Shown here piece by piece: positions 1 through 64,000 of a stretch of DNA of 64,000 nucleotides. The first letter of the stretch is position 1; the number at the start of each line of letters is the position of its first letter. Below the pieces are notes generated by a model that did not search any database, was not told where the DNA came from, and saw nothing but the letters and a program-made list of their open reading frames with translations. Source of the stretch: Gammaproteobacteria bacterium. Its GTDB lineage: Bacteria; Pseudomonadota; Gammaproteobacteria; CAJXQU01. The translations under genes were made by a program, and so were the position numbers. The DNA lies in NCBI GenBank assembly GCA_026984775.1, contig JALSRM010000037.1, forward strand, positions 49,604 to 113,603, written 5' to 3'.

Positions 1-455
1 GGGACGTGGTACATTTCGAGATACTGCATCCGTATCCGCAGTATCATGGGAAAGAGAATAACCGTTCGTGTGTACTTCTTGTCAGAAATCACTCTCATTC
101 ACTGCTTCTGCCGGGTGATATAGAAAAAACCGCAGAGGAGGATCTTGTCAGAAAGATGGGTAAGCGAGTGGATGTGGATGTGCTTGTTGCTCCTCATCAT
201 GGCAGTAAAACGTCCTCTTCGGATCAATTCATCGAAAGCGTCTCACCGGGATATGTTCTTTTCCCGGTAGGTTACCGTAATCGATACAACCATCCAGCGA
301 TCACGGTTATTAAAAAATACCGTAAGCGGGATATCAAATCGTTCGATACTGCCAGAGATGGTGCGATACAACTTTATTTTGGGGAGGATATTTCAATCCC
401 TGTTCTTTACCGTGTGGATCATGGTCATTTCTGGAATCGGGATCATGTAGAATAA
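1..455 (+). CDS. comEC: ComEC/Rec2 DNA-internalization competence protein, C-terminal metallo-beta-lactamase-like part (5' truncated by window edge)
   Basis: Translation contains VAPHHGSKTSSS, typical of the ComEC C-terminus; the ORF is open to the window start; comEC sits next to exbB-exbD-lpxK as in Pseudomonas. Confidence 0.65.
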   Translation, partial: DVVHFEILHPYPQYHGKENNRSCVLLVRNHSHSLLLPGDIEKTAEEDLVRKMGKRVDVDVLVAPHHGSKTSSSDQFIESVSPGYVLFPVGYRNRYNHPAITVIKKYRKRDIKSFDTARDGAIQLYFGEDISIPVLYRVDHGHFWNRDHVE

Positions 456-522
456 AACTTTTACTCAATTGCGGACTCTGATATGGTCTGCAGCCGCAAT
501 AACAGAAAGAGGGGAAGTTTAG

Positions 523-1275
523 GTGTTTGATTTCGTGAAAGCGGGTGGCATTCTGATGGCACCCATCCTGGTTTGTTCAGTGATCGCCCTTGCGATCATC
601 ATCGAACGTTCATTGGCATTAAGAACAAAAAAGATAATTCCGGAAAATCTCGTTGCACAAGTCTGGCAATGGGCCAAGGCCGGGCAGATCGACCCTAGGC
701 GTATTCACAGCCTGCGCACCGGATCTCCGCTAGGGAGAATTCTTGCCGCTGGACTGGTTAACATGCGGCATGATCGAGAGATCATGAAAGAAAGTATTGA
801 AGAAACCGGTCGACATGTGATTCATGATCTTGAACGTTACCTCAATACCCTCGGAACCATCGCTGCCATAACGCCTTTGCTCGGGTTGCTGGGTACGGTC
901 TTTGGCATGATCGAAGTCTTTTCTGCCATTACCAGTAAGGGTGTTGGTGATCCGACCGTGCTGGCAGGAGGCATCTCGAAAGCACTGATCACAACGGCTG
1001 CCGGTTTGTCCATTGCAATCCCATCTTTGATCTTCTACCGTTATTTCAAGGGTAAGATTGACGCACTGGTTGTCGCAATGGAGGAAGAAGCCCTGAAGCT
1101 TGTTGAGGTGATCCATGGTGAGAGAGAAGAAGAAGACAAAACTGCCGAAGGTCAGAGCCTGAAAGAAGATGAGCCGACTCAGGAACTTGAAAAACCAAAA
1201 ATTGTGAGAAAGAAAAAAGCATCTAGCCGTAGAACTGCAAATACCAAAAGCAGAAAGAGCAGGGAGACTGGATGA
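523..1275 (+). CDS. exbB: MotA/TolQ/ExbB proton-channel family protein with acidic/basic C-terminal tail
   Basis: N-terminal TM helices and the GLLGTVxGM motif region typical of ExbB/TolQ; followed by an exbD-like gene with a 4-bp ATGA overlap. Confidence 0.8.
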   Translation: MFDFVKAGGILMAPILVCSVIALAIIIERSLALRTKKIIPENLVAQVWQWAKAGQIDPRRIHSLRTGSPLGRILAAGLVNMRHDREIMKESIEETGRHVIHDLERYLNTLGTIAAITPLLGLLGTVFGMIEVFSAITSKGVGDPTVLAGGISKALITTAAGLSIAIPSLIFYRYFKGKIDALVVAMEEEALKLVEVIHGEREEEDKTAEGQSLKEDEPTQELEKPKIVRKKKASSRRTANTKSRKSRETG

Positions 1276-1700
1276 TGAATTTTCGACCTAAAAATGACAA
1301 TGATGATGTCGATCTGAACCTGACTCCCCTGATCGATGTGGTGTTTCTTCTGTTGATCTTTTTTATGGTTTCGACGACTTTCATCAAGGAATCCGAGCTA
1401 AAGATCGATCTGCCAGAAGCCAGTGCCACGGCAACTCCGGAAGAGAAAAAAGCCATCAAAATCTCTATCGATGCCAAAGGTCGCTATTTCGTTAACGAAA
1501 TACCTTTGGTGAATACACAAATAGAAACACTGGAAAAAGCTATCAAGAAGGCAGCAGGGGATAATCCGGATCCTACGATCATCATCAATGCAGATGCGGA
1601 GACGACTCACCAGTCCGTGATCAATGTACTCGATACTGCACGCCGTCTGAATTATCTACGTATTACCTTTGCAACGGAGCGAAAAAAAGACGATTCATAA
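1272..1700 (+). CDS. exbD: Biopolymer transport protein ExbD/TolR
   Basis: 142 aa with a single N-terminal TM (LTPLIDVVFLLLIFFMV), the ExbD signature; translationally coupled to exbB. Confidence 0.8.
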   Translation: MMNFRPKNDNDDVDLNLTPLIDVVFLLLIFFMVSTTFIKESELKIDLPEASATATPEEKKAIKISIDAKGRYFVNEIPLVNTQIETLEKAIKKAAGDNPDPTIIINADAETTHQSVINVLDTARRLNYLRITFATERKKDDS

Positions 1701-1712
1701 CAAATTCCGATC

Positions 1713-2702
1713 ATGAACAGGCTGGAACAGATCTGGTATCAGGCAAAGTCTCATCCGTTGAGTCTGTTGTTGGCACCTTTTGGCTGGATCTATTGTCTTA
1801 CTTCTGTCTTGCGTCGAAAATTTTATCAAAGTGGCCTCTTGCATTCAGAAAAACTGCCAGTGCCGGTTTTCATTGTTGGAAACATTACCGCAGGTGGGAC
1901 TGGTAAGACGCCCCTGGTCATCTGGTTGATCCAATTCCTGGAGAAACAGGGGCTTAATCCGGGCATCATCAGCCGAGGTTATGGAGGAAAAGCAAAAGAC
2001 TGGCCTCAGGAGGTCAGTGAAGAGAGCGATCCTGTTCTGGTTGGCGATGAGCCAGTGGTCATCGCCAGGAACACTCAAAGCCCCCTCTACGTGGCACCCG
2101 ACAGAGTGGAAGCCGGTAAAAGGCTGCTCCAACAACATAACTGCGATATCATTGTGTGTGACGATGGTCTGCAACATTATTCACTGCATAGGGATTTTGA
2201 AATCTGTGTGATCGACGGGACACGACGCCATGGGAACCAGCGCTGTTTGCCTGCCGGCCCTCTCAGAGAGCCTGTTTCCAGGCTTCATACCGTGGATGCA
2301 ATTGTGTGTAATGGTAGCGGGTTTACCGGGGAATATCGTATGAGGCTTGAGCTACTAGGCATTCGTCAGATTCGGGGAACCGGGACAAAAACATTCGAAG
2401 ATTTCCGGGAGCAGAAAGTCCATGTTGTTGCAGGGATCGGCAATCCTAAACGTTTTTTCGATTCTTTGCGTGGAAAAGGGCTTGATATCATTGAACATCC
2501 GTTTCCCGATCATGCCGCTTACCGTGCAGAAGATTTTAATTTCAGCGATCATTACCCCATCATCATGACAGAAAAAGATGCGGTAAAATGTGTTCAATTC
2601 GCTGAGGATCATTTTTGGTATGTCGCCGTCGAAGCGGTCTTGCCTGAAACATTTGAATTCCGACTTTCCAAGAAATTAAAAGAACTTAAAGCGCATGGAT
2701 AA
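1713..2702 (+). CDS. lpxK: Tetraacyldisaccharide 4'-kinase
   Basis: P-loop [12 protein letters not shown] and overall LpxK-like sequence; exbBD-lpxK-ycaR-kdsB synteny. Confidence 0.9.
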
Positions 2703-2892
2703 AAAATTACTGGAAATCCTCGTTTGCCCTGTGACCAAGGGACCGTTGATCTACGACAAAAAGAAACAGGAGCTGATATCGCTCTCGGCCAGACTCGCCT
2801 ATCCAATAAGAGATGATATCCCTGTCATGTTAGAGGATGAAGCCCGTATTCTCAGCAATGAAGAGGTTGAGGCCTGGCGTCGTAAAAAATAG
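2695..2892 (+). CDS. Trm112/YcaR family small protein (UPF0434)
   Basis: 65 aa with [18 protein letters not shown], the conserved YcaR N-terminus; overlaps the lpxK stop and lies between lpxK and kdsB as in many gammaproteobacteria. Confidence 0.8.
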
Positions 2893-2894
2893 CC

Positions 2895-3653
2895 GTGTCT
2901 TATCGAATCATCATCCCCGCACGTTATCAGTCCAGTCGATTGCCTGGAAAGCCTTTGCTCGATATTCATGGCAAGCCATTGATTCAGCATGTCTATGAAT
3001 GTGCATGCAAAAGTACCGCCAAGGATGTGATCATTGCTACCGATGATCAAAGAATCGAAGAAGCAGTAAAGCGATTCGATGCTAAGTGTTGCATGACGGG
3101 ACGTGAACATCCTTCAGGCACCGATCGGCTTGCGGAAGTTGTAGAGTTGTTTGGAATAGCTGACACTGAGATCATTGTCAACCTACAGGGAGACGAACCA
3201 ATGATGCCTGCAGGGTTACTTGATCAAGTGGCGATGTCACTGGAAAACACTCCTGATGCTGCAATGTCAACACTCTGCGAGGTTATTCAGACGCCGGACG
3301 AAGTCTTTGATCCGGATATTGTAAAGGTGATTTTTGATCAATCCGGTTCTGCACTCTATTTCAGTCGAGCTCCAATTCCTTGGGCAAGGGGAGCCTACGA
3401 CGAGCAAAATCGGAGCCGGATATCTGTAAACAATAGCTTTCGTCACATCGGTCTCTATGCCTATCGTGCCGGGTTTTTAAGGAGGTACCCACAATTGCCC
3501 GCCTGCCAGCTCGAACAGCAAGAAGCACTTGAACAATTACGGGCGCTCTACCATGGTTTTAGGATTCAGGTCGAAATTGCAGCTGAACCAGCAGGGGTTG
3601 GCGTGGATACACCAGCAGATTTGGACAAGGTACGAGAAATGTTGAAAGCATGA
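2895..3653 (+). CDS. kdsB: 3-deoxy-manno-octulosonate cytidylyltransferase (CMP-KDO synthetase)
   Basis: N-terminal IIPARYQSSRLPGKPL, a nucleotidyltransferase motif typical of KdsB; about 250 aa. Confidence 0.9.
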   Translation: MSYRIIIPARYQSSRLPGKPLLDIHGKPLIQHVYECACKSTAKDVIIATDDQRIEEAVKRFDAKCCMTGREHPSGTDRLAEVVELFGIADTEIIVNLQGDEPMMPAGLLDQVAMSLENTPDAAMSTLCEVIQTPDEVFDPDIVKVIFDQSGSALYFSRAPIPWARGAYDEQNRSRISVNNSFRHIGLYAYRAGFLRRYPQLPACQLEQQEALEQLRALYHGFRIQVEIAAEPAGVGVDTPADLDKVREMLKA

Positions 3654-3672
3654 AAACCTTTCAGAGGTTTTT
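3654..3672 (+). terminator. Weak hairpin (AAACCT-ttcag-AGGTTT) followed by a T-rich run, after the kdsB stop
   Basis: Inverted repeat read directly from the sequence; the stem is AT-rich, so the call is weak. Confidence 0.3.
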
Positions 3673-3833
3673 CCGTCTCTTGATAACACTCTGAAGGACC
3701 AGAGGCTCATGAAGCAATTCTGTTAACTACTGCAAATACAGAACTGTTGAACACCAGTTTCCTGTCCGAACAGCGCTATAATGCACTTTATCAGACTAGA
3801 CAAGGATATTGTTAACGGGAGGTAATAAAAAAT

Positions 3834-4115
3834 ATGCTTATCAATCCGGTGGATCAGAATGACCTGACGATGCGGTTTCACCGTGCACCACAAGGAAAAA
3901 TCGCCATAGCCTTTGATTGGTTAGGTGTAATCTCACTGGCTATTTCCGTGTTGGCGTTGATTGGCTATTGGCTTGTCTATTCGCTCGAGCTCGAAGGCCT
4001 CACTCTGAAAATTTGTCTCACAGCATTAAATATTTCTATTATCTCCTTTGTTTCAGCACGACTGGTCGAACTGGCAGACAGGGTGCTCAGAATATCCAAC
4101 CGGGATCACCAGTAA
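3834..4115 (+). CDS. Hypothetical small membrane protein (two predicted TM helices)
   Basis: GGGAGG Shine-Dalgarno about 11 nt upstream; TATAAT at 3777-3782 upstream; hydrophobic segments; no recognisable family. Confidence 0.4.
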   Translation: MLINPVDQNDLTMRFHRAPQGKIAIAFDWLGVISLAISVLALIGYWLVYSLELEGLTLKICLTALNISIISFVSARLVELADRVLRISNRDHQ

Positions 4116-4159
4116 ACGATCAGGATATTCAGAGTGGTACAATTGGTTCGGAAGTCAAA

Positions 4160-4681
4160 TTGCAACGACTAGCGGAAAAAAGGCGAAGGAAACAACGAAT
4201 CCTGACCGTTTGTACTGGGAACATATGTCGATCACCGACAGCACAGGTTGTTCTGCAGAAGAAGTTTGAAGAGGCAGGTCTTGGGGACATGTTTGAGTTT
4301 GATTCTGCGGGAACCCAGGCCATTACAAGAGCAGGAGATCCACCTGATGCAGATGCTATTGCAGCCGCCGCCAGGCGTAACTACCGTCTTGTCGGATTAA
4401 AAGCCAGACAGTTTGAACTGAGTGATTTCCACGATTTTGACTATATCCTGGCAATGGATAAGGAGAACTACCGGCATCTACTCTATATTCGCCCGCAAAA
4501 TGCGAGGGCACAGTTACGTCTGTATCTGAGCTTTATTCCCTCACTGGCGAGTTCAGATGTTCCTGATCCCTATCGTCGCCGAAAAGCTGCGTTTGAAAAG
4601 TCGCTCGATTTGATCGAACTGGGGGCGGGTGCAATTGTTGAGGCGTTACGTGCCAGAGAAGGCCTTGCCGGACGGAGGTAG
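4160..4681 (+). CDS. Low-molecular-weight protein-tyrosine phosphatase (start uncertain, probably non-ATG)
   Basis: CX5R active site ILTVCTGNICRSPTAQ and a DPY motif; no in-frame ATG near the catalytic loop; TTG at 4160 preceded by GGAAG; the 254-aa ATG-started ORF 3917..4681 would overlap the upstream gene. Confidence 0.65.
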   Translation: MQRLAEKRRRKQRILTVCTGNICRSPTAQVVLQKKFEEAGLGDMFEFDSAGTQAITRAGDPPDADAIAAAARRNYRLVGLKARQFELSDFHDFDYILAMDKENYRHLLYIRPQNARAQLRLYLSFIPSLASSDVPDPYRRRKAAFEKSLDLIELGAGAIVEALRAREGLAGRR

Positions 4682-4694
4682 GACAGGCAAACAG

Positions 4695-4707
4695 AGCCAT
4701 ATTGGCT
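4695..4707 (-). terminator. Possible weak hairpin (AGCCA-tat-TGGCT) downstream of infA
   Basis: Short inverted repeat between the convergent ptp and infA genes; followed on the minus strand by CTGTTTG. Confidence 0.2.
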
Positions 4708-4723
4708 AAAACGGCAGCAGAGG

Positions 4724-4942
4724 TTAACGGGCACGATAAGTGATTCTACCCTTGGTCAGATCATAGGGTGTAAGTTCTACAGTGACTTTGTCACCGGTAA
4801 GAATACGAATGTAATGCTTGCGCATTTTCCCTGAAATATGTGCGGTCACAACATGTCCGTTTTCGAGCTCAACCTTGAATGTAGTGTTCGGGAGTGTCTC
4901 GATTACAGTCCCTTCCATCTGAATATTTTCTTCTTTGGCCAT
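4724..4942 (-). CDS. infA: Translation initiation factor IF-1
   Basis: 72-aa protein reading [18 protein letters not shown]...RITYR, near identical to bacterial IF-1. Confidence 0.95.
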
Positions 4943-5008
4943 AGATAATTCCTCATTGGTTAAACGGGTAATTTTGCACTAAAAAATAAATTTGAGCAAA
5001 ATTTGTCG

Positions 5009-5734
5009 TCATTTATCCCAATGTCCACAAGTAAAACGCTGTTGTGGTTTGAATTCACGTTTGTAGCTCATTTTTTTACATTCCTCGATCCAGTAGCCGA
5101 GATAAAGCCAGTTTAGTCCCAAGTGTTTTGCATGTTCGATTTCATAGAGAATTGTATATCGGCCCAGACTGCGATGGGCGAGATCTGGATCGTAGAAGGT
5201 ATAAACTGCAGAGAGACCATCATCCAGCACATCTATGACCGCAACAGCTGCAAGTTGTTCCTCCAATCGGAATTCCAGGAAGTGTGTCTCCGACCAGTCA
5301 CCGATCAGGAATCGTTGATAATTCTCCTTGTTTGGGTTATCCATGCCACCTTTTGCATGGCGGGCTGAAATGTACTTTCGGTAGAGTTCGAAATGTTCCT
5401 GACGAAATTCAGCTGGCAAAACGATCGTTTCTAGGTCCCTGTTTTTCCTCCAGGTTCTACGCTGATTACGGTTAGGTTGGAACAACCTTACCGGTACTCG
5501 AACGGAAACACAGGCATTGCACTGGGCGCATTCGGGTCGATAGATAAATTCGCCGCTACGACGGAAACCATGTCTCGACAGAATACTGTACAGGTGCTTG
5601 TTTTTAGGCATATCAGGATCGACAAAGACCGTTGTCGCTATCCGATCTGGAAGATAACCGCAAGCATGAGATGGAGTTGCAAAAAAATTAATATTGACTG
5701 CGTTCTCTATCGAAGTCATTCTGTAATTTTCCAA
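5009..5734 (-). CDS. bpt: Arginyl-tRNA--protein transferase family protein (bacterial Bpt, aspartate/glutamate leucyltransferase)
   Basis: ATE N- and C-domain-like sequence (CGYLPDR...YRP.C..C..C); aat-bpt-infA order. Confidence 0.8.
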   Translation of the reverse strand: MENYRMTSIENAVNINFFATPSHACGYLPDRIATTVFVDPDMPKNKHLYSILSRHGFRRSGEFIYRPECAQCNACVSVRVPVRLFQPNRNQRRTWRKNRDLETIVLPAEFRQEHFELYRKYISARHAKGGMDNPNKENYQRFLIGDWSETHFLEFRLEEQLAAVAVIDVLDDGLSAVYTFYDPDLAHRSLGRYTILYEIEHAKHLGLNWLYLGYWIEECKKMSYKREFKPQQRFTCGHWDK

Positions 5735-6423
5735 GCCTGGTCTGAAGGATCTTGTGTACAGGCGCGTTCGAGTATGGATTTGAACAAAGCTCTTGGTATC
5801 AATTCAGCTCCCATCCTTCTAAGGTGATCGCTGTCAACCTGACAGTCAATCAATTCATAATCCCATTGTTGAAGCAAACTACACAGCTTGACCAGACAGA
5901 CTTTTGATGCATCAGTGATTCTGCTAAACATGGATTCACCAAAAAATACCCTGCCGATTGCAAGACCGTACAGACCACCAACAAGTTCACTGTCAAACCA
6001 GCACTCGATGGAATGTGCATAACCCATCAAATGCAAATTTGTGTATGCTTCTATCATCTCACCGGTTAGCCAGGTTCCCCGCTGATCCCGCCTCGGACTC
6101 GAGCATTCAGTGATGACCTCATTGAATGCACTGTCCCATGTGATTTTGAAGGTGTTTTTCTTCAAGGTACGTTTCAGGCTGCGGGAAATATGGATCCGAT
6201 CAGGATATAAAATTGCCCGGGGGTTTGGGGACCACCAGAGAATCGGTTGCTGATCGTCATACCAAGGGAAGATCCCATGTTGGTAGGCTTCCAGAAGCCT
6301 TTCCGGGCTGAGATCACCACCTGCTGCCAGTAATCCATTGGGTTCTTCGAGAGCATCGCTGATGTCAGGAAATCCCCTTTTATAGCGATCAGCAACAAAC
6401 CAGTAGAGCGTGGTTTCTTCCAT
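5716..6423 (-). CDS. aat: Leucyl/phenylalanyl-tRNA--protein transferase
   Basis: EPNGLLAAGGDLSPERLLEAYQHGIFPW is a typical Aat sequence; start chosen at MEETTLYW (ATG complement at 6421-6423) because the longer ORF to 6513 would overlap the divergent gene. Confidence 0.8.
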   Translation of the reverse strand: MEETTLYWFVADRYKRGFPDISDALEEPNGLLAAGGDLSPERLLEAYQHGIFPWYDDQQPILWWSPNPRAILYPDRIHISRSLKRTLKKNTFKITWDSAFNEVITECSSPRRDQRGTWLTGEMIEAYTNLHLMGYAHSIECWFDSELVGGLYGLAIGRVFFGESMFSRITDASKVCLVKLCSLLQQWDYELIDCQVDSDHLRRMGAELIPRALFKSILERACTQDPSDQAWKITE

Positions 6424-6443
6424 ACCGAATTGATCGTAGCATA

Positions 6444-7442
6444 GTGTCAATGAAACGCAGACACTTTCTCGATTTGTCAATGAAAAGTGCAGTATTGGCC
6501 GGTTTTGCTGCAAAGCCGTTCAGGCTGCTCGCTGAATCAGAAAAATCTTCAACCGGTCTGGTCTTGGACGATGGTTTCATACATCACCATATATCGCCAG
6601 GTCATCCTGAATCACCCCAACGATATCAAGCGATTAAACAAGAATTTGTGGAACAAGACCTGATTGCCAGAACCTCTGCCATATCCCCAAGAGATGATGT
6701 GGATCAGTGGCTTAGGTTGGTTCATACCAGAAATCATATCGCTTCGATTAAAAAACTGGATAACCACACCCATCATGATGCTTCTCTGGCCACTGCCGGA
6801 ATTCTGGCAGCGGTGGATCAAGTCTGCTCAGGTAGAATCAGGAACGCCTTCTGTGCAACACGGCCTCCTGGTCATCATGCCAGGAATACCGGCCAGGAAG
6901 AAGGGTTCTGTTATTATAACCATGTTGCGATCGCCGCCCGATATGCCCAGAAAAACTATCCTCTGAAAAAAATTCTCATTGTCGATTGGGACTATCATCA
7001 TGGAAACGGGACGGAAGAGACATTCTATGCGGACCCCAGTGTGCTCTTTTTTTCCACACATGATTATAACGCTTATCCTGGTACTGGTAATCCAGCAAAA
7101 AGAGGTGTCGGTAAAGGGGAAGGCTACAATATCAATGTGCATATGGATTGTGGCGCTGGTGACGAAGACTTTATTAAGGTCTTCAATAGGATCCTGCTTC
7201 CTGCAGCAGAGGTTTTTGCACCGGACCTTATTCTGATCTCTGCTGGTTTTGACAGCCGTAAAGAAGATCTTCTTGGTTGTCATGAGGTCACCGATCAGGG
7301 GTTTTCGCATCTTACGCAAATCGTCATGCAGATTGCCGAAAGGCACTGTGATGGGCGTATAGTTTCACTTCTTGAAGGTGGGTACAACATCAGGGGAAAT
7401 GCCAAGGCGGCCGCTGCCCATCTAAATACACTGATGCTGTGA
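6444..7442 (+). CDS. Histone deacetylase-family amidohydrolase (acetylpolyamine/acetoin-utilisation type) with predicted Tat signal peptide
   Basis: DWDYHHGNGT and other HDAC-fold motifs; the N-terminus MSMKRRHFLDLS..AVLAGFAA fits a twin-arginine signal. Confidence 0.7.
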   Translation: MSMKRRHFLDLSMKSAVLAGFAAKPFRLLAESEKSSTGLVLDDGFIHHHISPGHPESPQRYQAIKQEFVEQDLIARTSAISPRDDVDQWLRLVHTRNHIASIKKLDNHTHHDASLATAGILAAVDQVCSGRIRNAFCATRPPGHHARNTGQEEGFCYYNHVAIAARYAQKNYPLKKILIVDWDYHHGNGTEETFYADPSVLFFSTHDYNAYPGTGNPAKRGVGKGEGYNINVHMDCGAGDEDFIKVFNRILLPAAEVFAPDLILISAGFDSRKEDLLGCHEVTDQGFSHLTQIVMQIAERHCDGRIVSLLEGGYNIRGNAKAAAAHLNTLML

Positions 7443-7449
7443 TTGGTTG

Positions 7450-8268
7450 CTATTTTTGTCGTGTCGGTGACATTTCGTGAATGATCCGTGCGGCGATTTC
7501 TTCTATCGATTGTTTGGTTGTATCAAGATATGGGATCCGTTCTATTTGGTACATCTCTTCCGCACTTTTGACTTCCTTCCTGCACTGGTTAATGGATGCA
7601 TACTTGCTTCCTGGACGTCTTTGCTCTCTGATACGTTGAAGTCGTTCCGGTTTGATCGTCAGACCAATGATATTGTGACGGAAAGGGCGTAATAGGTCCG
7701 GAAGGCGAGATGTTTCAAGATCTTCTTCTGTCAGTGGATAGTTGGCTGCCTTGATTGAATATTGCATCGCTAGATAGATACAGGTTGGTGTTTTACCGCT
7801 ACGCGAAACACCAATAATGATGATATCTGCCAGCTGCAGGTTATTTATATGGGTTCCGTCGTCATGATGGAGTGTAAAATTGATCGCATCAATCCGTTTT
7901 TCATAAGCTGAATGGTTGGTCAATCCGTGTGATTTTCCCGTGAGATAGGAAGACTGTATACCAAGTTCCGCCTCCAATGGTTTGATATAAGTAGAAAATA
8001 GATCAAATACCCTGGCTTTGGCATTTTCTATCAGTTGTTGGGCAAATTCCGGATTTGACATGGTGGCAAAGACGATTGGACGGCTGCCAGTGTCATCATG
8101 GATCTGGTTGATTTTGTCAATTACTTTTGCCAGCCTATCGGATGTATTTGCAAAAGGTATGGAGATTCGTTCGAATTCGAAAGACTCGAACTGTGTTAGG
8201 AGTGCATGGCCGACAGTTTCTGCGGTGATTCCAGTACCGTCTGACACGAAGAAAACAGTTCGTTTCAT
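7450..8268 (-). CDS. ppsR: Phosphoenolpyruvate synthase regulatory protein (PSRP, DUF299 kinase/phosphotransferase)
   Basis: P-loop GVSRSGKTPTCIYLA; 272 aa; divergent from ppsA as in enterics and pseudomonads. Confidence 0.85.
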   Translation of the reverse strand: MKRTVFFVSDGTGITAETVGHALLTQFESFEFERISIPFANTSDRLAKVIDKINQIHDDTGSRPIVFATMSNPEFAQQLIENAKARVFDLFSTYIKPLEAELGIQSSYLTGKSHGLTNHSAYEKRIDAINFTLHHDDGTHINNLQLADIIIIGVSRSGKTPTCIYLAMQYSIKAANYPLTEEDLETSRLPDLLRPFRHNIIGLTIKPERLQRIREQRRPGSKYASINQCRKEVKSAEEMYQIERIPYLDTTKQSIEEIAARIIHEMSPTRQK

Positions 8269-8310
8269 CTGCCACCTGCCATAAAGGATTCCTGAAAAGG
8301 AGCATTATAT

Positions 8311-10677
8311 ATGAACAAATACGTGATCGAATTAGAAAAACTTTCCATGAAGGACATAGGCCAAGTTGGCGGTAAGAATGCCTCTCTCGGGGAAATGATT
8401 TCAACCTTATCAAACGCAGGCGTCCTTGTCCCGGGTGGGTTTGCAACAACTGCAGATGCATACTGGGAATTTCTGCAATATGAAGGCCTTGAAGAACGTA
8501 TAAACAATGTCCTTTCAGAACTTGATGTAGACGATGTTAAACGGCTTGCGGAAACTGGAGAGATGATCCGGCAGTGGGTGCTTGAGGCCCCATTTCCTGA
8601 CGGGCTTGAACAATCATTACGCGCAGCCTATGCCGAACTTGAGAACAGAGCCGGGGAAAACGTTGCAGTCGCTGTACGCTCATCCGCCACGGCGGAAGAT
8701 CTGCCTGATGCCTCCTTTGCCGGTCAGCAAGAGACCTTCCTGAATATTCGAGGAATTGAGAATGTACTGGAGCGCGTCAAGAAAGTTTTTGCCTCACTCT
8801 ACAATGATCGCGCCATTGCCTACAGAGTACATAAAGGTTTTGAACATGCTGATGTTGCCCTGTCTGCTGGAATCCAGCGTATGGTACGCAGTGATCTCGC
8901 CGCAAGCGGTGTCATGTTCACCCTGGATACGGAGTCTGGTTTCGAAGAGGCGGTTTTTATTACATCGTCGTACGGGCTGGGAGAAATGATCGTCCAGGGG
9001 ACTGTCAACCCGGATGAATTTTATACCTACAAACCTAACCTCTGTTCGGAAAGGCCGGCCATCCTGCGCCGCCACAAGGGCGAAAAAGCAATTAAAATGG
9101 TCTTGAATGATGATCAGAGACAGCCAACACAGGTTGTGGATGTACCAGAAGAGGAACGTATTCGCTTTTCACTGACTGATGAAGAGGTGGAATCATTGGG
9201 CCGTATTGGGATCACGATCGAGAAACACTACGGAAGGCCAATGGATATCGAATGGGGCAAGGATGGCGTGGATGGCCAACTTTATATACTCCAGGCCCGG
9301 CCAGAAACAGTAAAGAGCAATCGTAAAAAGCATGTGATTGAACGTTATATGCTGAAAGAGCATTCAGAGGTGCTCGTGACCGGACGGAGCATTGGTCAGA
9401 AGATCGGCAGTGGCAAGGTTCGCATCATCAAACAGATTGCCGATATGGATGAGTTGATTGAAGGTGAGATCTTGGTAACAGATATGACCGATCCTGACTG
9501 GGAACCAGTAATGAAGCGGGCTTCGGCTATCGTCACTAACCGCGGCGGTCGTACCTGCCATGCTGCGATCATTGCCAGAGAGTTGGGGATCCCAGCGGTG
9601 GTAGGAACCAATGATGCCACAGAGAAGCTCACAACGGGGCAAGAGGTGACAGTTTCTTGTGCTGAAGGTGACACGGGTTATGTTTATGACGGACTGTTGG
9701 ATTATGAGATCAAGGAGATTTCACTCGGTAACATGCCTGAGATTCCGGTCAGGATTATGCTCAATGTCGGAAATCCAGAACGGGCATTTGACTTTTCATC
9801 GTATCCGAATCATGGGATTGGACTTGCACGCCTGGAGTTCATTATCAGCCAGATGATCGGTATCCATCCGCGTGCACTGATCGAATACGCAACAATGCCA
9901 CCTGAGTTACAAAAAACCATCGAAAAACGTATCACAGGTTATGCGGATCCGGTGACTTTCTATGAAGAAAAACTGGTTGAGGGAATTTCGACACTGGCCG
10001 CTGCATTTGCACCAAAACCGGTCATCGTCAGACTTTCTGATTTCAAATCCAATGAGTATTCCAACTTGCTCGGAGGCAAGCATTTCGAACCCCGTGAGGA
10101 GAATCCAATGTTGGGGTTCAGGGGAGCAGCACGATATATCTCGGAGCAGTTTAAGGAATGTTTCAAACTCGAGTGCAGGGCATTACATAGAGTTAGGCAA
10201 GAAATGGGCTTCACCCATGTCAAGATTATGGTGCCCTTCGTCAGGACTGTAGAGCAGGCTTCGGCTGTGGTAGATTTGCTTGCCGAAAATGGCCTGAAGC
10301 GAGGTGACGAAGGGCTCGAGATCATGATGATGTGTGAAATCCCGTCTAATGTATTGCTGGCGGAAGAGTTTCTGCAACTGTTTGATGGATTTTCAGTTGG
10401 TTCGAACGATCTGACGCAACTGACACTGGGTATCGATCGGGATTCCAGCTTGGTGGCGGATAGTTTTGATGAACGCAATCCTGCGGTCAAAAAACTTCTG
10501 GGTATGGCAATTGAGAAATGTAATCTGCTAAACAAATATATTGGGATTTGCGGTCAAGGGCCTTCGGATCATCCCGATTTGGCGGAATGGTTACTGGAGC
10601 AAAACATCACCAGTATTTCACTGAATCCGGATTCGGTACTCGAAACCTGGTTTCGGCTGGCAGGTGAGAAGTTTTGA
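8311..10677 (+). CDS. ppsA: Phosphoenolpyruvate synthase (pyruvate, water dikinase)
   Basis: 788 aa; an ATP-grasp N-terminus, phosphohistidine region ([17 protein letters not shown]) and PEP-utilising C-terminus; AAAAGGAG RBS. Confidence 0.95.
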
Positions 10678-10691
10678 TGGTTGAATCAGGT

Positions 10692-12119
10692 TCAATAGAA
10701 CTCCTGAACCCATTGCGCCAGCTGCTCAAGAATCCTTTGATCACGTTGACTGAGTGCTTGTAGTGCGAGATCTTCCATACGTGACTCGAATTCAAACTTT
10801 GTCAGGGTACAGCCATATTTTCCTTCGACAATCCGTTCTTGGCAGAAGGCTGCCCAGTCCTGCTGTTCTCCTTCGGAGAGCGTTTCCGGCCAGTTACGCG
10901 CACGATAACGAAAGTAGAGTGTTTTCAGGCGTGGATCATTAAAAGGTGGCTGCCAGTTGGCAAGATCTTCTGGCTTAGATCGGAGCACCTGTTCACAGAT
11001 CAGCCGATCATCGTTGCTGATGAAGCCATCATAGAGTGCTGCATCGGCATCTACTTGTTCGCGTTTTTGTCTGTTGAGGTGCATCTGCTGCAAACGTTGT
11101 TTCAGTGTGCCATCCGAAAGCAGTTTTTCACGGTTTTTTTTCACCTGATCCCAGTGGATGTTCCAGCGCTCGGCCAGTTCAGGCGACAGGGTATTAACCG
11201 GCGCTAGAGCAGGGCATTTGTTGAGGTGAACACTCTTCAGAGCAACTCGCTGTTCATCCTTTGGGCGCTCGTCATTAGGTGTGAACAGGTTGATCGCGAT
11301 TTCATCCGGAGTCAGTGTGAGAAGATGCTCAGGATCATGCCGACAATCATAGACGATGATCTCATTTTTGTTGACTGGATGTTGGAGGATGGGGATCACT
11401 GGAGCTATACAGCCTTCTTCGACCTTGTACATACCTGAAACATGCAGTACGATCTCCTGTGTCTGGAGGTTAAGCATTCTGGCGGCATTCCCCTTTTGGC
11501 GCAGATCATAATAGAAATCGAACAGGCGTGGTTTCAGTTTTTTGATCAGGCGGGCGATGGCTAGAGTTGCCATGACATCTACAAGCGCATCGTGGGCACC
11601 TTCCTGCTCGATACCATTCGCATCTGTCAATAACTCTAGGCGAAAGCTGACTTTTCCCTCATCGTTTACAGGCCAAGAGAAATCTTCGGGCCGGAGTGCA
11701 TAAGTCATGCGAACAAGGTCTAGAATATCCCAGCGACTGTTACCTTCCTTCCATTCTCGTGCATAGGGGTCATAAAAGTTTCGGTATAGCCCGAACCGGG
11801 TCACTTCGTCATCAAAGCGGATACTGTTGTACCCAACACCGCAAGTGTGAGGTCTGGAAAGTTCTTTGTGGATGATCTCGAAAAAGGAGGCTTCATTCAT
11901 GCCTTTGTCATAGGCTAGTTGAGGTGTGATACCCGTTATCAGTGCAGCATCTGGAGACGGCAGAAAATCGGGGGCTGGGCGACAATAGATCATTATAGGC
12001 TCATCGATCAGTTCCAGTTCGAGAGTTGTTCTAACACCGGCAAACTGTACCGGTCGATCTCTCCGGGGATCGATACCCCAGGTTTCATAGTCATGCCAGA
12101 AAAATGTGGGTTCAGACAA
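10692..12119 (-). CDS. sbcB: Exodeoxyribonuclease I
   Basis: N-terminus FFWHDYETWGIDPRRDRPVQFAGVRT, the SbcB/XonA exonuclease domain; 475 aa. Confidence 0.9.
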   Translation of the reverse strand: MSEPTFFWHDYETWGIDPRRDRPVQFAGVRTTLELELIDEPIMIYCRPAPDFLPSPDAALITGITPQLAYDKGMNEASFFEIIHKELSRPHTCGVGYNSIRFDDEVTRFGLYRNFYDPYAREWKEGNSRWDILDLVRMTYALRPEDFSWPVNDEGKVSFRLELLTDANGIEQEGAHDALVDVMATLAIARLIKKLKPRLFDFYYDLRQKGNAARMLNLQTQEIVLHVSGMYKVEEGCIAPVIPILQHPVNKNEIIVYDCRHDPEHLLTLTPDEIAINLFTPNDERPKDEQRVALKSVHLNKCPALAPVNTLSPELAERWNIHWDQVKKNREKLLSDGTLKQRLQQMHLNRQKREQVDADAALYDGFISNDDRLICEQVLRSKPEDLANWQPPFNDPRLKTLYFRYRARNWPETLSEGEQQDWAAFCQERIVEGKYGCTLTKFEFESRMEDLALQALSQRDQRILEQLAQWVQEFY

Positions 12120-12299
12120 AATTTATACCTTGATATAGGAAAAAACAAAGCATATATGATGCTTTGAGATTGTGGTAGATGAAAAATTCAAATGCGAACT
12201 TTTGTAAGTTATCTTTTCATTTTATACCCGTTAAATTTCATATCAGGTACCCTGCAGTCATATGGCAAGTAAGATTGAGACAGGGATGGTCGTGAGACA

Positions 12300-13334
12300 A
12301 TGAGATTTAACATACTCGATTTGATACGGTTTAGCGCCGCTCTCGGTGTCGTTTTTTATCACTATACTTCAGGTGAATCTGGAGCTCCTTTTGGTGTTCT
12401 TGCTGAGTTTACAAAATTTGGTTATCTGGGAGTTCCTTTGTTCTTCATGATCAGCGGGTTTGTGATCAGCGCATCTGCACTCAATCGTACCCCATCCGAG
12501 TTTGTTATTTCACGTTTAACCCGTTTGTATCCAACCATCTTCGTTTGTCTCACGCTAACTACACTGGTCATTCTGACTCTTGGAAAGGACAATATCTCTC
12601 TGTTCCAGTATTTGACCAACCTGACGGTGCTCAATCTCTATGCTGGGCAACCTTTTATTGATGGTGTGTACTGGACACTGCTCGCTGAATTGAAGTTCTA
12701 TTTTTGTGTGTTCTTGCTGTTGACAGCGGGATGGTTCCATAAATTCAAAATCTGGTTATCCATTTGGATGGTGATGACAATCACCTTCCTTTTGTTCAAA
12801 CAGCCTTTTTTCATGGGGTGGTTCATTAGCCCTGAGTATTCTGCATTTTTTATCGCAGGTGTTGCTTTTTTCATGGTTACAAGGCAGGGCTACGACAAAT
12901 ATTATTCCGGCTTGCTGCTGCTTGCCTTGATCGTTGGTCTTGTTAGGGCATATGAACAAGCAGGCAGTTTTTTACACGACACGACCGAAGCCGATCGTAT
13001 GATCGCTGTTATACTCACCGGGGGATTCTTCTTGCTGTTCTATCTTATCTCGATAGAGCGTGTCAAAATTAGGGGCAACTCAATGATTCTGCTGCTGGGA
13101 GGGATGACCTATCCTCTCTATTTGCTCCATAGCAAAGTGGGGAGTATCCTCGAAGCGCAACTCAGGGAATACCTGAATCCTCATATAACGGTGGTTTTCT
13201 TGGTGATCCTGATGTTATTTTTATCTGCCATGATTCATATTTATGTGGAAAGGCGCTATGCAAATCCGATCAAGATCTGGCTCATCGATCGTGCCAATAG
13301 CCTCAAAGGAGAGCACATAAAGGTTTCTTCTTGA
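12300..13334 (+). CDS. Acyltransferase family 3 (OafA/YrhL-like) integral membrane protein
   Basis: N-terminus MRFNILDLIRFSAALGVVFYHY and about 10 hydrophobic helices. Confidence 0.7.
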   Translation: MRFNILDLIRFSAALGVVFYHYTSGESGAPFGVLAEFTKFGYLGVPLFFMISGFVISASALNRTPSEFVISRLTRLYPTIFVCLTLTTLVILTLGKDNISLFQYLTNLTVLNLYAGQPFIDGVYWTLLAELKFYFCVFLLLTAGWFHKFKIWLSIWMVMTITFLLFKQPFFMGWFISPEYSAFFIAGVAFFMVTRQGYDKYYSGLLLLALIVGLVRAYEQAGSFLHDTTEADRMIAVILTGGFFLLFYLISIERVKIRGNSMILLLGGMTYPLYLLHSKVGSILEAQLREYLNPHITVVFLVILMLFLSAMIHIYVERRYANPIKIWLIDRANSLKGEHIKVSS

Positions 13335-13348
13335 GTAGATGAGGAAGT

Positions 13349-13391
13349 ATGAATTGTAGCCATATTCTGAATGAATATGACTACAATTCAT
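13349..13391. terminator. Perfect 11-bp inverted repeat (ATGAATTGTAG...CTACAATTCAT) with 21-nt loop between convergent genes
   Basis: Read directly from the sequence; lies between the acyltransferase stop (13334) and the glcG-like stop (13401); no clear T-tract. Confidence 0.4.
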
Positions 13392-13400
13392 GATCAGGTC

Positions 13401-13796
13401 TTACAGGGCATCAACGCCAGCCTGGGCGATTTGTCCATCCTGGAAAGATTGGACACCACTGACACCGATGGCACCCACAATTTCATCATTGTGGACCAGC
13501 GGCAAACCTCCTTCGATCGGTAACATACCTTTCAGAGCCAGATAGCCCTGCCGTCCGTCTGCGACCGTCTGTTCCCAGAACTTGGTCGGACGACGGAACA
13601 TCAGAGCGGTTTTTGCCTTGGTAATGGCAACGTCGATACTTCCCAGCTGTACCTTTTCACGTTGGAGGTACATTAGGTGCCCTCCATCATCAACGATAGC
13701 GATCACGACATTCCAGTTATTACGTTTTGCCTCCGCTTCCGCAGCAGCGGCAACTCGTTTGACGTCATCTAGACTCAAGATTTCTTTACTGTACAA
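13401..13796 (-). CDS. GlcG/HbpS-like (DUF336) haem-binding protein family
   Basis: 131 aa with the GAIGVSGV motif; immediately downstream of malate synthase G, as glcG follows glcB. Confidence 0.7.
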   Translation of the reverse strand: MYSKEILSLDDVKRVAAAAEAEAKRNNWNVVIAIVDDGGHLMYLQREKVQLGSIDVAITKAKTALMFRRPTKFWEQTVADGRQGYLALKGMLPIEGGLPLVHNDEIVGAIGVSGVQSFQDGQIAQAGVDAL

Positions 13797-13810
13797 GATA
13801 CTCTCCTTTC

Positions 13811-15985
13811 TTACTGGTTTAACAATTTCTTTATCTGTCGCCGGTGGGCATGCAGTACAGGCTCAGTATACCCATTTGGTTGGTCACATCCAGTGAAGAC
13901 CAGATCAAGCGCTGCCTGGAATGCGATATTGTTGTCATAATCTGGAGCCATGTTATGGTAGTTTGGGTCGTTTTCATTCTGAATATCAACAATTACAGCC
14001 ATTTTCTTAAACACTTCTATCACTTGATCGCGTGTTACCAGGCCGTGATGCAACCAGTTACTGATATGTTGGCTCGAAATGCGCAGTGTCGCACGATCTT
14101 CCATCAGAGCAATATTATGAATATCAGGGACCTTGGAGCAACCGATACCCTGATCGATCCATCGCACGACGTAGCCGAGGATCCCTTGGGCATTGTTTTC
14201 AAGTTCGGAACGGATCTCTGCATCGGTGAGTTCGCGTCTCATGAGTGGAATCGTGAGAATATCATTGAGACTGGCACGGGGTACGCTGGCGAGTTCCTGC
14301 TGACGGGTATGTACATTGACCCGGTGATAATGCATGACATGAAGAGTTGCCGCGGTGGGAGAGGGCACCCAGGCCGTATTTGCACCAGCACGAGGATGGT
14401 TGATCTTGGTTTCCATCATGGCTGCCATGTTGTCTGGTTCTGCCCACATACCCTTTCCGATCTGGGCGTGGCCAGGGAGGCCAGTTTCGAGACCAATATC
14501 CACATTCCAGTCTTCATAAGCCAGTAGCCAGGTCGCTTTTTTGAGATCATGCTTGGGCAGAACCGGACCTGCCTTCATACTGGTGTGGATTTCATCACCT
14601 GTACGATCGAGGAAGCCAGTGTTGATAAAGATGACACGATCTTTTGCCACCCTGATACATTCCTTGAGGTTGACAGTCGTACGGCGTTCCTCATCCATAA
14701 TACCAATTTTGACTGTATTCCTTTCCAGGCAAAGAGCATCTTCAACCCGTTCAAACAGTTGGATCGTGGCTGCAACTTCTTCAGGACCATGCTGTTTGGG
14801 TTTGACGATATAGATACTGCCGGTCCTGCTGTTACGAAACTGCCCGTTCCCTAATAGATCATGTTTGGCGATAAGGATCGTCATCATGGCATCAAGGAAA
14901 CCTTCTGGAATCTCTTTTCCATCGGTGGTGAGTACGGCATCGGTATACATGTGGATACCCACATTACGACACAGCATCAGACTGCGGCCCTGCAAAGAGA
15001 ACTTCGATCCGTCGGGAGCAGTGAATTCCTGGTCTTCAATGAGTGTTCTTTCAATGGATTCATTATCTTTGACAACAGTCCGTTTGAGGTCACCTTTCAT
15101 CAGCCCTAGCCAGTTCCGATAGACGCGCGTCTTGTCTTCTGCGTCAACGGCAGAAACAGAATCTTCACAGTCCATGATGGTACTTATGGCTGATTCAAGT
15201 CTGATGTCATAGACACTTGCCAAATCGCCACGGCCGATGTAGTAGCCTTCACCGATACAAATTTCGATATGAAGATGATTCTGCTTGAGCAGAATACTGT
15301 CGGGAGATTCTGGATCGCCGGTATAGCCGGCAAAACGTTCACGTTTACCGAGTCCAGTTTCAGTACCGTCGCCCATAACACCAATGAGTTTGCCACTTTT
15401 GACCATATATTTGACCACATAGTGGTGACTACCAATTGCCATGGGTACGGTATTGTCGAGAAAGTCCCGAGCGTACTTGATTACCTGGGCACCACGAACA
15501 GGGTTATACTTTTTCGTTCGTTTGCACCCTTGGGTTTCAGGGATAACATCAGTTCCATAGAGTGCGTCATAGAGGCTGCCCCAGCGTGCATTGGCGGCAT
15601 TCAAAGCGTAACGTGAATTATCGACGGGTACGACTAACTGTGGCCCGGCAATTGTTGTGATCTCTTCATCCACATTGGTTGTCGTGACTTTGAAATCGCC
15701 TCCTTCCGGGAGCAAGTAACCAATCTGCTGCAGGAAGTCACGATATTCATCGATATTAATAGGCTGACCTTTGTGTACAAGATGCCAGTTATCGATCTGG
15801 TTCTGAAGATGGTCTCTTTTTTCCAGTAGCTTCTGGTTCACTGGCCCCAGATCATCGAAAATACGTGCGAGTTCAGACCAGAAATGATCCGGACCGATGC
15901 CTGTTCCAGGTGCGATTTCATTTTTCAGCAACCTGTAAAGGGGTTCGGCAATTCTGAGACCCTGTGATTCAATATACGGTGTCAT
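13811..15985 (-). CDS. glcB: Malate synthase G
   Basis: 724 aa; N-terminus [17 protein letters not shown]; size and sequence typical of malate synthase G. Confidence 0.95.
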
Positions 15986-16042
15986 GATAATGTCTTTTGT
16001 TCCTTCAACAATATAATTTTACCAGTTCCGAACAGTTTACAG

Positions 16043-16076
16043 GCAAAAAAAAGCCCCGATCAAAGTGTCGGGGCTT
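16043..16076 (-). terminator. Rho-independent terminator (AAGCCCCGA-loop-TCGGGGCTT followed by a T-run on the minus strand)
   Basis: 9-bp GC-rich stem with a run of 9 A on the plus strand (T on the minus strand), just downstream of the phasin stop. Confidence 0.75.
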
Positions 16077-16096
16077 GTAAACTCGAAATGCTTGAA

Positions 16097-16459
16097 TCAA
16101 GCAGCTTTTTTAGAAGTCTTTTTGGGTGTTGAGCTTACAGCTTCAATGCTTTCAGCGATGATTTTCTGAACTTCTTCGTTGTAAGCTTTGGCTTCTTCGA
16201 GAGCGGCTTTGCTTTCTTCGACAGTTTTCTTGACAGTTTCTTGTGCGATTTCATTCTGTCGTTTAAGGAAAGCAGTGAAACTTTCGATGTCTTTGACCTC
16301 AGCCAATGCTTTTGAACGCTGTTCAGTCAGGCTGATCAGTTCTTTGGCAGCTTCGGTCTGCTTTTCTATAGCTGCTTCGAACTTGGCAATATTCAGTTCT
16401 GTCAGTTTTTCAATCGGTTTTGTAAATGCGGTAAAGTCGAAGGGAAACTCTTTCATCAT
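16097..16459 (-). CDS. Phasin (PHA-granule associated) family protein
   Basis: 120-aa alpha-helical Ala/Glu/Lys-rich protein with the FDFTAFTKP...ELNIAKFEAAIEKQ pattern of PhaP-type phasins. Confidence 0.55.
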   Translation of the reverse strand: MMKEFPFDFTAFTKPIEKLTELNIAKFEAAIEKQTEAAKELISLTEQRSKALAEVKDIESFTAFLKRQNEIAQETVKKTVEESKAALEEAKAYNEEVQKIIAESIEAVSSTPKKTSKKAA

Positions 16460-16598
16460 GGTAATTCTCCTGTTAAATACTATCTAAACGTTAATACACT
16501 GGTAATTATAGATCATAAATTGCTGCAATGCAACATTTCTGAGGCGTATATGGTGACTCATGGCAAGATTTCAAGGGCCGGCGCAATTCTAGGAAGAA

Positions 16599-19500
16599 TC
16601 AACTGTCGGCTTCATCATATCCAAGATTTGGTGCGAGCCAACGTTCGATAGTGGAAATATCCATGCCCTTGCGTCTGGCGTAATCCTGGATTTGATCACG
16701 ATTGAGCTTGCCCACACCGAAGTAACGTGATTCAGGGTGTGAAAAATACCAGCCACTGACAGCCGCTGTTGGTACCATGGCATAGTGCTCGGTCAGGGTA
16801 ATCCCTGTATTTTTCTCAACATCCAGCAATTCCCAGAGCAGGGGTTTTTCGGTGTGATCAGGACAGGCCGGATAACCAGGCGCTGGTCTTATGCCCTGGT
16901 ATTGTTCGGCTATCAAAGCGTTATTGTCGAGGTGCTCATCCGGAGCGTAGCCCCAGAATTCTGTACGCACTCGCTGATGCATCCTTTCGGCAAAGGCTTC
17001 GGCCAGCCGATCAGCCAGTGCTTTGAGCATGATAGCACTATAATCATCGTGATCCGTTTCGAATTCAGCGAGTTTGTTTTCCATCCCAAAACCGGTGGCA
17101 ACGGCAAAGGCACCAATATAGTCCTCTACGTGCTTTTCCTGAGGGCCAATGAAATCGGCCAGTGCATAGTTGGGCTGACCCGGCGGCTTGCGTGTCTGCT
17201 GACGTAGAGAATGGATGACCATGAGTTCACCATCACGATTCTCACTGCTATAGATCTCGATATCGTCATCACCTATGGTGTTTGCGGGGAAGAGGCCTAT
17301 CACTCCTCTTGCAGTGAACCATTTTTCTTCAATGATCCGATCGAGCATGTGCTGGGCATCCTGATAGAGTTTGGTTGCTTCTTCTCCCACCGATTTATCT
17401 TGCAGAATACGCGGAAATTTCCCGGCCAGTTCCCATGCTATGAAGAAGGGTGTCCAGTCGATATATTCTCGTAACTCGGCAAGGGAGTAATCTTCGAATA
17501 CATGGATACCCGGTTGTTTCGGAACAGGAGGTGTATAACTGGACCAGTCGATGGGTGTTTTGTTTTCGCGTGCCTGATCCAGTGTCAGCCATTCGGTTTT
17601 TGACTGTCTGCCCTTATGACGTTCACGCACCATGTCATATTCCTTTTTAAGTTCCTGGACTAACTCTTCCTTCATCTCCACATTCAGAAGCCGGGTAGAG
17701 ATACCTACAGCGCGTGAAGCATCCTTTACATGAACAACCGGATGGTCGTAGTTCGGGTCGATCTTAACGGCCGTATGAGCTCTTGAGGTCGTAGCACCGC
17801 CTATCATCAGTGGCAAAGTGAATTCCTGCCGTTGCATTTCCTTGGCAACATGAACCATCTCATCAAGGGAAGGGGTGATAAGCCCACTGAGGCCAATCAG
17901 ATCGGCATTCAATTCCCGGGCCTTGTCGAGGATGGTTTGTGCAGGCACCATGACTCCAAGATCAATGACTTCAAAATTGTTGCACTGAAGAACGACACCG
18001 ACGATATTTTTTCCAATATCGTGCACATCCCCCTTGACGGTTGCCATGATAATCTTACCGTTTGTCTGGGTCTCGCCTGCTACCTTTTCCGCTTCGATAT
18101 AGGGCAACAGATAGGCAACTGCCTTCTTCATGACCCTTGCACTCTTGACGACCTGGGGCAGAAACATCTTCCCTGCACCAAACAGATCACCCACGACATT
18201 CATTCCCTCCATCAGAGGGCCCTCAATGACATCCAAAGGCTTTTCTGCCTTTTGACGGGCTTCTTCAGTATCTTCCTCGATAAATTCCGCGATACCTTTG
18301 ACCAGAGCATGTGTGATCCGCTCCTGAACAGTACCTTTTCGCCACTCCAGATCTGCTTTTCTTTCTTTTGTTCCACCACTTTCAGCCTTGAATCTTTCGG
18401 CGAACTCGACCAATCGATCGGTGGCATCAGGTCGACGATTCAGAAGCACATCTTCAATCCGTTCCAACAGATCATCCGGGATTTCATCGTAGATGCCGAG
18501 CTGACCAGCATTGACAATAGCCATATCCAGTCCTGCCTGGATGGCGTGGTAAAGGAAAACCGCATGCATAGCCTCTCGCACAGGAGTGTTACCACGAAAT
18601 GAAAAGGAGACGTTACTTAACCCCCCGCTTACCAGTGCGTAGGGTAAATGCTCCTTGATGAGTCGTGTGGCCTCAAAGAAGGAAACCGCATAGTTGTTGT
18701 GCTCTTCCATACCCGTTGCCACGGTGAGCACATTGGGATCAAAGATAATATCCTCAGGTGGGAACCCGACCTGGTTAACCAGCAGGTTGTAGGATCGCTT
18801 GCAAACCTCGAAGCGGCGTTCAGTGGTGTCAGCTTGTCCTTTTTCATCGAAAGCCATTACCACCACGGCAGCGCCGTAACGTCGAACCAGTTTGGCTCGT
18901 TCCAGAAACTTTTCCTCACCTTCCTTTAGGCTGATCGAGTTGACAATTGGCTTTCCTTGTACACAACGCAGGCCTGCTTCAATGACAGACCATTTTGAGG
19001 AATCAATCATGACCGGAACACGACTGATATCCGGTTCTGAGGCAATGAGGTTGAGAAAATCCTGCATCAGTTGCGCGGAATCGAGCATGCCCTCATCCAT
19101 ACAAATATCAATGATTTGAGCACCATTTTCCACTTGTTGACGGGCAACTTCCAAAGCAGCATCTAAATCCTGTTCTTCCTTGATTAAGCGCAGAAATTTG
19201 GGGGAGCCGGCAACATTGGTCCGCTCTCCTACATTTACAAAATTGACATCAGGTGTGATATTGAAAGGTTCGAGACCGGAGAGGCGCTGTACAATCGGCA
19301 GATCCGGTATTTTCCTGGGGGATATGCCCTCAATGGCTTCTGCCATAGCGCGGATATGATCCGGTGTTGTGCCACAACAGCCACCAACGATATTGAGCAG
19401 ACCGGCTTCAGCCCATTCGTGGATATGCTTGGACATTTCCGGCGCTTCCAGATCATACTCACCGAATTCGTTGGGAAGTCCGGCATTAGGATGGGCACTA

Positions 19501-20312
19501 ACAAAGGTTTCCGAGAACGAAGCCAGTTCTTCAACATACTGGCGCAAATCTGCCGGGCCTAGGGCGCAGTTTAAGCCAATGGATAAGGGTTTCGCATGAC
19601 GCAGTGAGTTATAAAAGGCCTCGACGGTTTGACCGGTCAATGTCCGGCCGGATGCATCTGTGATAGTGCCAGAGATCATAATGGGTAAGCATATGTTCTG
19701 CTTTTCGAAATACTGATCAATAGCAAAAAGGGCGGCTTTGGCATTCAAGGTATCGAAAATGGTTTCGACCATCAGGATATCGACACCTCCTTCAACCAGG
19801 CCCCTGACTGCATCTGTATAGGCCTCGACCAGTTCCATGAAAGTGATGTTCCGGTAGCCCGGGTTATTGACATCAGGAGAAATGGAACAAGTTCTGTTGG
19901 TTGGTCCGAGTACACCGGCGACATACCGGGGTTTAGATGGATCAGAAAACGTGAACTCATCCGCGACCTCTCGGGCCAGCATGGCTCCTGCCAGATTCAG
20001 TTCATAGGCCAGTTTTTCCTGTTGATAATCAGCCAGGGCGATGGAAGTGGAGTTGAAACTATTTGTCTCAACGATATCCGCACCAGCCTCAAAATAGGCA
20101 CGATGGATCGATTTGATAATCTCTGGTTGAGTCAATGACAGCAGATCATTGTTGCCTTTTACATCACAGGGATGGTCAGCGAAACGCTCCCCACGGTAAT
20201 CGGCTTCTTCCAGGTTATAAGACTGGATCATCGTCCCCATTGCGCCATCCAGCAGCAGGATTCGTTCCCTCAGGGAGCAGTGAAGATGAGCCAGTCTTTT
20301 TTCGCGATTCAT
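16599..20312 (-). CDS. metH: Cobalamin-dependent methionine synthase
   Basis: Hcy-binding, pterin-binding, B12-binding (DxHxxG region) and AdoMet activation domains all recognisable; start set at [10 protein letters not shown]...[15 protein letters not shown], which aligns with the E. coli MetH N-terminus; the ORF track start at 20423 is rejected. Confidence 0.95.
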
Positions 20313-20430
20313 AGAGTTTTTGGATCGGTGATTGTTTATCAAAACGCTCAATTTTACATTGATTTGATGTATATGACTAAAATTAACTGTAATTTCACAC
20401 TTGATAGACAGAATCTTATCCAATAATTAG

Positions 20431-20494
20431 CCATTACTAATATTACTAATTTATAATATATGTTGCATAAAAAATTAGTGAATGCTAATATTAG
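20431..20494. promoter_or_regulatory. Divergent metH/arsR promoter region with direct repeat ATTACTAAT x2, a TATAAT box (20452-20457) and the palindrome CTAATATTAG (20485-20494)
   Basis: Repeats and palindrome read directly from the sequence; the palindrome is the expected ArsR/SmtB-type operator geometry. Confidence 0.4.
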
Positions 20495-20505
20495 AGAAGA
20501 CGAAT

Positions 20506-20802
20506 ATGAACGTTAATGAAATGGAAAAAAATGCAAAGGAGGCCTCAAATCTGCTGAAGTCTCTGGCCAACCCTAACCGGTTAATGGTGCTCTGTCACCT
20601 CAGCAAAAACGAATGCACAGTTGGAGAGCTGGAAAAACTTGTTGGATTAAGCCAGTCGGCATTATCCCAGCATCTGGCCAGACTGAGAGAAGAAGAGATT
20701 GTCGAATGCAGAAGGGAAGCCCAAAGCATGCATTATTCCGTCAGGGATGAAAAGACAAAGAAATTACTAGAATCGTTGTATGAACTGTATTGTAACACCT
20801 GA
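20506..20802 (+). CDS. ArsR/SmtB-family transcriptional regulator, possibly SqrR/BigR-like (Cys in helix alpha2 and near the C-terminus)
   Basis: wHTH region ...VGELEKLVGLSQSALSQHLARLREEEIV...; Cys in VLCHL and in C-terminal ELYCNT; start taken at the second ATG (20506) because the first (20482) sits inside the palindrome and lacks an SD. Confidence 0.7.
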   Translation: MNVNEMEKNAKEASNLLKSLANPNRLMVLCHLSKNECTVGELEKLVGLSQSALSQHLARLREEEIVECRREAQSMHYSVRDEKTKKLLESLYELYCNT

Positions 20803-20850
20803 AAACTTATACAAAAGCAGTTACAGAACCCATTAACAAGGAGTAAAGAG

Positions 20851-21057
20851 ATGAACATCGATCGCATGGTTTTTGCAATTGCTGGTACTTTTATACTAGT
20901 CAGTTTAGCCCTTTCACAGCTTCATTCGATCTATTGGTTGTGGTTTACAGCCTTCGTCGGGGCAAACATGTTGCAGGCAGCTTTTACAGGTTTCTGCCCG
21001 CTCGCAAAGATACTGGCTAAGTTGGGTATAAAGTCAGGCTGTGCCTTCCAAGAGTAA
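20851..21057 (+). CDS. DUF2892 (YgaP-like) small inner-membrane protein
   Basis: 68 aa with two TM helices and a conserved C-terminal Cys ([13 protein letters not shown]); this family commonly follows ArsR/BigR-type regulators. Confidence 0.6.
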
Positions 21058-21067
21058 ACGAACATAG

Positions 21068-21628
21068 ATGAAACAAGCAGGACTTGTCTTTACCTTTCTA
21101 CTTTCACTGGCTGTTCAGGCGGAACCTGTGGTGAACTATGAGAAGGAAGCCGAAGCAGTGGCTGGCCAATTGCTCAAAGAATTGGGTTCTGCCTTAAAAA
21201 AACAGATTCAGGAAGGCGGGCCTGAACAGGCAGTAAAGGTATGTTCGGAACTGGCGCCCGAGATTGTAAACCGCCTTTCAATAGAGAAGGGTTGGAGAAT
21301 CACACGAGTAGGGACGCGTGTAAGAAACCCGCTACTTGGAACCCCCGACCGCTGGGAACAAGAAGCTCTTGCCTATTTTGAGCGACGCGCAGCCGGCGGA
21401 AACGATCTGAAAGATATGAGTTACTCAGAGATTGTCGAAGAGCCTGCTGGTCGCTATTTTCGGTACATGAAGCCTTTGGTGATCAAACCCTTGTGCATGA
21501 TTTGTCATGGTGAGGCTTCCCAGATTCCTGACACCATAAAGAAGACCTATCCTCATGACAGAGCAACTGGTTATCATGTCGGAGATTTGAGAGGTGGAAT
21601 TGTTATTAAACGACCATTGTCTGAATGA
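21068..21628 (+). CDS. Periplasmic DUF3365 (Tll0287-like) protein with c-type haem motif
   Basis: Signal peptide MKQAGLVFTFLLSLAVQA; a single CxxCH (CMICHG); size and pattern of DUF3365 haem sensor-like proteins. Confidence 0.55.
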   Translation: MKQAGLVFTFLLSLAVQAEPVVNYEKEAEAVAGQLLKELGSALKKQIQEGGPEQAVKVCSELAPEIVNRLSIEKGWRITRVGTRVRNPLLGTPDRWEQEALAYFERRAAGGNDLKDMSYSEIVEEPAGRYFRYMKPLVIKPLCMICHGEASQIPDTIKKTYPHDRATGYHVGDLRGGIVIKRPLSE

Positions 21629-21660
21629 CCTCCTTATGGATTTCATGTTGTCAGACACGT

Positions 21661-21684
21661 GGCCCCATATGGGGCCTTTTTTAT
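21661..21684 (+). terminator. Rho-independent terminator GGCCCCATATGGGGCC + TTTTTTAT
   Basis: GC-rich hairpin plus T-tract immediately after the DUF3365 stop. Confidence 0.8.
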
Positions 21685-21753
21685 GTAATGTTGGATGTTA
21701 TGATTTAGCCTGTATAGGAGTATGCGCTCGAAATTTAGTCTCTTTAAGAGGAT

Positions 21754-21779
21754 TCTATAGATCACATTTTTTCTATAGA
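21754..21779. promoter_or_regulatory. Two copies of the palindrome TCTATAGA spaced 18 bp centre-to-centre, about 90-115 bp upstream of the 21869 gene
   Basis: Read directly from the sequence: TCTATAGAtcacatttttTCTATAGA. Confidence 0.3.
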
Positions 21780-21868
21780 ATAATACTCTGAATAACAAGT
21801 AGATAAATTTATTAGTTGTAGTAAACTCTCATACGATTAAACAACGATAGCAAGGAAATCCTGAACGC

Positions 21869-22996
21869 ATGACCAATCCTGACGGGAAAAGGACGGTTCT
21901 TGTAAACCTGATCGGAATCGATCAACGCAACCGGAATGTTATCGAAATGGTCTTCGAACGGGAATTCGACAACTCTTTTTCCCTTGGGAATACAGGTTCA
22001 GCAGATCTGAGTATCGTCGATCTGGACAAATATGGTGCTGAAGAGGAATGGTCAGCACTGCAACAGGCAAAGTCTGATCAGCTTGCGGTTCTCATGTCGA
22101 TAGATGAAAAACACAGGTCGCCAAATCATCTTTTTATCAAAAAACCTGTAACGATTGCTGATCTGGTTACTGCACTCAACAAGGCAAGGAATAAACTCGT
22201 TACAGGGACTTTTACACCGGAAAAAAAACAATACTCTTGGCGAAATATTTTTACTCCTCGTCTCTCAATAAAGAAAAAGAGAAGTACAGGTTCTGAACAC
22301 AAGAAAGAATCAACGAAATCTGATGCCATCAGATACCTTAGTGAGAAAGGTTATCTGATTGATGAAGTCAAAAAAGCCGTATTACTAGCAAATACGGAAG
22401 GCCATGGTATCAAGCTGCAAATTAACAATCAGGGAAGTATTTTTATTGATCCGACTGAACATTGGATCAATACCGATTTAACCCCTGAAGGTTTGAAGGA
22501 CCTGTGCGAGAGACCGATCGAACGCTCAGATTTTATGAAGCGTGTTTTCAGTGATCGGGAGTTTTCGAAGTATCTCGAGGAGTGGCGAGATACTCGTCTG
22601 AAACCAATAGATATAGATGCCTTTCTCTGGGATCTGGCATTGTGGACATATGATGGTGCATTACCTGCGGGTACTGACCTGAAAAAGAAAATCGTTCTCA
22701 GCTACTGGCCTGATCTGCCCCGGTTTACGCCTGTTCCGAATGCCATGCGGATTGCTGCACTTTGGGTTTCATGCCCCATGACCTTGCTTGAGACCAGCGA
22801 GGTACTCAAGATTTCTATGGAAGATGTCATCCGTTTTTACACGGCTGTGTCAAGTCTGGGATTGATCAAGGACGGAAGTCAGAACGAGAATCCCGGTAAT
22901 CAGCCTGAACTGAGTAGAACAACCGTTAGATCAGAGAAAAACAAAAGAGAACTCTATCTCCGTATAATCAAATATCTCAAAGGGCAAAATTCCTGA
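21869..22996 (+). CDS. Hypothetical protein: N-terminal receiver (REC)-like domain plus C-terminal domain of unknown function with an HTH-like end (DUF742-like?)
   Basis: N-terminus resembles CheY-like receivers (hydrophobic strand TVLVNLIG, candidate acceptor Asp in LSIVDLDKYG, conserved K-P in LFIKKPVT); the C-terminus ...TLLETSEVLKISMEDVIRFYTAVSSLGLIKDG resembles a small wHTH; no confident family assignment. Confidence 0.5.
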   Translation: MTNPDGKRTVLVNLIGIDQRNRNVIEMVFEREFDNSFSLGNTGSADLSIVDLDKYGAEEEWSALQQAKSDQLAVLMSIDEKHRSPNHLFIKKPVTIADLVTALNKARNKLVTGTFTPEKKQYSWRNIFTPRLSIKKKRSTGSEHKKESTKSDAIRYLSEKGYLIDEVKKAVLLANTEGHGIKLQINNQGSIFIDPTEHWINTDLTPEGLKDLCERPIERSDFMKRVFSDREFSKYLEEWRDTRLKPIDIDAFLWDLALWTYDGALPAGTDLKKKIVLSYWPDLPRFTPVPNAMRIAALWVSCPMTLLETSEVLKISMEDVIRFYTAVSSLGLIKDGSQNENPGNQPELSRTTVRSEKNKRELYLRIIKYLKGQNS

Positions 22997-22998
22997 TA

Positions 22999-23958
22999 AT
23001 GGAAATAACAAAACAAAAATCGTTGCCCACTGATTCTCATCTCGATGATTACAGAATCCAGAAATGCATTTCAGTTTCAGACGAATTTGTTACCTATCTG
23101 GCCATTGATCAACAGCTGGAATTGCAACTAATTATTACGGAGTACTTTCCTAGTGAAATCGTCTATAGAATGGATAACGGTACTGTTCATGTGAAAGAGC
23201 CGAGGCGAATTGCTGAATTTTTGGATAAGCTCAATGAGCTTCATAAACGAGTTAAAGCGAGGGTGTCTCGAAATGACAAGGGAGTCGACAATGTTATTCG
23301 TTTTCTTTTTTTCAATGGAACTGCTTATGTTGTCTCAAAATACAGTACCCGAACGGATTTGGATCGTTATCTCTCGGAAATGAACCTGACGATCCAAGGT
23401 AGTGAGTTATCGGGGTGTACAGGTAAAGACTCATTATGTCAGAAGGTAACGATCGAAAACAGTATCGTCTTTACTGGTTTTGCACGAGCAGGCAAGTCAA
23501 CAGCGATCAGGTTACTGAGTGACGGTGACATGATCGATAAAGAATCAGGTCTGGCTTATGGGAAACTGGGGACCGGTAGTCTTGAGATCTATTTGTTGGA
23601 ACTGTCCGCTGATCATTTTGAAAACTGTTTGAAAGCTGAACCAATGGGTTACGTCTTGCTGATCGATAACAGCAGAAAGGATCCTTTTAATCACCTTGAT
23701 TATTTTCTTGACAAAATGGACGAACATCGACTGGAAAATGTCGTGATCGGCATCACACATACTGATCAATCCAGGATTCCATCGATCCCTGATTATCATC
23801 TTCATCTTGAAAACAGATCTATCAATTCACGCAGAATATGCCCTATCTTCTCTGTTGATCCACGGAACAGGTCCGATGTGACCATGCTCATCAAGGCACT
23901 TATTTACTCTCATGATCCACTTCTGTCAGACATTTTTTTTGAAGACACGATCCTTTGA
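22999..23958 (+). CDS. Hypothetical P-loop NTPase, small-GTPase-like C-terminal domain with N-terminal domain of unknown function
   Basis: Walker A GFARAGKST; then a hhhhD box (VLLIDNSR) and GITHTD resembling the [N/H/T]KxD G4 motif of MglA/Rag-type GTPases; the start is coupled 3 bp after the upstream stop. Confidence 0.5.
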   Translation: MEITKQKSLPTDSHLDDYRIQKCISVSDEFVTYLAIDQQLELQLIITEYFPSEIVYRMDNGTVHVKEPRRIAEFLDKLNELHKRVKARVSRNDKGVDNVIRFLFFNGTAYVVSKYSTRTDLDRYLSEMNLTIQGSELSGCTGKDSLCQKVTIENSIVFTGFARAGKSTAIRLLSDGDMIDKESGLAYGKLGTGSLEIYLLELSADHFENCLKAEPMGYVLLIDNSRKDPFNHLDYFLDKMDEHRLENVVIGITHTDQSRIPSIPDYHLHLENRSINSRRICPIFSVDPRNRSDVTMLIKALIYSHDPLLSDIFFEDTIL

Positions 23959-24058
23959 AAAATATTTTTCTTCAAAGAGTTAATTCCCGCTGATTGAAGT
24001 AATTTGTTTACCGGCCGATACAGGTTGCGATATGGATTGATTCCGGGGTTTTATTTCC

Positions 24059-24421
24059 ATGCGTGAAGACATGCTTGTTTCGATATTGAATGAATTGAAT
24101 GGATCGACTGTCGACATCCAGGGATCGGCCGTTATTTCTATTGACGGATTATTGATCGCCAGTGCATTACCGACGAGTTTTGACGAAGAAATGGTAAGCG
24201 CAATGACAGCGGCAATGTTGATGCTTGGGGAGAGGACCGCCAGAGAACTACAGCGTGGTGAACTTGAGCAGGTGATTGTCAAGGGCCGTCTGGGTTATGT
24301 GATCATGGTCCGATCTGGTCCGGAATCTGTTCTTTGTGTACTTGCCCGTCCTGATGCCAAATTGGGGCTCGTACTGCTGGATGCAGCACGAGCCGCCGAA
24401 GATATTCCAAAGGTATTATGA
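24059..24421 (+). CDS. Roadblock/LC7 (MglB-like) domain protein
   Basis: 120 aa; IQGSAVISIDGLLIAS...EEMVSAMTAAMLMLGERTA...GYVIMVRSGPESVLCVLARPDAKLGLVLLD fits the Roadblock/LC7 fold pattern closely. Confidence 0.7.
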   Translation: MREDMLVSILNELNGSTVDIQGSAVISIDGLLIASALPTSFDEEMVSAMTAAMLMLGERTARELQRGELEQVIVKGRLGYVIMVRSGPESVLCVLARPDAKLGLVLLDAARAAEDIPKVL

Positions 24422-24437
24422 TCCGTCAGATGGAGGA

Positions 24438-25712
24438 CTAACCACAGTCCAGTTTTGTTATCCCCAACAATTTCAGGAACTGCCGCTCATAGTAGGGATC
24501 TGTCTTCCCGGTTTTTACCTTCCGCAGATGATATTTCTCAAACATCACTTTTGCTGCATGAACCCATTTTCCCTGTTTTGCCCAGGTTACGTTTCGTGGA
24601 GGGATCTGTGGCATGGCGACAAAGGCAATACCTGAATCCCCCATATCTGCAAGGCAGATGGCGTTCCATGTTGCTGTGTGTGAAGGTTGTTTGCCATTTA
24701 GAAGTTCTGCAATATTTCCAACGGTTGCACACACCATGGATTCGATCATATACCCGGTTTTGGGCACACCCGTAGGCACAGGTGTTGTCTCGGGCGGGGC
24801 AATAGCAATGCAGACACCTGCAGCAAAAATATTGTCATACGTTGGATTCCGCTGGTATTCATCGACGATAATAAAACCTCTAGGATTGACCAGGCCTTCG
24901 ATACCCATGACTGCATCAATTCCGGTAAAGGCGGGCAGAATCATGGAATAGTTGAAAGGGAGTTCATGTTTTTTCTTTGTTTCACCATTGTCATCGACTT
25001 CGGTGATAAACATGGTATTTTCTTCAATTTTGTCGATTTTTGCGTTGGTAATCCAGTTGATATGTCGATCCCGGAGAACGCCTTCCAGTAAATCCTTTGA
25101 ATTGCCGACACCACCCAGTCCCAGATGGCCGATATAAGGCTCCGAGGTGACGAATGTCATCGGTACCTTGTGTCGTATTTTTTTCTTTCGTAATTCAGTA
25201 TCGGCAATGAAGGCATACTCATAAGCGGGGCCAAAGCAGGATGCAAGTTGGGCTGCTCCAACAATCATCGGCCCGGGGTTCTCAACAAATTTATCCCACT
25301 CTTTGGCTGCTTCTACTGCATGATCAACGTGGCAGATTGATTTCGTAAATCCGTCAGGCCCTAATCCTGGAATTTCATCGAAGGCCAGGCGTGGACCTGT
25401 TGTGATCGCGAGGTAGTCATAGGTGACCTCGGTGCCATCTTCCAGTTCTATACGGTTTTCATCTGGATGCAGGCGTTTCGCAGCTTTGGGGATGAAGTCA
25501 ATATTTTTCCTTTCGAGGTAGGGCTTTAATTCAACCTTGATGTTATCAGGTGTTCTCCAGTTAACGGCAACCCAAGGATTGGAAGGTACGAAGTGGAACG
25601 TAGGACTGTCTGAAATCAATGTCACCTGATCATTCGGTCCTGCCTTTTCACGCATTTCATAAGCGAGTGTTGTACCAGCGATTCCGCCCCCGAGAACGAT
25701 TATTTTTGCCAT
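24438..25712 (-). CDS. sqr: Sulfide:quinone oxidoreductase (FAD-dependent pyridine nucleotide-disulfide oxidoreductase family)
   Basis: N-terminal FAD fold IVLGGGIAGTT; about 425 aa; SQR-typical segments (VPSNPWV, the Cys-containing loop GVCIAIAPPETTPVPTGVPKTGYMIESM). Confidence 0.8.
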   Translation of the reverse strand: MAKIIVLGGGIAGTTLAYEMREKAGPNDQVTLISDSPTFHFVPSNPWVAVNWRTPDNIKVELKPYLERKNIDFIPKAAKRLHPDENRIELEDGTEVTYDYLAITTGPRLAFDEIPGLGPDGFTKSICHVDHAVEAAKEWDKFVENPGPMIVGAAQLASCFGPAYEYAFIADTELRKKKIRHKVPMTFVTSEPYIGHLGLGGVGNSKDLLEGVLRDRHINWITNAKIDKIEENTMFITEVDDNGETKKKHELPFNYSMILPAFTGIDAVMGIEGLVNPRGFIIVDEYQRNPTYDNIFAAGVCIAIAPPETTPVPTGVPKTGYMIESMVCATVGNIAELLNGKQPSHTATWNAICLADMGDSGIAFVAMPQIPPRNVTWAKQGKWVHAAKVMFEKYHLRKVKTGKTDPYYERQFLKLLGITKLDCG

Positions 25713-25792
25713 CTTCTGACCTCCAGGATTCCCATTTTTTAATGTAGTATTGTAGTGTAAATAAATTTGTTTGCATTCAATATAAGATAGTG

Positions 25793-25818
25793 CTAATATA
25801 AGAAAGATCTTATATTAG
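25793..25818. promoter_or_regulatory. 10-bp perfect inverted repeat CTAATATAAG-n6-CTTATATTAG in the sqr/MMPL divergent intergenic region
   Basis: Read directly from the sequence; shares the half-site TGCTAATAT with the palindrome at the arsR-family gene (20485-20494). Confidence 0.45.
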
Positions 25819-25832
25819 GAAAGGGTAACAGA

Positions 25833-28493
25833 ATGTCATCTAAAAAATCAAGCTGGTTAATCGATTGGGCTGTAGCGAGACCAAGATTTTTTACCTGGTT
25901 GATGGTGTTTTCCACATTTTTACTGATTATACTCGCAGCAGTGCCCAGTATCTGGCCGGAAAAGGTGCCTGCCTTACATAGCATCGAGGTTGATACCGAC
26001 CCGGAAAACATGCTCCCTGCAGATGAACCGGTCCGTCTCTTTCACAATGCTGCAAAGAAAGAATTTTCGCTCAATGACATTGTTGTGGTGGGAATTGTCA
26101 ACGATAAGCATCCAGAAGGTGTTTTCAATCCAGAATCATTACAACGGGTTTATGACCTGACTGAATTCGCAAAAACACTCCAGTGGTCTGATAAAGAAGG
26201 TAAACATGGTGTAGTCGAGATCGATATTATTGCGCCTTCCACGGTGGACAACATTGAGCAGGGAGGCATGGGTGTGGTCAATTTCAGTTGGTTGATGCCT
26301 CGACCACCCAAGACTCAGGAGGAAGCGCTTTCTATCCGTGAAAGAGCCATGAATATTCCTTTTCTGAAGGGAACCATGGTAAGCGAGGATGGCAAGGCAT
26401 TGGCTATCTATTTGCCCTTGGTAAGCAAGCATGATTCCTATGAAGTCCGCAAGGCATTACTGGGTTTTATAAAGGAGTGGGACGGTGATGAGCAGGTACA
26501 TATTACAGGACTACCTGTGGCTGAAGACACCTTCGGTGTCGAAATGTTTACCCAGATGGCAATCTCCGCCCCCCTTGCCATGCTTGTGATTTTTGTACTT
26601 CTGTGGTGGTTCTTCAGAAATTTGACACTGATTGTATCTCCCATGATCGTTGCCATGGTCAGCGCCCTTTCTACCATGGCCTTGCTGGTTATCACGGGTA
26701 ATACGATCCATATCATGAGTTCCATGATACCCATCTTTATCATGCCGATTGCCGTCCTTGACTCAATTCATATTCTCTCGGAGTTTTTTGATCGCTACCC
26801 TCAAATCAGGGATCGCAAGAAGACCATCATTGAGGTCATGAAGCATCTTTTTACACCGATGCTGTTTACCTCCGTGACAACAATGGCGGGTTTTGCGTCA
26901 CTGGCTTTAACTCCGATACCTCCTGTCCAAGTGTTTGGAATATTTGTTGCAATCGGAGTGTTCCTGGCCTGGTTCTGGACCATTGTCTTCATTCCTGCTT
27001 ATGTGATGCTGATGCCGGAGGCAAAGCTTGAAGGGTTTGGTCAATCTGTATCGGATAGTGGAGATACTACAGGCATGGCCAAATTTCTCCATGGACTTGG
27101 AAAATGGACACATGACCATCCTAAAACTGTTCTTGCAGTTACCTTTTTGTGTGTGCTTATTTCTGTCTATGGCATTAGCAGGATCCAGATTAATGATAAT
27201 CCAATCAAGTGGTTTGAGCCGGATCATCCTATCAGAGTCGCAGACAAGATCCTGAACGAACACTTTGGTGGAACCTATATTGCCTATTTGCAATACGAGG
27301 CAGACGATAAAGGACTTTCCGTGGACAGTTACATTACTGAATTGGAGCAACGCCTCGAGCAATGGAAAGCACAGGTATTGGCTGATGAATATGCTCAGGT
27401 GGAGGCTGTCTATACAAAAGCTGTTCAGCTTATGAAAGAAACCCAGGCCGAGTCCATCGAAGATTATCTGTCAAAGCTTCAAGGCAGGGTCAATGATCTC
27501 ATGGATCATGCTTCTGATGAAGAGTACGATACTTGGTCCGAGCTGGCATTATTCTTTGACCGAGAGGATCAAAGAAACGAGGTTTTCAAACAACCCGAGG
27601 TACTTCGATATCTCTCCAGGTTGCAGGACTTTCTTTTGCAGACTGGTGTCGTAGGCAAGGTCAATGCTTTACCCGATATCATCAAAACCGTACATCGTGA
27701 ACTGTTCCTTGGCGATGCTGATCATTTCCGTATTCCGGATAGTGTAAATGGTGTCGCGCAAACTCTGATTACTTATCAAAACAGTCATCGACCTCAGGAT
27801 TTGTGGCATTTCGTCACTCCAGATTACAAGAAAAGTAATCTGATGTTGCAACTCACCAGTGGTGACAACAAGGACATGGAAAAAGTTATTGCGGCAGTAG
27901 CAGATTTCGAAGAACAGAATCCGCCCCCAATGGCCTTGAAATCAAACTGGTTCGGACTTACTTATATCAATGTGATTTGGCAGGATCATATGGTACAAGG
28001 TATGCTGAAATCATTTATGGGCAGTTTCGTCATCGTTCTGTTAATGATGGTGTTCCTGTTCCGTTCAGCCTTGTTTGGTATTCTGTCCATGATCCCTCTG
28101 ACGGTAACGGTTGGCCTTATCTATGGTGTGATTGGCCTGATTGGAAAAGATTACGATATGCCTGTTGCCGTACTCAGCGCATTGAGTCTTGGGCTTGCGA
28201 TCGACTATGCGATTCATTTCCTTGCACGTTCACGGGAGGCTGTACGCGAAACCGGAAATTGGCACAATGCGGTAGATGTTGTCTTTGGTGAACCCGCTCG
28301 TGCGATCACAAGGAATGTGATCATACTTGGAGCTGGTTTTCTGCCATTGCTCGCCGCCCCGCTTGTGCCATATCAGACGGTAGGCTTTTTTATCGCTTCC
28401 ATACTGGTTTGTGCAGGTATTGCAACATTATTGATTTTACCTTCTGCCATGACATTACTTGAGAAGTATCTCTTTAGAGGAGAATTATCATGA
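25833..28493 (+). CDS. MMPL/RND-superfamily transporter (12 TM, two large periplasmic loops; HpnN/MmpL-like exporter)
   Basis: 886 aa with two hydrophobic bundles separated by soluble loops, an architecture typical of RND/MMPL; followed by LolA-like and outer-membrane-barrel genes. Confidence 0.75.
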   Translation: MSSKKSSWLIDWAVARPRFFTWLMVFSTFLLIILAAVPSIWPEKVPALHSIEVDTDPENMLPADEPVRLFHNAAKKEFSLNDIVVVGIVNDKHPEGVFNPESLQRVYDLTEFAKTLQWSDKEGKHGVVEIDIIAPSTVDNIEQGGMGVVNFSWLMPRPPKTQEEALSIRERAMNIPFLKGTMVSEDGKALAIYLPLVSKHDSYEVRKALLGFIKEWDGDEQVHITGLPVAEDTFGVEMFTQMAISAPLAMLVIFVLLWWFFRNLTLIVSPMIVAMVSALSTMALLVITGNTIHIMSSMIPIFIMPIAVLDSIHILSEFFDRYPQIRDRKKTIIEVMKHLFTPMLFTSVTTMAGFASLALTPIPPVQVFGIFVAIGVFLAWFWTIVFIPAYVMLMPEAKLEGFGQSVSDSGDTTGMAKFLHGLGKWTHDHPKTVLAVTFLCVLISVYGISRIQINDNPIKWFEPDHPIRVADKILNEHFGGTYIAYLQYEADDKGLSVDSYITELEQRLEQWKAQVLADEYAQVEAVYTKAVQLMKETQAESIEDYLSKLQGRVNDLMDHASDEEYDTWSELALFFDREDQRNEVFKQPEVLRYLSRLQDFLLQTGVVGKVNALPDIIKTVHRELFLGDADHFRIPDSVNGVAQTLITYQNSHRPQDLWHFVTPDYKKSNLMLQLTSGDNKDMEKVIAAVADFEEQNPPPMALKSNWFGLTYINVIWQDHMVQGMLKSFMGSFVIVLLMMVFLFRSALFGILSMIPLTVTVGLIYGVIGLIGKDYDMPVAVLSALSLGLAIDYAIHFLARSREAVRETGNWHNAVDVVFGEPARAITRNVIILGAGFLPLLAAPLVPYQTVGFFIASILVCAGIATLLILPSAMTLLEKYLFRGELS

Positions 28494-29299
28494 AACGATT
28501 AACAGTACTTTTGATATCACTGTTTTTGGCTGCCTCTGCCATTGCTGCAGATCCCACGATCGAAGAGATCGTGAACAGGGCAAATCTTGCAACTTACTAT
28601 CAAGGAAAGGATGGACGTGCGCATGTGAAAATGACTATTACGGATAGCCAGGGACGAAAACGTATGCGCAAGCTCACCATTCTGCGTTGGGATCAGCCCG
28701 ATACGGATGAGCTTGAAAATGGCGCTTATCGTGGAAAGCAGAAATTCTATGTCTACTTCTCGCGTCCTGCAGATGTCAACAAAATGGTATTCCTCGTTTG
28801 GAAGAATCTAGACAAGGATGACGATCGCTGGTTATATCTCCCAGCGCTTGATCTTGTTAAGCGAATAGCCGCTTCTGACAAACGAACGAGTTTTGTAGGG
28901 TCTGACTTCTTCTATGAAGATGTTTCCGGCCGTGATATTGATGAAGATGAGCATGAGCTGTTGAAGACAACGGATAAATATTTCGTTATCAAGAATACGC
29001 CAAAAGATCCATCTTCCGTTGAGTTTGCCTATTACATGATGTATATCCACAAAAAAACGTTCCTCCCGATCCAGGTGGAATACTACGATGCGCAGGATAA
29101 GAAATATCGTGTCGCTAAGGCATTGAAGGTGGAAAATATCCAAGGTCATCCAACCGTAACCAAGGCAAGTATGGAAAGCCTCAATCAAGGTAGCAAGACT
29201 GTAATGGAATACTCCTCAGTAAAATATGATACAGGGATTCCTGAAGATATTTTTACTGAAAGGTATTTACGAAAACCGCCTAGAAAATATCTTAAATAA
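28490..29299 (+). CDS. Outer-membrane lipoprotein-sorting (LolA-like, DUF1329-type) periplasmic protein
   Basis: Signal peptide MKRLTVLLISLFLAASAIA; 4-bp overlap with the MMPL gene; this family commonly accompanies MMPL transporters. Confidence 0.65.
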   Translation: MKRLTVLLISLFLAASAIAADPTIEEIVNRANLATYYQGKDGRAHVKMTITDSQGRKRMRKLTILRWDQPDTDELENGAYRGKQKFYVYFSRPADVNKMVFLVWKNLDKDDDRWLYLPALDLVKRIAASDKRTSFVGSDFFYEDVSGRDIDEDEHELLKTTDKYFVIKNTPKDPSSVEFAYYMMYIHKKTFLPIQVEYYDAQDKKYRVAKALKVENIQGHPTVTKASMESLNQGSKTVMEYSSVKYDTGIPEDIFTERYLRKPPRKYLK

Positions 29300-29301
29300 C
29301 C

Positions 29302-30798
29302 ATGCGTTTGTTACTTCCTGTTTTACTGATATCTTCTTTTAGCGTTCTGGCCCAGGCCGGAGAGCCAGCCCTCCCTGAAGGTCTTGAAGAGTTTGAGAGT
29401 CCATCTTTGGATGAACCTGCTCTGCCTGAAGGTTTGGCTGACGACTCAGCAGCTTCTGATGAAGCGGAACTGCCAGGAGGTATTGAAAGGGGTAACAAAA
29501 TACCCACTTCAGCTCAAGAACCGGAATTGCCGGAAGGACTTGGCGAAGAGACATTAGTAGAAGAGGGTTTTGAGGCTGGTTCAGATAAGGAGGGTTTTGC
29601 CGATCTCTCCGGATTTTGGGAAGTTCGCCTTGGCACAAGAACTCAGGATGATCGTTTTGAAGACGATCGTTCGATCACAGAAACACGTTTGCAGTTTGAT
29701 CTGGAGCACACTCTGGGCTTATTCAACCTTCACCTGGTGAGTGATCTTGTCTATGATGATCTGGCAGACACTCATGAAATCAAACTGGAAACCGGCCAAG
29801 GCTGGATTGATTTACGTGAGGCTAATCTCTCTTTCACACCAACGAGCTTCATGGATGTGAAGATTGGTCGTCAGATCTTGACCTGGGGCACAGGTGATCT
29901 GCTATTCATCAACGATCTTTTCCCGAAAGACTGGCAGGCTTTTTTCATAGGTCGAGACGTAGAATATCTGAAAGCCCCATCGGATGCCTTTAAACTGGCC
30001 TTTTTCAGTGGTGTGATGAACCTCGACCTTGTCTATACCCCTCGCTTTGATACAGATCGTTTTATCAACGGGAGCAGGATTTCCTATTTCAGTCCACTGG
30101 CAGGTGGTATTGCAGGACAGAATTCGGTGATCGATGCTGTCAATCCTGATAATACATTTACCGATGATGAACTGGCAATTCGTCTGTACAGAAACTTTGG
30201 TGCCATTGAAACAGCTTTTTATGCATACAATGGTTTCTGGAAGAGTCCGGGGGGATTTGATCCACTGACAGGCAAGGCTGTTTTCCCTGATCTGCGTGTC
30301 TATGGTGCGAGTCTGCGGAGTCCTGTAGGGAAGGGTATTGCAAACCTCGAGATAGGATACTATGACTCTAGGATGGACAGGAACGGTACTAATCCATTTA
30401 TAAATAACAGTGAATTTCGACTGTTGATCGGATACGAAAGGGAAATCGCCAAAGAGTTGACCATGGGTCTCCAATATTATCTGGAACGTATCTCCGATTA
30501 CAGTGCCTATGAGGCCAGTCTGCCGTCCGGTTTTCCGACCAGGGATCACAACCGGCACTTGTTTACTTTGCGTCTGACCAAACTGACACATAATCAGAAT
30601 GTGATCTGGTCTGTTTTTGCGTATGCATCTCCATCGGACAAAGATTTCTATCTGCGTCCACACGTGACCTATAAGATCGATGATCATTGGACGATGGAAG
30701 CAGGAGGAAATATTTTTGGTGGTGAACGAGAATATACCTTTTTCGGTCAGTTTCAGGAGAATACCAACCTCTACGCTGCAATACGCTATAGTTTCTGA
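29302..30798 (+). CDS. Outer-membrane beta-barrel protein (DUF1302-like) with N-terminal Pro/Glu-rich ALPEGL repeats
   Basis: Signal peptide; repeats (E)PALPEGL x4; alternating amphipathic beta-strand pattern; C-terminal ...AAIRYSF ending in Phe, the outer-membrane-protein signature. Confidence 0.6.
   Translation: MRLLLPVLLISSFSVLAQAGEPALPEGLEEFESPSLDEPALPEGLADDSAASDEAELPGGIERGNKIPTSAQEPELPEGLGEETLVEEGFEAGSDKEGFADLSGFWEVRLGTRTQDDRFEDDRSITETRLQFDLEHTLGLFNLHLVSDLVYDDLADTHEIKLETGQGWIDLREANLSFTPTSFMDVKIGRQILTWGTGDLLFINDLFPKDWQAFFIGRDVEYLKAPSDAFKLAFFSGVMNLDLVYTPRFDTDRFINGSRISYFSPLAGGIAGQNSVIDAVNPDNTFTDDELAIRLYRNFGAIETAFYAYNGFWKSPGGFDPLTGKAVFPDLRVYGASLRSPVGKGIANLEIGYYDSRMDRNGTNPFINNSEFRLLIGYEREIAKELTMGLQYYLERISDYSAYEASLPSGFPTRDHNRHLFTLRLTKLTHNQNVIWSVFAYASPSDKDFYLRPHVTYKIDDHWTMEAGGNIFGGEREYTFFGQFQENTNLYAAIRYSF
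29355..29560 (+). repeat. Four imperfect tandem copies of a 30-60-nt unit encoding [PE]-[AE]-LPEGL inside the outer-membrane-protein gene
   Basis: gccctccctgaaggtctt / gctctgcctgaaggtttg / gaactgccaggaggtatt / gaattgccggaaggactt seen directly in the sequence. Confidence 0.6.
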
Positions 30799-30860
30799 AT
30801 AACTGTAATCGATCTGTTTTACTGCTAAGCTCTTTCCCAGTTGAATGAGTACACGTGGTT

Positions 30861-31775
30861 ATGAAAATCCAGTGGTACCCCGGCCATATGCACAAGGCCA
30901 GAAGGGAGATAAGCAAATCTCTGTCCAAGATTGATCTTGTCATCGAGATCATTGACGCCCGCATACCATACAGCAGTGAGAACCCGGTACTTGCCGATCT
31001 AAGGAGAGAGAAACCTTGTATCATGGTGATGAACAAGGTGGATCTGGCCGATCCCGAATTGACTGAAAGGTGGCAGGCTTACTTTACACACCATTCAGAA
31101 AGTGTTTCAACATTGACTGTTTCGACTAAAGAACCAGCGAGTGTTAAAAGTTTACCATCGCTGATCAGAAAAAGTTTATCTGCACATCGAGAAACGATTA
31201 ATGCCATGATTGTTGGCATACCCAATGTCGGAAAATCGACCCTGATCAACACACTGGCAGGCCGTAGTATTGCCAAGACGGGTAATGAACCTGCAATTAC
31301 CAAGGCACAACAACGGATCAAACTGGGTGGTGGGATCACTCTTTCCGATACACCAGGTGTGCTCTGGCCCAATGTAGAAAACCGGAATAGCGGTTTTCGT
31401 CTCGCAGCAACCGGTGCGATCAGGGATACCGCCATGGAGTACCCAGAGACAGCTTTGTTTCTTGCGGAATACCTAATGCAGAACTACCCACTTGATCTTA
31501 AATCCCGGTATGGTCTGGATGAGATCCCGGATTCTCAAATGGAGCTTATGGAATTGATCGGGGCCAAGAGAGGTTGTCTGAGATCAGGAGGAATGGTTGA
31601 TTTGGAAAAAGTCTCGCGGTTGTTCTTGATCGATTTTCGATCTGGAGCAATTGGTCAAATCACACTTGAAAGCCCTGAAGATATGATCAGGGAAAAAGCA
31701 GAGCTTGATCGGGAAAGGGAAATGAAAAGAGCTGATAAGCTTGCCCGGAAGGGAAGACGTAAACAGAGGAAATGA
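30861..31775 (+). CDS. rbgA: Ribosome biogenesis GTPase A (YlqF/RbgA, circularly permuted GTPase)
   Basis: MKIQWYPGHMHKARREI N-terminus; NKVDLAD (G4) precedes GIPNVGKSTLIN (G1), the circularly permuted order. Confidence 0.85.
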   Translation: MKIQWYPGHMHKARREISKSLSKIDLVIEIIDARIPYSSENPVLADLRREKPCIMVMNKVDLADPELTERWQAYFTHHSESVSTLTVSTKEPASVKSLPSLIRKSLSAHRETINAMIVGIPNVGKSTLINTLAGRSIAKTGNEPAITKAQQRIKLGGGITLSDTPGVLWPNVENRNSGFRLAATGAIRDTAMEYPETALFLAEYLMQNYPLDLKSRYGLDEIPDSQMELMELIGAKRGCLRSGGMVDLEKVSRLFLIDFRSGAIGQITLESPEDMIREKAELDREREMKRADKLARKGRRKQRK

Positions 31776-31783
31776 CAGCCCGA

Positions 31784-33949
31784 TTAGGACTGATCTTCTT
31801 TCAGTAATTCATTTACACCACGGTAATCAATCTTGCCAGTTCCCAGTACAGGAATGGAATCCACTTTAATTACTTTTCGTGGAACAGCCAGTTCCGCCAC
31901 GCCATCTTTTTTTGCTTGCTCGACAAGATCCTTTCTATCCGCGTCATTATATTCGGTCAGCAGAACGATCTGCTCACCCTTTTTCTTGTCAGGAATGGCA
32001 ACTGCTGCATGTAGCATATCTGGCCAAACGGTATTGGCAAGACTCTCAACACTCGTCAAGGAAACCATTTCTCCACCTACTTTAGCAAAACGTTTTGCGC
32101 GTCCCAGTATAGTGATATATTGCAGATCATCAATGGAGACGATATCTCCGGTATCATACCAGCCTGCACCCCGTTCAGTTAGGGGAGGGATAATCTCGCC
32201 ATCACTGCCATGGAAGAGGTAACCCAACATGATATTCGGGCCTGAAATAAAAAAACGTCCACCTTCATTCAGCCCTTCGATAGGTTCAAGATAATAGTCC
32301 ATACCAGGCAATAATCGGCCGACAGTTCCCGTTTTGTAATAATAGGGTGTATTGACGGACACTACCGGGCTGGCCTCCGTTGTGCCATACCCCTCCATGA
32401 TACGAATACCAAATTTTTCAAACCAGATCCTGCGCGTGTCTGCCTGAAGCTTTTCAGCACCGGCAACCACGAAACGAAGTGTATGAAAGTCCGCCGGATG
32501 TGCATATTTTGCATAACCCGCAAGGAAGGTGTTCGTACCAAACATGACGGTGGCACCCATTTGATAGCACAACTCAGGAATAATGCGGTAATGCAAAGGC
32601 GTTGGATAGAAAAAAATCCTTGCACCTTCCATCAATGGCAGGATGGTTCCTGCTGTGAAACCAAATGAATGGAACATAGGGAGAAAGTTGAAAACCAAAT
32701 CTTTCCTGTTCAGACCGATCAAAGGCCTGACTTGAGCATAGTTTGAAAGGATATTTTTGTGCGAGAGGACCACACCCTTTGGAATTCCTTCAGAACCAGA
32801 AGTAAAGAGAACTACAGCCCGATCATTCGGCTTGATACGATTAGAACGGACGCTGTACGCGATTCGTGGAAATCTGGCTTTGAAGAGGCCGGCAAGCTTC
32901 CTGAAAATGGAAATTTTATCTCTGAAATCTTCTAAAAAGATGACCTTGACAACCTTTTCCAGCGACTCAATTGTGCACTCCAGTTCTCCTTTTTCGATGA
33001 ATGCTCTGGACGTATAGACCACTTTGATGAGCGCAGTTTCACAAGCAGTAACCAACCCCTGTGCACCCGCAGTAAAATTGAGCATGGCCGGAATACGTCC
33101 ATAGCAATGGAGCCCCATTAACGTTACCAGATTGGCATTGGCATTGGGCAAAAGTATCCCGACACACTCACCGGGAGAGGTTTCACTCGCAATTGCCTTG
33201 CCAAGGATAAAGGCGCGGGAAACGAGTTGACGGTAGCTCATGGGCTCACGATTGATATCCTCGGCGATTATTCGTTTACCCCCATGAATTCGCATCGCAT
33301 CAAGTAATGCGGTAAACAGTGTGCGTTCGGAGTCGGTGTTCATAAAGGCGACTTCACGCATGATATCTGCCATTTGCTGTGCAGCATTCACTCTGTGCGA
33401 GGAGTGCGTGTCATCTTCAGGAGAAATAATCCGTACCGGTTGGTGAATTGTCAGGCATATTTTTGGAAACCAGGATTGTTTGAGAATCTCTCTGGTATAT
33501 GCAAACTTCGAAAACTGAGCACCTTCTATACCTATGGGCAGAACCATTGCTCCTGATTTTGCAGCGACCATCCCTGCGCCATCATAGATTTTCATTAATG
33601 TACCCGTTGTGGTGATTCTGCCTTCGGGGAAAATAACCGCCTTGTTGTCTTCTTTTAGAAACTTAATTAATGATTTCAGTGAATGGGGGTTCAGCGGATC
33701 AAGCACAAAAAGATCGACAAACTTCAGGAAAGGTTTGAAATACCACTTTTCATGAATCTGGGTGTTGATGGCAAAGGTAGGGCGGTGGGGTAGAAAGAGG
33801 TAGAGCAGTACACCATCCAGCAGGGAGACATGATTGACTGCGATCAGTACCCGTTCACCTGCAGCATGATAATTTTCCAAACCAACAATTTTAACCCTGA
33901 ACAGAAGTTTGAAAAGCAGGCGCAAAGGAAGCTTGATGAGTTTTATCAT
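31784..33949 (-). CDS. aas: Bifunctional 2-acylglycerophosphoethanolamine acyltransferase / acyl-ACP synthetase
   Basis: 721 aa; N-terminal PlsC-type HxxxxD (NHVSLLDG) and C-terminal AMP-binding adenylation domain (SGSEGIPKGVVLSHKN, GYGTTE). Confidence 0.85.
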   Translation of the reverse strand: MIKLIKLPLRLLFKLLFRVKIVGLENYHAAGERVLIAVNHVSLLDGVLLYLFLPHRPTFAINTQIHEKWYFKPFLKFVDLFVLDPLNPHSLKSLIKFLKEDNKAVIFPEGRITTTGTLMKIYDGAGMVAAKSGAMVLPIGIEGAQFSKFAYTREILKQSWFPKICLTIHQPVRIISPEDDTHSSHRVNAAQQMADIMREVAFMNTDSERTLFTALLDAMRIHGGKRIIAEDINREPMSYRQLVSRAFILGKAIASETSPGECVGILLPNANANLVTLMGLHCYGRIPAMLNFTAGAQGLVTACETALIKVVYTSRAFIEKGELECTIESLEKVVKVIFLEDFRDKISIFRKLAGLFKARFPRIAYSVRSNRIKPNDRAVVLFTSGSEGIPKGVVLSHKNILSNYAQVRPLIGLNRKDLVFNFLPMFHSFGFTAGTILPLMEGARIFFYPTPLHYRIIPELCYQMGATVMFGTNTFLAGYAKYAHPADFHTLRFVVAGAEKLQADTRRIWFEKFGIRIMEGYGTTEASPVVSVNTPYYYKTGTVGRLLPGMDYYLEPIEGLNEGGRFFISGPNIMLGYLFHGSDGEIIPPLTERGAGWYDTGDIVSIDDLQYITILGRAKRFAKVGGEMVSLTSVESLANTVWPDMLHAAVAIPDKKKGEQIVLLTEYNDADRKDLVEQAKKDGVAELAVPRKVIKVDSIPVLGTGKIDYRGVNELLKEDQS

Positions 33950-33961
33950 TGAGTTATTACA

Positions 33962-35395
33962 TCACAGTGCCGCAGCCTCCAGTATCGGCCTGTTGAGGAG
34001 AATTTTCAACTTCAGTCCAGGCTTGAGAGGAGTGTCTCTGCTGATATTGTTCCACTCGATGATCTGGCGAACATGTATATCAAAGCGCCTGGCAATCAGC
34101 CACAGTGAATCGCCATTTTGAACTCGATAGACACCATTTTCTATATCTCGGATTTCCTTTTTCTCGCCCCGTGAGGCAATACTCGGTCCGCCTGGGATGA
34201 GTAGGCTTTTACCGGAACGCAGTTTGTCAGAGCTGAGCTTGTTCGCGCGCTTAAGGAGATCGATGCTGATCCCGTACTTTCGTGCTATTGTCCAGAGTGA
34301 CTCACCTGGTCTTATCTTATGGTGCTGCCAGGTAACGCGTTCAGTTTCAGGTAAATGGGCGATGGCAACCTCTAGTCTGTCTGCAGATTCAATGGGTATG
34401 AGTAATTGATGCGGGCCATCGGGATCGGTCGCCCATCGCTTGAACCCGGGATTCAGCCGTTTTAATTCACCAAGGCTGATATTCGCCAAGTCGGCAACTT
34501 TCTGTAACTGGATTTGTCCTCCTGTATTAACCTGTTTGACGACTGGTTTGGTTGGAATGTGTGGTAATTTGATTGAGAATTGGTCAGGTGATCTGACAAC
34601 TCTCTGCAATGCAACGAGTTTCGGCACGTACAAGCGTGTTTCGGCTGGTAATTCCAATGACCAGTAGTCTTGAGGTCGGCCTTCGCGGATATTTTTCTTG
34701 ATCGCCCTGTGAACGGTGGCACTGCCGCTGTTATAGGCAGCCAAGGCGAGCTTCCAGTCTCCAAACTCTTCATACAGTTGTTGCAGGTAGTCCAGTGCTG
34801 CTGCCGTTGATGCAAGAATATCAAGGCGACCGTCATACCACCAGTTCTGTTTAAGCCCAAAGTGTTCGGCCGTGCTTGGTGTAAACTGCCATAAGCCGGC
34901 TGCGCTGGATGAGGAGATCACGTCAGTTTTATAGCCGCTTTCTATCACAGGAAGCAGGGCGAGGAAGAGAGGCATTTTCCGTTTCTCGATTTCAGAAGCG
35001 ATCTGATAGATGAAGGTTTTTGCCCTTTTACTGATGAGGTCGAAATAGAACTGATTACCTTTCAGTTTTTCGAGCTGGGTCGTGATGGCTTGATTTTCAC
35101 CCTTTTCGAGAGGTTCTGATGTACGAACAAATTCCCAGATATCTTCTACCGATGATTTTTGCAGAATTGCTGGGCTATCCTGATCAACTGTGCTGACCGG
35201 TTCTTTTTCCTCATCATGATGGGCAATATAGCGGGTTCGTTTGATCGATGGCGCTTCAGCTTCTTTCTTTGTAAAAGACTCATGAACAGGAAAAGTCTGC
35301 ATGCAGCCACATAATGACAACAGGAACATGAGGACCATGATCCCGAGGATTCTTCTTTTTATTTTCCAGAATAAGGAACCGGTTCCCAAAAACAT
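33962..35395 (-). CDS. mltD: Membrane-bound lytic murein transglycosylase D (SLT domain + 2 LysM)
   Basis: SLT catalytic region (ESGYK..DVISSSSAAGLWQF) and two C-terminal LysM repeats; mltD-methyltransferase-rnhA-dnaQ synteny as in E. coli. Confidence 0.85.
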   Translation of the reverse strand: MFLGTGSLFWKIKRRILGIMVLMFLLSLCGCMQTFPVHESFTKKEAEAPSIKRTRYIAHHDEEKEPVSTVDQDSPAILQKSSVEDIWEFVRTSEPLEKGENQAITTQLEKLKGNQFYFDLISKRAKTFIYQIASEIEKRKMPLFLALLPVIESGYKTDVISSSSAAGLWQFTPSTAEHFGLKQNWWYDGRLDILASTAAALDYLQQLYEEFGDWKLALAAYNSGSATVHRAIKKNIREGRPQDYWSLELPAETRLYVPKLVALQRVVRSPDQFSIKLPHIPTKPVVKQVNTGGQIQLQKVADLANISLGELKRLNPGFKRWATDPDGPHQLLIPIESADRLEVAIAHLPETERVTWQHHKIRPGESLWTIARKYGISIDLLKRANKLSSDKLRSGKSLLIPGGPSIASRGEKKEIRDIENGVYRVQNGDSLWLIARRFDIHVRQIIEWNNISRDTPLKPGLKLKILLNRPILEAAAL

Positions 35396-35498
35396 GGCGC
35401 GATCCTAAGGATAAGTCGTGATGGCGTCAAGCATTAACCAAATTTAACTGTACTGCCAGGATTCCCTGTCTTGATTCATTTTAAGGTAAGATTTCACT

Positions 35499-36335
35499 AT
35501 GAACACGAGTCAGCCGGAGTTACAACACCAGGAGAAAAAACCACCCGTTAGGTGTCGTTTGAAGCAATGGTTCAATGGTGTTTCGGGGAGCACCCTGTAC
35601 AGTCTTGAAAGAAACCTCATTGAAGAAGAGCTTCCTGATCTTTTTGGCTATCATATTTTGCAACTGGGTCTGATTGAATCTCATGGTCTCCTCGGTTCAA
35701 GCCGGATTTCCCATCAAATCCTTGTTGAAATTGCACCCCAGGATACACAACATCCAGAGCACTTGTTGTGCCGATCGTCACAATTACCCATTGCTGCAAA
35801 CAGTGTGGATGTTGTTCTTATTCAGCATGTATTGGAATTTGAAAACGATCCCCATGAGGTATTGAGAGAAGTAGAACGAATTTTGATTGGTGAAGGCCAT
35901 CTTCTGATCATCGGATTCAATCCTTGGAGTCTGATGGGTATTTGGCGTGCCTTGCTGGCATGGCGAGATGAACCTCCTTGGTGTGGCCATTTCTACCGTG
36001 CAGGTCGTATCAGAGATTGGCTGGCTTTGCTGGGGTTTGATGTGATCAAGACACGATATATGTTCTTCAGTCCCCCTATAGGGTCTCGGTGGTTAATGAA
36101 ACGATTCACATTTTTTGAAAAATTGGGAAATTATCTTTGTCCATGGTTGGGTGGCGGATATTTGGTTATTGGAAAAAAACGCCTGATCCCATTGACCCCG
36201 ACACGAACAGAATGGAGGATTCGCCGCAGCCTGATCGCTGCAGGAGTGGCTGAACCATCTGCACGGATAAAAGCCGAATTGTTGCAGGATGCACTGGAAG
36301 TTAGCAAGAGTAAGGAGTTTGGTGATCATGGTTGA
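35499..36335 (+). CDS. Class I SAM-dependent methyltransferase (YafS-like)
   Basis: Methyltransferase fold pattern ([22 protein letters not shown]); sits between mltD and rnhA, where E. coli has yafS. Confidence 0.65.
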
Positions 36336-36783
36336 TATGGTGGAACTTTTCACAGATGGTGCCTGTCGGGGCAATCCCGGACCAGGGGGTTGGGGAGTCC
36401 TCATGCGATACGGCAAGCATGAAAAGCGACTCCACGGCGCAGAACCATATACAACCAATAACCGTATGGAACTGATGGCCGCAATAATGGGGCTCGAAAA
36501 CCTGAAACGTCAGTGCAAGGTCAGAATAACAACGGATTCGGAATATGTGAAAAACGGGATCACAAAGTGGCTGGAAGGGTGGAAGCAGCGTGGTTGGAAA
36601 ACTGCTAAAAAGAAACCTGTGAAAAACCAGGATCTGTGGCAGCGGTTGGATGAAGCTGTGGCAAGACATGATGTCGAGTGGCACTGGGTGAAGGGACATT
36701 CCGGCCATATGGAAAACGAGATTGCCGATGAACTTGCCAATCTTGGGATAGATGAAATGTTACAGCAACAGGCCATAAAATGA
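36328..36783 (+). CDS. rnhA: Ribonuclease HI
   Basis: [25 protein letters not shown]...[12 protein letters not shown] is near-canonical RNase H; AAGGAG RBS 10 nt upstream of ATG 36328. Confidence 0.9.
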
Positions 36784-37502
36784 GACAAATCGTACTGGAT
36801 ACAGAAACAACAGGGCTTTCCACTGCGGAAGGTCATCGAATCATTGAAATTGGTTGTGTCGAAATGATCAACCGCAAAATGACAGGGAAGTATTATCACC
36901 AATATATCTGCCCTGATCGGGAGGTGGACGAAGGTGCACTTGAAGTCCACGGGATAACCAATGAATTTCTCAGTAATAAGCCACGATTCGGTGAGATCGT
37001 CGAGGATTTCATTGAGTTTGTTCAAGGTGCCGAGTTGATTATCCATAATGCACCATTTGATATTGGCTTCCTTGATTATGAGCTTTCTCTACTGAGTCTT
37101 GACAGGAAAATAGAGGATCTTTGTAGCATTCTAGATACTTTGGCTCTCGCACGAGAACTCCATCCGGGACAAAAAAATAGTCTTGACGCGCTGTGTAAAC
37201 GCTACGATGTCAATAATGCTCAAAGGGAATTGCATGGTGCCTTGCTCGATGCAGAGATATTGGCCGATGTCTATTTGAGAATGACAGGGGGCCAGGCCGA
37301 TCTGCTATTTGTTAGTCATGAGCCTACGGAGTCCATAAACCAGAAAAAAGCAACGCACGAAACGAAGCAACGACCTCCACTCAAAGTGGTCAAACCCCAT
37401 GATCATGAACTCGCCTTACATCAGAAACAGCTTGAACTTCTGGACAAAGTTTCTGGGAGTGAGTGTCTCTGGAAGAAACTGGAGAGTGAAATCAGGGAAT
37501 GA
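36780..37502 (+). CDS. dnaQ: DNA polymerase III epsilon subunit (3'-5' exonuclease)
   Basis: Exo I motif VLDTETTGL and Exo [17 protein letters not shown]; ATGA overlap with rnhA. Confidence 0.9.
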
Positions 37503-37842
37503 TTTCTTGATATTTTGATTCGTCAAAACCAACCAGAAGCTGGCCTTCACCCACCAGTACCGGTCGTTTGATCAATGCCGGGTAAGTGAGCATCAGGATT
37601 CTGGCTTTGGCTTCATCGAGATCGGCGCGTTCAGTTTTAGGTAATTTCCGCCAGGTTGTTCCCCGCCTATTTAATAACAGTGTCCAACCCACTTTGGCGA
37701 TCCATGATTCTAGCGTTTTTTCGTCCAATCCTTGTTTGTGAAAATCATGGAAGGTGTAGTCGATAGAATGTCCGGAAAGCCATTTTCGGGCTTTCCGGAC
37801 AGTATCGCAATTACTTATCCCGTAAAGCTTCAGATCAGACAT
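37492..37842 (-). CDS. ArsC-family reductase (YffB/Spx-like)
   Basis: [22 protein letters not shown]...[10 protein letters not shown] aligns closely with E. coli YffB. Confidence 0.75.
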
Positions 37843-38656
37843 CCCGCAACAACTCATTGATCCCGACCTTACCTAAGGTTTTCTCATCAACCTGCTTAAC
37901 GATAACTGCGCAGTAAAGACTGTATGCACCGTCGTTTGAGGGAAGGTTGCCTGAAACGACGACGGAACCAGGTGGAATATATCCATACGTAATTTCACCG
38001 GTTTCACGGTTATATATACGTGTACTCTGGCCAATATAGACCCCCATGGATATGACAGAGCCACGTCCTACGATGACACCCTCGACCACCTCGGATCGGG
38101 CGCCGATGAAACAGTTGTCTTCAATAATGGTGGGCCCGGCCTGAATCGGTTCCAGCACTCCTCCAATTCCAACACCACCCGACAAGTGGACGTTTTTACC
38201 AATCTGTGCGCAGGAACCAACGGTTACCCACGTATCTACCATGGTTCCACTGTCCACGTAAGCACCGATATTAACGTAGCTGGGCATCAGTACAGTGTTT
38301 GGTGCGATATAACTCCCTCGGCGGGCGGTGGCAGCAGGAACAACACGAACGCCACTGGCCTTGAAGTCTTCCTCGCTATAGTCCGAAAATTTTGACGGCA
38401 CTTTGTCATAGAACTTTGTATAGCCACCTTCAATGACTTCGTTTTCCCGAACACGGAAAGAAAGCAGAACCGCTTTTTTCAGCCATTGATTTGTGTACCA
38501 TTCATCACCTTTTTTTTCTGCAACCCGGTAAGTACCTGCATCGAGTCCAGCGATGCATTCTTCAATTGCGTCTTTTAGTTCTTGAGTGGCTGATGCCGGT
38601 GTGATTTCGGAGATGTGTTCGAAATTTTCTTCAATTATTTTTTCTAGTTGTTCCAT
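37835..38656 (-). CDS. dapD: 2,3,4,5-tetrahydropyridine-2,6-dicarboxylate N-succinyltransferase
   Basis: 273 aa with a left-handed beta-helix hexapeptide repeat region and a DapD-like N-terminus. Confidence 0.9.
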
Positions 38657-38667
38657 TTTTTCGTCTC

Positions 38668-39879
38668 TTAGATAGTTTCAATAAATTCTTTGATCCGGTG
38701 TGCCGATTCTACAGCCTCATCCAACGTCGAGACCAGTGCAATTCTGACTCTATTTTGTCCTGGATTATCCCCATCATTAAGTCCTTCTCGACTTCTGGCA
38801 AGAAAACTGCCTGGCAGTACGGTAACATTTTGCGTCTTCAATAGATCGGTTGCAAACTTTACGTCATCTATGGGGACTTCCGGCCAGAGATAGAAGCCGG
38901 CCGCAGGTTTATCCACGTGCAATACTGGTTGAAGGATCTCTAGCACTGACTCAAATTTTTCGTGGTATTGCCGGCGGTTTGAAACAACGTGCAGTTCATC
39001 TTTCCATGCTGCAACACTGGCAGATTGCGTTGGCAATGGCATGGCGCAGCCATGGTAGGTCCGGTAGAGCAGGAACTGACGGATCACCTCTTTGTCGCCA
39101 GCAACGAATCCAGAACGCAGACCAGGGACATTAGAGCGTTTAGACAGGCTATGAAAGACCAGACAGTTGCGATAATCAACTCTGCCTGAACTTGCAGCTG
39201 CCTGTAAAAGGCTAGGCGGAGGATTTCCTTCATCCAAGTAGATCTCTGAATAGCATTCGTCTGAGGCGATGACAAAATCATACTTATCAGATAGCTTCAG
39301 CAGTTTGACAAGCTCCTTTTGACCAAGAACGGCACCAGTAGGATTACCTGGAGAACAGATATAGATCAGTTGACATCTTTCCCAGATTTCTGCAGGAACT
39401 TCATCAAAATCAGGAAGATAACCGTTTTTTTTCGTGCAGTTCAGATAAAAAGGCTTTGCACCGGCAAGCAGTGCGGCACCTTCATAGATCTGGTAGAAGG
39501 GGTTTGGTGAAATGACCACAGGATCAGGTTTACTCTGATCAACCACGCATTGTGCGATCGCAAAAAGTGCTTCGCGCGTACCGTTAACCGGTAAGACGTT
39601 GTCTTCAGCAGTGATCGTATCATCTGGCAATCCAAAACGTTGGCATAACCATCCACGTATAGCTGTTCTCAATCCATCGGTTCCTCGGGTTGAGGGATAG
39701 GCTGCAATACTATCGAGCTGATCGACCAGTTTATTTTTTATGAAGGAGGGCGTTGGATGCCGTGGTTCGCCTATGGAGAGATCGATAGCCTTCTTGTTTT
39801 TGGCTGGCGTTACCGATTGTCTGATGGCAGCCAGTCGTTCAAAGGGATAGGGTTGTAAACGTGAGAGGTAAGGGGTCAT
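38668..39879 (-). CDS. dapC: Succinyldiaminopimelate aminotransferase (class I/II aminotransferase)
   Basis: PLP aminotransferase fold with a lysine-containing [14 protein letters not shown]; immediately upstream of dapD. Confidence 0.75.
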
Positions 39880-39966
39880 TCAACATCCTGATCTAAAAAA
39901 CGCGCATTATAGGCGATCAGGATGTTCTAACCAATCAGAATCCATCGCTGTTGGAAGCGAACATGT

Positions 39967-40665
39967 TCATTTTTGCTCGATTAGCTTGAAATAGGCGGGT
40001 TCATCATCACTGATCATCCGGATTGTGCCGGTAAAGGAGTGGCTTTCACCGGGTTCTAGCGAGATGAGTTCTATATTGTTTCCAGAATAGTCCTGGCTGA
40101 TGGCAATATAACTTCTACCTACTTCGACGCCAAATTTATTGAACAGGATTAGCAGGCTCGAGGGTTTGATGACTTCGTTTGTATTATTATGGACAACCGC
40201 CAGATATTCATAAAGGTTTTTATTATTATAAGATGTTCGTGTGAAAATGATGCTTTTTAGCACCTGATTTTCCATTTTGTAGGGCTCATCGTATTTCAGT
40301 GGTGTGAGGCCAGGAATACGCCCCTGAACCAGACTGTCATTGTCTGCTTTGACTTTTTGTAAATCACTATGCAATTTCCCAATTTGAAAATTTGCCAGTT
40401 CCAGATCATGGGTCAGCATCTTGTTCTCAGTAGAGACACGTTTCAATGAGGCAATGGAAAGTCCTGCACCTGTGAGAAGCAGAAGGAGCATTAGGCCGGC
40501 AATAGTTCTCGTACGCCTATACTTTTTCTCAAGTTTACGGTACGCGCGTGTCCTTTTTGCACGGTTTTTGTTAAAAGGAGTGATATTCCCTAAATCCTGT
40601 TTTTCGCCCTCAATTTCCAGGCGCCCATTCTCTATGGCGGCTAAGTTTTTGCTCTCATCGGTCAT
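39967..40665 (-). CDS. Hypothetical membrane-anchored protein (basic N-terminus, one TM, coiled coil, C-terminal beta-rich domain)
   Basis: TM segment IAGLMLLLLLTGAGLSIA; no recognisable family. Confidence 0.45.
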   Translation of the reverse strand: MTDESKNLAAIENGRLEIEGEKQDLGNITPFNKNRAKRTRAYRKLEKKYRRTRTIAGLMLLLLLTGAGLSIASLKRVSTENKMLTHDLELANFQIGKLHSDLQKVKADNDSLVQGRIPGLTPLKYDEPYKMENQVLKSIIFTRTSYNNKNLYEYLAVVHNNTNEVIKPSSLLILFNKFGVEVGRSYIAISQDYSGNNIELISLEPGESHSFTGTIRMISDDEPAYFKLIEQK

Positions 40666-40821
40666 GTTATTGGGAATAGATTTTGATTTGGATAGTTTTA
40701 TATTACCCTATTATCAAGGCCACATCGAAGCTAAATAACCTTGATTTATCCAAGTTTACATTTGGTTATGAATGGATCGTGTGAGATCGGTCAATAAGAC
40801 CTGTTGATAATCGTTACGAAT

Positions 40822-40959
40822 TTTCAAAGGGTTCGAAAGATCGAGTCGGTCTGGTTGTATGGATTTGTTTGACCAAAATCAACAGTCATTGCTTGAGCTC
40901 TTCCTGCAATAATGAATGCGCTTAAAATTAGAATTCCTCCAATCCATTTTGAAATTGCC
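40822..40959 (-). CDS. Unannotated 45-aa secreted peptide candidate (MAISKWIGGILILSAFIIAGRAQA|MTVDFGQTNPYNQTDSIFRTL)
   Basis: Strong SD AAGGAGG 6 nt upstream of ATG; signal-peptide-like N-terminus ending AQA; absent from the ORF track (<60 aa); lies downstream of the GGDEF-EAL gene on the same strand. Confidence 0.35.
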
Positions 40960-41007
40960 ATTCTTTCCTCCTTAAAATTGACTAGATAGTGTTTGCAACA
41001 CTACATC

Positions 41008-43515
41008 TTATATCGCCAGATGTGGCTGTTCCTTTAAGACTTTCTTTTTTTTCAGTAATTCCGTGACGTCCTTGGCCGGAAGTGGTTGACTGATTAGGAA
41101 CCCTTGGATCAGACCACATCCTCTATCTTTGAGGAAATCGATCTGAGCCTGAAGTTCCACACCTTCTGCTGTTACAGGCAATTCCAGGCTCGTTGCCATG
41201 GCAAGAATGGCAGAGATAATGGGTGCACTCGTGGTTTCAGGTGTAATATCCTGGACAAAACTTCGATCGACCTTGATTTTGTCGATGGGCAGTTTGCTGA
41301 GATAACTGAGGGAAGAGTAGCCAGTTCCAAAATCATCCATGGCAATCCGTACACCAAGCTCTTTGATTGCCGTCAAGGTTTCAGTTACAAGCTCTTCCGA
41401 ACTACTGATTGCGGTTTCGGTCAACTCTATTTCGAGCGCATGCGCAGGTAGAACATTTGATAAGAGGGCGTCCTGGATCACTTCTTTCAGATCATGCCGA
41501 TGCAATTGTGCGGCCGATGCATTGACCGAAACACAGAGTTCGGTGAAGCCTTCATCGTGCCATGCCTTAATTTGCCGGCAGGCTTCCATCAGTACCCATT
41601 CGCCAATGGAGACGATCAGTTCAGACTGTTCTGCAATGGGTATGAAACGGTCAGGACTGATTAGGCCTTTTTCGGGATGGTTCCAACGGATTAGGGCCTC
41701 CACGCTGACGATCTTTCCACTTTTGAGATCAAGCTGCGGTTGGTAGTGAAGCACGAACTCATTTCGGATCAGTGCCTGGCGCATCTCATTTTGCAGATTT
41801 AACCGTTCGAAAGCTGCAATGTTCATGGATTCTTGATAATAGCTGTAGGCATTTTTCCCCTTTTCTTTGGCATGGTACATGGCCATATCTGCATTTCTGA
41901 TCAGAGTTTCTGCATCGAGACCATCCTTTGGGTAGGTCGTGATACCGATACTGGCGCTGACATGTAAGTCATGGTTATCCACATGGAAAGGGATTGATAA
42001 TGCCTCAAGTACTCTGTTTGCCACTGTCGCTGCTTCGTAGGGACTATTGATATTCGGCAGGAAAATGATGAATTCGTCACCGCCAAGCCTGGCCACCGTT
42101 TCCGTTTCTGAACGTGACGTAGAAGGACGGCTAAGATAATCATCAGCCCGTAGACACTGTGCAAGTCTTTCCGATAACTCTCTCAGAACTGTGTCGCCTG
42201 CATGGTGGCCGAGTGTGTCATTGATCACCTTAAAATCATCCAAGTCCAGGTACATCAGTGCCAGTGACTGTTTGTGCCGTCTTGCATGAGCCAGTGCATG
42301 ATTGAGATATTCGCCGAACATAAGCCGGTTGGGTAGTTTTGTCAGACTGTCATGATATGCAAAATACCGGATTTGCTCATTTGACTGGCGGAGGTTTCGG
42401 CTCATTTCCTTGAGTGAGGCTGCGAGTTCACCAAGTTCGTCACGTTTGTTGATATCGATATTGAAACCCAGATTACCCTTGCCAATTTCCTGGGCTGCGT
42501 TTCCAAGTTGCTGCAATGGCTTGACCAAGACATATTTAATGATTAGAAATCCCAATGCGGCAAACAGAAATATAGTGATGCCAACCACGCCACTCATGCG
42601 ATAAAAATAGTCACGGCTACTCTCCATGATCAGCTTCGACGGGAGCATGCTGAACATGTAAAGGTTGTCAGAGATTTTTTGCTTGTGGAGTGTGGCCTTG
42701 GTGCCATGATACTGAATTTCTTTAGGTGATTTTTTGATATTGTCCTTGATCATTTCTTCTACTTTAGGGAGATCGAGTTCTTCTCCCAGCCCAAGATCAC
42801 TCGCATCTCTCAGCACATTACCAAGTTTGTCGGTAAAAAAGATAATCCCAAACTTTTCAGTCAATGCCTTTTCAATGGCTGTATCAATCACATCAATTGA
42901 AGAGATAATATCAAGATAGCCAAAAAGTGATTTATTGATTCCAGAGGAGAGGTCACCGTAGTAAATTTTTCTGGTATGAATAAAAAGTGGGTGCTTGTCA
43001 TCAGGATAGAAAAAAGAAGTCGTATCTCTATGCAAGGAGGTCGTGTCAATTTTGATCTGTTTTGACGCAGACTCATTTTCAGTGGGTATGATCATGATAT
43101 CGGATCCTGAAGTGTTCCGTATCCTGATCAAGATGATTTCGGGATAGACCTGTCGGTAATGCTCAAAAATTTCGGCCAGGTTGGGCATCAGGACATTATA
43201 TTTTTCATAGATATTGTTGCTCTCGGTAAACTTGCGTAATATTTTCGAGTTGACCAGCATTTGGGCAACATTTTCGGTTTCTTCAATCCGTAATTTGAGA
43301 TTTTTGGCTTCTTCACTCGAGAGTACATCCAGTGCCTGTAGGGCGTATTCACGTGTCTTTGACGCAATCTCGGAATAAGTGACCCAGCCCATTAGCAGTA
43401 TCGGGATCACTGCAATTGGTGCGAGAATCAGTAGAATCTTTGCCTGTAATTTCAATGGCTTGCCTTTGGGTAGTTTTAATTTCTCACTCTGCACCATGGG
43501 ATGATGCATTTTCAA
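41008..43515 (-). CDS. Sensor diguanylate cyclase/phosphodiesterase (periplasmic sensor domain-TM-HAMP-GGDEF-EAL)
   Basis: RLGGDEF, EALIRW and DDFGTGYSS motifs intact; an N-terminal periplasmic region of about 270 aa between two TM segments; HAMP-like linker. Confidence 0.85.
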   Translation of the reverse strand: MKMHHPMVQSEKLKLPKGKPLKLQAKILLILAPIAVIPILLMGWVTYSEIASKTREYALQALDVLSSEEAKNLKLRIEETENVAQMLVNSKILRKFTESNNIYEKYNVLMPNLAEIFEHYRQVYPEIILIRIRNTSGSDIMIIPTENESASKQIKIDTTSLHRDTTSFFYPDDKHPLFIHTRKIYYGDLSSGINKSLFGYLDIISSIDVIDTAIEKALTEKFGIIFFTDKLGNVLRDASDLGLGEELDLPKVEEMIKDNIKKSPKEIQYHGTKATLHKQKISDNLYMFSMLPSKLIMESSRDYFYRMSGVVGITIFLFAALGFLIIKYVLVKPLQQLGNAAQEIGKGNLGFNIDINKRDELGELAASLKEMSRNLRQSNEQIRYFAYHDSLTKLPNRLMFGEYLNHALAHARRHKQSLALMYLDLDDFKVINDTLGHHAGDTVLRELSERLAQCLRADDYLSRPSTSRSETETVARLGGDEFIIFLPNINSPYEAATVANRVLEALSIPFHVDNHDLHVSASIGITTYPKDGLDAETLIRNADMAMYHAKEKGKNAYSYYQESMNIAAFERLNLQNEMRQALIRNEFVLHYQPQLDLKSGKIVSVEALIRWNHPEKGLISPDRFIPIAEQSELIVSIGEWVLMEACRQIKAWHDEGFTELCVSVNASAAQLHRHDLKEVIQDALLSNVLPAHALEIELTETAISSSEELVTETLTAIKELGVRIAMDDFGTGYSSLSYLSKLPIDKIKVDRSFVQDITPETTSAPIISAILAMATSLELPVTAEGVELQAQIDFLKDRGCGLIQGFLISQPLPAKDVTELLKKKKVLKEQPHLAI

Positions 43516-43741
43516 GTCATTTTGAGTGTTAAATAATGCAATATTCAGGCCATTACTTTATGGAAAAACAGGTTGTATGGACATGATCCGTGGAAGGTTT
43601 GATGCTGATCTTCCCGGCGACTGGTATCTCTAACTCTAGAAAATCGAGTGTTTGATCACAAGCAGATAAGTAGGAAAAATGAGCGCTTTGACGATTGTTT
43701 TCAGCAATGACAAGTTGAAAATCACAAGGTTACGGATCCAC

Positions 43742-46700
43742 CTAGGAGTTACTGTGCAAGGCATTTCTTATCCGCCAGTCGTCACCCGGTGAAGGCTTCA
43801 AAAGCAGTCTGGTTTTATTACCCTCTCTAAAGGCAACAGGTAACCCGTCTCTGAAGACAATCCGGTTCGTTTTAAGGGAAGGGCAGCGTGGCCCGGGTAA
43901 CAGGATCCCCGTGAGATTCAATGGATCAGCGGCACAGATGGAATAAAGTTGGCCATTGAGTCTTGTTTTTCTTGTCACACGCAGCATTTCCAGTGCATCT
44001 GGTAGTGCAAACTGTTCGCCACTGACAAGGCTGACAAACCTTCCACCACGGATCCTACCCTGAGCTTCCATGCGGCGGTAGCAGCTCAGGAGTTCTCGCC
44101 AGGGAGGCAGATTGTGTTCGCGTTCGAGTAATCTTCGAAAAACAACTCCATAACGTTTAAGCAGTATCATGCAACAAGTTTCTACCCAATTATCCGTTTC
44201 AGTTGCGTGCCTTATCCGTGACCACCGGCCTGCATTGCTTTGACCTAATACAGTTTGCGAAACATGTCTTCTTACCCTCAGAAGGTGTCGGGATTGTCGA
44301 CGGCTTTGTTTGAGATACTTTCTGATGCCAGCAAAACTGTCTGCGGTGATTAGGCCATTTGCGATCAGTTCGGCAAGTGCAGACTCAAATTGGCTGGCCA
44401 GTCCTCCAATGGCACTGAATATTTCATCTTGGAAACAAGCACCGTGTTGAGTGAAATAGTCAAGAATCTGTCGGGCGGTACCGGACAAGGCTGTTTCTTC
44501 CTGTTCATGATGTGTGGATGACGTTGAAAACCGGGTTCGATCAAGAAAAGTTAATGGGAGTGTTTTCAGGCTCGGATTTTTCTGGACACGTTGCTTGTTC
44601 TCCCGATCCTTGCCTCGAAGCCAGATGAAGCGTCCAGAAAGGCAGCACTGATCCAGCCATTCAGGTTGATAATCACGAATACGATCAGGAAGAATCGAGC
44701 TTTCCCATGACTGTGCAGGTGCAACAAAGCCTTCCAGTTGTTCGAGTATGGCGTATACAGAAGCGCTGCCTTCAAGTTTAGATTCTGGTAAAAGGTGCTG
44801 CCATTTAAAGAGGAATTGCATGAACTCTGTTATAGAAACAGGTTTAATTTCATTTCGTAACCTTTTGACTGTATAGTGGTGGATTCTGGCAAGAAGACGG
44901 CGTTCGCACCATTCTGTCTGTTGACTACCAGGAGTGAAACTTCCTTGTAATACAAACCCTTCATTTTCCAGAGCCAGCAGAGCACCCGTGATCAGCTGCT
45001 TCGGAATTTTAAGAGATCTTGCCAGTTCTGATTCAGTTACCGGCCCCAGTCCCTGCAATCGGCAGCGAATGATCTCCAACAAAGCTTTTTCTTTACCTCC
45101 CTGATTTCCGTAAAGATCTGCAAACCACCTCGAGCGTTCTTTGGCAATCCATATTTGCTGATTCTTCAGATAACAGACCCTGCCTTCGGCATGTAATTGG
45201 TACAGGAGACCTCGCCAGTTTCCTGCACCAGATAATTGAGCTTGCTCTTTGACTGAAGAGTATTTTGGCCCCTTGTGTATCTCGTCATCAGTCAGAAAAC
45301 CCAGGATCAACAAGGAATCATGGAGTTCATCAGGGGTTTGCGCATCGGGCCAGGATTCTGTTCGGACCCTCTCAATGGCATCCAGATCGAGTTTGCCGAT
45401 TTCGGAGGCCTCTCGTGGGTCGATCCAGCGACGACTGATGACTGCCTGTGTACGACGTTCCTCAGCAGGGGCCGGATCCAGAAAGGCATAGGGATTGGCT
45501 GAAAGGATAGCCTGTGCCATCGGTGAAGGTTCGGTAAGATCGCTTGCGATCAGCCTTTTCTGGCCAGCTTCGATCGCTTTGAGAATGCTGATCAGGGTGT
45601 CGATATCCATCGCCTCGGTAAGGCAGTCTTCGATGGTCTGTTTGACCAGTGGATGATCAGGGATCTCCCGATCACCAGCAATGTTTTCTAGGCAGGCGAG
45701 CTGCTCAGGAAAGATCACTGAAACCAGGTCTTCAGCATTCATGCGCAGGAGCCTCGCTGGCACTTTCTTCCCGTTTCTGAAACGCGGAATGGCAAAGGCG
45801 CACGTGGCCACCCAGCGCCAACGCGTGGTGAACATGGGTGCATCCAACAGGGCTTGAATAAGGATCTGACGGACGGTTGCACTGTTCAGGAACTTCCAGA
45901 CATCATCGAGAGGGAAACTATGGGTTTCGCCGAGGGAAAGGACAATGGCATCCTCTGTAGCCGCTGCTTGCAGTTCAAAATTGAAGGAACGGCAGAAACG
46001 CTTTCTGAGTGCCAGTCCCCACGCACGATTGACACGACTCCCGAAGGGAGAATGCAACACCAGTTGCATACCGCCTGACTCGTCAAAGAAACGCTCCACG
46101 ATCAGGGTATCCATGGTAGGCATGGCACCAAGCGCATTCCGGCTGGCATGCAGGTAGTCCACTAGCTGATCCACAATCTCAGGTTTTAACTGTAGCTCAT
46201 TGATCAGCCAGTTTTTTGGATCTCCTTTTTCAAGTTGTTCCTCTATTTCTGATCGCAGTCGAGATACCGCATGAGAAAATTCATGACTGCGGGCAGGAGC
46301 TTCACCGAACCAGAACGGGATCGTCGGCGGCTGGCCTTTGGCATCCTGTACCCGTACCACACCCGAATCTACGCGCAGGATCCGCCACGAGGTATTGCCT
46401 AACTGGAAGATATCACCTGCCAGGCTTTCAATTGCAAAGTCCTCATCGAGTGTACCAACGAAGGTATTATCCGGTTCCAGCCGAACCTCGTAATCGGCAG
46501 TATCAGGAATTGTCCCACCATTGGTTATCGCTACCAGCTTCGCACCGCGGCGGGCTCTCAGACGTCTGTTGAGACGGTCATGATAGATCCATGCTCCATG
46601 GCGGCCACGTCGAGTGGTGAAGCCTTCTGCGAGCATTCCGATGACATCGTTGAATGTCTCACGGGAGAGGTTTCTGTATGGCCATGCGCGGATGACACAG

Positions 46701-47977
46701 GCGTAGAGTTCATCTTCGTACCATTCTTCACAGGCGACCATCGCGACGATTTGTTGCGCGAGAACGTCAAGAGGCTGATTTGGAATGGTGATTCTGTCGA
46801 GTTCACCTCGCCGTATAGCATCCATCAATGCAACTGCTTCGACCAGTTCATCTCTGTTTAATGGGAAAAGCCTTGCTTTGGGCAGGCCGCCAACGGCATG
46901 GTTAGCACGTCCTGCTCTCTGCAGAAATGTCGCTATGGAACGAGTGGACCCGAGCTGACAGACCAAATCGACATTGCCGATGTCGATACCCAGCTCCATG
47001 GAAGCCGTAGCGACCAATGCCTTGAGTTCACCGGATTTCAGGCGCTGTTCTGCATTCAGCCGTTGTTTGCGTGAAAGGCTGCCATGATGAGAAGTTATGT
47101 TGTCCTCACCCAGATGTTCAGTCAGGTGCCGTGCAACGCGTTCAGCCATCCGGCGTGTGTTGACAAAAACCAGGGTTGTCCTGTGTTGTTCGATTAGGTG
47201 GATGACCTTTTGATAAACCTCAGTCCAGACCTCACCGGACATTATGGTCTCAAGTGGCGAGTCGGGAACCTCGATTGCCAGATCGCGATCCTGTTGGTAC
47301 CCGGTATCGATGATCTGGCATTGATCGGCTTTGCCTGAAGTGAGGTAGTTAGCGACCTCTCTGATAGGGTTCTGGGTGGCTGAAAGTCCGATACGGACCG
47401 GTGAGTTACCGGTGAGAGTGGACAACCGCTCCAGACTCAGTGCCAGATGTGAACCTCGTTTACTGTTGACGATGGCATGAACCTCATCCACGATGACCGT
47501 CTTTACCGTACGGAGCATCTCACGACCACTGTCACTCGTGAGCAGGATATAAAGCGATTCAGGTGTTGTTACCAGGATATGTGGTGGCAGGCGGCGCATA
47601 CTGGAACGAACGGACTGTGGAGTATCGCCGGTGCGCACCATGGAACGAATCCCGAGCTTATGGCCACCCAGTTGATTTTCGATTCCCTCCAGAGGTACTC
47701 GCAGGTTCTTTTGAATATCGTTGCTCAGTGCCTTGAGCGGTGAGACATAGAGCACACGGGTTTCATCGGGTAGCCCGCTGGCAAGGTCGTCGCGAACAAG
47801 ATCATCGATCGCAGTCAGAAAAGCAGCCAATGTTTTGCCAGAACCTGTCGGCGCAGCGATTAACGTGTCAGAATGTGACTTGATCGCGGGCCATGCCTGT
47901 AACTGACAGGTGGTTGGCTCGTCAAAAGCATATTTGAACCAGTCACTGACTGCTGGATGGAAGAGTTCTAATGACAC
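43742..47977 (-). CDS. lhr: Lhr-family ATP-dependent DNA helicase (large helicase-related protein) with long C-terminal extension
   Basis: 1411 aa; N-terminus FHPAVSDWFKYAFDEPTTCQLQAWPAI; Walker A APTGSGKT, DEVH box (VIVDEVH), RecA2 motifs, then Lhr-specific WH/domain 4 and a C-terminal region. Confidence 0.9.
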   Translation of the reverse strand: MSLELFHPAVSDWFKYAFDEPTTCQLQAWPAIKSHSDTLIAAPTGSGKTLAAFLTAIDDLVRDDLASGLPDETRVLYVSPLKALSNDIQKNLRVPLEGIENQLGGHKLGIRSMVRTGDTPQSVRSSMRRLPPHILVTTPESLYILLTSDSGREMLRTVKTVIVDEVHAIVNSKRGSHLALSLERLSTLTGNSPVRIGLSATQNPIREVANYLTSGKADQCQIIDTGYQQDRDLAIEVPDSPLETIMSGEVWTEVYQKVIHLIEQHRTTLVFVNTRRMAERVARHLTEHLGEDNITSHHGSLSRKQRLNAEQRLKSGELKALVATASMELGIDIGNVDLVCQLGSTRSIATFLQRAGRANHAVGGLPKARLFPLNRDELVEAVALMDAIRRGELDRITIPNQPLDVLAQQIVAMVACEEWYEDELYACVIRAWPYRNLSRETFNDVIGMLAEGFTTRRGRHGAWIYHDRLNRRLRARRGAKLVAITNGGTIPDTADYEVRLEPDNTFVGTLDEDFAIESLAGDIFQLGNTSWRILRVDSGVVRVQDAKGQPPTIPFWFGEAPARSHEFSHAVSRLRSEIEEQLEKGDPKNWLINELQLKPEIVDQLVDYLHASRNALGAMPTMDTLIVERFFDESGGMQLVLHSPFGSRVNRAWGLALRKRFCRSFNFELQAAATEDAIVLSLGETHSFPLDDVWKFLNSATVRQILIQALLDAPMFTTRWRWVATCAFAIPRFRNGKKVPARLLRMNAEDLVSVIFPEQLACLENIAGDREIPDHPLVKQTIEDCLTEAMDIDTLISILKAIEAGQKRLIASDLTEPSPMAQAILSANPYAFLDPAPAEERRTQAVISRRWIDPREASEIGKLDLDAIERVRTESWPDAQTPDELHDSLLILGFLTDDEIHKGPKYSSVKEQAQLSGAGNWRGLLYQLHAEGRVCYLKNQQIWIAKERSRWFADLYGNQGGKEKALLEIIRCRLQGLGPVTESELARSLKIPKQLITGALLALENEGFVLQGSFTPGSQQTEWCERRLLARIHHYTVKRLRNEIKPVSITEFMQFLFKWQHLLPESKLEGSASVYAILEQLEGFVAPAQSWESSILPDRIRDYQPEWLDQCCLSGRFIWLRGKDRENKQRVQKNPSLKTLPLTFLDRTRFSTSSTHHEQEETALSGTARQILDYFTQHGACFQDEIFSAIGGLASQFESALAELIANGLITADSFAGIRKYLKQSRRQSRHLLRVRRHVSQTVLGQSNAGRWSRIRHATETDNWVETCCMILLKRYGVVFRRLLEREHNLPPWRELLSCYRRMEAQGRIRGGRFVSLVSGEQFALPDALEMLRVTRKTRLNGQLYSICAADPLNLTGILLPGPRCPSLKTNRIVFRDGLPVAFREGNKTRLLLKPSPGDDWRIRNALHSNS

Positions 47978-48012
47978 AGTACAATGATAACATTTTCACT
48001 CGTGAAATAACG

Positions 48013-48450
48013 ATGCGTCCCATTGGCTATGTGAAAACCGAGATACCGGATAAAGATGTTTCTAAAAGGCGGGCTGAGATGGTCTCAGAAATCGTCATCG
48101 CTGATCAATGGCAGGACGCGCTTACCGATATTGAGGCGTATTCACACCTTTTTGTTCTTTTCTGGATGCATAAGAAATCGGATAATGTCATCGAACAGCG
48201 TGTCCATCCAAGAGGCGATAAAAATCTGCCATTAACGGGGGTGTTTGCGACACGTTCAGGCAATCGCCCGAATCCGATCGGTCTAGCCGTTGTGGAATTG
48301 CTGCAACGGAAGGGTACTCATATCACTGTCCGGCGGCTGGATGCATATGACGGGACACCCATTCTGGATCTAAAACCCTATGATGATTATGATGTTTTTC
48401 AATCGATTCGTGTTCCTGAGTGGTGGGCCATGCGATGCAGAAAAAAATAA
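48013..48450 (+). CDS. tsaA: tRNA (t6A37) methyltransferase TsaA/TrmO (YaeB family)
   Basis: MRPIGYVKTE...FATRSGNRPNPIGLAVVELL...GTPILDLKPY are the TsaA signature segments; the ATG at 47971 would make the gene overlap the lhr start on the opposite strand. Confidence 0.75.
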   Translation: MRPIGYVKTEIPDKDVSKRRAEMVSEIVIADQWQDALTDIEAYSHLFVLFWMHKKSDNVIEQRVHPRGDKNLPLTGVFATRSGNRPNPIGLAVVELLQRKGTHITVRRLDAYDGTPILDLKPYDDYDVFQSIRVPEWWAMRCRKK

Positions 48451-48929
48451 CCATTACTGCTGTACTCTTGGTTTCGTCAGCACTGGTACTTGCAAAGCCA
48501 GTTGATGGAAAGTCTTTTGATGACTGGACCGTACGCTGTGAGAAACATCATGGGCAAAAAAGCTGTTTCATCTATCAGAATCTCGTCCTGCAGGGTGCCG
48601 GTAGCCGACTTCTGCATATAGCCGTGGGGTATCTTCCCGGGGAAAAGCAGGTGCCTGTAATCCTGGTTTCTATGCCGCTGGGAATATCCCTACCCCCCGG
48701 TGCCAGCATTCGTATTGATGATAATGAACCCATACGTTTTCAGATCGAACGCTGTGAACCTCAAGGTTGTCGTGGTGGTTTTAAGCTCAGTAAGGAGATG
48801 CTTAAGATGTTTAACCAGGGCAAAACGGCCACGGTAATCTTTCATGACGGTAGACGGAAAGCGATTGAAGTGCCACTCTCTCTGAAAGGTTTTTCCGAAG
48901 GGTTGAAATCCCTGCGAAACCAGACTTAG
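48435..48929 (+). CDS. Invasion-associated locus B (IalB)-like periplasmic protein
   Basis: Signal peptide MQKKITITAVLLVSSALVLA; WTVRCEKHHGQKSCFIYQ and CEPQGCRGGF, the IalB-family conserved Cys pattern. Confidence 0.55.
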   Translation: MQKKITITAVLLVSSALVLAKPVDGKSFDDWTVRCEKHHGQKSCFIYQNLVLQGAGSRLLHIAVGYLPGEKQVPVILVSMPLGISLPPGASIRIDDNEPIRFQIERCEPQGCRGGFKLSKEMLKMFNQGKTATVIFHDGRRKAIEVPLSLKGFSEGLKSLRNQT

Positions 48930-48956
48930 AGGTAGACGTTCGCTGTTTACAAGATA

Positions 48957-49460
48957 ATGAAAAACAATTCAGTCCCGCCTATATCACTTGCCTTATTGAA
49001 AGATCCGTTTCATTGCCTTGCCTTTGGATTTGGCACAGGTTTTGCACAAATAGCACCAGGTACGTTCGGTACGCTTGTCGGACTCCCTTTGTATCTGGCC
49101 ATGCAACCATTGCCGCTTTTACCGTACTGTGTGATGACGGCCATATTATTTATTGTCGGCATTTGGATCTGTGACCGCGCAGCCAGGGAATTGAGGGTCC
49201 ATGATCATCCTGGTATCGTCTGGGATGAGGTGGTCGGATATCTTGTAACAATGACTCTGAGCCCCCCTGAGTGGGGCTGGATGGTATTGGGTTTTATCCT
49301 GTTTCGTATATTTGATATTTTCAAACCTTGGCCGATAAAGAAGATTGATCAGAGGATCTCAGGTGGCTTTGGCATCATGCTGGATGATCTGATCGCTGGT
49401 GGCTTTGCATTGGCATGTATGCAGTTACTCATTCATGTCGGCAGCATGAACATTTTTTGA
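48957..49460 (+). CDS. pgpA: Phosphatidylglycerophosphatase A
   Basis: FGFGTGFAQIAPGTFGTLVGLPLY is the PgpA signature; 167 aa. Confidence 0.85.
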   Translation: MKNNSVPPISLALLKDPFHCLAFGFGTGFAQIAPGTFGTLVGLPLYLAMQPLPLLPYCVMTAILFIVGIWICDRAARELRVHDHPGIVWDEVVGYLVTMTLSPPEWGWMVLGFILFRIFDIFKPWPIKKIDQRISGGFGIMLDDLIAGGFALACMQLLIHVGSMNIF

Positions 49461-49488
49461 AAATAGCAAGGAAAGAGGATTCGGAAAC

Positions 49489-50118
49489 ATGGAAAATGAA
49501 CAGAGCAGATACTGGGACAGGTTCTCGGTCCGTCTAATGGCTTTTTCCATCTTTTTATTAATGATGTCAACCTCGGTATTCGCCGATGTATATAAATACG
49601 TTGACAAGAACGGTCATGTTTATCTTACAGATCGGCCCGATCATAAAGGCTATAAACTTTTGGTAAGGACCTGGAAGGGCTGGCAGGAGAAGAAAACGAA
49701 TTATGTTGATTTAAAAAAACGGCGAAAGAAATACGAGAAGATCATCAAGACTGCTGCAAGAAAAAATAAACTTCCAGATGCCCTTGTTCACGCTGTGATT
49801 ACGGCTGAGTCAGCCTATAACCCCAAGGCCAAATCACGTGCTGGGGCCGTCGGCATGATGCAGCTGATGCCTGCAACAGCTGAGCGTTATGGAGTGAATA
49901 ATCGCAAGGATCCTGAACAAAATATTGCAGCTGGAACACGGTATCTACGTGATTTGCTGGAGATGTTCGATAATGATTTGAAACTGGCGTTGGCGGCTTA
50001 TAATGCTGGAGAAGGTGCGGTCATGAAATATGGCAATAAAATCCCACCCTACAAGGAAACACAACATTATGTAAAAAAAGTTCTGAAATATTACAAGAAA
50101 TACAGTTCAACACTATAA
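49489..50118 (+). CDS. Lytic transglycosylase (SLT domain) with N-terminal DUF4124-like segment
   Basis: SLT catalytic motif ESAYNPKAKSRAGAVGMMQLMPATA; N-terminus VYKYVDKNGHVYLTDRP. Confidence 0.75.
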   Translation: MENEQSRYWDRFSVRLMAFSIFLLMMSTSVFADVYKYVDKNGHVYLTDRPDHKGYKLLVRTWKGWQEKKTNYVDLKKRRKKYEKIIKTAARKNKLPDALVHAVITAESAYNPKAKSRAGAVGMMQLMPATAERYGVNNRKDPEQNIAAGTRYLRDLLEMFDNDLKLALAAYNAGEGAVMKYGNKIPPYKETQHYVKKVLKYYKKYSSTL

Positions 50119-50156
50119 AAGCAAGGCAATGGTTCTTTAAGTTTGTCGGCCCTGGT

Positions 50157-50651
50157 TCAGGTTTTGCGGCCCCGATAGATGAGGTTGGAACGTTTCTTTC
50201 TTCCGCTCTTTTTATTCAAGGTGGATGCAGTGGATACTTTTTGTCCCCGATAGGTCAGATCGGGCGATGCAGGCGCTTGGTATTCGTCTGTTGGTTTGTC
50301 CTCTAGTTTCAGCATTTTCATCGCCAGATTGGTGACCAACTTTAGAGAGACGAAGTTGACCCCCGCATCGCCCAGTACAGCGAGAATGAAATCCATATCT
50401 TCCTTGCGGTGACTTTTTCTGAAATAGAGGTTTTTTTTGTCAAATTTGAGAATGAAGTCCGAACAATTTTGAAAGTTGTCTGCGATGACATCGTACATCA
50501 TCAGAATACGCTGAGGGAGTTTCTGTAGCATGGCTTGATCCGTGTATTGTGGCATCTGTTCAAAATAGACCTCGCCTTCGAGATCAAAGACCAATAGGCC
50601 TTCTACTTTGGGCGTATCAAGGATGGCATCAATGGTTTTTTGAAAGCTCAT
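50157..50651 (-). CDS. Roadblock/LC7-like domain protein with Lys/Arg-rich C-terminal tail
   Basis: VEGLLVFDLEGEVY...DFILAVLGDAGVNFVSLKLV fits the Roadblock-like pattern; 4-bp overlap with the upstream gene; tail KKSGRKKRSNLIYRGRKT. Confidence 0.45.
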   Translation of the reverse strand: MSFQKTIDAILDTPKVEGLLVFDLEGEVYFEQMPQYTDQAMLQKLPQRILMMYDVIADNFQNCSDFILKFDKKNLYFRKSHRKEDMDFILAVLGDAGVNFVSLKLVTNLAMKMLKLEDKPTDEYQAPASPDLTYRGQKVSTASTLNKKSGRKKRSNLIYRGRKT

Positions 50652-51019
50652 GATTTCGCCGTTTTATACTTGGCCAGGAATTCGTTAGGGTTAGTGTCTT
50701 TATCGAAAAGGATGCCTACGGTTTCCTTTCTCCCGGGCATACAGACTGCGGTCAGCTCGTCACAGACGATGTGGATCTCATCCAGTTTCTCCAGGCCAAA
50801 AGTCTCTCCGATCAGTTCGGTGATTTGGTTGAAGTAGATGAGGACTTCACCAAACCGTTCAGCAATTTCGTCCGAGGCGACGTTTTGCGTGCCGTCATTA
50901 CGGATTGCGACCCAGCCCTGAATCGCAGGGTGGGAAAGTAACTGACTTTTGGTCTCATTTTTATTGATATTTTGAACTTTACTCATGCTGTCAGCATAAA
51001 CCTTATTCGTCTGTGACAC
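50648..51019 (-). CDS. Roadblock/LC7-like domain protein
   Basis: [19 protein letters not shown]...[40 protein letters not shown] fits the Roadblock/LC7 pattern; 17-bp overlap with the ilvD 3' end. Confidence 0.5.
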
Positions 51020-52679
51020 AGCCCTCAGAGGCGGTTTTTACGGTTTTTATAAATTTATACAGAGTGCCACGGGTAACCTTGTAGGGTGGTTGGACCCACG
51101 CTTTTCTTCTTTTATCCATTTCCTCATCGGAAATTTCAAGATCAATGCGGTTTGTTTCTGCATTTATGGTAATCAAATCGCCATTTTCAACCAGTGCAAT
51201 GGGCCCACCTTCCTGCGCTTCAGGGACGATATGGCCAACGATGAAACCGTGTGACCCTCCCGAAAAGCGGCCGTCAGTCAGTAACGCAACATCGGCACCG
51301 AGTCCTGCGCCCATAATGGCCGACGTGGGGGTCAGCATTTCAGGCATTCCAGGTCCACCTTTTGGTCCTTCATAGCGAATGATGACGACATCACCTTTTT
51401 CGATGGCCTTGTTTTCCAGAGCAGCCAACATCTCTTCCTCTGAGTCATAAACCTTCGCTGGGCCACGAAACATCAGTCCTTCCTTGCCAGTGATCTTGGC
51501 CACAGAGCCGCCGGGAGCCAAGGAGCCCTTCAAGATACGAAGATGTCCGGTTGGTTTAATCGGGTTATCCAAGGGTCTGATGATTTCCTGGTTTTCCTTC
51601 AGCCCCGGAAGTTCCGCCAGATTCTCGGCTATGGTTTTACCGGTAACGGTCAAGCAGTCTCCGTTGATCATGCCTTCTTCAAGCAGGAATTTCATCACCG
51701 CGGGTGTTCCGCCAATCCGATGTACATCTTCCATCACGTATTTGCCACTTGGCTTGAGATCCGCAAGAAAGGGTGTGCGATCACTGACCGCCTGAAAGTC
51801 ATCGATGGTGAGCTCAACATCAACGGAGCGGGCCATGGCGATCAGGTGCAGCACTGCATTGGTGGAGCCTCCCAGGACAGTCAACAAGACCATCGCATTT
51901 TCAAAGGCTTCCCGGGTCATGATGTCACGTGGCCGGATATCTTTCTCCAGCAACAGGCTGATGGCTTCACCTGCGAGGCGGCATTCATCCAGCTTTGCCG
52001 GGTCTTCGGCTGGGGTTGAAGAGCTGTAGGGCAGGGCCATCCCCATGGCTTCGATGGCTGAGGCCATGGTATTTGCAGTGTACATGCCTCCGCATGCACC
52101 CGCACCTGGACAGGCATTTCTGACGATTTTCTGTCGGGTCTCCTCGTCGATGTGCCCGCTGATGTATTCGCCGTAGCTTTGGAATGCAGAAACGATATCT
52201 AATGTTTTGCTGTTGCAGTGTCCAGGTTTGATTGTGCCACCATAGACCATCAAGGAGGGGCGGTTCAGGCGACCCATGGCGATCATCACGCCGGGCATGT
52301 TTTTATCGCAGCCAGGGATCGAAATATTGGCATCGTACCACTGAGCAGACATGACGGTCTCGATGGAGTCTGCGATGAGATCACGGGACTGCAGCGAATA
52401 GCTCATACCTTCGGTACCCATGGAGATTCCGTCACTGACACCGATTGTATTGAAACGCATACCCACCAGCCCAGCAGCGACGACACCCTCCTTGACCTTT
52501 GCCGAGAGATCGAGCAGATGCATATTGCAGGGGTTGCCTTCGTACCAGACACTTGCTATACCCACCTCGGGTTTGTTCATATCTTCTTCGGAAAGGCCGG
52601 TTGCGTAGAGCATGGCCTGGGAGGCACCTTGTGATTTGGGTTGGGTAATTCGTGAACTGAATTTGTTCTTCTGAGTCAT
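51003..52679 (-). CDS. ilvD: Dihydroxy-acid dehydratase
   Basis: 558 aa; the Fe-S Cys ligands (CNMHL, CDKNMPG, CPGAGAC) and overall IlvD/EDD family sequence. Confidence 0.95.
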
Positions 52680-52684
52680 AGTTT

Positions 52685-52697
52685 CAACTTGTCAAGT
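52685..52697. promoter_or_regulatory. 13-bp palindrome AACTTGTCAAGTT in the ilvD/arsS divergent intergenic region
   Basis: Read directly from the sequence. Confidence 0.25.
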
Positions 52698-52770
52698 TTC
52701 ATTATTGTGAAAACCGGCAGGATACTATAAGCCTGTTGAAATTTCAGTTTTTCGAATACACTGTGCAACC

Positions 52771-53724
52771 ATGCATGATACTCTGCCTTTTTTGAAAACT
52801 ACCGACTTCCCTACCATCCGCCGCGGGATGCTCGAGTCCTTGCAGGTCAATCTGGGCTATCGCTGTAACCAGACTTGCCTACACTGTCACGTCAACGCAG
52901 GCCCAAGAAGGACGGAAATGATGTCCCGCAAAACGGTCGATGCGATCATCGATTTTTTGCGACGTGGAAGGATCCAAACCCTGGACCTGACAGGGGGGGC
53001 TCCTGAAATGAACCGGTATTTCCGTGATCTTGTAACTGCAGCAAGGGAAATGGACATCACCATTATCGACCGCTGCAATCTGACCATCCTCCTGGAACCG
53101 GGGTATGAGTCCCTCGCCGTGTTTCTGGCGGAAAATGGTGTTGAGATCAATGCCTCCTTGCCCTGTTACCTGGAAGAAAATGTGGATCGGCAAAGGGGAG
53201 ATGGTGTTTTTACCACAAGTATTCGGGCGATCAGAAGGCTCAACGAACTGGGGTATGGCCATCCTGGAACGGATCTCAGGTTGAATCTTGTCTACAACCC
53301 CCAAGGCCCGACCTTGCCGCCATCCCAGAACTCACTCGAGACAGCTTATCGACAACACCTGCTTGATAACTACGGTATTCATTTCAATCAATTACTCGTT
53401 ATCACCAATATGCCCATCCAGCGCTTCGGTAGTACCCTGATCAGCAAAGGTCAGTTCGAATCCTACATGCAACTGTTGCGAGAAAACCACAAAGAGGAAA
53501 ATTTACAGTCTGTGATGTGTCGCAGCCTGTTGAGTGTGGACTGGCAGGGCTACGTCTATGATTGTGACTTCAACCAAATGCTGAAGATCCCGATGCCGCA
53601 CGGGAAACGTCATATCAGTGAAATCAAGGTCGAAGAGACAGAAGGTATGCCAATCACAGTCCTTGATCACTGCTATGCCTGCACGGCCGGACAGGGCAGC
53701 AGCTGTGGAGGTGCCCTGGATTAG
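52771..53724 (+). CDS. arsS: Arsenosugar biosynthesis radical SAM protein (TIGR04167 radical SAM/Cys-rich domain)
   Basis: CxxxCxxC (CNQTCLHC) radical SAM motif near the N-terminus; C-terminal Cys-rich tail (CDFNQ..., HCYACTAGQGSSCGG); followed by arsM and the two signature glycosyltransferases. Confidence 0.8.
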   Translation: MHDTLPFLKTTDFPTIRRGMLESLQVNLGYRCNQTCLHCHVNAGPRRTEMMSRKTVDAIIDFLRRGRIQTLDLTGGAPEMNRYFRDLVTAAREMDITIIDRCNLTILLEPGYESLAVFLAENGVEINASLPCYLEENVDRQRGDGVFTTSIRAIRRLNELGYGHPGTDLRLNLVYNPQGPTLPPSQNSLETAYRQHLLDNYGIHFNQLLVITNMPIQRFGSTLISKGQFESYMQLLRENHKEENLQSVMCRSLLSVDWQGYVYDCDFNQMLKIPMPHGKRHISEIKVEETEGMPITVLDHCYACTAGQGSSCGGALD

Positions 53725-53736
53725 AAAAAGGAAAAA

Positions 53737-54867
53737 GTGATAAATATGAATAAAGAAGCAAGTGTACTTGAGCGTTATTCCGAGGGTGCGCAGGAACAGC
53801 AACCGGAACTTTGTTGCCCGGTGGATTATGACCGATCGTTGTTAGCTCTCCTGCCGCAAGAGATCATTGAAAAGGATTATGGCTGCGGAGATCCCTCCCG
53901 CTATGTGAAAGAAGGGGACGTGGTGCTCGATCTAGGCTCAGGATCGGGCAAGATCTGCTATATGGCGGCTCAACTCACCGGTGAGGCCGGACGAGTCATC
54001 GGCGTCGATATGAATGATGACATGCTTGACCTGGCACGCAAGTACAAACCGGAAATGGCAAAGAAGCTGGGATCTGATCGGGTTGAGTTCCTCAAAGGAC
54101 AGATCCAGGATCTGGCACTGGACTTGACCGCGACAGAGGCGTACCTGGCTAATCATCCGGTGACCGATTTCCGCAGTCTTAGCGAGTTTAAAGCCTGGCA
54201 GGAGAAACAGAGAAGAGAAAAACCATTGATCCCATCGGATTCTATCGATCTTGTGGTTTCCAACTGTGTGCTCAACTTGGTGGATGATCAAGAGAAACAG
54301 CAGATGATCGAGGAAATTTTCAGGGTGACAAAACCAGGTGGCCGAATCGCCATCTCAGACATCGTCAGCGACGAACCCAGCCCGGAGAGCATGAAAACTG
54401 ATCCCGAACTTTGGAGTGGCTGTATTTCCGGAGCCATGACCGAGCAGGCGTTTTTGCAGGCCTTTATCGATGCCGGTTTCGCTGCCGTCAAACTGGATAA
54501 GTGGGGTAATGAACCTTGGCGGACGGTTGAGGGCATCGAATTCCGTGCGGTAACGGTGACGGCTTGCAAGCCAGAAAACAGCAAATGCCTGGACTATGGC
54601 CATGCCGTGGTCTACCGTGGACCCTTCCGTGAGGTGCATGATGACGAAGGGCATGTCTTCCCTCGTGGTGAACGCATTGCCGTCTGTGAACGAAGTTACC
54701 GGCTGTTGATGGGTGGTTTCTATGCGGATCAGTTCATTGGTATCGCCCCTAGAAAGCAATCTTCACCACGCGCCTGGTGTCATCCTTCAGGCACACGTCG
54801 ATCACCTGCAGAAACAAAGGGTGGTCGTCATGAAGGTAGTACCAGTGATGCATCATGTTGTTGAGCC
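53737..54867 (+). CDS. arsM: Arsenite S-adenosylmethionine methyltransferase
   Basis: SAM motif VLDLGSGSGK; conserved Cys pairs (ELCCPVDYD, YGCGDP, SGC); the C-terminal 40 aa look unusual (possible length variation). Confidence 0.75.
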
Positions 54868-54878
54868 TGGTCTGAAAC

Positions 54879-55580
54879 ATGCTAATCGAGGGTCCTGAAC
54901 TTTCCATCATTCTCCCGGTATGGAATGAAGAACCGTTGATCGGAGCGTGCCTGTTCAGACTGCAATCGCTCCGCAAACGGGGCGTGGAGATCGTTGTTGC
55001 CGACGGGGGCAGCAGCGACAGAACGGTCTCTCTCGCCGAGCCGCTCTGTGATCATCTGGTTTGCTCGACGAAGGGACGCGCCACACAGATGAATACCGGG
55101 GCAAGGGTGGCAACCGGCCGTATTCTGCTTTTTCTGCATGTGGATACGGAACTCCCTGCCAATGCCTATGAGGAGATCCTTTCTGCCATGGAGTTACCGC
55201 ATCTTTGGGGGCGGTTTGATGTGAAGCTCACCGGTTCGCATTTCATGTTCCGGTTCATTGAACACATGATGAATCTGCGATCCGGTCTGACTGGGATCGC
55301 GACGGGTGATCAGGCCATTTTTGTCACCAGGGCCGCCTTTGAGCAGGTGGGTGGATTCCCTGATCAGCCATTGATGGAAGATATTGAGATAAGCCGAAGG
55401 TTGAAAAAATTGGCGTTCCCGGTCAGTCTCAAATCGCGAGTGATCACCTCCAGTCGCCGTTGGGAAGAGAATGGCATCTATACAACTGTTCTGTTGATGT
55501 GGTGGTTGCGTTTTCTCTATTTCATAGGGGCACACCCGCGGGTGCTGCATAAGATGTACGAAAAAAAGGCTCAGGCTTGA
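54879..55580 (+). CDS. Family-2 glycosyltransferase of the rSAM/ArsS-associated type (TIGR04283-like)
   Basis: GT-A fold N-terminus LSIILPVWNEE...VVADGGSSDRT; DxD-like VDTE; position in the arsS cluster. Confidence 0.7.
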   Translation: MLIEGPELSIILPVWNEEPLIGACLFRLQSLRKRGVEIVVADGGSSDRTVSLAEPLCDHLVCSTKGRATQMNTGARVATGRILLFLHVDTELPANAYEEILSAMELPHLWGRFDVKLTGSHFMFRFIEHMMNLRSGLTGIATGDQAIFVTRAAFEQVGGFPDQPLMEDIEISRRLKKLAFPVSLKSRVITSSRRWEENGIYTTVLLMWWLRFLYFIGAHPRVLHKMYEKKAQA

Positions 55581-55593
55581 GAGAGGATTCCCT

Positions 55594-56382
55594 ATGGATA
55601 TGAGCTATCGCCTAGGTGCTTTTCTCGGCATGTTTTTCATTATCGCCCTATGGGAATTCCTCAGCCCACGGCGAGATGAAGATCAGCAACGTAGCCGGCG
55701 CTGGCCGGTGAATCTTGGATTGGTGACCTTGAATTCGATTCTAGTCAGGTTTACGGTCGGCGGGTTGATCTATCAAAGTGCCCTGTTAGCCCAACAAAAT
55801 CATATCGGCCTATTGAACTGGGCTGGAAGCGGCAGTGGCTGGAATTTGGTCATGACTTTGATCATGCTCGATCTCACCATCTATGGCCAGCATGTTGCTT
55901 CTCACAAAATCCCCTTGCTGTGGAAATTGCATCAGGTACACCACACGGATCCTGTTTACGACACGACCACTGGTGTTCGTTTTCACCCACTGGAGATCTT
56001 TTTCTCCTTGGGAGTGAAGGTGGTGGCTGTGTTTTTGATTGGAGCGGATCCATTCGCAGTGATCCTGTTTGAAGTGATTTTGAACACCAGCGCTGTCTTC
56101 AATCATGGCAATATCGCGCTTCCTCTTCATGTGGATCGTTATCTGAGAAAAATCGTCGTGACGCCTGACATGCACCGTGTGCATCACTCGGTCTATCGAG
56201 AGGAGACCGACAGCAATTACGGGTTCGCGCTTTCCGTTTGGGATCGGCTGTTTGGAACATATCGCGATCAGCCCCGTGACGGGCATGAGAAAATGCGTAT
56301 TGGTTTACCTTATGCCAGAGGGAAAGAGGCTATCACCCTGTCAGGTGTCATCACCATGCCCCTGCACTATCCACCCAAATGA
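55594..56382 (+). CDS. Fatty acid hydroxylase / sterol desaturase superfamily membrane protein
   Basis: Histidine boxes HVASHK, HQVHHTD, HRVHHS within TM-rich protein. Confidence 0.75.
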   Translation: MDMSYRLGAFLGMFFIIALWEFLSPRRDEDQQRSRRWPVNLGLVTLNSILVRFTVGGLIYQSALLAQQNHIGLLNWAGSGSGWNLVMTLIMLDLTIYGQHVASHKIPLLWKLHQVHHTDPVYDTTTGVRFHPLEIFFSLGVKVVAVFLIGADPFAVILFEVILNTSAVFNHGNIALPLHVDRYLRKIVVTPDMHRVHHSVYREETDSNYGFALSVWDRLFGTYRDQPRDGHEKMRIGLPYARGKEAITLSGVITMPLHYPPK

Positions 56383-56999
56383 GGTATCCAGACTCACGGA
56401 TACTGATCTTTTGCAAGGCACCGGTTCCCGGCAAGGTCAAAACCCGGCTTTTGGAAACACTCCGCCCGGAACAGGCCACTCGACTGCATGAACACCTTGC
56501 CATAAAAACTATCGAAACCGCCATTGGCAGTGAACTCTGTCCTGTGGAGATCTGGTGTCACCCCAACCCTGATCATCCTTTTTTCCAGAACCTCTCCGGG
56601 GTTTCAGCGTTCTACGCACAAGAAGGGGAAAATCTGGGTGAACGTATGTATGGCGCCTTGGTTTCCGTACTGGAGCGAGCTGATGCGGCAGTTCTCATCG
56701 GTACCGATTCACCTTCATTGACACAAGGGCTTTTGATGCAGGCATTGGCAGCACTCCATGCCGATCATGATCTCGTCATCGCTCCGGCAGAAGATGGTGG
56801 TTATACTCTCATTGGTATGAAGCAACCTGTTCAGTCATTATTTGAAGATCTCCAGTGGGGTACAGCTAAAGTCATGGAACAGACTCGGGAGAGAATCATG
56901 AAGGCTGGTCTCTCATACCTTGTACTCCCATTGCAGTGGGACGTAGATGATCCACATGACCTTCGACGTCTGATTGACCTTGGCGAGTTTTCGATTTAA
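56379..56999 (+). CDS. DUF2064 glycosyltransferase-like protein of the rSAM/ArsS-associated type (TIGR04282-like)
   Basis: ILIFCKAPVPGKVKTRL N-terminus typical of DUF2064; 4-bp overlap with the hydroxylase gene. Confidence 0.7.
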   Translation: MRYPDSRILIFCKAPVPGKVKTRLLETLRPEQATRLHEHLAIKTIETAIGSELCPVEIWCHPNPDHPFFQNLSGVSAFYAQEGENLGERMYGALVSVLERADAAVLIGTDSPSLTQGLLMQALAALHADHDLVIAPAEDGGYTLIGMKQPVQSLFEDLQWGTAKVMEQTRERIMKAGLSYLVLPLQWDVDDPHDLRRLIDLGEFSI

Positions 57000-57347
57000 C
57001 TTTTTTCGTTATGATAAAACACTGTATGAGATAAATAATTTATCAAGCCTGTGAGCTGTGGCTCAGCCACTATTTGCCATGATCCGTTATTCTAGTCAGA
57101 AATCTGAATCCAGTCAGGGATAACAAGGTGGCCATTCTACAATTACTCTTCTAGGGTATCCCATAACAACATATGGAAGGCAATGGGTTTTTAGAAATTG
57201 ATAACCGGTAAAAGATGAGTTCGATTGTGCCTGGGTCGGAAAACGGTTTGGATAAAGACCATTTGTGGTCATCATAATCATGGAGAATACTAATTTCTGG
57301 TAGTAGTTATCGTGTAGGAAGAGAGCAAGGCATGACAATGCCGGAGC

Positions 57348-58546
57348 GTGGTATGTGAATTGATCAGCATCAAAACTGGCCCATTGAGCTATGTCCATGG
57401 AAAATTAACAATAAGATGTCAGGATATCAAAGATATTGAATCATCATGGCGATTGCTGGAGGACCAGGAGGGTATCTCTGTCTATCAGTTTTGGGACTGG
57501 TATCTTGCTTGGTATCAGGACCTTGCTGTTCCAAGGATAGCGCAAGGAATTTTTCACCGGTTTTAATAACAGTCTTTGATGCAGAACAAACGGTTGCTGT
57601 TTTCCCTTTCTGCCTTCGGATTTGTAAAGGAATACGTATGCTTTCTTGGATGGCAGATAATCATTTAATTATATAGAACCTTTACTTGAATCGAGAAAGA
57701 TTTCTCTTACTTTGGAATAAAATCGAACAATTGATACCCGAGTATCATGTACTCTGGTTACAGAATCAGCGGACAGAGATCTTTGGACTGACCACACCAT
57801 TTCAATGAATTGGGAATCTACCATCAGCTAACTCAAGTCACTTACTTGTATTTGAGGAACATAACTGGGATGAGTTGCTAAAGTCTTTGCGCAGAAAATC
57901 GACACGAAAAAGGATGCGAAATGAAGAAAATCGTCTCAAAAGGCAAGGGAATTTGATGTGGAGATTTATTGATCAACCAGACGAGCTTACCCATAATCTC
58001 AATATACTTTTCACTCAAAGAGAGGAACGATTCAAGGGTCTCGGGATAAATGTTGAAAAAGAGATCAGGCAATACAGAAGATTTTACGAAGGCTTGCTTA
58101 GAAAATCGATTGATGAAAAAAAACAATACTTTATCCCTCATGGTGATTGAACTGGATAACGTGGTATTGGCGACATTGTTGATTGGAGAAAAGAATGGTG
58201 TTATTTATCCGTTGATCAATTCCATGATGAGTTCTGTGACCATCGTTGGTCAGCTGGCGATTATCTTCTGCGTTTATTGATCCAGGAGGCGTGCCGACGG
58301 AAAATAAAGCATATCGACTTTGTTCTGAGTGAAGACCATAATTACAAGACTGCGTGGTGTAACAGTCGGATCGATATTTTTGAAACAATTCACGCCAATG
58401 GCTTGATTGGGAAGTTGGCGGTCTTTCTGATCAAAAATAAAATCAGACTAAAAAGAAAAATCAAACAGTCACCTAAGATGTGGAAAGCCTACGCTATACT
58501 CAGAGCCAGATTATCAAGCTGGAATAACATGAATGCAAAAAGATAG
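57348..58546 (+). pseudogene. Frameshifted/fragmented CelD/BioF2-like GNAT acetyltransferase (Acetyltransf_6 family) pseudogene
   Basis: Pieces in three frames: SWRLLEDQEGISVYQFWDWYLAWYQDL (N-terminus), ITVFDAEQTVAVFPF, RKRMRNEENRLKRQGNLMWRFIDQPDEL...FYEGL, LDNVVLATLLIGEKNGVIYPL, and IQEACRRKIKHIDFVLSEDHNYKTAWCNSRIDIF; these match consecutive conserved blocks of the family but are interrupted by stops and frameshifts and a gap at 57677-57874. Confidence 0.5.
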
Positions 58547-58796
58547 AGTGTTCAAAAACTGGACGTATAAATATACATCAGACTTTCTCCATGGACTTAT
58601 GGTAGCCGGGCATAATCTCTGTTCACTCGATATCTTTTCCGATCAAAAACTTGAGAAACTTATTGAATTACATCCAGATTCCTTGTCCATGGTTTATGCC
58701 ATGCCTGACAAAGTGAGTACTTAGGATAGTTTCCGTGAGGGTGACTTAAGGAGGACACAAGGCAAGGATTTAATTACAGCCGTTGGGGAAGGGCGG

Positions 58797-59478
58797 TTGT
58801 GGGTACAACTACTGAAACTCAATTCGATTCATCCCGAGTTCAAAGAGCTCAAAAAACAGATCGTCTCTGAACTCAAGACAAATATCCCTGGGCTGAAAAT
58901 TTTCGGTTGCCGTCTTTCATTATTAATTTCATCGCCACAGATCCATGTTGGATATCATGCTGATATTCCTCGTAATGCACTGTGGCAGATCAGGGGGTGA
59001 TAAGAGAGTTTATGTCTAGCCTGTTGAAGAGAAGTATATCTCGACAATAGATCTCGGAGGTGTCTATCTAGGAGAAACCCAGGATGTTATCCAATACAGT
59101 CCCGAACTTGATCAAGATGCAACCGAGATCCATCTCAGGACAGGAATGATGGTGACGTGGCCAATCAATGCACCCCACCGTGTTGAGAATACAAGTGAGA
59201 TCAGTATTTCATTGGTGATGGAATATTTTGAACCTGTCGCCTGGTATCGCTATGCTGTTTATTACACCAACGGAATCATGCGACGCCGATTTAGTTTGGC
59301 ACTTAAATCGATAAGGACATCAGGTCCTGTGTTGTGGATGAAAGCGATCTCAAGTGTGAGCTTTAAATTATCCAAAATACAGAAAAAACATCAACACAGA
59401 CGATATCTAACTTTCCGAATCGATCCTCAATCCGAATTTGGCTATTCGGATATCCCAAAGACTGTCAAGGATTACTGA
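58797..59478 (+). pseudogene. Fragmented aspartyl/asparaginyl beta-hydroxylase-like (cupin/2OG oxygenase) gene remnant
   Basis: Two ORF fragments (58797..59000 with HVGYHADIP; 59146..59478 with MVTWPINAPHRVENTSEISISLVMEY) resemble the HxD...H and C-terminal blocks of Asp beta-hydroxylase-family proteins but are separated by stops. Confidence 0.35.
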
Positions 59479-60209
59479 TTAGTCAAAAATTTTTGAACAG
59501 GGACCAACTTTTGTTCATTTTCATTACAGACAAGAATATTTTCATTCTGGTACCAGTCTCCAAGAACGATCCGAGTGGTAGGTTGTCCATCCAGTTCGAA
59601 GTGGTGTATGGCTGGCCTGTGGGTGTGACCATGAATCAGGCGATGGACGTGATGTGTACGCATGAATTGCTCGACTGTTTCCTGTTCCACATCCATGATG
59701 ACAGGTATTTTATCTTTCATCGCTTCCTTACTCGCAGCACGTAGCTGCTTTGCCATGGCAATTCGTTCTTGGAGTGGTTTCTCCAGGAATAGTTTCTGCC
59801 ATTCAGGATCGCGAACGATATAGCGAAATTTCATGTATTCCGTATCATTGGTACAGAGTAGATCGCCGTGCATGAGAAGCGTCTTTTCACCATAAAGCAA
59901 GACGACACTTGGATCTGGCAACAGGGTTGCACCGGTTGCCTCCTCGAATTTATCGCCCATCAGAAAATCCCGATTGCCATGCATGACGAACACCCGAGCT
60001 CCTGCTTCGGAAAGTGATCTCAGAAGTGAAAGTATTTCAGGGTTGGGTGGAGTACTGTCATCATCACCGACCCAATATTCGAAAAGATCGCCAAGGATAT
60101 AAAGTTTGTCTGCATCTTTGGCTGGGCCCGAGATAAACTGTCTGAACAGTTCCAGTTTCTCGGGCCTGTCAGTGCTCAGATGCAGATCAGAGATAAATAG
60201 CGTTGTCAT
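59472..60209 (-). CDS. lpxH: UDP-2,3-diacylglucosamine diphosphatase
   Basis: MTTLFISDLHLS...GDLFEYW..GNRDF, the calcineurin-like metallophosphoesterase motifs of LpxH; lpxH-ppiB-cysS synteny. Confidence 0.9.
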   Translation of the reverse strand: MTTLFISDLHLSTDRPEKLELFRQFISGPAKDADKLYILGDLFEYWVGDDDSTPPNPEILSLLRSLSEAGARVFVMHGNRDFLMGDKFEEATGATLLPDPSVVLLYGEKTLLMHGDLLCTNDTEYMKFRYIVRDPEWQKLFLEKPLQERIAMAKQLRAASKEAMKDKIPVIMDVEQETVEQFMRTHHVHRLIHGHTHRPAIHHFELDGQPTTRIVLGDWYQNENILVCNENEQKLVPVQKFLTNQ

Positions 60210-60231
60210 GTTATTTACGTCTCTGAAAAGA

Positions 60232-60732
60232 TTATTCCTCGACCACTTCTGCTTTTGTGATCACGATGTCTTCTTCTGGGACGTCCTGCATACCGTGCTT
60301 GACTGTGGTTTTGACACCTTTCATTTCGTTTACCACATCCATACCCTCGATCACTTCCCCGAAAACACAATACCCCCAGCCATTGGGCGTCTCACTGGTA
60401 AAGTTGAGAAAATCGTTATCAGCGACGTTGATAAAAAATTGGGCGGAGGCCGAGTGTGGATCCATGGTTCTGGCCATGGCTATGGTTCCAGTTTTGTTGG
60501 GCAACCCGTTATTGGCTTCATTTTTGACAGTGTTCGGTGCCGGTTTTTGCGTCATATCGGGAAGATGACCACCTCCCTGGACCATGAAGTTATCGATGAT
60601 TCTGTGAAAAATGGTGCCATCATAATGGCCAGATTTCACATAAGAAACAAAATTCTTCACTGTCTCCGGTGCTTTTTCTTCATCCAGTTCGAGCAAAATA
60701 TCACCCAGGGTGGTTTCCAGTTTAACTTTCAT
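60232..60732 (-). CDS. ppiB: Peptidyl-prolyl cis-trans isomerase B (cytoplasmic cyclophilin)
   Basis: Cyclophilin motifs ([30 protein letters not shown]); start taken at [12 protein letters not shown] to match the E. coli PpiB N-terminus. Confidence 0.9.
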
Positions 60733-61336
60733 TGCTTCTTTCCTTTGTTTTTTCAATGAGATAGGCTTTTTCTATGAGGCCGCTGGTTTGAGGTACATCG
60801 GTACCGAATGGACCTTTGACTCCTGTGGGTACCGAACTGATCTTGTCAGCCACATCCATGCCTTCGACGACCCGACCGAAAACGGTGTGCCCCCAGGCAC
60901 GCGGGCTGGGTTCTGAATGGTCCAGAAAAGGGTTGTCCACGGTATTGATAAAGAACTGGACCGTCGCAGAATGAGAGTCACTTGTCCGTGCCATGGCAAG
61001 GGTCCCGCGGAGATTGGAAAGACCATTGTCAGCTTCGTTCTTGATGGGCGGATGGGTTCTTTTCTGCTTGAGTATTTTATTAAACCCATCGCCCTGGATC
61101 ATGAAACCTTCTTCAACATAACGAAGAAAGTTTTTCATCGTAACCGGGGGTTTTTCGGCATTGACCTCCAGTTCGATAGTGCCAAGCGTGATCTGGCATG
61201 CGACACTGGGACTCTCCTCCGCTTGTGCAGTTAAACACAGACAGGTGAAAAGACCGAAGATCCAGCTGAGAAAAATATTTTTTATCAAGGTTCCTGCTCC
61301 AATATGGTTTATGGAATAGGCGGAATAATGTAACAT
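60722..61336 (-). CDS. ppiA: Peptidyl-prolyl cis-trans isomerase A (periplasmic cyclophilin with signal peptide)
   Basis: Signal peptide ...[14 protein letters not shown] followed by a cyclophilin domain ([24 protein letters not shown]). Confidence 0.85.
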
Positions 61337-61372
61337 GCGCTGCCTGTGTGACGCTATGAGAACGAGCAAGAA

Positions 61373-62755
61373 GTGCTACAAATCTACAATACTCTGACCA
61401 GAAAAAAAGAGCCGCTTAGAACCATAGAACCAGGCAAGGTAAAGATCTATGTCTGTGGTATGACGGTGTACGATTTTTGTCATATCGGTCACGCTCGGGT
61501 GATGGTGGTGTTCGACGTGGTCGTCCGCTATCTACGCTACCGTGGATACGAAGTCACTTACGTGCGTAACATTACCGATATTGATGACAAAATCATCACC
61601 CGAGCCAATGAAAACGGTGAGAGCATTACAGAACTAACCCGCCGTTTTATTCATTTCATGAATGAAGATACCGAGGCACTAGGTGTCCTTCGGCCCGATC
61701 ACGAACCCAGGGCAACAGAACACATTGGTGAAATCATCGCCATGATCCAAAAGCTGATCGAGAAAGAGAAAGCGTACCGAGCAGAGAATGGCGATGTCTA
61801 TTATGATGTCAGTTCCTTTGAGGGCTATGGCAAACTCTCCGGTAAGAATATTGAGGATCTGCGTGCGGGAGAACGGGTAGCAGTAGATGAGGCAAAAGAC
61901 GATCCGTTGGATTTTGTGCTCTGGAAAGCGGCCAAGCCGGGAGAACCGAGCTGGGACTCACCATGGGGACCCGGGCGCCCAGGCTGGCATATTGAATGTT
62001 CCGCCATGTCCACCAGCCACCTTGGGGCTAACTTCGATATCCATGGCGGAGGACAAGATCTGCAATTTCCGCATCATGAAAATGAAATTGCCCAGTCAGA
62101 GGCTGCCACCGGCTGCCATTTTGCCAACATCTGGATGCATAATGGATTCGTTCGTGTCGATGATGAAAAGATGTCCAAATCTCTGGGTAATTTCTTCACC
62201 ATCCGTGACGTTCTGGCGCGCTATCCTGCCGAAGTCGTGCGTTATTTCATCCTTACCAGTCATTATCGGAGTCCGCTCAATTATTCTGACGAGCACCTAG
62301 ATCAGGCAAAGGGAGCGCTCACTCGGCTTTATACCGCTTTGCGCGGGATCACACCAAAAGAGGTTGCAGATGGAGGCGTATATGAAAAGCGTTTTCAGGA
62401 AGCAATGGATGACGATTTCAATACACCGGCGGCACTCTCTATCCTGTTTGATTTGGCAAGGGATATCAATTCCAACAGAGATACTCCTGAAAAGGCCGCT
62501 GAGCTGGCAGGAATCTTGAAAAGACTGAGTGGTGTATTGGGCCTTCTGCAGAATGACCCTGAGCATTTCCTGCGTGGTGGTTTCAGCGCGAAAGCATCCC
62601 TGGATGAAATGGAGATTGAGGAATTAATCGAACAGCGCCTAAAGGCCAGAGAGCGAAAAGACTGGAACGAGTCCGATCGGATCCGTGATCTGCTTGCTGA
62701 AAAGGGGATCCTCCTTGAGGATACGCCCCAAGGAACAACTTGGCGCAGAAAGTGA
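61373..62755 (+). CDS. cysS: Cysteinyl-tRNA synthetase
   Basis: [14 protein letters not shown]-terminus, HIGH (CHIGHAR) and KMSKS motifs; 460 aa. Confidence 0.95.
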
Positions 62756-62809
62756 TTTTTGTATTGACGGGCGCAACGTCCGTGCGTATCATTCCCAACC
62801 TTCGTCAGG

Positions 62810-62886
62810 CGGGGCATAGCGCAGTCTGGTAGCGCATCTGCTTTGGGAGCAGAGGGTCGGGGGTTCGAATCCCTCTGCCCCGACCA
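62810..62886 (+). tRNA. tRNA-Pro (anticodon TGG)
   Basis: Cloverleaf: acceptor CGGGGCA/TGCCCCG, anticodon loop TTTGGGA, T-arm GGTTCGAATCC, 3' CCA encoded. Confidence 0.85.
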
Positions 62887-62915
62887 ATACGAAAATTCCT
62901 GACTGGAAATACAGT

Positions 62916-62992
62916 GCGCCTGTAGCTCAACCGGATAGAGCACCGGCCTTCTAAGCCGGGGGTTGCAGGTTCGAGTCCTGCCGGGCGCGCCA
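62916..62992 (+). tRNA. tRNA-Arg (anticodon TCT)
   Basis: Acceptor GCGCCTG/CGGGCGC, anticodon loop CTTCTAA, T-arm GGTTCGAGTCC, CCA encoded. Confidence 0.85.
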
Positions 62993-63052
62993 GCCGTCCA
63001 GGCCGAGTGACTTGTCCCGGTTTTGGAGTCATACTAAAATTGCTACTACAAT

Positions 63053-63129
63053 GGTGAACGTAGCTCAGTTGGTAGAGCCCTGGGTTGTGATCCCGGTGGT
63101 CGTGGGTTCGAGTCCCATCGTTCACCCCA
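63053..63129 (+). tRNA. tRNA-His (anticodon GTG) with extra 5' G(-1)
   Basis: GGTGAACGTAGCTCAGTTGGTAGAGC...TTGTGAT...GGTTCGAGTCC...TTCACCCCA; closely resembles E. coli tRNA-His. Confidence 0.85.
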
Positions 63130-63151
63130 TTTTCCTTTGACTAGAATCGAT

Positions 63152-63227
63152 GGGTCATTAGCTCAACTGGTAGAGCACCGGACTCTTAATCCGTTGGTTC
63201 GGGGTTCGAGTCCCCGATGACCCACCA
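63152..63227 (+). tRNA. tRNA-Lys (anticodon CTT)
   Basis: GGGTCATTAGCTCAACTGGTAGAGC...anticodon loop CTCTTAA...GGTTCGAGTCC...GACCCACCA; resembles E. coli tRNA-Lys except for the CTT anticodon. Confidence 0.8.
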
Positions 63228-63493
63228 TTTCTGTTTTTGCCGTATTTCATGCCGTCCCAAGGAATTCACATGGCGGTATTTCCCTGATTGCAATCACGCT
63301 TGTGTAACCAGGGGAGAAAATTCAACGGCCTTACCCGTAAGGAATTCTGCTTCTATTGGGACTCTGATCACAGTAGGTACAGAGGAATGACCTCAATGGA
63401 CGCTGGGCAAAGACAGATCGGCGGTGGCCTATCGATGACGCCATCCAGAATAGGAGATGCATAGTTAGGAATTTCTTCTGACTAGAGAAGGAG

Positions 63494-64000
63494 TTACGAG
63501 AGGTTATCTTTTATCCAATCTGCAACGCTTGCCAAAGCCGTTTCAAGCCCGGCTGGATTATCCCCCCCAGCCTGGGCCATGTCAGGCCGGCCGCCACCTT
63601 TGCCACCTACTTGCTGAGCGACGAAATTGACCAGCTTCCCGGCGTGGATCCGGTCGGTGGTATCTTTGGTTACACCTGAGACCAGTCTGACCTTTCCACC
63701 ATGGACACTGGCCAGTACGATTGCGGCCGTTTTGAGTTTATTCTTCAATTGATCCATTGTCTCACGCAGCGTATCAACGTCGGCACCTTCAAGTCGGGCA
63801 GCAACAACTTTTATCCCATCAACGTCAATTGCATTCTCGATCAGATCAGAACCGGAAAGACTGGCCAATTTACCTTTGAGCGATTGCAGTTCTTTGTCGA
63901 GTTGACGACTCTTCTGCATCAGCTGTTCGATCCTGGATTTCAGTTTGTCAGGGGATGTTTTCAACAGCGAAGCCAAGTTCAGCAGGGTTTGCTCTGTTTT
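63494..64000 (-). CDS. alaS: Alanyl-tRNA synthetase, C-terminal (DHHA1) part; gene continues beyond window end
   Basis: ...VNFVAQQVGGKGGGRPDMAQAGG... is the conserved AlaS C-terminal motif; the ORF is open at the window edge. Confidence 0.8.
   Translation of the reverse strand, partial: KTEQTLLNLASLLKTSPDKLKSRIEQLMQKSRQLDKELQSLKGKLASLSGSDLIENAIDVDGIKVVAARLEGADVDTLRETMDQLKNKLKTAAIVLASVHGGKVRLVSGVTKDTTDRIHAGKLVNFVAQQVGGKGGGRPDMAQAGGDNPAGLETALASVADWIKDNLS

Follow-up and report, generated by a model that had tools for sequence, protein, structure and literature searches.

Within the window, the stretch of 64,000 nucleotides analysed here, ilvD is followed on the same strand by two small genes, B and A (Table 1), and the neighbours of this pair are ilvD and a gene for an SLT transglycosylase, so that no GTPase gene adjoins it, as the earlier note had observed. 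The 164-aa open reading frame (ORF) of A described in that note is present, and so is the overlap of 4 bp, ATGA, with the second ORF. For the latter, a product of 123 aa and an overlap of 17 bp with ilvD had been given. An ORF of this size (50648..51019, from GTG 51019) is indeed the longest for B in the ORF list, and the overlap is an artefact of choosing this longest ORF. However, methionine 1 is invariant in 15/15 B homologues and aligns to ATG 50986, and for this reason the 123-aa version was rejected. The stored gene call for the window's own B sequence (P0023; gene table of locus L010) is also 112 aa, and the N-terminal extensions that are possible in relatives of B have mutually unrelated sequences. 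With the start codon thus corrected, B begins 16 nt past the ilvD stop codon and the translational coupling to ilvD that had been supposed is removed from the annotation.

Table 1. Features of the B/A pair and its upstream neighbour (positions in the window).
Feature	Position	Strand	Remarks
Gene B	50648..50986	-	short subunit of predicted Roadblock fold, 112 aa; start ATG 50986, stop TGA 50650..50648
Gene A	50157..50651	-	long subunit of predicted Roadblock fold, 164 aa; start ATG 50651, stop TGA 50159..50157
Predicted Roadblock core of A, residues 1-118	50298..50651	-	secondary structure, per-block pLDDT, conserved alignment block
ATGA	50648..50651	-	stop codon of B overlapping start codon of A
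16-nt spacer, ilvD stop to B start	50987..51002	-	read from sequence; no overlap
ilvD, dihydroxy-acid dehydratase, 558 aa	51003..52679	-	upstream neighbour of B, same strand
Basic tail of A, predicted disordered, residues 119-164	50160..50297	-	pLDDT <50; 12 K/R vs 3 D/E
Tail motif copy 1, L-T-Y-R-G-Q-K-V, residues 132-139	50235..50258	-	read from sequence; conserved in family tails and distant A-like proteins
Tail motif copy 2, L-I-Y-R-G-R-K-T, residues 157-164	50160..50183	-	read from sequence; C-terminus

Homologues were found for both A (n=22, E down to 1e-102) and B (n=15, E down to 1e-67). In comparisons of the two ORFs, pN was 0.05-0.36 and pS 0.48-0.97, and omega was 0.03-0.26 in those pairs that allowed its computation. 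A and B are thus real genes under purifying selection, and the conservation as coding sequence in relatives that the earlier note had proposed to check is borne out.

In searches of Pfam and NCBIfam neither protein reaches any threshold, and no match to Robl_LC7 (PF03259; gathering score 23 bits) was obtained for either of them even at E up to 10. The Roadblock-like sequence patterns noted earlier are therefore not recovered in the window proteins by Pfam, whereas a Roadblock fold is supported by predicted structures and by sub-threshold matches of relatives. Such matches to Robl_LC7 were obtained for 7/22 members of the A family (best E 0.0018), for 5 of 34 B-like proteins (best E 5.2e-5) and for one distant A-like protein (E 0.0012, 18.9 bits), and another family, Pfam LAMTOR5, is weakly matched by 2 of the 34 B-like proteins (E 0.0035 and 0.016). 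Profile searches with both families against all PDB sequences, MglB included, yielded chance matches only and no Roadblock protein. AF2 monomer models, built on shallow alignments (n=15 for B, n=22 for A), show for B a core with pLDDT of about 89, the order beta-beta-alpha-beta-beta-beta-alpha and a low-confidence N-terminus, and for A a core with pLDDT >90, the order alpha-beta-beta-alpha-beta-beta-beta-alpha and disorder from residue 121. Both models agree with the alpha-beta-beta-alpha-beta-beta-beta sandwich fold of Roadblock domains; A is modelled as a full-length Roadblock subunit, and the first helix of B is weak or short. When the model of B was compared with the PDB by Foldseek, the top 50 matches were all Roadblock proteins (TM 0.51-0.64). 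Alignment of broad profiles of A and B with hhalign gave a probability of 77.5% and an E of 1.9e-5, in structural register. A and B are predicted from these data to be very divergent, distantly paralogous proteins of the Roadblock/LC7 fold. Together with the ORF at 24059, which matches Robl_LC7 with an E of 6e-16, the window contains three Roadblock-type proteins as had been counted earlier, if fold and Pfam are taken together.

A B-like gene followed directly by an A-like gene is found in 45/45 sources with enough downstream sequence, and the pairing persists between subclades in which B is only 17-35% identical. At the junction, the two genes overlap by 4 nt or 1 nt or are 3 nt apart in the gammaproteobacterial (gamma) clade, and at most of the distant loci they are separated by gaps of 5-14 nt, in a few cases up to 67 nt. 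A profile search with the core of A, the reach of which is narrowed by its word prefilter, detected no relatives beyond 24 clusters. Wherever a source gives members of the family a name, this name is "hypothetical protein". B-then-A is a fixed, obligately paired two-gene module of a family that is named by no library searched here, and the suggestion in the earlier note that A and B may form a separate regulatory pair agrees with this constant arrangement.

The Lys/Arg-rich C-terminal tail ascribed beforehand to one of the two proteins was confirmed in A (Table 1) and carries two copies of a [YFW]RG motif. In 32/36 distinct complete A-like proteins this motif falls among the last 12 residues, capping Ala/Pro-rich or basic linkers of widely differing sequence. 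It has been lost or degraded in four lineages of the gamma clade (L003, L004, L005/L007, L009), and so the tail may be dispensable there. Tails end in Y/F-R-G-x-x-Y, for instance in L052 (SYRGNTY) and in the main clade (MFRGRAY or MYRGRPY). Four positions after the arginine, gamma-clade tails have L, F, V or T instead of tyrosine, V or T being present in the window copies. The tails also resemble DUF4278 (PF14105; gathering score 25.3 bits), which is matched at E up to 1 by 8/22 members of the A family. Window A scores 14.2 bits as a whole protein and 17.5 bits with the tail alone, below the cut-off, and the best tail among its relatives (P0002) reaches 24.9 bits.

The neighbourhoods of B/A pairs differ between lineages. 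In L011 the pair is divergent from amtB-glnK-amtB, in L045 it lies directly upstream of amtB-glnK-amtB, and in L052 B, A and, after 32 nt, amtB follow each other on the same strand, without glnK and with glnD two genes away. In the order seen in L052, B/A takes the operon position that is normally that of glnK. In the family trees these three lineages each belong to a different subclade, with 22-32% identity of B between them, and no amtB lies within reach at the majority of B/A loci, among them all of the main clade and the gamma clade. In the main clade, a gene for a protein combining a receiver with a sigma54-type AAA+ plus lid region, in which the Walker A motif is degenerate, is found beside B/A; no homologue of this third gene was found in the window. 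GGDEF enzymes adjoin B/A pairs twice, and in some B-like proteins PatA_N is fused to the B domain. No match to anti-phage defence systems was obtained for A or B with PADLOC at E up to 0.1.

The order ilvD-then-B-then-A is kept in L001-L004, L006, L009 and L010. Inspection of relatives, as recommended in the earlier note, thus showed that the proposed arrangement of ilvD with two Roadblock genes holds within the gamma clade, to which it is limited, but that ilvD is absent at all distant B/A pairs. A promoter scan of positions 49400-53000 revealed no promoter-like site, terminator-like hairpins in this region occur inside coding sequence only and at chance frequency, and the 16-nt spacer between ilvD and B contains neither a promoter-like nor a terminator-like site. 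Rfam detected four tRNAs only in the whole window and no riboswitch or leader near ilvD, B or A. Judged solely from the 16-nt spacing and the lack of promoter-like and terminator-like consensus matches, B and A are most likely co-transcribed with ilvD from the ilvD promoter.

The fixed arrangement with ilvD could mean that B/A serves IlvD alone, as accessory factors or regulators that act, for instance, on the dehydratase or on its Fe-S cluster. The order of the three genes is kept through the gamma clade down to 46% identity of B, with spacers of 16-86 nt between ilvD and B, and residues H72, C75 and C82 of B are invariant in the close family. However, the whole neighbourhood (an rSAM gene, ilvD, SLT, pgpA, IalB and TrmO) is syntenic in the same genomes, and adjacency to ilvD is therefore not independent evidence; in addition, the distant pairs all lack ilvD, and H72 and C75 are not conserved across the wider B family, in which C82 mostly is. 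We consider a dedication to IlvD very improbable. The idea that H72, C75 and C82 of B make up a site for a metal or an Fe-S cluster, tied to the Fe-S enzyme IlvD, was dropped because H72 and C75 vary in the wider family. It is very improbable, too, that A and B sense small molecules as proteins of the related GAF/profilin-like fold instead of forming a Roadblock dimer platform: in the structure search every top match for both proteins was a Roadblock protein, with a clearly higher Z, the order of elements in A is that of MglB-type Roadblock domains, and no conserved pocket residues were identified.

The earlier note had raised another possibility, namely that the GTPase-like product of the gene at 22999 has A and B as partners in trans, in the form of an MglB/MglC-like heterodimer; their role would then be that of a GAP, a GEF or an adaptor. 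This product has a Walker A motif (GFARAGKST), THTD at the G4 position, DPR at the G5 position and weak similarity to Rab proteins, among Group 3 MglA systems there are some with two MglB homologues (PMC4316618), and a precedent for a functional tail is given by the C-terminal region of MglB, which is reported to regulate MglA allosterically (PMC6785124). However, 22999 belongs to a three-gene cluster of its own (21869, 22999, 24059), in which the adjacent Robl_LC7 protein 24059 already provides a partner in a 1:1 arrangement, and A and B are 26 kb distant from it. The cluster fits a Group 3 MglA system, a type that in beta- and gamma-Proteobacteria comes with a coupled MglB homologue of its own (PMC4316618). 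Near other B/A pairs, about 317 kb of flanking sequence from other organisms (381 kb including the window) contained neither a GTPase-like gene nor homologues of 22999 or 21869, and nothing in it matched an MglA probe. MglA-type neighbours of B/A, for which the 22999 product had also served as query, were accordingly rejected, and A and B have no detectable sequence relation to MglB. The proposed partnership in trans finds no support in these data, and we regard it as quite improbable.

With moderate confidence we favour the reading that B/A is a heterodimeric Roadblock adaptor in signalling with a tethered docking peptide. A and B would be produced at a constant ratio and assemble into a Roadblock heterodimer, as suggested by their obligate co-encoding and by the fact that the cited characterised Roadblock proteins act as dimers (MglB with MglA; MfpD); the edge used for dimerisation in the Roadblock superfamily is that of helix 2 and strand 3. 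This dimer may serve as a small adaptor in signal transduction, and the motif in the tail of A would act as a tethered docking peptide for a partner protein. The docking partner would vary by lineage, being the receiver and degenerate AAA+ protein, AmtB/PII or c-di-GMP enzymes, and in the gammaproteobacterial lineage of the window the module would operate without a dedicated partner gene alongside.

A more specific form of this adaptor reading places it in nitrogen control, with the tail of A as a tethered mimic of the apex of the PII/GlnK T-loop (Y46-R47-G48-x-E-Y51), the loop that plugs AmtB; this speculative mimic would dock on PII targets. In particular, the arginine of the tail would enter the cytoplasmic pore exit of AmtB, where Arg47 of GlnK sits, or the tail would compete with GlnK or GlnD. 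The ammonium-transporter genes beside B/A in three lineages from three subclades are consistent with this proposal, as are the tails ending in Y/F-R-G-x-x-Y when compared with the GlnK proteins of L045 (IYRGSEY) and L011 (LYRGAEY). Two-copy tails come near the threshold of DUF4278 (24.9 vs 25.3 bits), a domain that makes up the N-terminal region of IF17, the cyanobacterial factor inactivating glutamine synthetase, and of small proteins controlled by glutamine riboswitches (PMC6212724; PMC6316151). However, the motif match comprises four positions and was spotted post hoc, and GlnK R47A binds AmtB normally, which makes the arginine dispensable for binding in the model system. The majority of B/A loci, those of the window's gamma clade included, lack amtB within reach, and in that clade the second tyrosine is replaced. 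A literature search for a connection between Roadblock proteins and AmtB or PII returned no paper. This nitrogen version is possible but unlikely. Equally doubtful is its fullest statement, that B/A is an undescribed bacterial nutrient-signalling adaptor, a heterodimer in which a C-terminal copy of the T-loop apex regulates AmtB or other targets of PII and GlnD. If it were true, B/A would be a bacterial counterpart of Roadblock-based scaffolds that sense amino acids or nitrogen, such as Ragulator; a function would be suggested for the YRG motif of DUF4278/IF17 proteins, giving a testable lead on DUF4278; and the module, having moved beside ilvD in the lineage of the window, may connect nitrogen status with the synthesis of branched-chain amino acids. 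T-loop mimicry, if real, would also add a new mechanism to the regulation of AmtB.

The best-known role of Roadblock proteins is that of a dimeric platform for small GTPases, as with bacterial MglB and eukaryotic Ragulator. The B/A family is marked by a fixed two-subunit architecture, a conserved C-terminal peptide motif and the finding of no GTPase adjacency, and its recurrent neighbours are genes of ammonium transport/PII, receiver/AAA+ and c-di-GMP genes. If heterodimer formation and docking of the tail are real, bacterial Roadblock scaffolds would work beyond the control of GTPases. A 2014 survey counted 328 of 749 MglB homologues as "orphans" without a nearby GTPase, of which none from bacteria had by then been characterised experimentally (PMC4316618).

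MglB, the GAP of MglA in Myxococcus and Thermus, is a small protein of the cytoplasm, and its C-terminal extension, which may be compared with the tail of A, is functional. However, A and B are not detectably similar to it in sequence and fall outside the definition of an MglB homologue used in PMC4316618 (by BLASTP with e below 1e-4, or by a Robl_LC7 architecture spanning 129-179 aa). MglB is a homodimer, whereas B/A comprises two different subunits that are always co-encoded, and in the tail of A, unlike in MglB, a disordered linker leads to a [YFW]RG peptide. An MglA-family GTPase within four genes, by which coupling of MglB is defined, was seen nowhere in the 381 kb of window and loci with the MglA probe. 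MglC from Myxococcus, which binds MglB and RomR, is a Roadblock adaptor rather than a GAP (PMC4719450) and is in this respect closer to what is proposed here, but it acts in polarity control with MglB, RomR and MglA, is not part of a fixed overlapping pair and has no YRG tail. CvnB/MfpD of the actinobacterial conservons are Roadblock proteins in multi-gene signalling modules; the histidine-kinase-like protein, the DUF742 protein and the small GTPase that conservons contain (PMC13343842) are not linked to B/A.

DUF4278/IF17 proteins are basic, probably disordered and tied to nitrogen control in cyanobacteria, and the tail of A is just below the threshold for them; in A, however, the motif is attached to a Roadblock domain, it occurs in non-cyanobacterial organisms, and the window copy scores 14-17.5 bits. 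With PII/GlnK, the C-terminus of most A-like proteins shares the Y/F-R-G-x-x-Y pattern of the T-loop (Y46-R47-G48-A-E-Y51), and AmtB, the target of this loop, is encoded beside B/A in three lineages. The fold of PII is entirely different, though, the motif of A is a free C-terminal peptide and not a loop, and A and B gave no match to Pfam P-II, the hypothetical resemblance being confined to the six-residue pattern of the T-loop apex.

Ragulator is eukaryotic and has no sequence relationship to B/A beyond the fold, and it binds the C-terminal Roadblock domains of Rag GTPases, whereas no Rag-like or other GTPase is linked to any B/A pair. It does, however, contain two different Roadblock proteins in each heterodimeric scaffold (LAMTOR2/LAMTOR3, that is p14/MP1, and LAMTOR4/LAMTOR5), an arrangement proposed for B/A from the pairing of the genes. 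The Roadblock domains of LAMTOR4 and LAMTOR5 are truncated, and so apparently is that of B; the weak Pfam LAMTOR5 matches come from two B-like relatives. Nutrient signalling would be a further likeness between the two systems if the link with amtB is meaningful.

In the window, ilvD is followed by two small genes, B (the shorter) and A (the longer, with a basic tail), and the three form successive ORFs on the minus strand. An earlier note had described the small genes as a Roadblock/LC7-like pair sharing an ATGA, with a 123-aa B that overlaps ilvD by 17 bp and is translationally coupled to it. The pair and its internal overlap are confirmed, the ATGA at 50648..50651 being shared by the stop codon of B and the start codon of A. 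The 123-aa reading, which needs a GTG at 51019, was rejected: the Met equivalent to ATG 50986 is the invariant M1 in 15/15 B homologues, the stored gene call for the exact B sequence has a length of 112 aa, and the upstream extensions possible in relatives bear no sequence relation. B therefore starts at this ATG, separated from the ilvD stop by a 16-nt spacer (16-86 nt in relatives), so that the overlap with ilvD does not hold; the coupling is not supported. A promoter/terminator scan gave no promoter-like or terminator-like consensus between ilvD and B, and B/A are likely co-transcribed with ilvD. A terminator-like hairpin lies within the A coding sequence (50568-50585, minus strand), probably by chance, since the region contains just as many such sites as expected after shuffling.

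Coordinates of the genes discussed, in the window and in fetched loci (L numbers) carrying B/A-like pairs
Feature	Position	Strand	Description
ilvD	51003..52679	-	ORF, 558 aa
B ORF, longest reading	50648..51019	-	ORF
B, corrected	50648..50986	-	start ATG 50986, 112 aa
A	50157..50651	-	ORF, 164 aa
Three-gene cluster	21869-24421	+	375-aa unannotated protein (21869); 319-aa GTPase-like protein (22999); Pfam Robl_LC7 protein (24059)
L011	208-4366		B/A divergent from amtB-glnK-amtB
L045	5239-10241		PatA_N-B fusion, A-like gene, then amtB-glnK-amtB
L052	6001-12011		B, A and, 32 nt on, amtB in the same orientation; no glnK; glnD two genes off

A and B are genuine genes. The homologue clusters (A, n=22; B, n=15, among 5.8 billion proteins) reach E values of 1e-102 and 1e-67, respectively, and all members are unnamed or called 'hypothetical', the sources that name one giving only 'hypothetical protein'. 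Purifying selection, whose absence would by the earlier note have spoken against the ORFs, is found in pairwise codon comparisons of the window with eight related loci, in which pN was 0.05-0.36 versus a mostly saturated pS of 0.48-0.97 and omega was 0.03-0.26 wherever computable. Neither protein has a significant match in Pfam or NCBIfam, and profile searches against PDB sequences gave chance matches only. Sub-threshold Robl_LC7 matches were obtained for 7/22 A relatives and 5/34 B-like proteins (best E 5e-5), and LAMTOR5 matches for 2/34 of the latter. An hhalign comparison of broad A-like and B-like profiles aligns them in structural register (probability 77.5%, E 1.9e-5), indicating that A and B are distant paralogues. 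A and B each carry a start of the pattern 'hydrophobic-x-x-x-P-x-V/I-x-G, then strand, then D-x-x-G', typical of Roadblock domains (IDAILDTPKVEGLLVFDLEG in A).

AlphaFold2 models were built on family alignments that are shallow for both proteins. The A model consists of a helix, two strands, a long helix, three strands and a helix (core pLDDT >90), with disorder from residue 121, and the B model shows the same order of elements except that its first helix is not confidently predicted (core pLDDT ~89). For the B model, 50/50 top Foldseek matches were Roadblock, LC7, LAMTOR or MglB chains (TM 0.51-0.64). By predicted fold, A and B are thus placed in the Roadblock superfamily, while their sequences do not match the Pfam model; the family assignment of the earlier note is supported in part, by the models and the sub-threshold relatives but not by the Pfam scan of the window proteins.

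The Lys/Arg-rich C-terminal tail of A that had been noticed earlier comprises residues 119-164, is predicted to be disordered and contains 12 K/R versus 3 D/E. It includes LTYRGQKV as well as a C-terminal LIYRGRKT; in close relatives the number of such motifs is two, one or zero. The linkers of distant A-like proteins are quite different in sequence, Ala- and Pro-rich, yet finish with a peptide of this type (...VRMFRGRAY, ...VRMYRGRPY, ...SYRGNTY, ...YYRGQVYYDEE, ...CVYRGVPFS, ...RMWRGQWVD). [YFW]RG occurs within the last 12 residues in 32/36 distinct complete A-like proteins, all four exceptions belonging to the gamma clade, the lineage of the window with the order ilvD-B-A. Such a tail bears the mark of a putative short linear motif for docking, held on a flexible tether. 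Against Pfam DUF4278, two-copy tails come close to the threshold (24.9 versus 25.3 bits), and the window tail scores 17.5 bits; DUF4278 is the N-terminal portion of IF17, a cyanobacterial factor that inactivates glutamine synthetase, and likewise of small basic proteins under glutamine-riboswitch control (PMC6212724; PMC6316151).

A full HMMER search with a B profile against 1.84 billion representatives returned 30 proteins with E values no higher than 1e-3, and loci were fetched for these and for 30 metagenome matches. An A-like gene directly follows the B-like gene in 45/45 sources with enough downstream sequence; in the seven sources lacking one, the sequence breaks off inside the B gene or no more than ~135 nt away from it. 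Within the gamma clade, B and A overlap by 4 nt or 1 nt or lie 3 nt apart; in most of the distant loci 5-14 nt separate them, and in a few up to 67 nt. B identity between subclades is 17-35%, a depth at which the fixed order, tight spacing and co-retention speak for co-expression and a physical complex. Dimeric function is documented for characterised Roadblock proteins, MglB binding monomeric MglA as a dimer (PMC4316618) and MfpD forming a stable dimer (PMC13015309); by analogy, a putative B/A heterodimer is the economical inference. An N-terminal PatA_N/DUF4388 domain is present on 3/30 HMMER-found proteins, and such fusions (PATAN) to a B-type Roadblock domain were seen in P0059 (L045, 5239-5934), P0061 and P0062; PATAN genes near MglB homologues have been noted before (PMC4316618, citing Makarova 2006).

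Gamma-clade loci, which are MAGs labelled Gammaproteobacteria bacterium, are syntenic throughout: an rSAM/DUF3641 gene, ilvD, B, A, an SLT-domain transglycosylase gene (in the window convergent with A, 38 nt downstream of it), pgpA, an IalB-family gene and a TrmO-like gene. The ilvD-Roadblock-Roadblock order that the earlier note wished to see checked is therefore kept in relatives as one lineage's arrangement and is not independent evidence. Divergent from ilvD, window 52771-56999 (plus strand) holds radical-SAM/DUF3641, 375-aa, glycosyltransferase-like and further genes, syntenic in L001-L006. A large membrane sensor-like ORF of 835 aa (41008-43515, minus strand; N-terminus LKLQAKILLILAPIAV...) recurs a few kb from B/A in gamma-clade relatives (L003/L004, about 8499-10937), and four clustered tRNA genes (Pro-TGG, Arg-TCT, His-GTG, Lys-CTT) lie at 62810-63227 (plus strand). 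In the main clade, the largest distant one (soil and freshwater metagenomes), the next gene after B and A encodes a protein of 390-450 aa with receiver, sigma54-type AAA+ and AAA+ lid domains (L016, L017, L033, L034, L036-L039, L041, L044 and L046; e.g. L036 8937-10268). This protein has a degenerate Walker A (GEPGVEFE, no Lys), a GAFTGA motif is absent and no HTH was detected in it; by appearance it is an NtrC-like pseudo-ATPase and may be the partner of B/A there. Several main-clade modules are divergent from mreB-mreC-PBP2 (L016 6649-7665, L021 774-1790, L028 6721-7734), which may be lineage synteny only. GGDEF or GGDEF-EAL genes adjoin B/A in two lineages and ammonium-transporter genes in three (L011, L045, L052), the latter belonging to three different subclades in both the B and A trees, with L011 the nearest outgroup of the gamma clade; amtB was found neither in the window nor in the other loci.

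The reading we favour, and hold to be rather probable, is that B and A would pair as a Roadblock heterodimer serving as a small adaptor in signal transduction, with the A tail as a tethered peptide ligand for a partner protein that would vary by lineage; in this genome the pair would be expressed with ilvD, and no dedicated partner gene is adjacent. In a more specific and more novel version, which we hold to be unlikely, the tail would mimic the apex of the PII T-loop. The C-terminus of most A tails reads Y/F-R-G-x-x-Y, the Arg and the second Tyr being spaced as Arg47 and Tyr51 are, and GlnK proteins encoded next to B/A contain ...ELYRGAEY... and ...EIYRGSEY.... Added to the amtB adjacency in three lineages, the glnK-less order B-A-amtB and the resemblance to DUF4278/IF17, these sequences turn regulation of AmtB or of other PII targets into a testable hypothesis. 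However, the match spans four positions and was spotted post hoc, GlnK R47A retains AmtB binding, most B/A loci including the window are without amtB, and gamma-clade motifs carry L, F, V or T instead of the second Tyr.

That A/B are trans-acting partners of the GTPase-like product of 22999, as the earlier note had suggested, is very unlikely. The C-terminal half of this product contains GFARAGKST (Walker A), THTD at G4 and DPR at G5 and shows weak Rab similarity, with no Pfam GTPase match; its N-terminal stretch resembles the corresponding part of the kinase PpkA (E 7e-9), an unusual extension. In beta/gamma-Proteobacteria, the Group 3 MglA system is made up of a conserved unknown protein whose ends are receiver-like and wHTH-like, an MglA homologue with a G4 devoid of Lys and DAR as G5, and MglB homologues, one or two in number (PMC4316618). 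The 21869-22999-24059 cluster fits this system, with an unannotated protein, a divergent GTPase-like protein and a Roadblock partner, and is thus self-contained. The 22999 and 21869 products had no homologue outside the window itself in 381 kb of window plus loci, and an MglA probe had no match there, in agreement with the earlier remark that no GTPase gene lies beside the pair. The shared fold alone links the 22999 system to A and B; of the interpretation in the earlier note, the Roadblock pair stands, and no evidence was found for the partnership with 22999. A role of B/A as a dedicated IlvD accessory is still less likely, His72 and Cys75 of B being invariant solely within the close family, and a GAF/profilin-like ligand sensor is the least likely of all. 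Taken together, the pair is a solid unannotated module that offers a specific, testable mechanistic lead, the evidence being computational throughout and the most interesting associations being seen in relatives, not in the window.

Both the Roadblock fold and the principle of an adaptor that works as a dimer are already known. What is undescribed is an obligate heteropair of this kind that has a conserved C-terminal [YFW]RG peptide, lacks a GTPase and keeps this set of neighbours; among the papers searched, none links Roadblock proteins with AmtB or PII. A and B do not belong to the MglB family as defined in PMC4316618, since they show no sequence homology to MglB and are not coupled with an MglA gene. 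In architecture they are like the Ragulator heterodimers, with two different Roadblock subunits, one of which (B) is apparently truncated.

Follow-up and report, generated by a model that had tools for sequence, protein, structure and literature searches.

A five-gene cluster in a gammaproteobacterium with a proposed role in the synthesis of arsenosugar-type organoarsenicals

Five co-directional genes in the window (the whole 64,000-nucleotide stretch of DNA that was analysed) form a cluster which, with a probability of roughly 0.55, is an operon making arsenosugar-type organoarsenicals (5-deoxy-5-dimethylarsinoyl-ribosides) from arsenite. This reading is favoured by the fact that three of the products, the radical SAM enzyme ArsS, a family-2 glycosyltransferase (GT2) and a DUF2064 protein, pass curated cut-offs, and that the methyltransferase carries the four ArsM cysteines. 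Also in its favour are the arsenic context of the methyltransferase clade, the operon-like spacing, the conserved gene order and the link to characterised cyanobacterial arsM-arsS loci, together with the methylthioadenosine (MTA) phosphorylase paralogs at related loci, the matches of the DUF2064 protein to CofC models and the recurrent linkage of a hydroxylase gene.

Organization of the cluster

All five open reading frames of the cluster were verified, on the + strand at 52771-56999, where a first-pass annotation of this DNA had placed them. They encode products of 317, 375/372, 233, 262 and 206 aa, in cluster order. Counted from the methyltransferase ATG, the gaps between the genes are 21, 14 and 13 nt, and the last gene pair overlaps by 4 nt (ATGA). 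Terminator-like sites inside the cluster are no more frequent than in shuffled sequences. The same five-gene order is found beside ilvD in three related contigs (L005, L006 and L007) and again in two unrelated metagenome contigs (L103 and L106); thus, the arrangement is not due to chance. Public annotation already gives arsenosugar-type names to three of the five genes.

Upstream of arsS, at 52733..52752 (+), lies a conserved block, CTGTTGAAATTTCAGTTTTT, containing a perfect 10-bp palindrome, TGAAATTTCA. The block aligns in the window, L005 and L006, 19-38 nt ahead of the start codon. The window contains a single copy, where 0.03 would be expected by chance, and among all fetched loci the block is present only upstream of arsS in the same lineage. 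It is a candidate promoter/operator of the operon.

No arsenic-responsive regulator or efflux gene adjoins the cluster in the window, nor do ars resistance genes flank it, and the earlier remark that arsB/acr3 efflux genes are missing agrees with the absence of ArsB and Acr3 from the Pfam-annotated genes of the window. An ArsR-family gene and the ArsC-family gene yffB, both mentioned in the first-pass annotation, are indeed there, but neither shows a link to arsenic: the former (20482-20802, BigR-like) is beside metH, 32 kb from the cluster, and the latter (37492-37857, - strand) is in a dapD context 15 kb away. The window does not demonstrate the supposed sulfur-oxidiser context either, as it contains no sox, dsr or apr genes; only relatedness makes a sulfur-oxidiser lifestyle plausible, the closest CysS proteins from named organisms (about 70%) being those of Thioalkalivibrio, Ectothiorhodospira and Thiohalobacter.

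Nor can the cluster be called complete, as had been proposed, since the steps after 5'-deoxy-5'-dimethylarsinoyl-adenosine (DDMAA) are uncharacterised and genes at related loci also encode a DedA/VTT protein, a MerA-like reductase and an MTA phosphorylase paralog, none of which has a homologue in the window. Neighbourhoods were counted over 66 ArsS-centred loci and 46 methyltransferase-centred loci with enough flank. The VTT and MerA-like reductase pair, which is also part of the Pseudanabaena arsM-arsS locus and so links these loci to the cyanobacterial kind, is near proteobacterial ArsS in 36-39 of the former and near the methyltransferase in 19-23 of the latter. Six loci (L175, L019, L029, L048, L058 and L063) have an MTA phosphorylase paralog immediately next to ArsS or the TIGR04283 gene. 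The lack in the window of an MTA phosphorylase, a VTT protein, a MerA-like reductase, an adjoining regulator and an efflux gene counts against the arsenosugar reading.

ArsS and the ArsM-like methyltransferase

The first gene (52771..53724, +; 317 aa) encodes a bona fide ArsS of the TIGR04167 family, as the first-pass annotation had it, scoring 458.5 bits against the curated NCBIfam cut-off of 300 and covering profile positions 2-303. Both PF04055 (radical SAM) and PF12345 (the C-terminal Cys-rich DUF3641 domain) match. The CNQTCLHC motif (CX3CX2C) provides C32, C36 and C39, and the C-terminal cysteines are C250, C265, C301, C304 and C312. A PGAP-named cyanobacterial ArsS is 44% identical (E = 1e-88), and plasmid-borne ArsS proteins of Burkholderia, Thiodictyon and Cupriavidus are 60-63% identical. 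ArsS adenosylates DMAs(III) to DDMAA (PMC13598754), and in Synechocystis arsM and arsS are co-transcribed, with arsS providing the first committed step (bioRxiv 10.1101/2022.09.23.509062; PMC8552651).

The second gene (53746..54864, +) encodes an ArsM-like SAM-dependent methyltransferase. An alternative GTG start at 53737 would give 375 aa, but the ATG at 53746 is most likely the start because the resulting length of 372 aa matches both the public gene call and the homologues. Its identification as an arsenite methyltransferase ArsM stands in part. It stays below each of the three NCBIfam cut-offs specific to ArsM, scoring 358.7 bits against 500 for the best model, NF040538, 188 against 263 for NF008823 and 122.5 against 400 for NF038099, which counts against the arsenosugar reading. 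On the other side, solved ArsM chains including CmArsM match it (E = 2e-36), and C23/24, C47, C174 and C226 are invariant in an alignment with arsinothricin, staphylococcal and cyanobacterial ArsM. These four catalytic cysteines align with C72, C174, C224 and the N-terminal CC of CmArsM, and their spacing is that of C30/54/181/233 in BgArsM.

The protein is 39-40% identical to arsinothricin ArsM, with which it shares an insertion of ~37 residues, and only 27-30% identical to cyanobacterial arsenosugar ArsM. It belongs to a separate, widespread 'long-insert' clade, which NCBI names only 'methyltransferase domain-containing protein', a further point against the arsenosugar reading. The odd C-terminal tail, for which a frameshift had been suggested, is a feature of this clade: 14 diverse homologues share the pattern W-C...GT.R...ETKGG...CC, which rules out a frameshift as its origin. 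Clade members keep arsenic-related company. ArsS adjoins the methyltransferase in 26 of the 46 loci with enough flank, the arsinothricin cluster arsQ-arsL-arsM carries a 40%-identical member, and S. aureus pSA159 has a 48%-identical member in an arsR-permease-methyltransferase unit beside arsRBC. Conversely, this methyltransferase is nearby in only 5 of the 66 proteobacterial ArsS loci, which means that ArsS does not necessarily depend on it; this too counts against the arsenosugar reading.

The transferases and the hydroxylase

Both predicted transferases belong to the ArsS-associated families to which they had been assigned. The GT2 protein (54879..55580, +; 233 aa) scores 263.1 against the TIGR04283 cut-off of 182 and also matches PF00535; of the 66 ArsS-centred loci, 50 have a homologue. 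The DUF2064/CofC-like protein (56379..56999, +; 206 aa), with homologues in 45 of these loci, scores 194 against the TIGR04282 cut-off of 134 and 101.5 against that of 25.8 for PF09837. The CofC models also match it, PF01983 at 26.7 bits and TIGR03552 at 45.6, below the cut-off of 105. No mention of DUF2064 was found in the literature library searched.

Between them lies a gene (55594..56382, +; 262 aa) for a membrane di-iron protein of the fatty-acid hydroxylase/sterol desaturase family, in keeping with the earlier description. It passes PF04116 (95.2, cut-off 31), its three histidine boxes (H100-x3-H104, H113-x2-HH117 and H194-x2-HH198) are intact, and it has hydrophobic segments. No relative of known structure was found. 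For the GT2, DUF2064 and hydroxylase proteins, we infer roles solely from association and fold family, which also weighs against the arsenosugar reading.

Proposed pathway and alternatives

Motifs and clade context suggest that the pathway would begin with methylation of As(III) to dimethylarsenite by the ArsM-like methyltransferase. ArsS would then cleave SAM and join the 5'-deoxyadenosyl radical to DMAs(III), giving DDMAA, a reaction established for cyanobacterial ArsS and expected here from equivalog membership. Gene neighbourhoods and fold families suggest the next three steps. DDMAA, as an analogue of methylthioadenosine, could be cleaved by an MTA phosphorylase, a housekeeping enzyme in this genome, to 5-dimethylarsinoyl-ribose-1-phosphate, which the CofC-like DUF2064 protein may activate with a nucleotide to an NDP-sugar; no paper in the literature library searched connects MTA phosphorylase with the making of arsenosugars. 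The GT2 protein could then pass the arseno-ribosyl moiety on to glycerol, a glycerophosphate, a glycerolipid or a similar acceptor, producing a glycoside. In the weakest step, the hydroxylase might modify the lipid acceptor or a lipid-linked product.

The first-pass annotation took the hydroxylase to suggest an arsenolipid, which is speculative and unsupported. It is possible, though rather unlikely, that the same core pathway ends in a soluble detoxification product (DDMAA or a simple arsenosugar) and that no arsenolipid is made; the hydroxylase would then be a housekeeping lipid enzyme, recruited or carried along as a passenger, that takes no part in the arsenic chemistry. Outside the lineage, the genes for its nearest relatives (51-55% identity) stand alone in all three sampled genomes, next to lnt or after lysC-csrA, and cluster-linked and stand-alone copies are intermixed in a neighbour-joining tree, both of which weigh against the arsenosugar operon as proposed. 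A hydroxylase gene is present in only 4 of the 66 ArsS-centred and 10 of the 46 methyltransferase-centred loci, and the sole curated NCBIfam match is the ornithine-lipid hydroxylase OlsE, far under its cut-off. However, the hydroxylase gene shares 4 nt with the DUF2064 gene, keeps its position in L005-L007, L103 and L106 (within the lineage even at 57% identity), and is linked to cluster genes in at least five orders (G-F-D, F-M, F-V-P-M, F-V-P-S-M and G-F-S), including some hydroxylase-methyltransferase pairs without ArsS.

Two further schemes appear improbable. ArsS could create the C-As bond on As(III) or MAs(III) before the methyltransferase methylates the adenosyl-arsenical, an order that mirrors arsinothricin synthesis, where the radical SAM step precedes methylation (PMC8552651), and that suits the insertion, the best model and the higher identity shared with arsinothricin-type ArsM. 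Yet DMAs(III) is the only ArsS substrate documented in the sources cited (PMC13598754; bioRxiv 10.1101/2022.09.23.509062), BgArsM is described by its authors as a typical As(III) methyltransferase (PMC8552651), and the S. aureus member lies in an ars operon without a radical SAM partner, an argument that inorganic or methyl arsenite can serve as substrate for the clade. We would give similarly little credence to a cluster acting in this organism on a different metalloid (Se, Sb or Te) or producing a 5'-deoxyadenosyl-derived glycoconjugate that contains no arsenic. By its definition, TIGR04167 comprises radical SAM (seleno)proteins, flanking ars resistance genes are lacking, and most proteobacterial ArsS loci (61 of the 66) have no adjacent ArsM-like gene; such loci have DedA/VTT, MerA-like reductase, DUF3047 and DUF547 genes instead. 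Against this, a methyltransferase with the ArsM signature directly follows ArsS in the window, members of its clade are embedded in ars operons, and in cyanobacteria the homologous module has ArsR and pst genes next to it.

Comparison with known systems

The hydroxylase has the eight-histidine di-iron motif and membrane topology of the PF04116 superfamily, which includes OlsE, but at 78.6 bits against an equivalog cut-off of 475 it is no OlsE orthologue. The DUF2064 protein resembles the structural-genomics protein PDB 3CGX (E = 2.4e-23) and, far below the equivalog cut-off, CofC/FbiD, the 2-phospho-L-lactate guanylyltransferase of F420 synthesis; its N-terminal K-x-P-x-P-G-x-V-K-T-R-L seems, in our reading, to resemble a nucleotidyltransferase phosphate-binding loop. 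We know of no DUF2064 protein with a known substrate.

The arsinothricin cluster (Burkholderia gladioli GSRB05 and a Pseudomonas amygdali plasmid) likewise pairs a long-insert ArsM, with identical cysteine spacing and NF040538 as its best NCBIfam model, with a C-As bond-forming radical SAM enzyme. That enzyme is the non-canonical ArsL, which transfers 3-amino-3-carboxypropyl, whereas the window has a canonical ArsS, which transfers 5'-deoxyadenosyl, and lacks the ArsQ exporter and ArsN, and its methyltransferase is under the equivalog cut-off.

The proteobacterial ArsS/TIGR04283/TIGR04282 trio, as in Candidatus Thiodictyon syntrophicum pTs417 and Burkholderia plasmids, comprises the same three families, and the Thiodictyon cluster also contains a sterol-desaturase-family gene (order GT2-hydroxylase-arsS-TIGR04282). 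Unlike the window, the trio loci mostly have no methyltransferase and often have VTT/DedA, MerA-like reductase, DUF547, DUF3047 or MTA phosphorylase paralog genes.

The cyanobacterial arsM-arsS locus (Synechocystis sp. PCC 6803; Pseudanabaena galeata plasmid pPg_02 is an annotated example, in the order ArsR ... TVP38/VTT, mercuric-reductase-like, arsM, TVP38, arsS) differs in having TVP38/VTT, mercuric-reductase-like and ArsR genes, whereas the window has additional GT2, hydroxylase and DUF2064 genes and a methyltransferase with the insertion and a longer Cys-containing tail. Both nevertheless have a TIGR04167 ArsS with a common CX3CX2C and C-terminal HC..CTAG.GSSC motif, and in both the ArsS gene adjoins that of an ArsM-type methyltransferase with four catalytic cysteines.

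Layout of the cluster and its curated families

Five co-directional genes lie on the + strand at 52771-56999, confirming the observation from which the first-pass annotation set out, with ilvD upstream on the opposite strand. The ORFs encode ArsS (52771-53724, 317 aa), a methyltransferase (53737/53746-54864, 375/372 aa), a GT2 glycosyltransferase (54879-55580, 233 aa), a hydroxylase (55594-56382, 262 aa) and a DUF2064 protein (56379-56999, 206 aa). Spacing is tight, with gaps of 21, 14 and 13 nt counted from the methyltransferase ATG, and the last two genes share 4 nt (ATGA). The G+C content of the cluster is 51.3%, versus 46.7% for the window, and falls inside the range seen across the window. 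The window sequence is also found, identical, in contig JBPMPJ010000005.1 of MAG GCA_054024145.1 and in two other assemblies.

Terminator-like sites inside the cluster did not exceed their frequency in shuffled sequence, and the same held for the counts from promoter and terminator scans. A search for riboswitches and other known RNAs in or near the cluster gave nothing above threshold; its one sub-threshold match (Chlorobi-1, 22 bits versus 50) lies inside a pseudogene. A conserved block of 20-30 nt with the perfect palindrome TGAAATTTCA is located at 52733-52752 (+), 19-38 nt before the arsS start, and may be a promoter or operator. The block is common to the window and two loci of the same lineage (L005 and L006). 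It has a single occurrence in the window, and no fetched locus carries it anywhere but at this position before arsS.

ArsS is assigned at full length by TIGR04167, the equivalog model for the arsenosugar biosynthesis radical SAM (seleno)protein, with 458.5 bits against a cut-off of 300 and residues 16-316 spanning profile positions 2-303. It has Radical_SAM and DUF3641 domains (PF12345, 190.3 bits) and the required cluster-binding motif CX3CX2C (C32/C36/C39), and its C-terminal C301-x2-C304...C312 aligns with the tail of cyanobacterial ArsS. YydG was its sole match among solved structures (E ~1e-5). ArsS adds a 5'-deoxyadenosyl radical to DMAs(III) to give 5'-deoxy-5'-dimethylarsinoyl-adenosine (DDMAA), a reaction shown for the cyanobacterial enzyme only (PMC13598754), and in Synechocystis arsS and arsM are co-transcribed (bioRxiv 10.1101/2022.09.23.509062). 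By analogy, the ArsS of the window is predicted to catalyse the same adenosylation of DMAs(III). The public gene call starts ArsS at 52918 (268 aa) and thereby loses the CX3CX2C motif, whereas the 317-aa ORF from 52771 spans the entire TIGR04167 profile and agrees with the called lengths of relatives (317-322 aa). The shorter call was probably prompted by an AGGA directly in front of the internal ATG.

The two transferases proved to belong to the ArsS-associated families to which they had at first been allotted. GT2, which shares the operon with ArsS and lies some 1.2 kb downstream of it, scores 263.1 bits with TIGR04283 (cut-off 182), and the DUF2064 protein scores 194 bits with TIGR04282 (cut-off 134). 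The latter also shows weaker matches to CofC and a match to the structural-genomics protein 3CGX; solved structures gave only weak, generic GT2 matches for the former.

Grouping of the families in other genomes

Three loci of the same lineage (L005-L007) keep ilvD and the identical five-gene order. More widely, an ArsS-centred scan of species-representative genomes returned no fewer than 597 loci, of which the best 80 were examined; nearly all of the 80 are labelled Proteobacteria/Pseudomonadota, with ArsS identities of 58-67%. A methyltransferase-centred scan of metagenome contigs gave 80 further loci. Neighbours were counted by tblastn where at least 1.2 kb of flank was available on both sides, that is, in 66 ArsS-centred loci (from the best 80 of at least 597) and 46 methyltransferase-centred loci. 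GT2 is a neighbour in 50/66 and 14/46 of these sets, respectively, DUF2064 in 45/66 and 14/46, a MerA-like flavoprotein disulfide reductase in 39/66 and 23/46, a VTT/DedA-domain (TVP38) protein in 36/66 and 19/46, and the hydroxylase in 4/66 and 10/46. A methyltransferase of the window type accompanies five of the 66 ArsS-centred loci, ArsS accompanies 26 of the 46 methyltransferase-centred loci, and just two of the 46 are devoid of any of these partners.

Arrangements vary. Two unrelated metagenome contigs (L103 and L106) carry reductase and VTT genes followed by the five genes in the order of the window. Elsewhere there are hydroxylase-methyltransferase pairs lacking ArsS, the order hydroxylase-VTT-reductase-(ArsS)-methyltransferase and, on the Thiodictyon plasmid pTs417, GT2-hydroxylase-ArsS-TIGR04282. 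The recurring neighbours and architectures thus point to one modular system of seven families, of which the window holds five; neither VTT nor the MerA-like reductase gave a tblastn match within the 64-kb window at E = 1e-10.

In about half of all loci, VTT/DedA and the MerA-like reductase stand beside ArsS or the methyltransferase, often fused into a protein of ~713 aa. Examples among loci L009-L170 are L070 (11338-13476), L142 (3264-4955) and L160 (2049-2762), and the pair is also found in a cyanobacterial arsM-arsS locus (L171, 5539-7957). A PGAP-annotated cyanobacterial plasmid has the order ArsR ... TVP38/VTT, ‘mercuric reductase’, arsM (arsenosugar type), TVP38, arsS, so the proteobacterial accessory pair belongs to a kind of locus for which arsenosugar synthesis has been demonstrated.

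Two families of ~340-360-aa proteins with no Pfam or NCBIfam match also occur beside proteobacterial ArsS (L175, 8996-10015; L081, 3755-4810; about 17-32 other loci); in 17 loci one of the two families immediately follows ArsS. Other recurrent neighbours are DUF3047, DUF547 and an ECF sigma factor. None of these is present in the window.

The methyltransferase

The evidence for the second gene as an ArsM, as it was initially annotated, is divided: its cysteines, its DLGSGSG motif and the context of its clade speak for the assignment, but it fails all three curated cut-offs. Its best NCBIfam models are all ArsM types, namely NF040538 (arsinothricin type, 358.7 versus 500), NF008823 (general, 188.1 versus 263) and NF038099 (arsenosugar type, 122.5 versus 400). 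Against solved ArsM chains, CmArsM among them, the match reaches E = 2e-36, with YGCG, SNCV and GC.SGA aligning with C72, C174 and C224 of CmArsM. In an alignment with three annotated ArsM types (the P. amygdali arsinothricin ArsM, the Pseudanabaena arsenosugar ArsM and a S. aureus plasmid protein), C23/24, C47, C174 and C226 in the 372-aa numbering are invariant. Their spacing of 24, 127 and 52 residues is that published for the catalytic cysteines of BgArsM, C30/54/181/233 (PMC8552651). DLGSGSG is the glycine-rich SAM-binding motif. On these sequence features, the protein is predicted to methylate As(III) or MAs(III).

Identity is highest with the S. aureus plasmid protein (48%), followed by arsinothricin ArsM (39-40%) and cyanobacterial arsenosugar ArsM (27-30%). 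An insertion of ~37 residues is likewise shared with the S. aureus protein and arsinothricin ArsM, whereas it is absent from the cyanobacterial arsenosugar ArsM. Among the best 120 database homologues, identity is 66-77% and length 369-379 aa; NCBI names members of this clade ‘methyltransferase domain-containing protein’ and JGI ‘arsenite methyltransferase’ or ‘UbiE’, and the literature searched reports no assayed member. An arsenic-related setting for the clade is provided by the frequent adjacency of ArsS and by S. aureus pSA159, where a homologue forms an arsR-permease-methyltransferase unit adjoining arsRBC.

The unusual C-terminal 40 residues, which had raised the question of a frameshift, are instead a feature of the family. 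The pattern W-C-x3-G-T-x-R-x3-E-T-K-G-G...C-C is kept in 14 diverse members and the tail is also conserved in the syntenic relatives L005-L007; C345 and the terminal CC are invariant throughout, which rules a frameshift out.

The hydroxylase and the possible late steps

The fourth gene product matches PF04116 with 95.2 bits (gathering threshold 31) and has the histidine boxes HVASH, HQVHH and HRVHH as well as hydrophobic segments. No solved structure matched it, and its sole curated NCBIfam match, OlsE (NF052566), scores 78.6 against an equivalog cut-off of 475, which rules out its being this ornithine-lipid hydroxylase.

The embedded hydroxylase was the reason for the original suggestion of an arsenolipid rather than a plain arsenosugar, and such a product is possible. 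A role in the system is favoured by the conserved position of the gene in the lineage (57-68% identity in L005-L007), its ATGA overlap with the DUF2064 gene and its recurrence in several arrangements, and also by the recruitment to the same system of DedA/VTT, another membrane-lipid-related family. Against this, homologues at 51-55% identity stand alone, adjoining lnt in Methylicorpusculum and after lysC-csrA in two MAGs. The cluster-linked hydroxylases form no clade of their own and are intermixed with these stand-alone copies in a simple neighbour-joining tree, which is weak evidence because it has no support values and just three stand-alone sequences. Literature searched on arsM with sterol desaturase gave nothing relevant.

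In six unrelated proteobacterial loci (L175, L019, L029, L048, L058 and L063) a paralogue of methylthioadenosine (MTA) phosphorylase lies directly beside ArsS or TIGR04283. On a B. thailandensis plasmid a gene annotated S-methyl-5'-thioadenosine phosphorylase adjoins TIGR04283, and homologues at 46-62% identity are directly beside ArsS in the last five of these loci. DDMAA, like MTA, is a 5'-substituted 5'-deoxyadenosine, and the placement of these paralogues suggests that it is processed in the same way. Phosphorolysis of DDMAA would release arseno-ribose-1-phosphate, DUF2064, as a CofC-like nucleotidyltransferase, would convert the ribose-1-phosphate to an NDP-sugar, and GT2 would take the arseno-ribosyl NDP-sugar as donor. 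This concrete order of phosphorylase, nucleotidyltransferase and glycosyltransferase is our own proposal from the comparison of ~160 related loci; literature searched on DUF2064 and on arsenosugars with methylthioadenosine gave nothing relevant to it. No MTA phosphorylase homologue was matched by tblastn within the 64-kb window at E = 1e-6, so a housekeeping enzyme would need to serve here.

The fullest reading is that the late steps of arsenosugar synthesis, long missing, are encoded by the cluster together with the MTA phosphorylase paralogues, DedA/VTT proteins and MerA-like reductases linked to it elsewhere. DDMAA would be phosphorolysed as MTA is, and the resulting arseno-ribose-1-phosphate would be activated by DUF2064 and transferred by GT2 to a membrane glycerolipid modified by the di-iron hydroxylase. 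We give this reading about one chance in four. If it is true, non-photosynthetic, probably sulfur-oxidising Proteobacteria would be unrecognised makers of arsenosugar lipids.

Surroundings of the cluster and lifestyle

Two genes elsewhere in the window, of the ArsR and ArsC families, had been listed alongside the cluster. The ArsR-family gene (20482-20802) is BigR-like (102 versus 155), clears the generic metalloregulator model alone and adjoins metH; yffB (37492-37857, - strand) follows dapD. With these contexts, and at 32 and 15 kb from the cluster, a functional tie was rejected. At 20482-21628 the BigR-like ArsR/SmtB regulator is divergent from metH, and after it comes a Tll0287-like protein bearing a CxxCH haem motif, an arrangement more in keeping with the sensing of sulfide or sulfite than of arsenic. 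As reported, neither arsB nor acr3 is annotated in the window.

As to the sulfur-oxidiser context, CysS assigns the organism to uncultured Gammaproteobacteria. The named relatives closest to it (~70%) are sulfur oxidisers (Thioalkalivibrio, Ectothiorhodospira, Thiohalobacter, Sulfurivermis and Chromatiaceae), and a sulfur-oxidising lifestyle is therefore plausible from this relatedness. However, no sox, dsr or apr gene is annotated in the window. A 424-aa flavoprotein is weakly SQR-like (108 versus 525).

The two genes that come next after the cluster in L007, an Acetyltransf_6-like gene (tblastn 44% over 333 aa) and a Cupin_8/JmjC-like gene (59% and 50%, in two frames), have decayed copies directly downstream of it in the window, at 57413-59475 (+). 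Several in-frame stops interrupt each copy, the second is also frameshifted near 58997, and G+C falls to 40%. Three independent assemblies agree on these fragments; L005 and L006 have an EamA/DMT transporter in their place.

Conserved proteins of 375, 319, 164 and 123 aa with no family match are encoded at 21869-24421 and 50157-51019. The first two adjoin a Roadblock/LC7 protein, the 319-aa one having a P-loop-like GFARAGKST, and the last two hold their place between an SLT gene and ilvD in L005-L007. Three genes at 25833-30798 (+), for an MMPL/RND-type transporter, a TP_0789/LolA-like protein and a DUF1302-like outer-membrane protein, possibly form a lipid export system; no tie between this block and the arsenic cluster was seen.

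Comparison with known systems

Among the major arsenic species of marine food webs are arsenosugars and arsenosugar lipids. To our knowledge, just the first two enzymes of arsenosugar synthesis, ArsM and ArsS, are known, and just from a cyanobacterium; we know of no established route for the release of arseno-ribose from adenine and its transfer to aglycones. The initial interpretation of the cluster is partly supported. Since curated annotation already gives three of the five genes ‘arsenosugar biosynthesis’ names, and public data commonly contain similar clusters, the window holds a variant and not a new system: a compact five-gene version, with predicted functions, of one widespread in Proteobacteria. 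New to curated knowledge are the putative ArsM clade as a partner of ArsS, left unnamed by curated annotation and now flagged, the recurrent predicted hydroxylase and a testable proposal for the late steps. If confirmed, the makers of complex organoarsenicals would extend past phototrophs, and genes for producing arsenosugar standards would be in hand. The arsinothricin cluster offers a parallel with a different partner, a related ArsM being paired there with a second kind of C-As-bond-forming radical SAM enzyme (PMC8552651).
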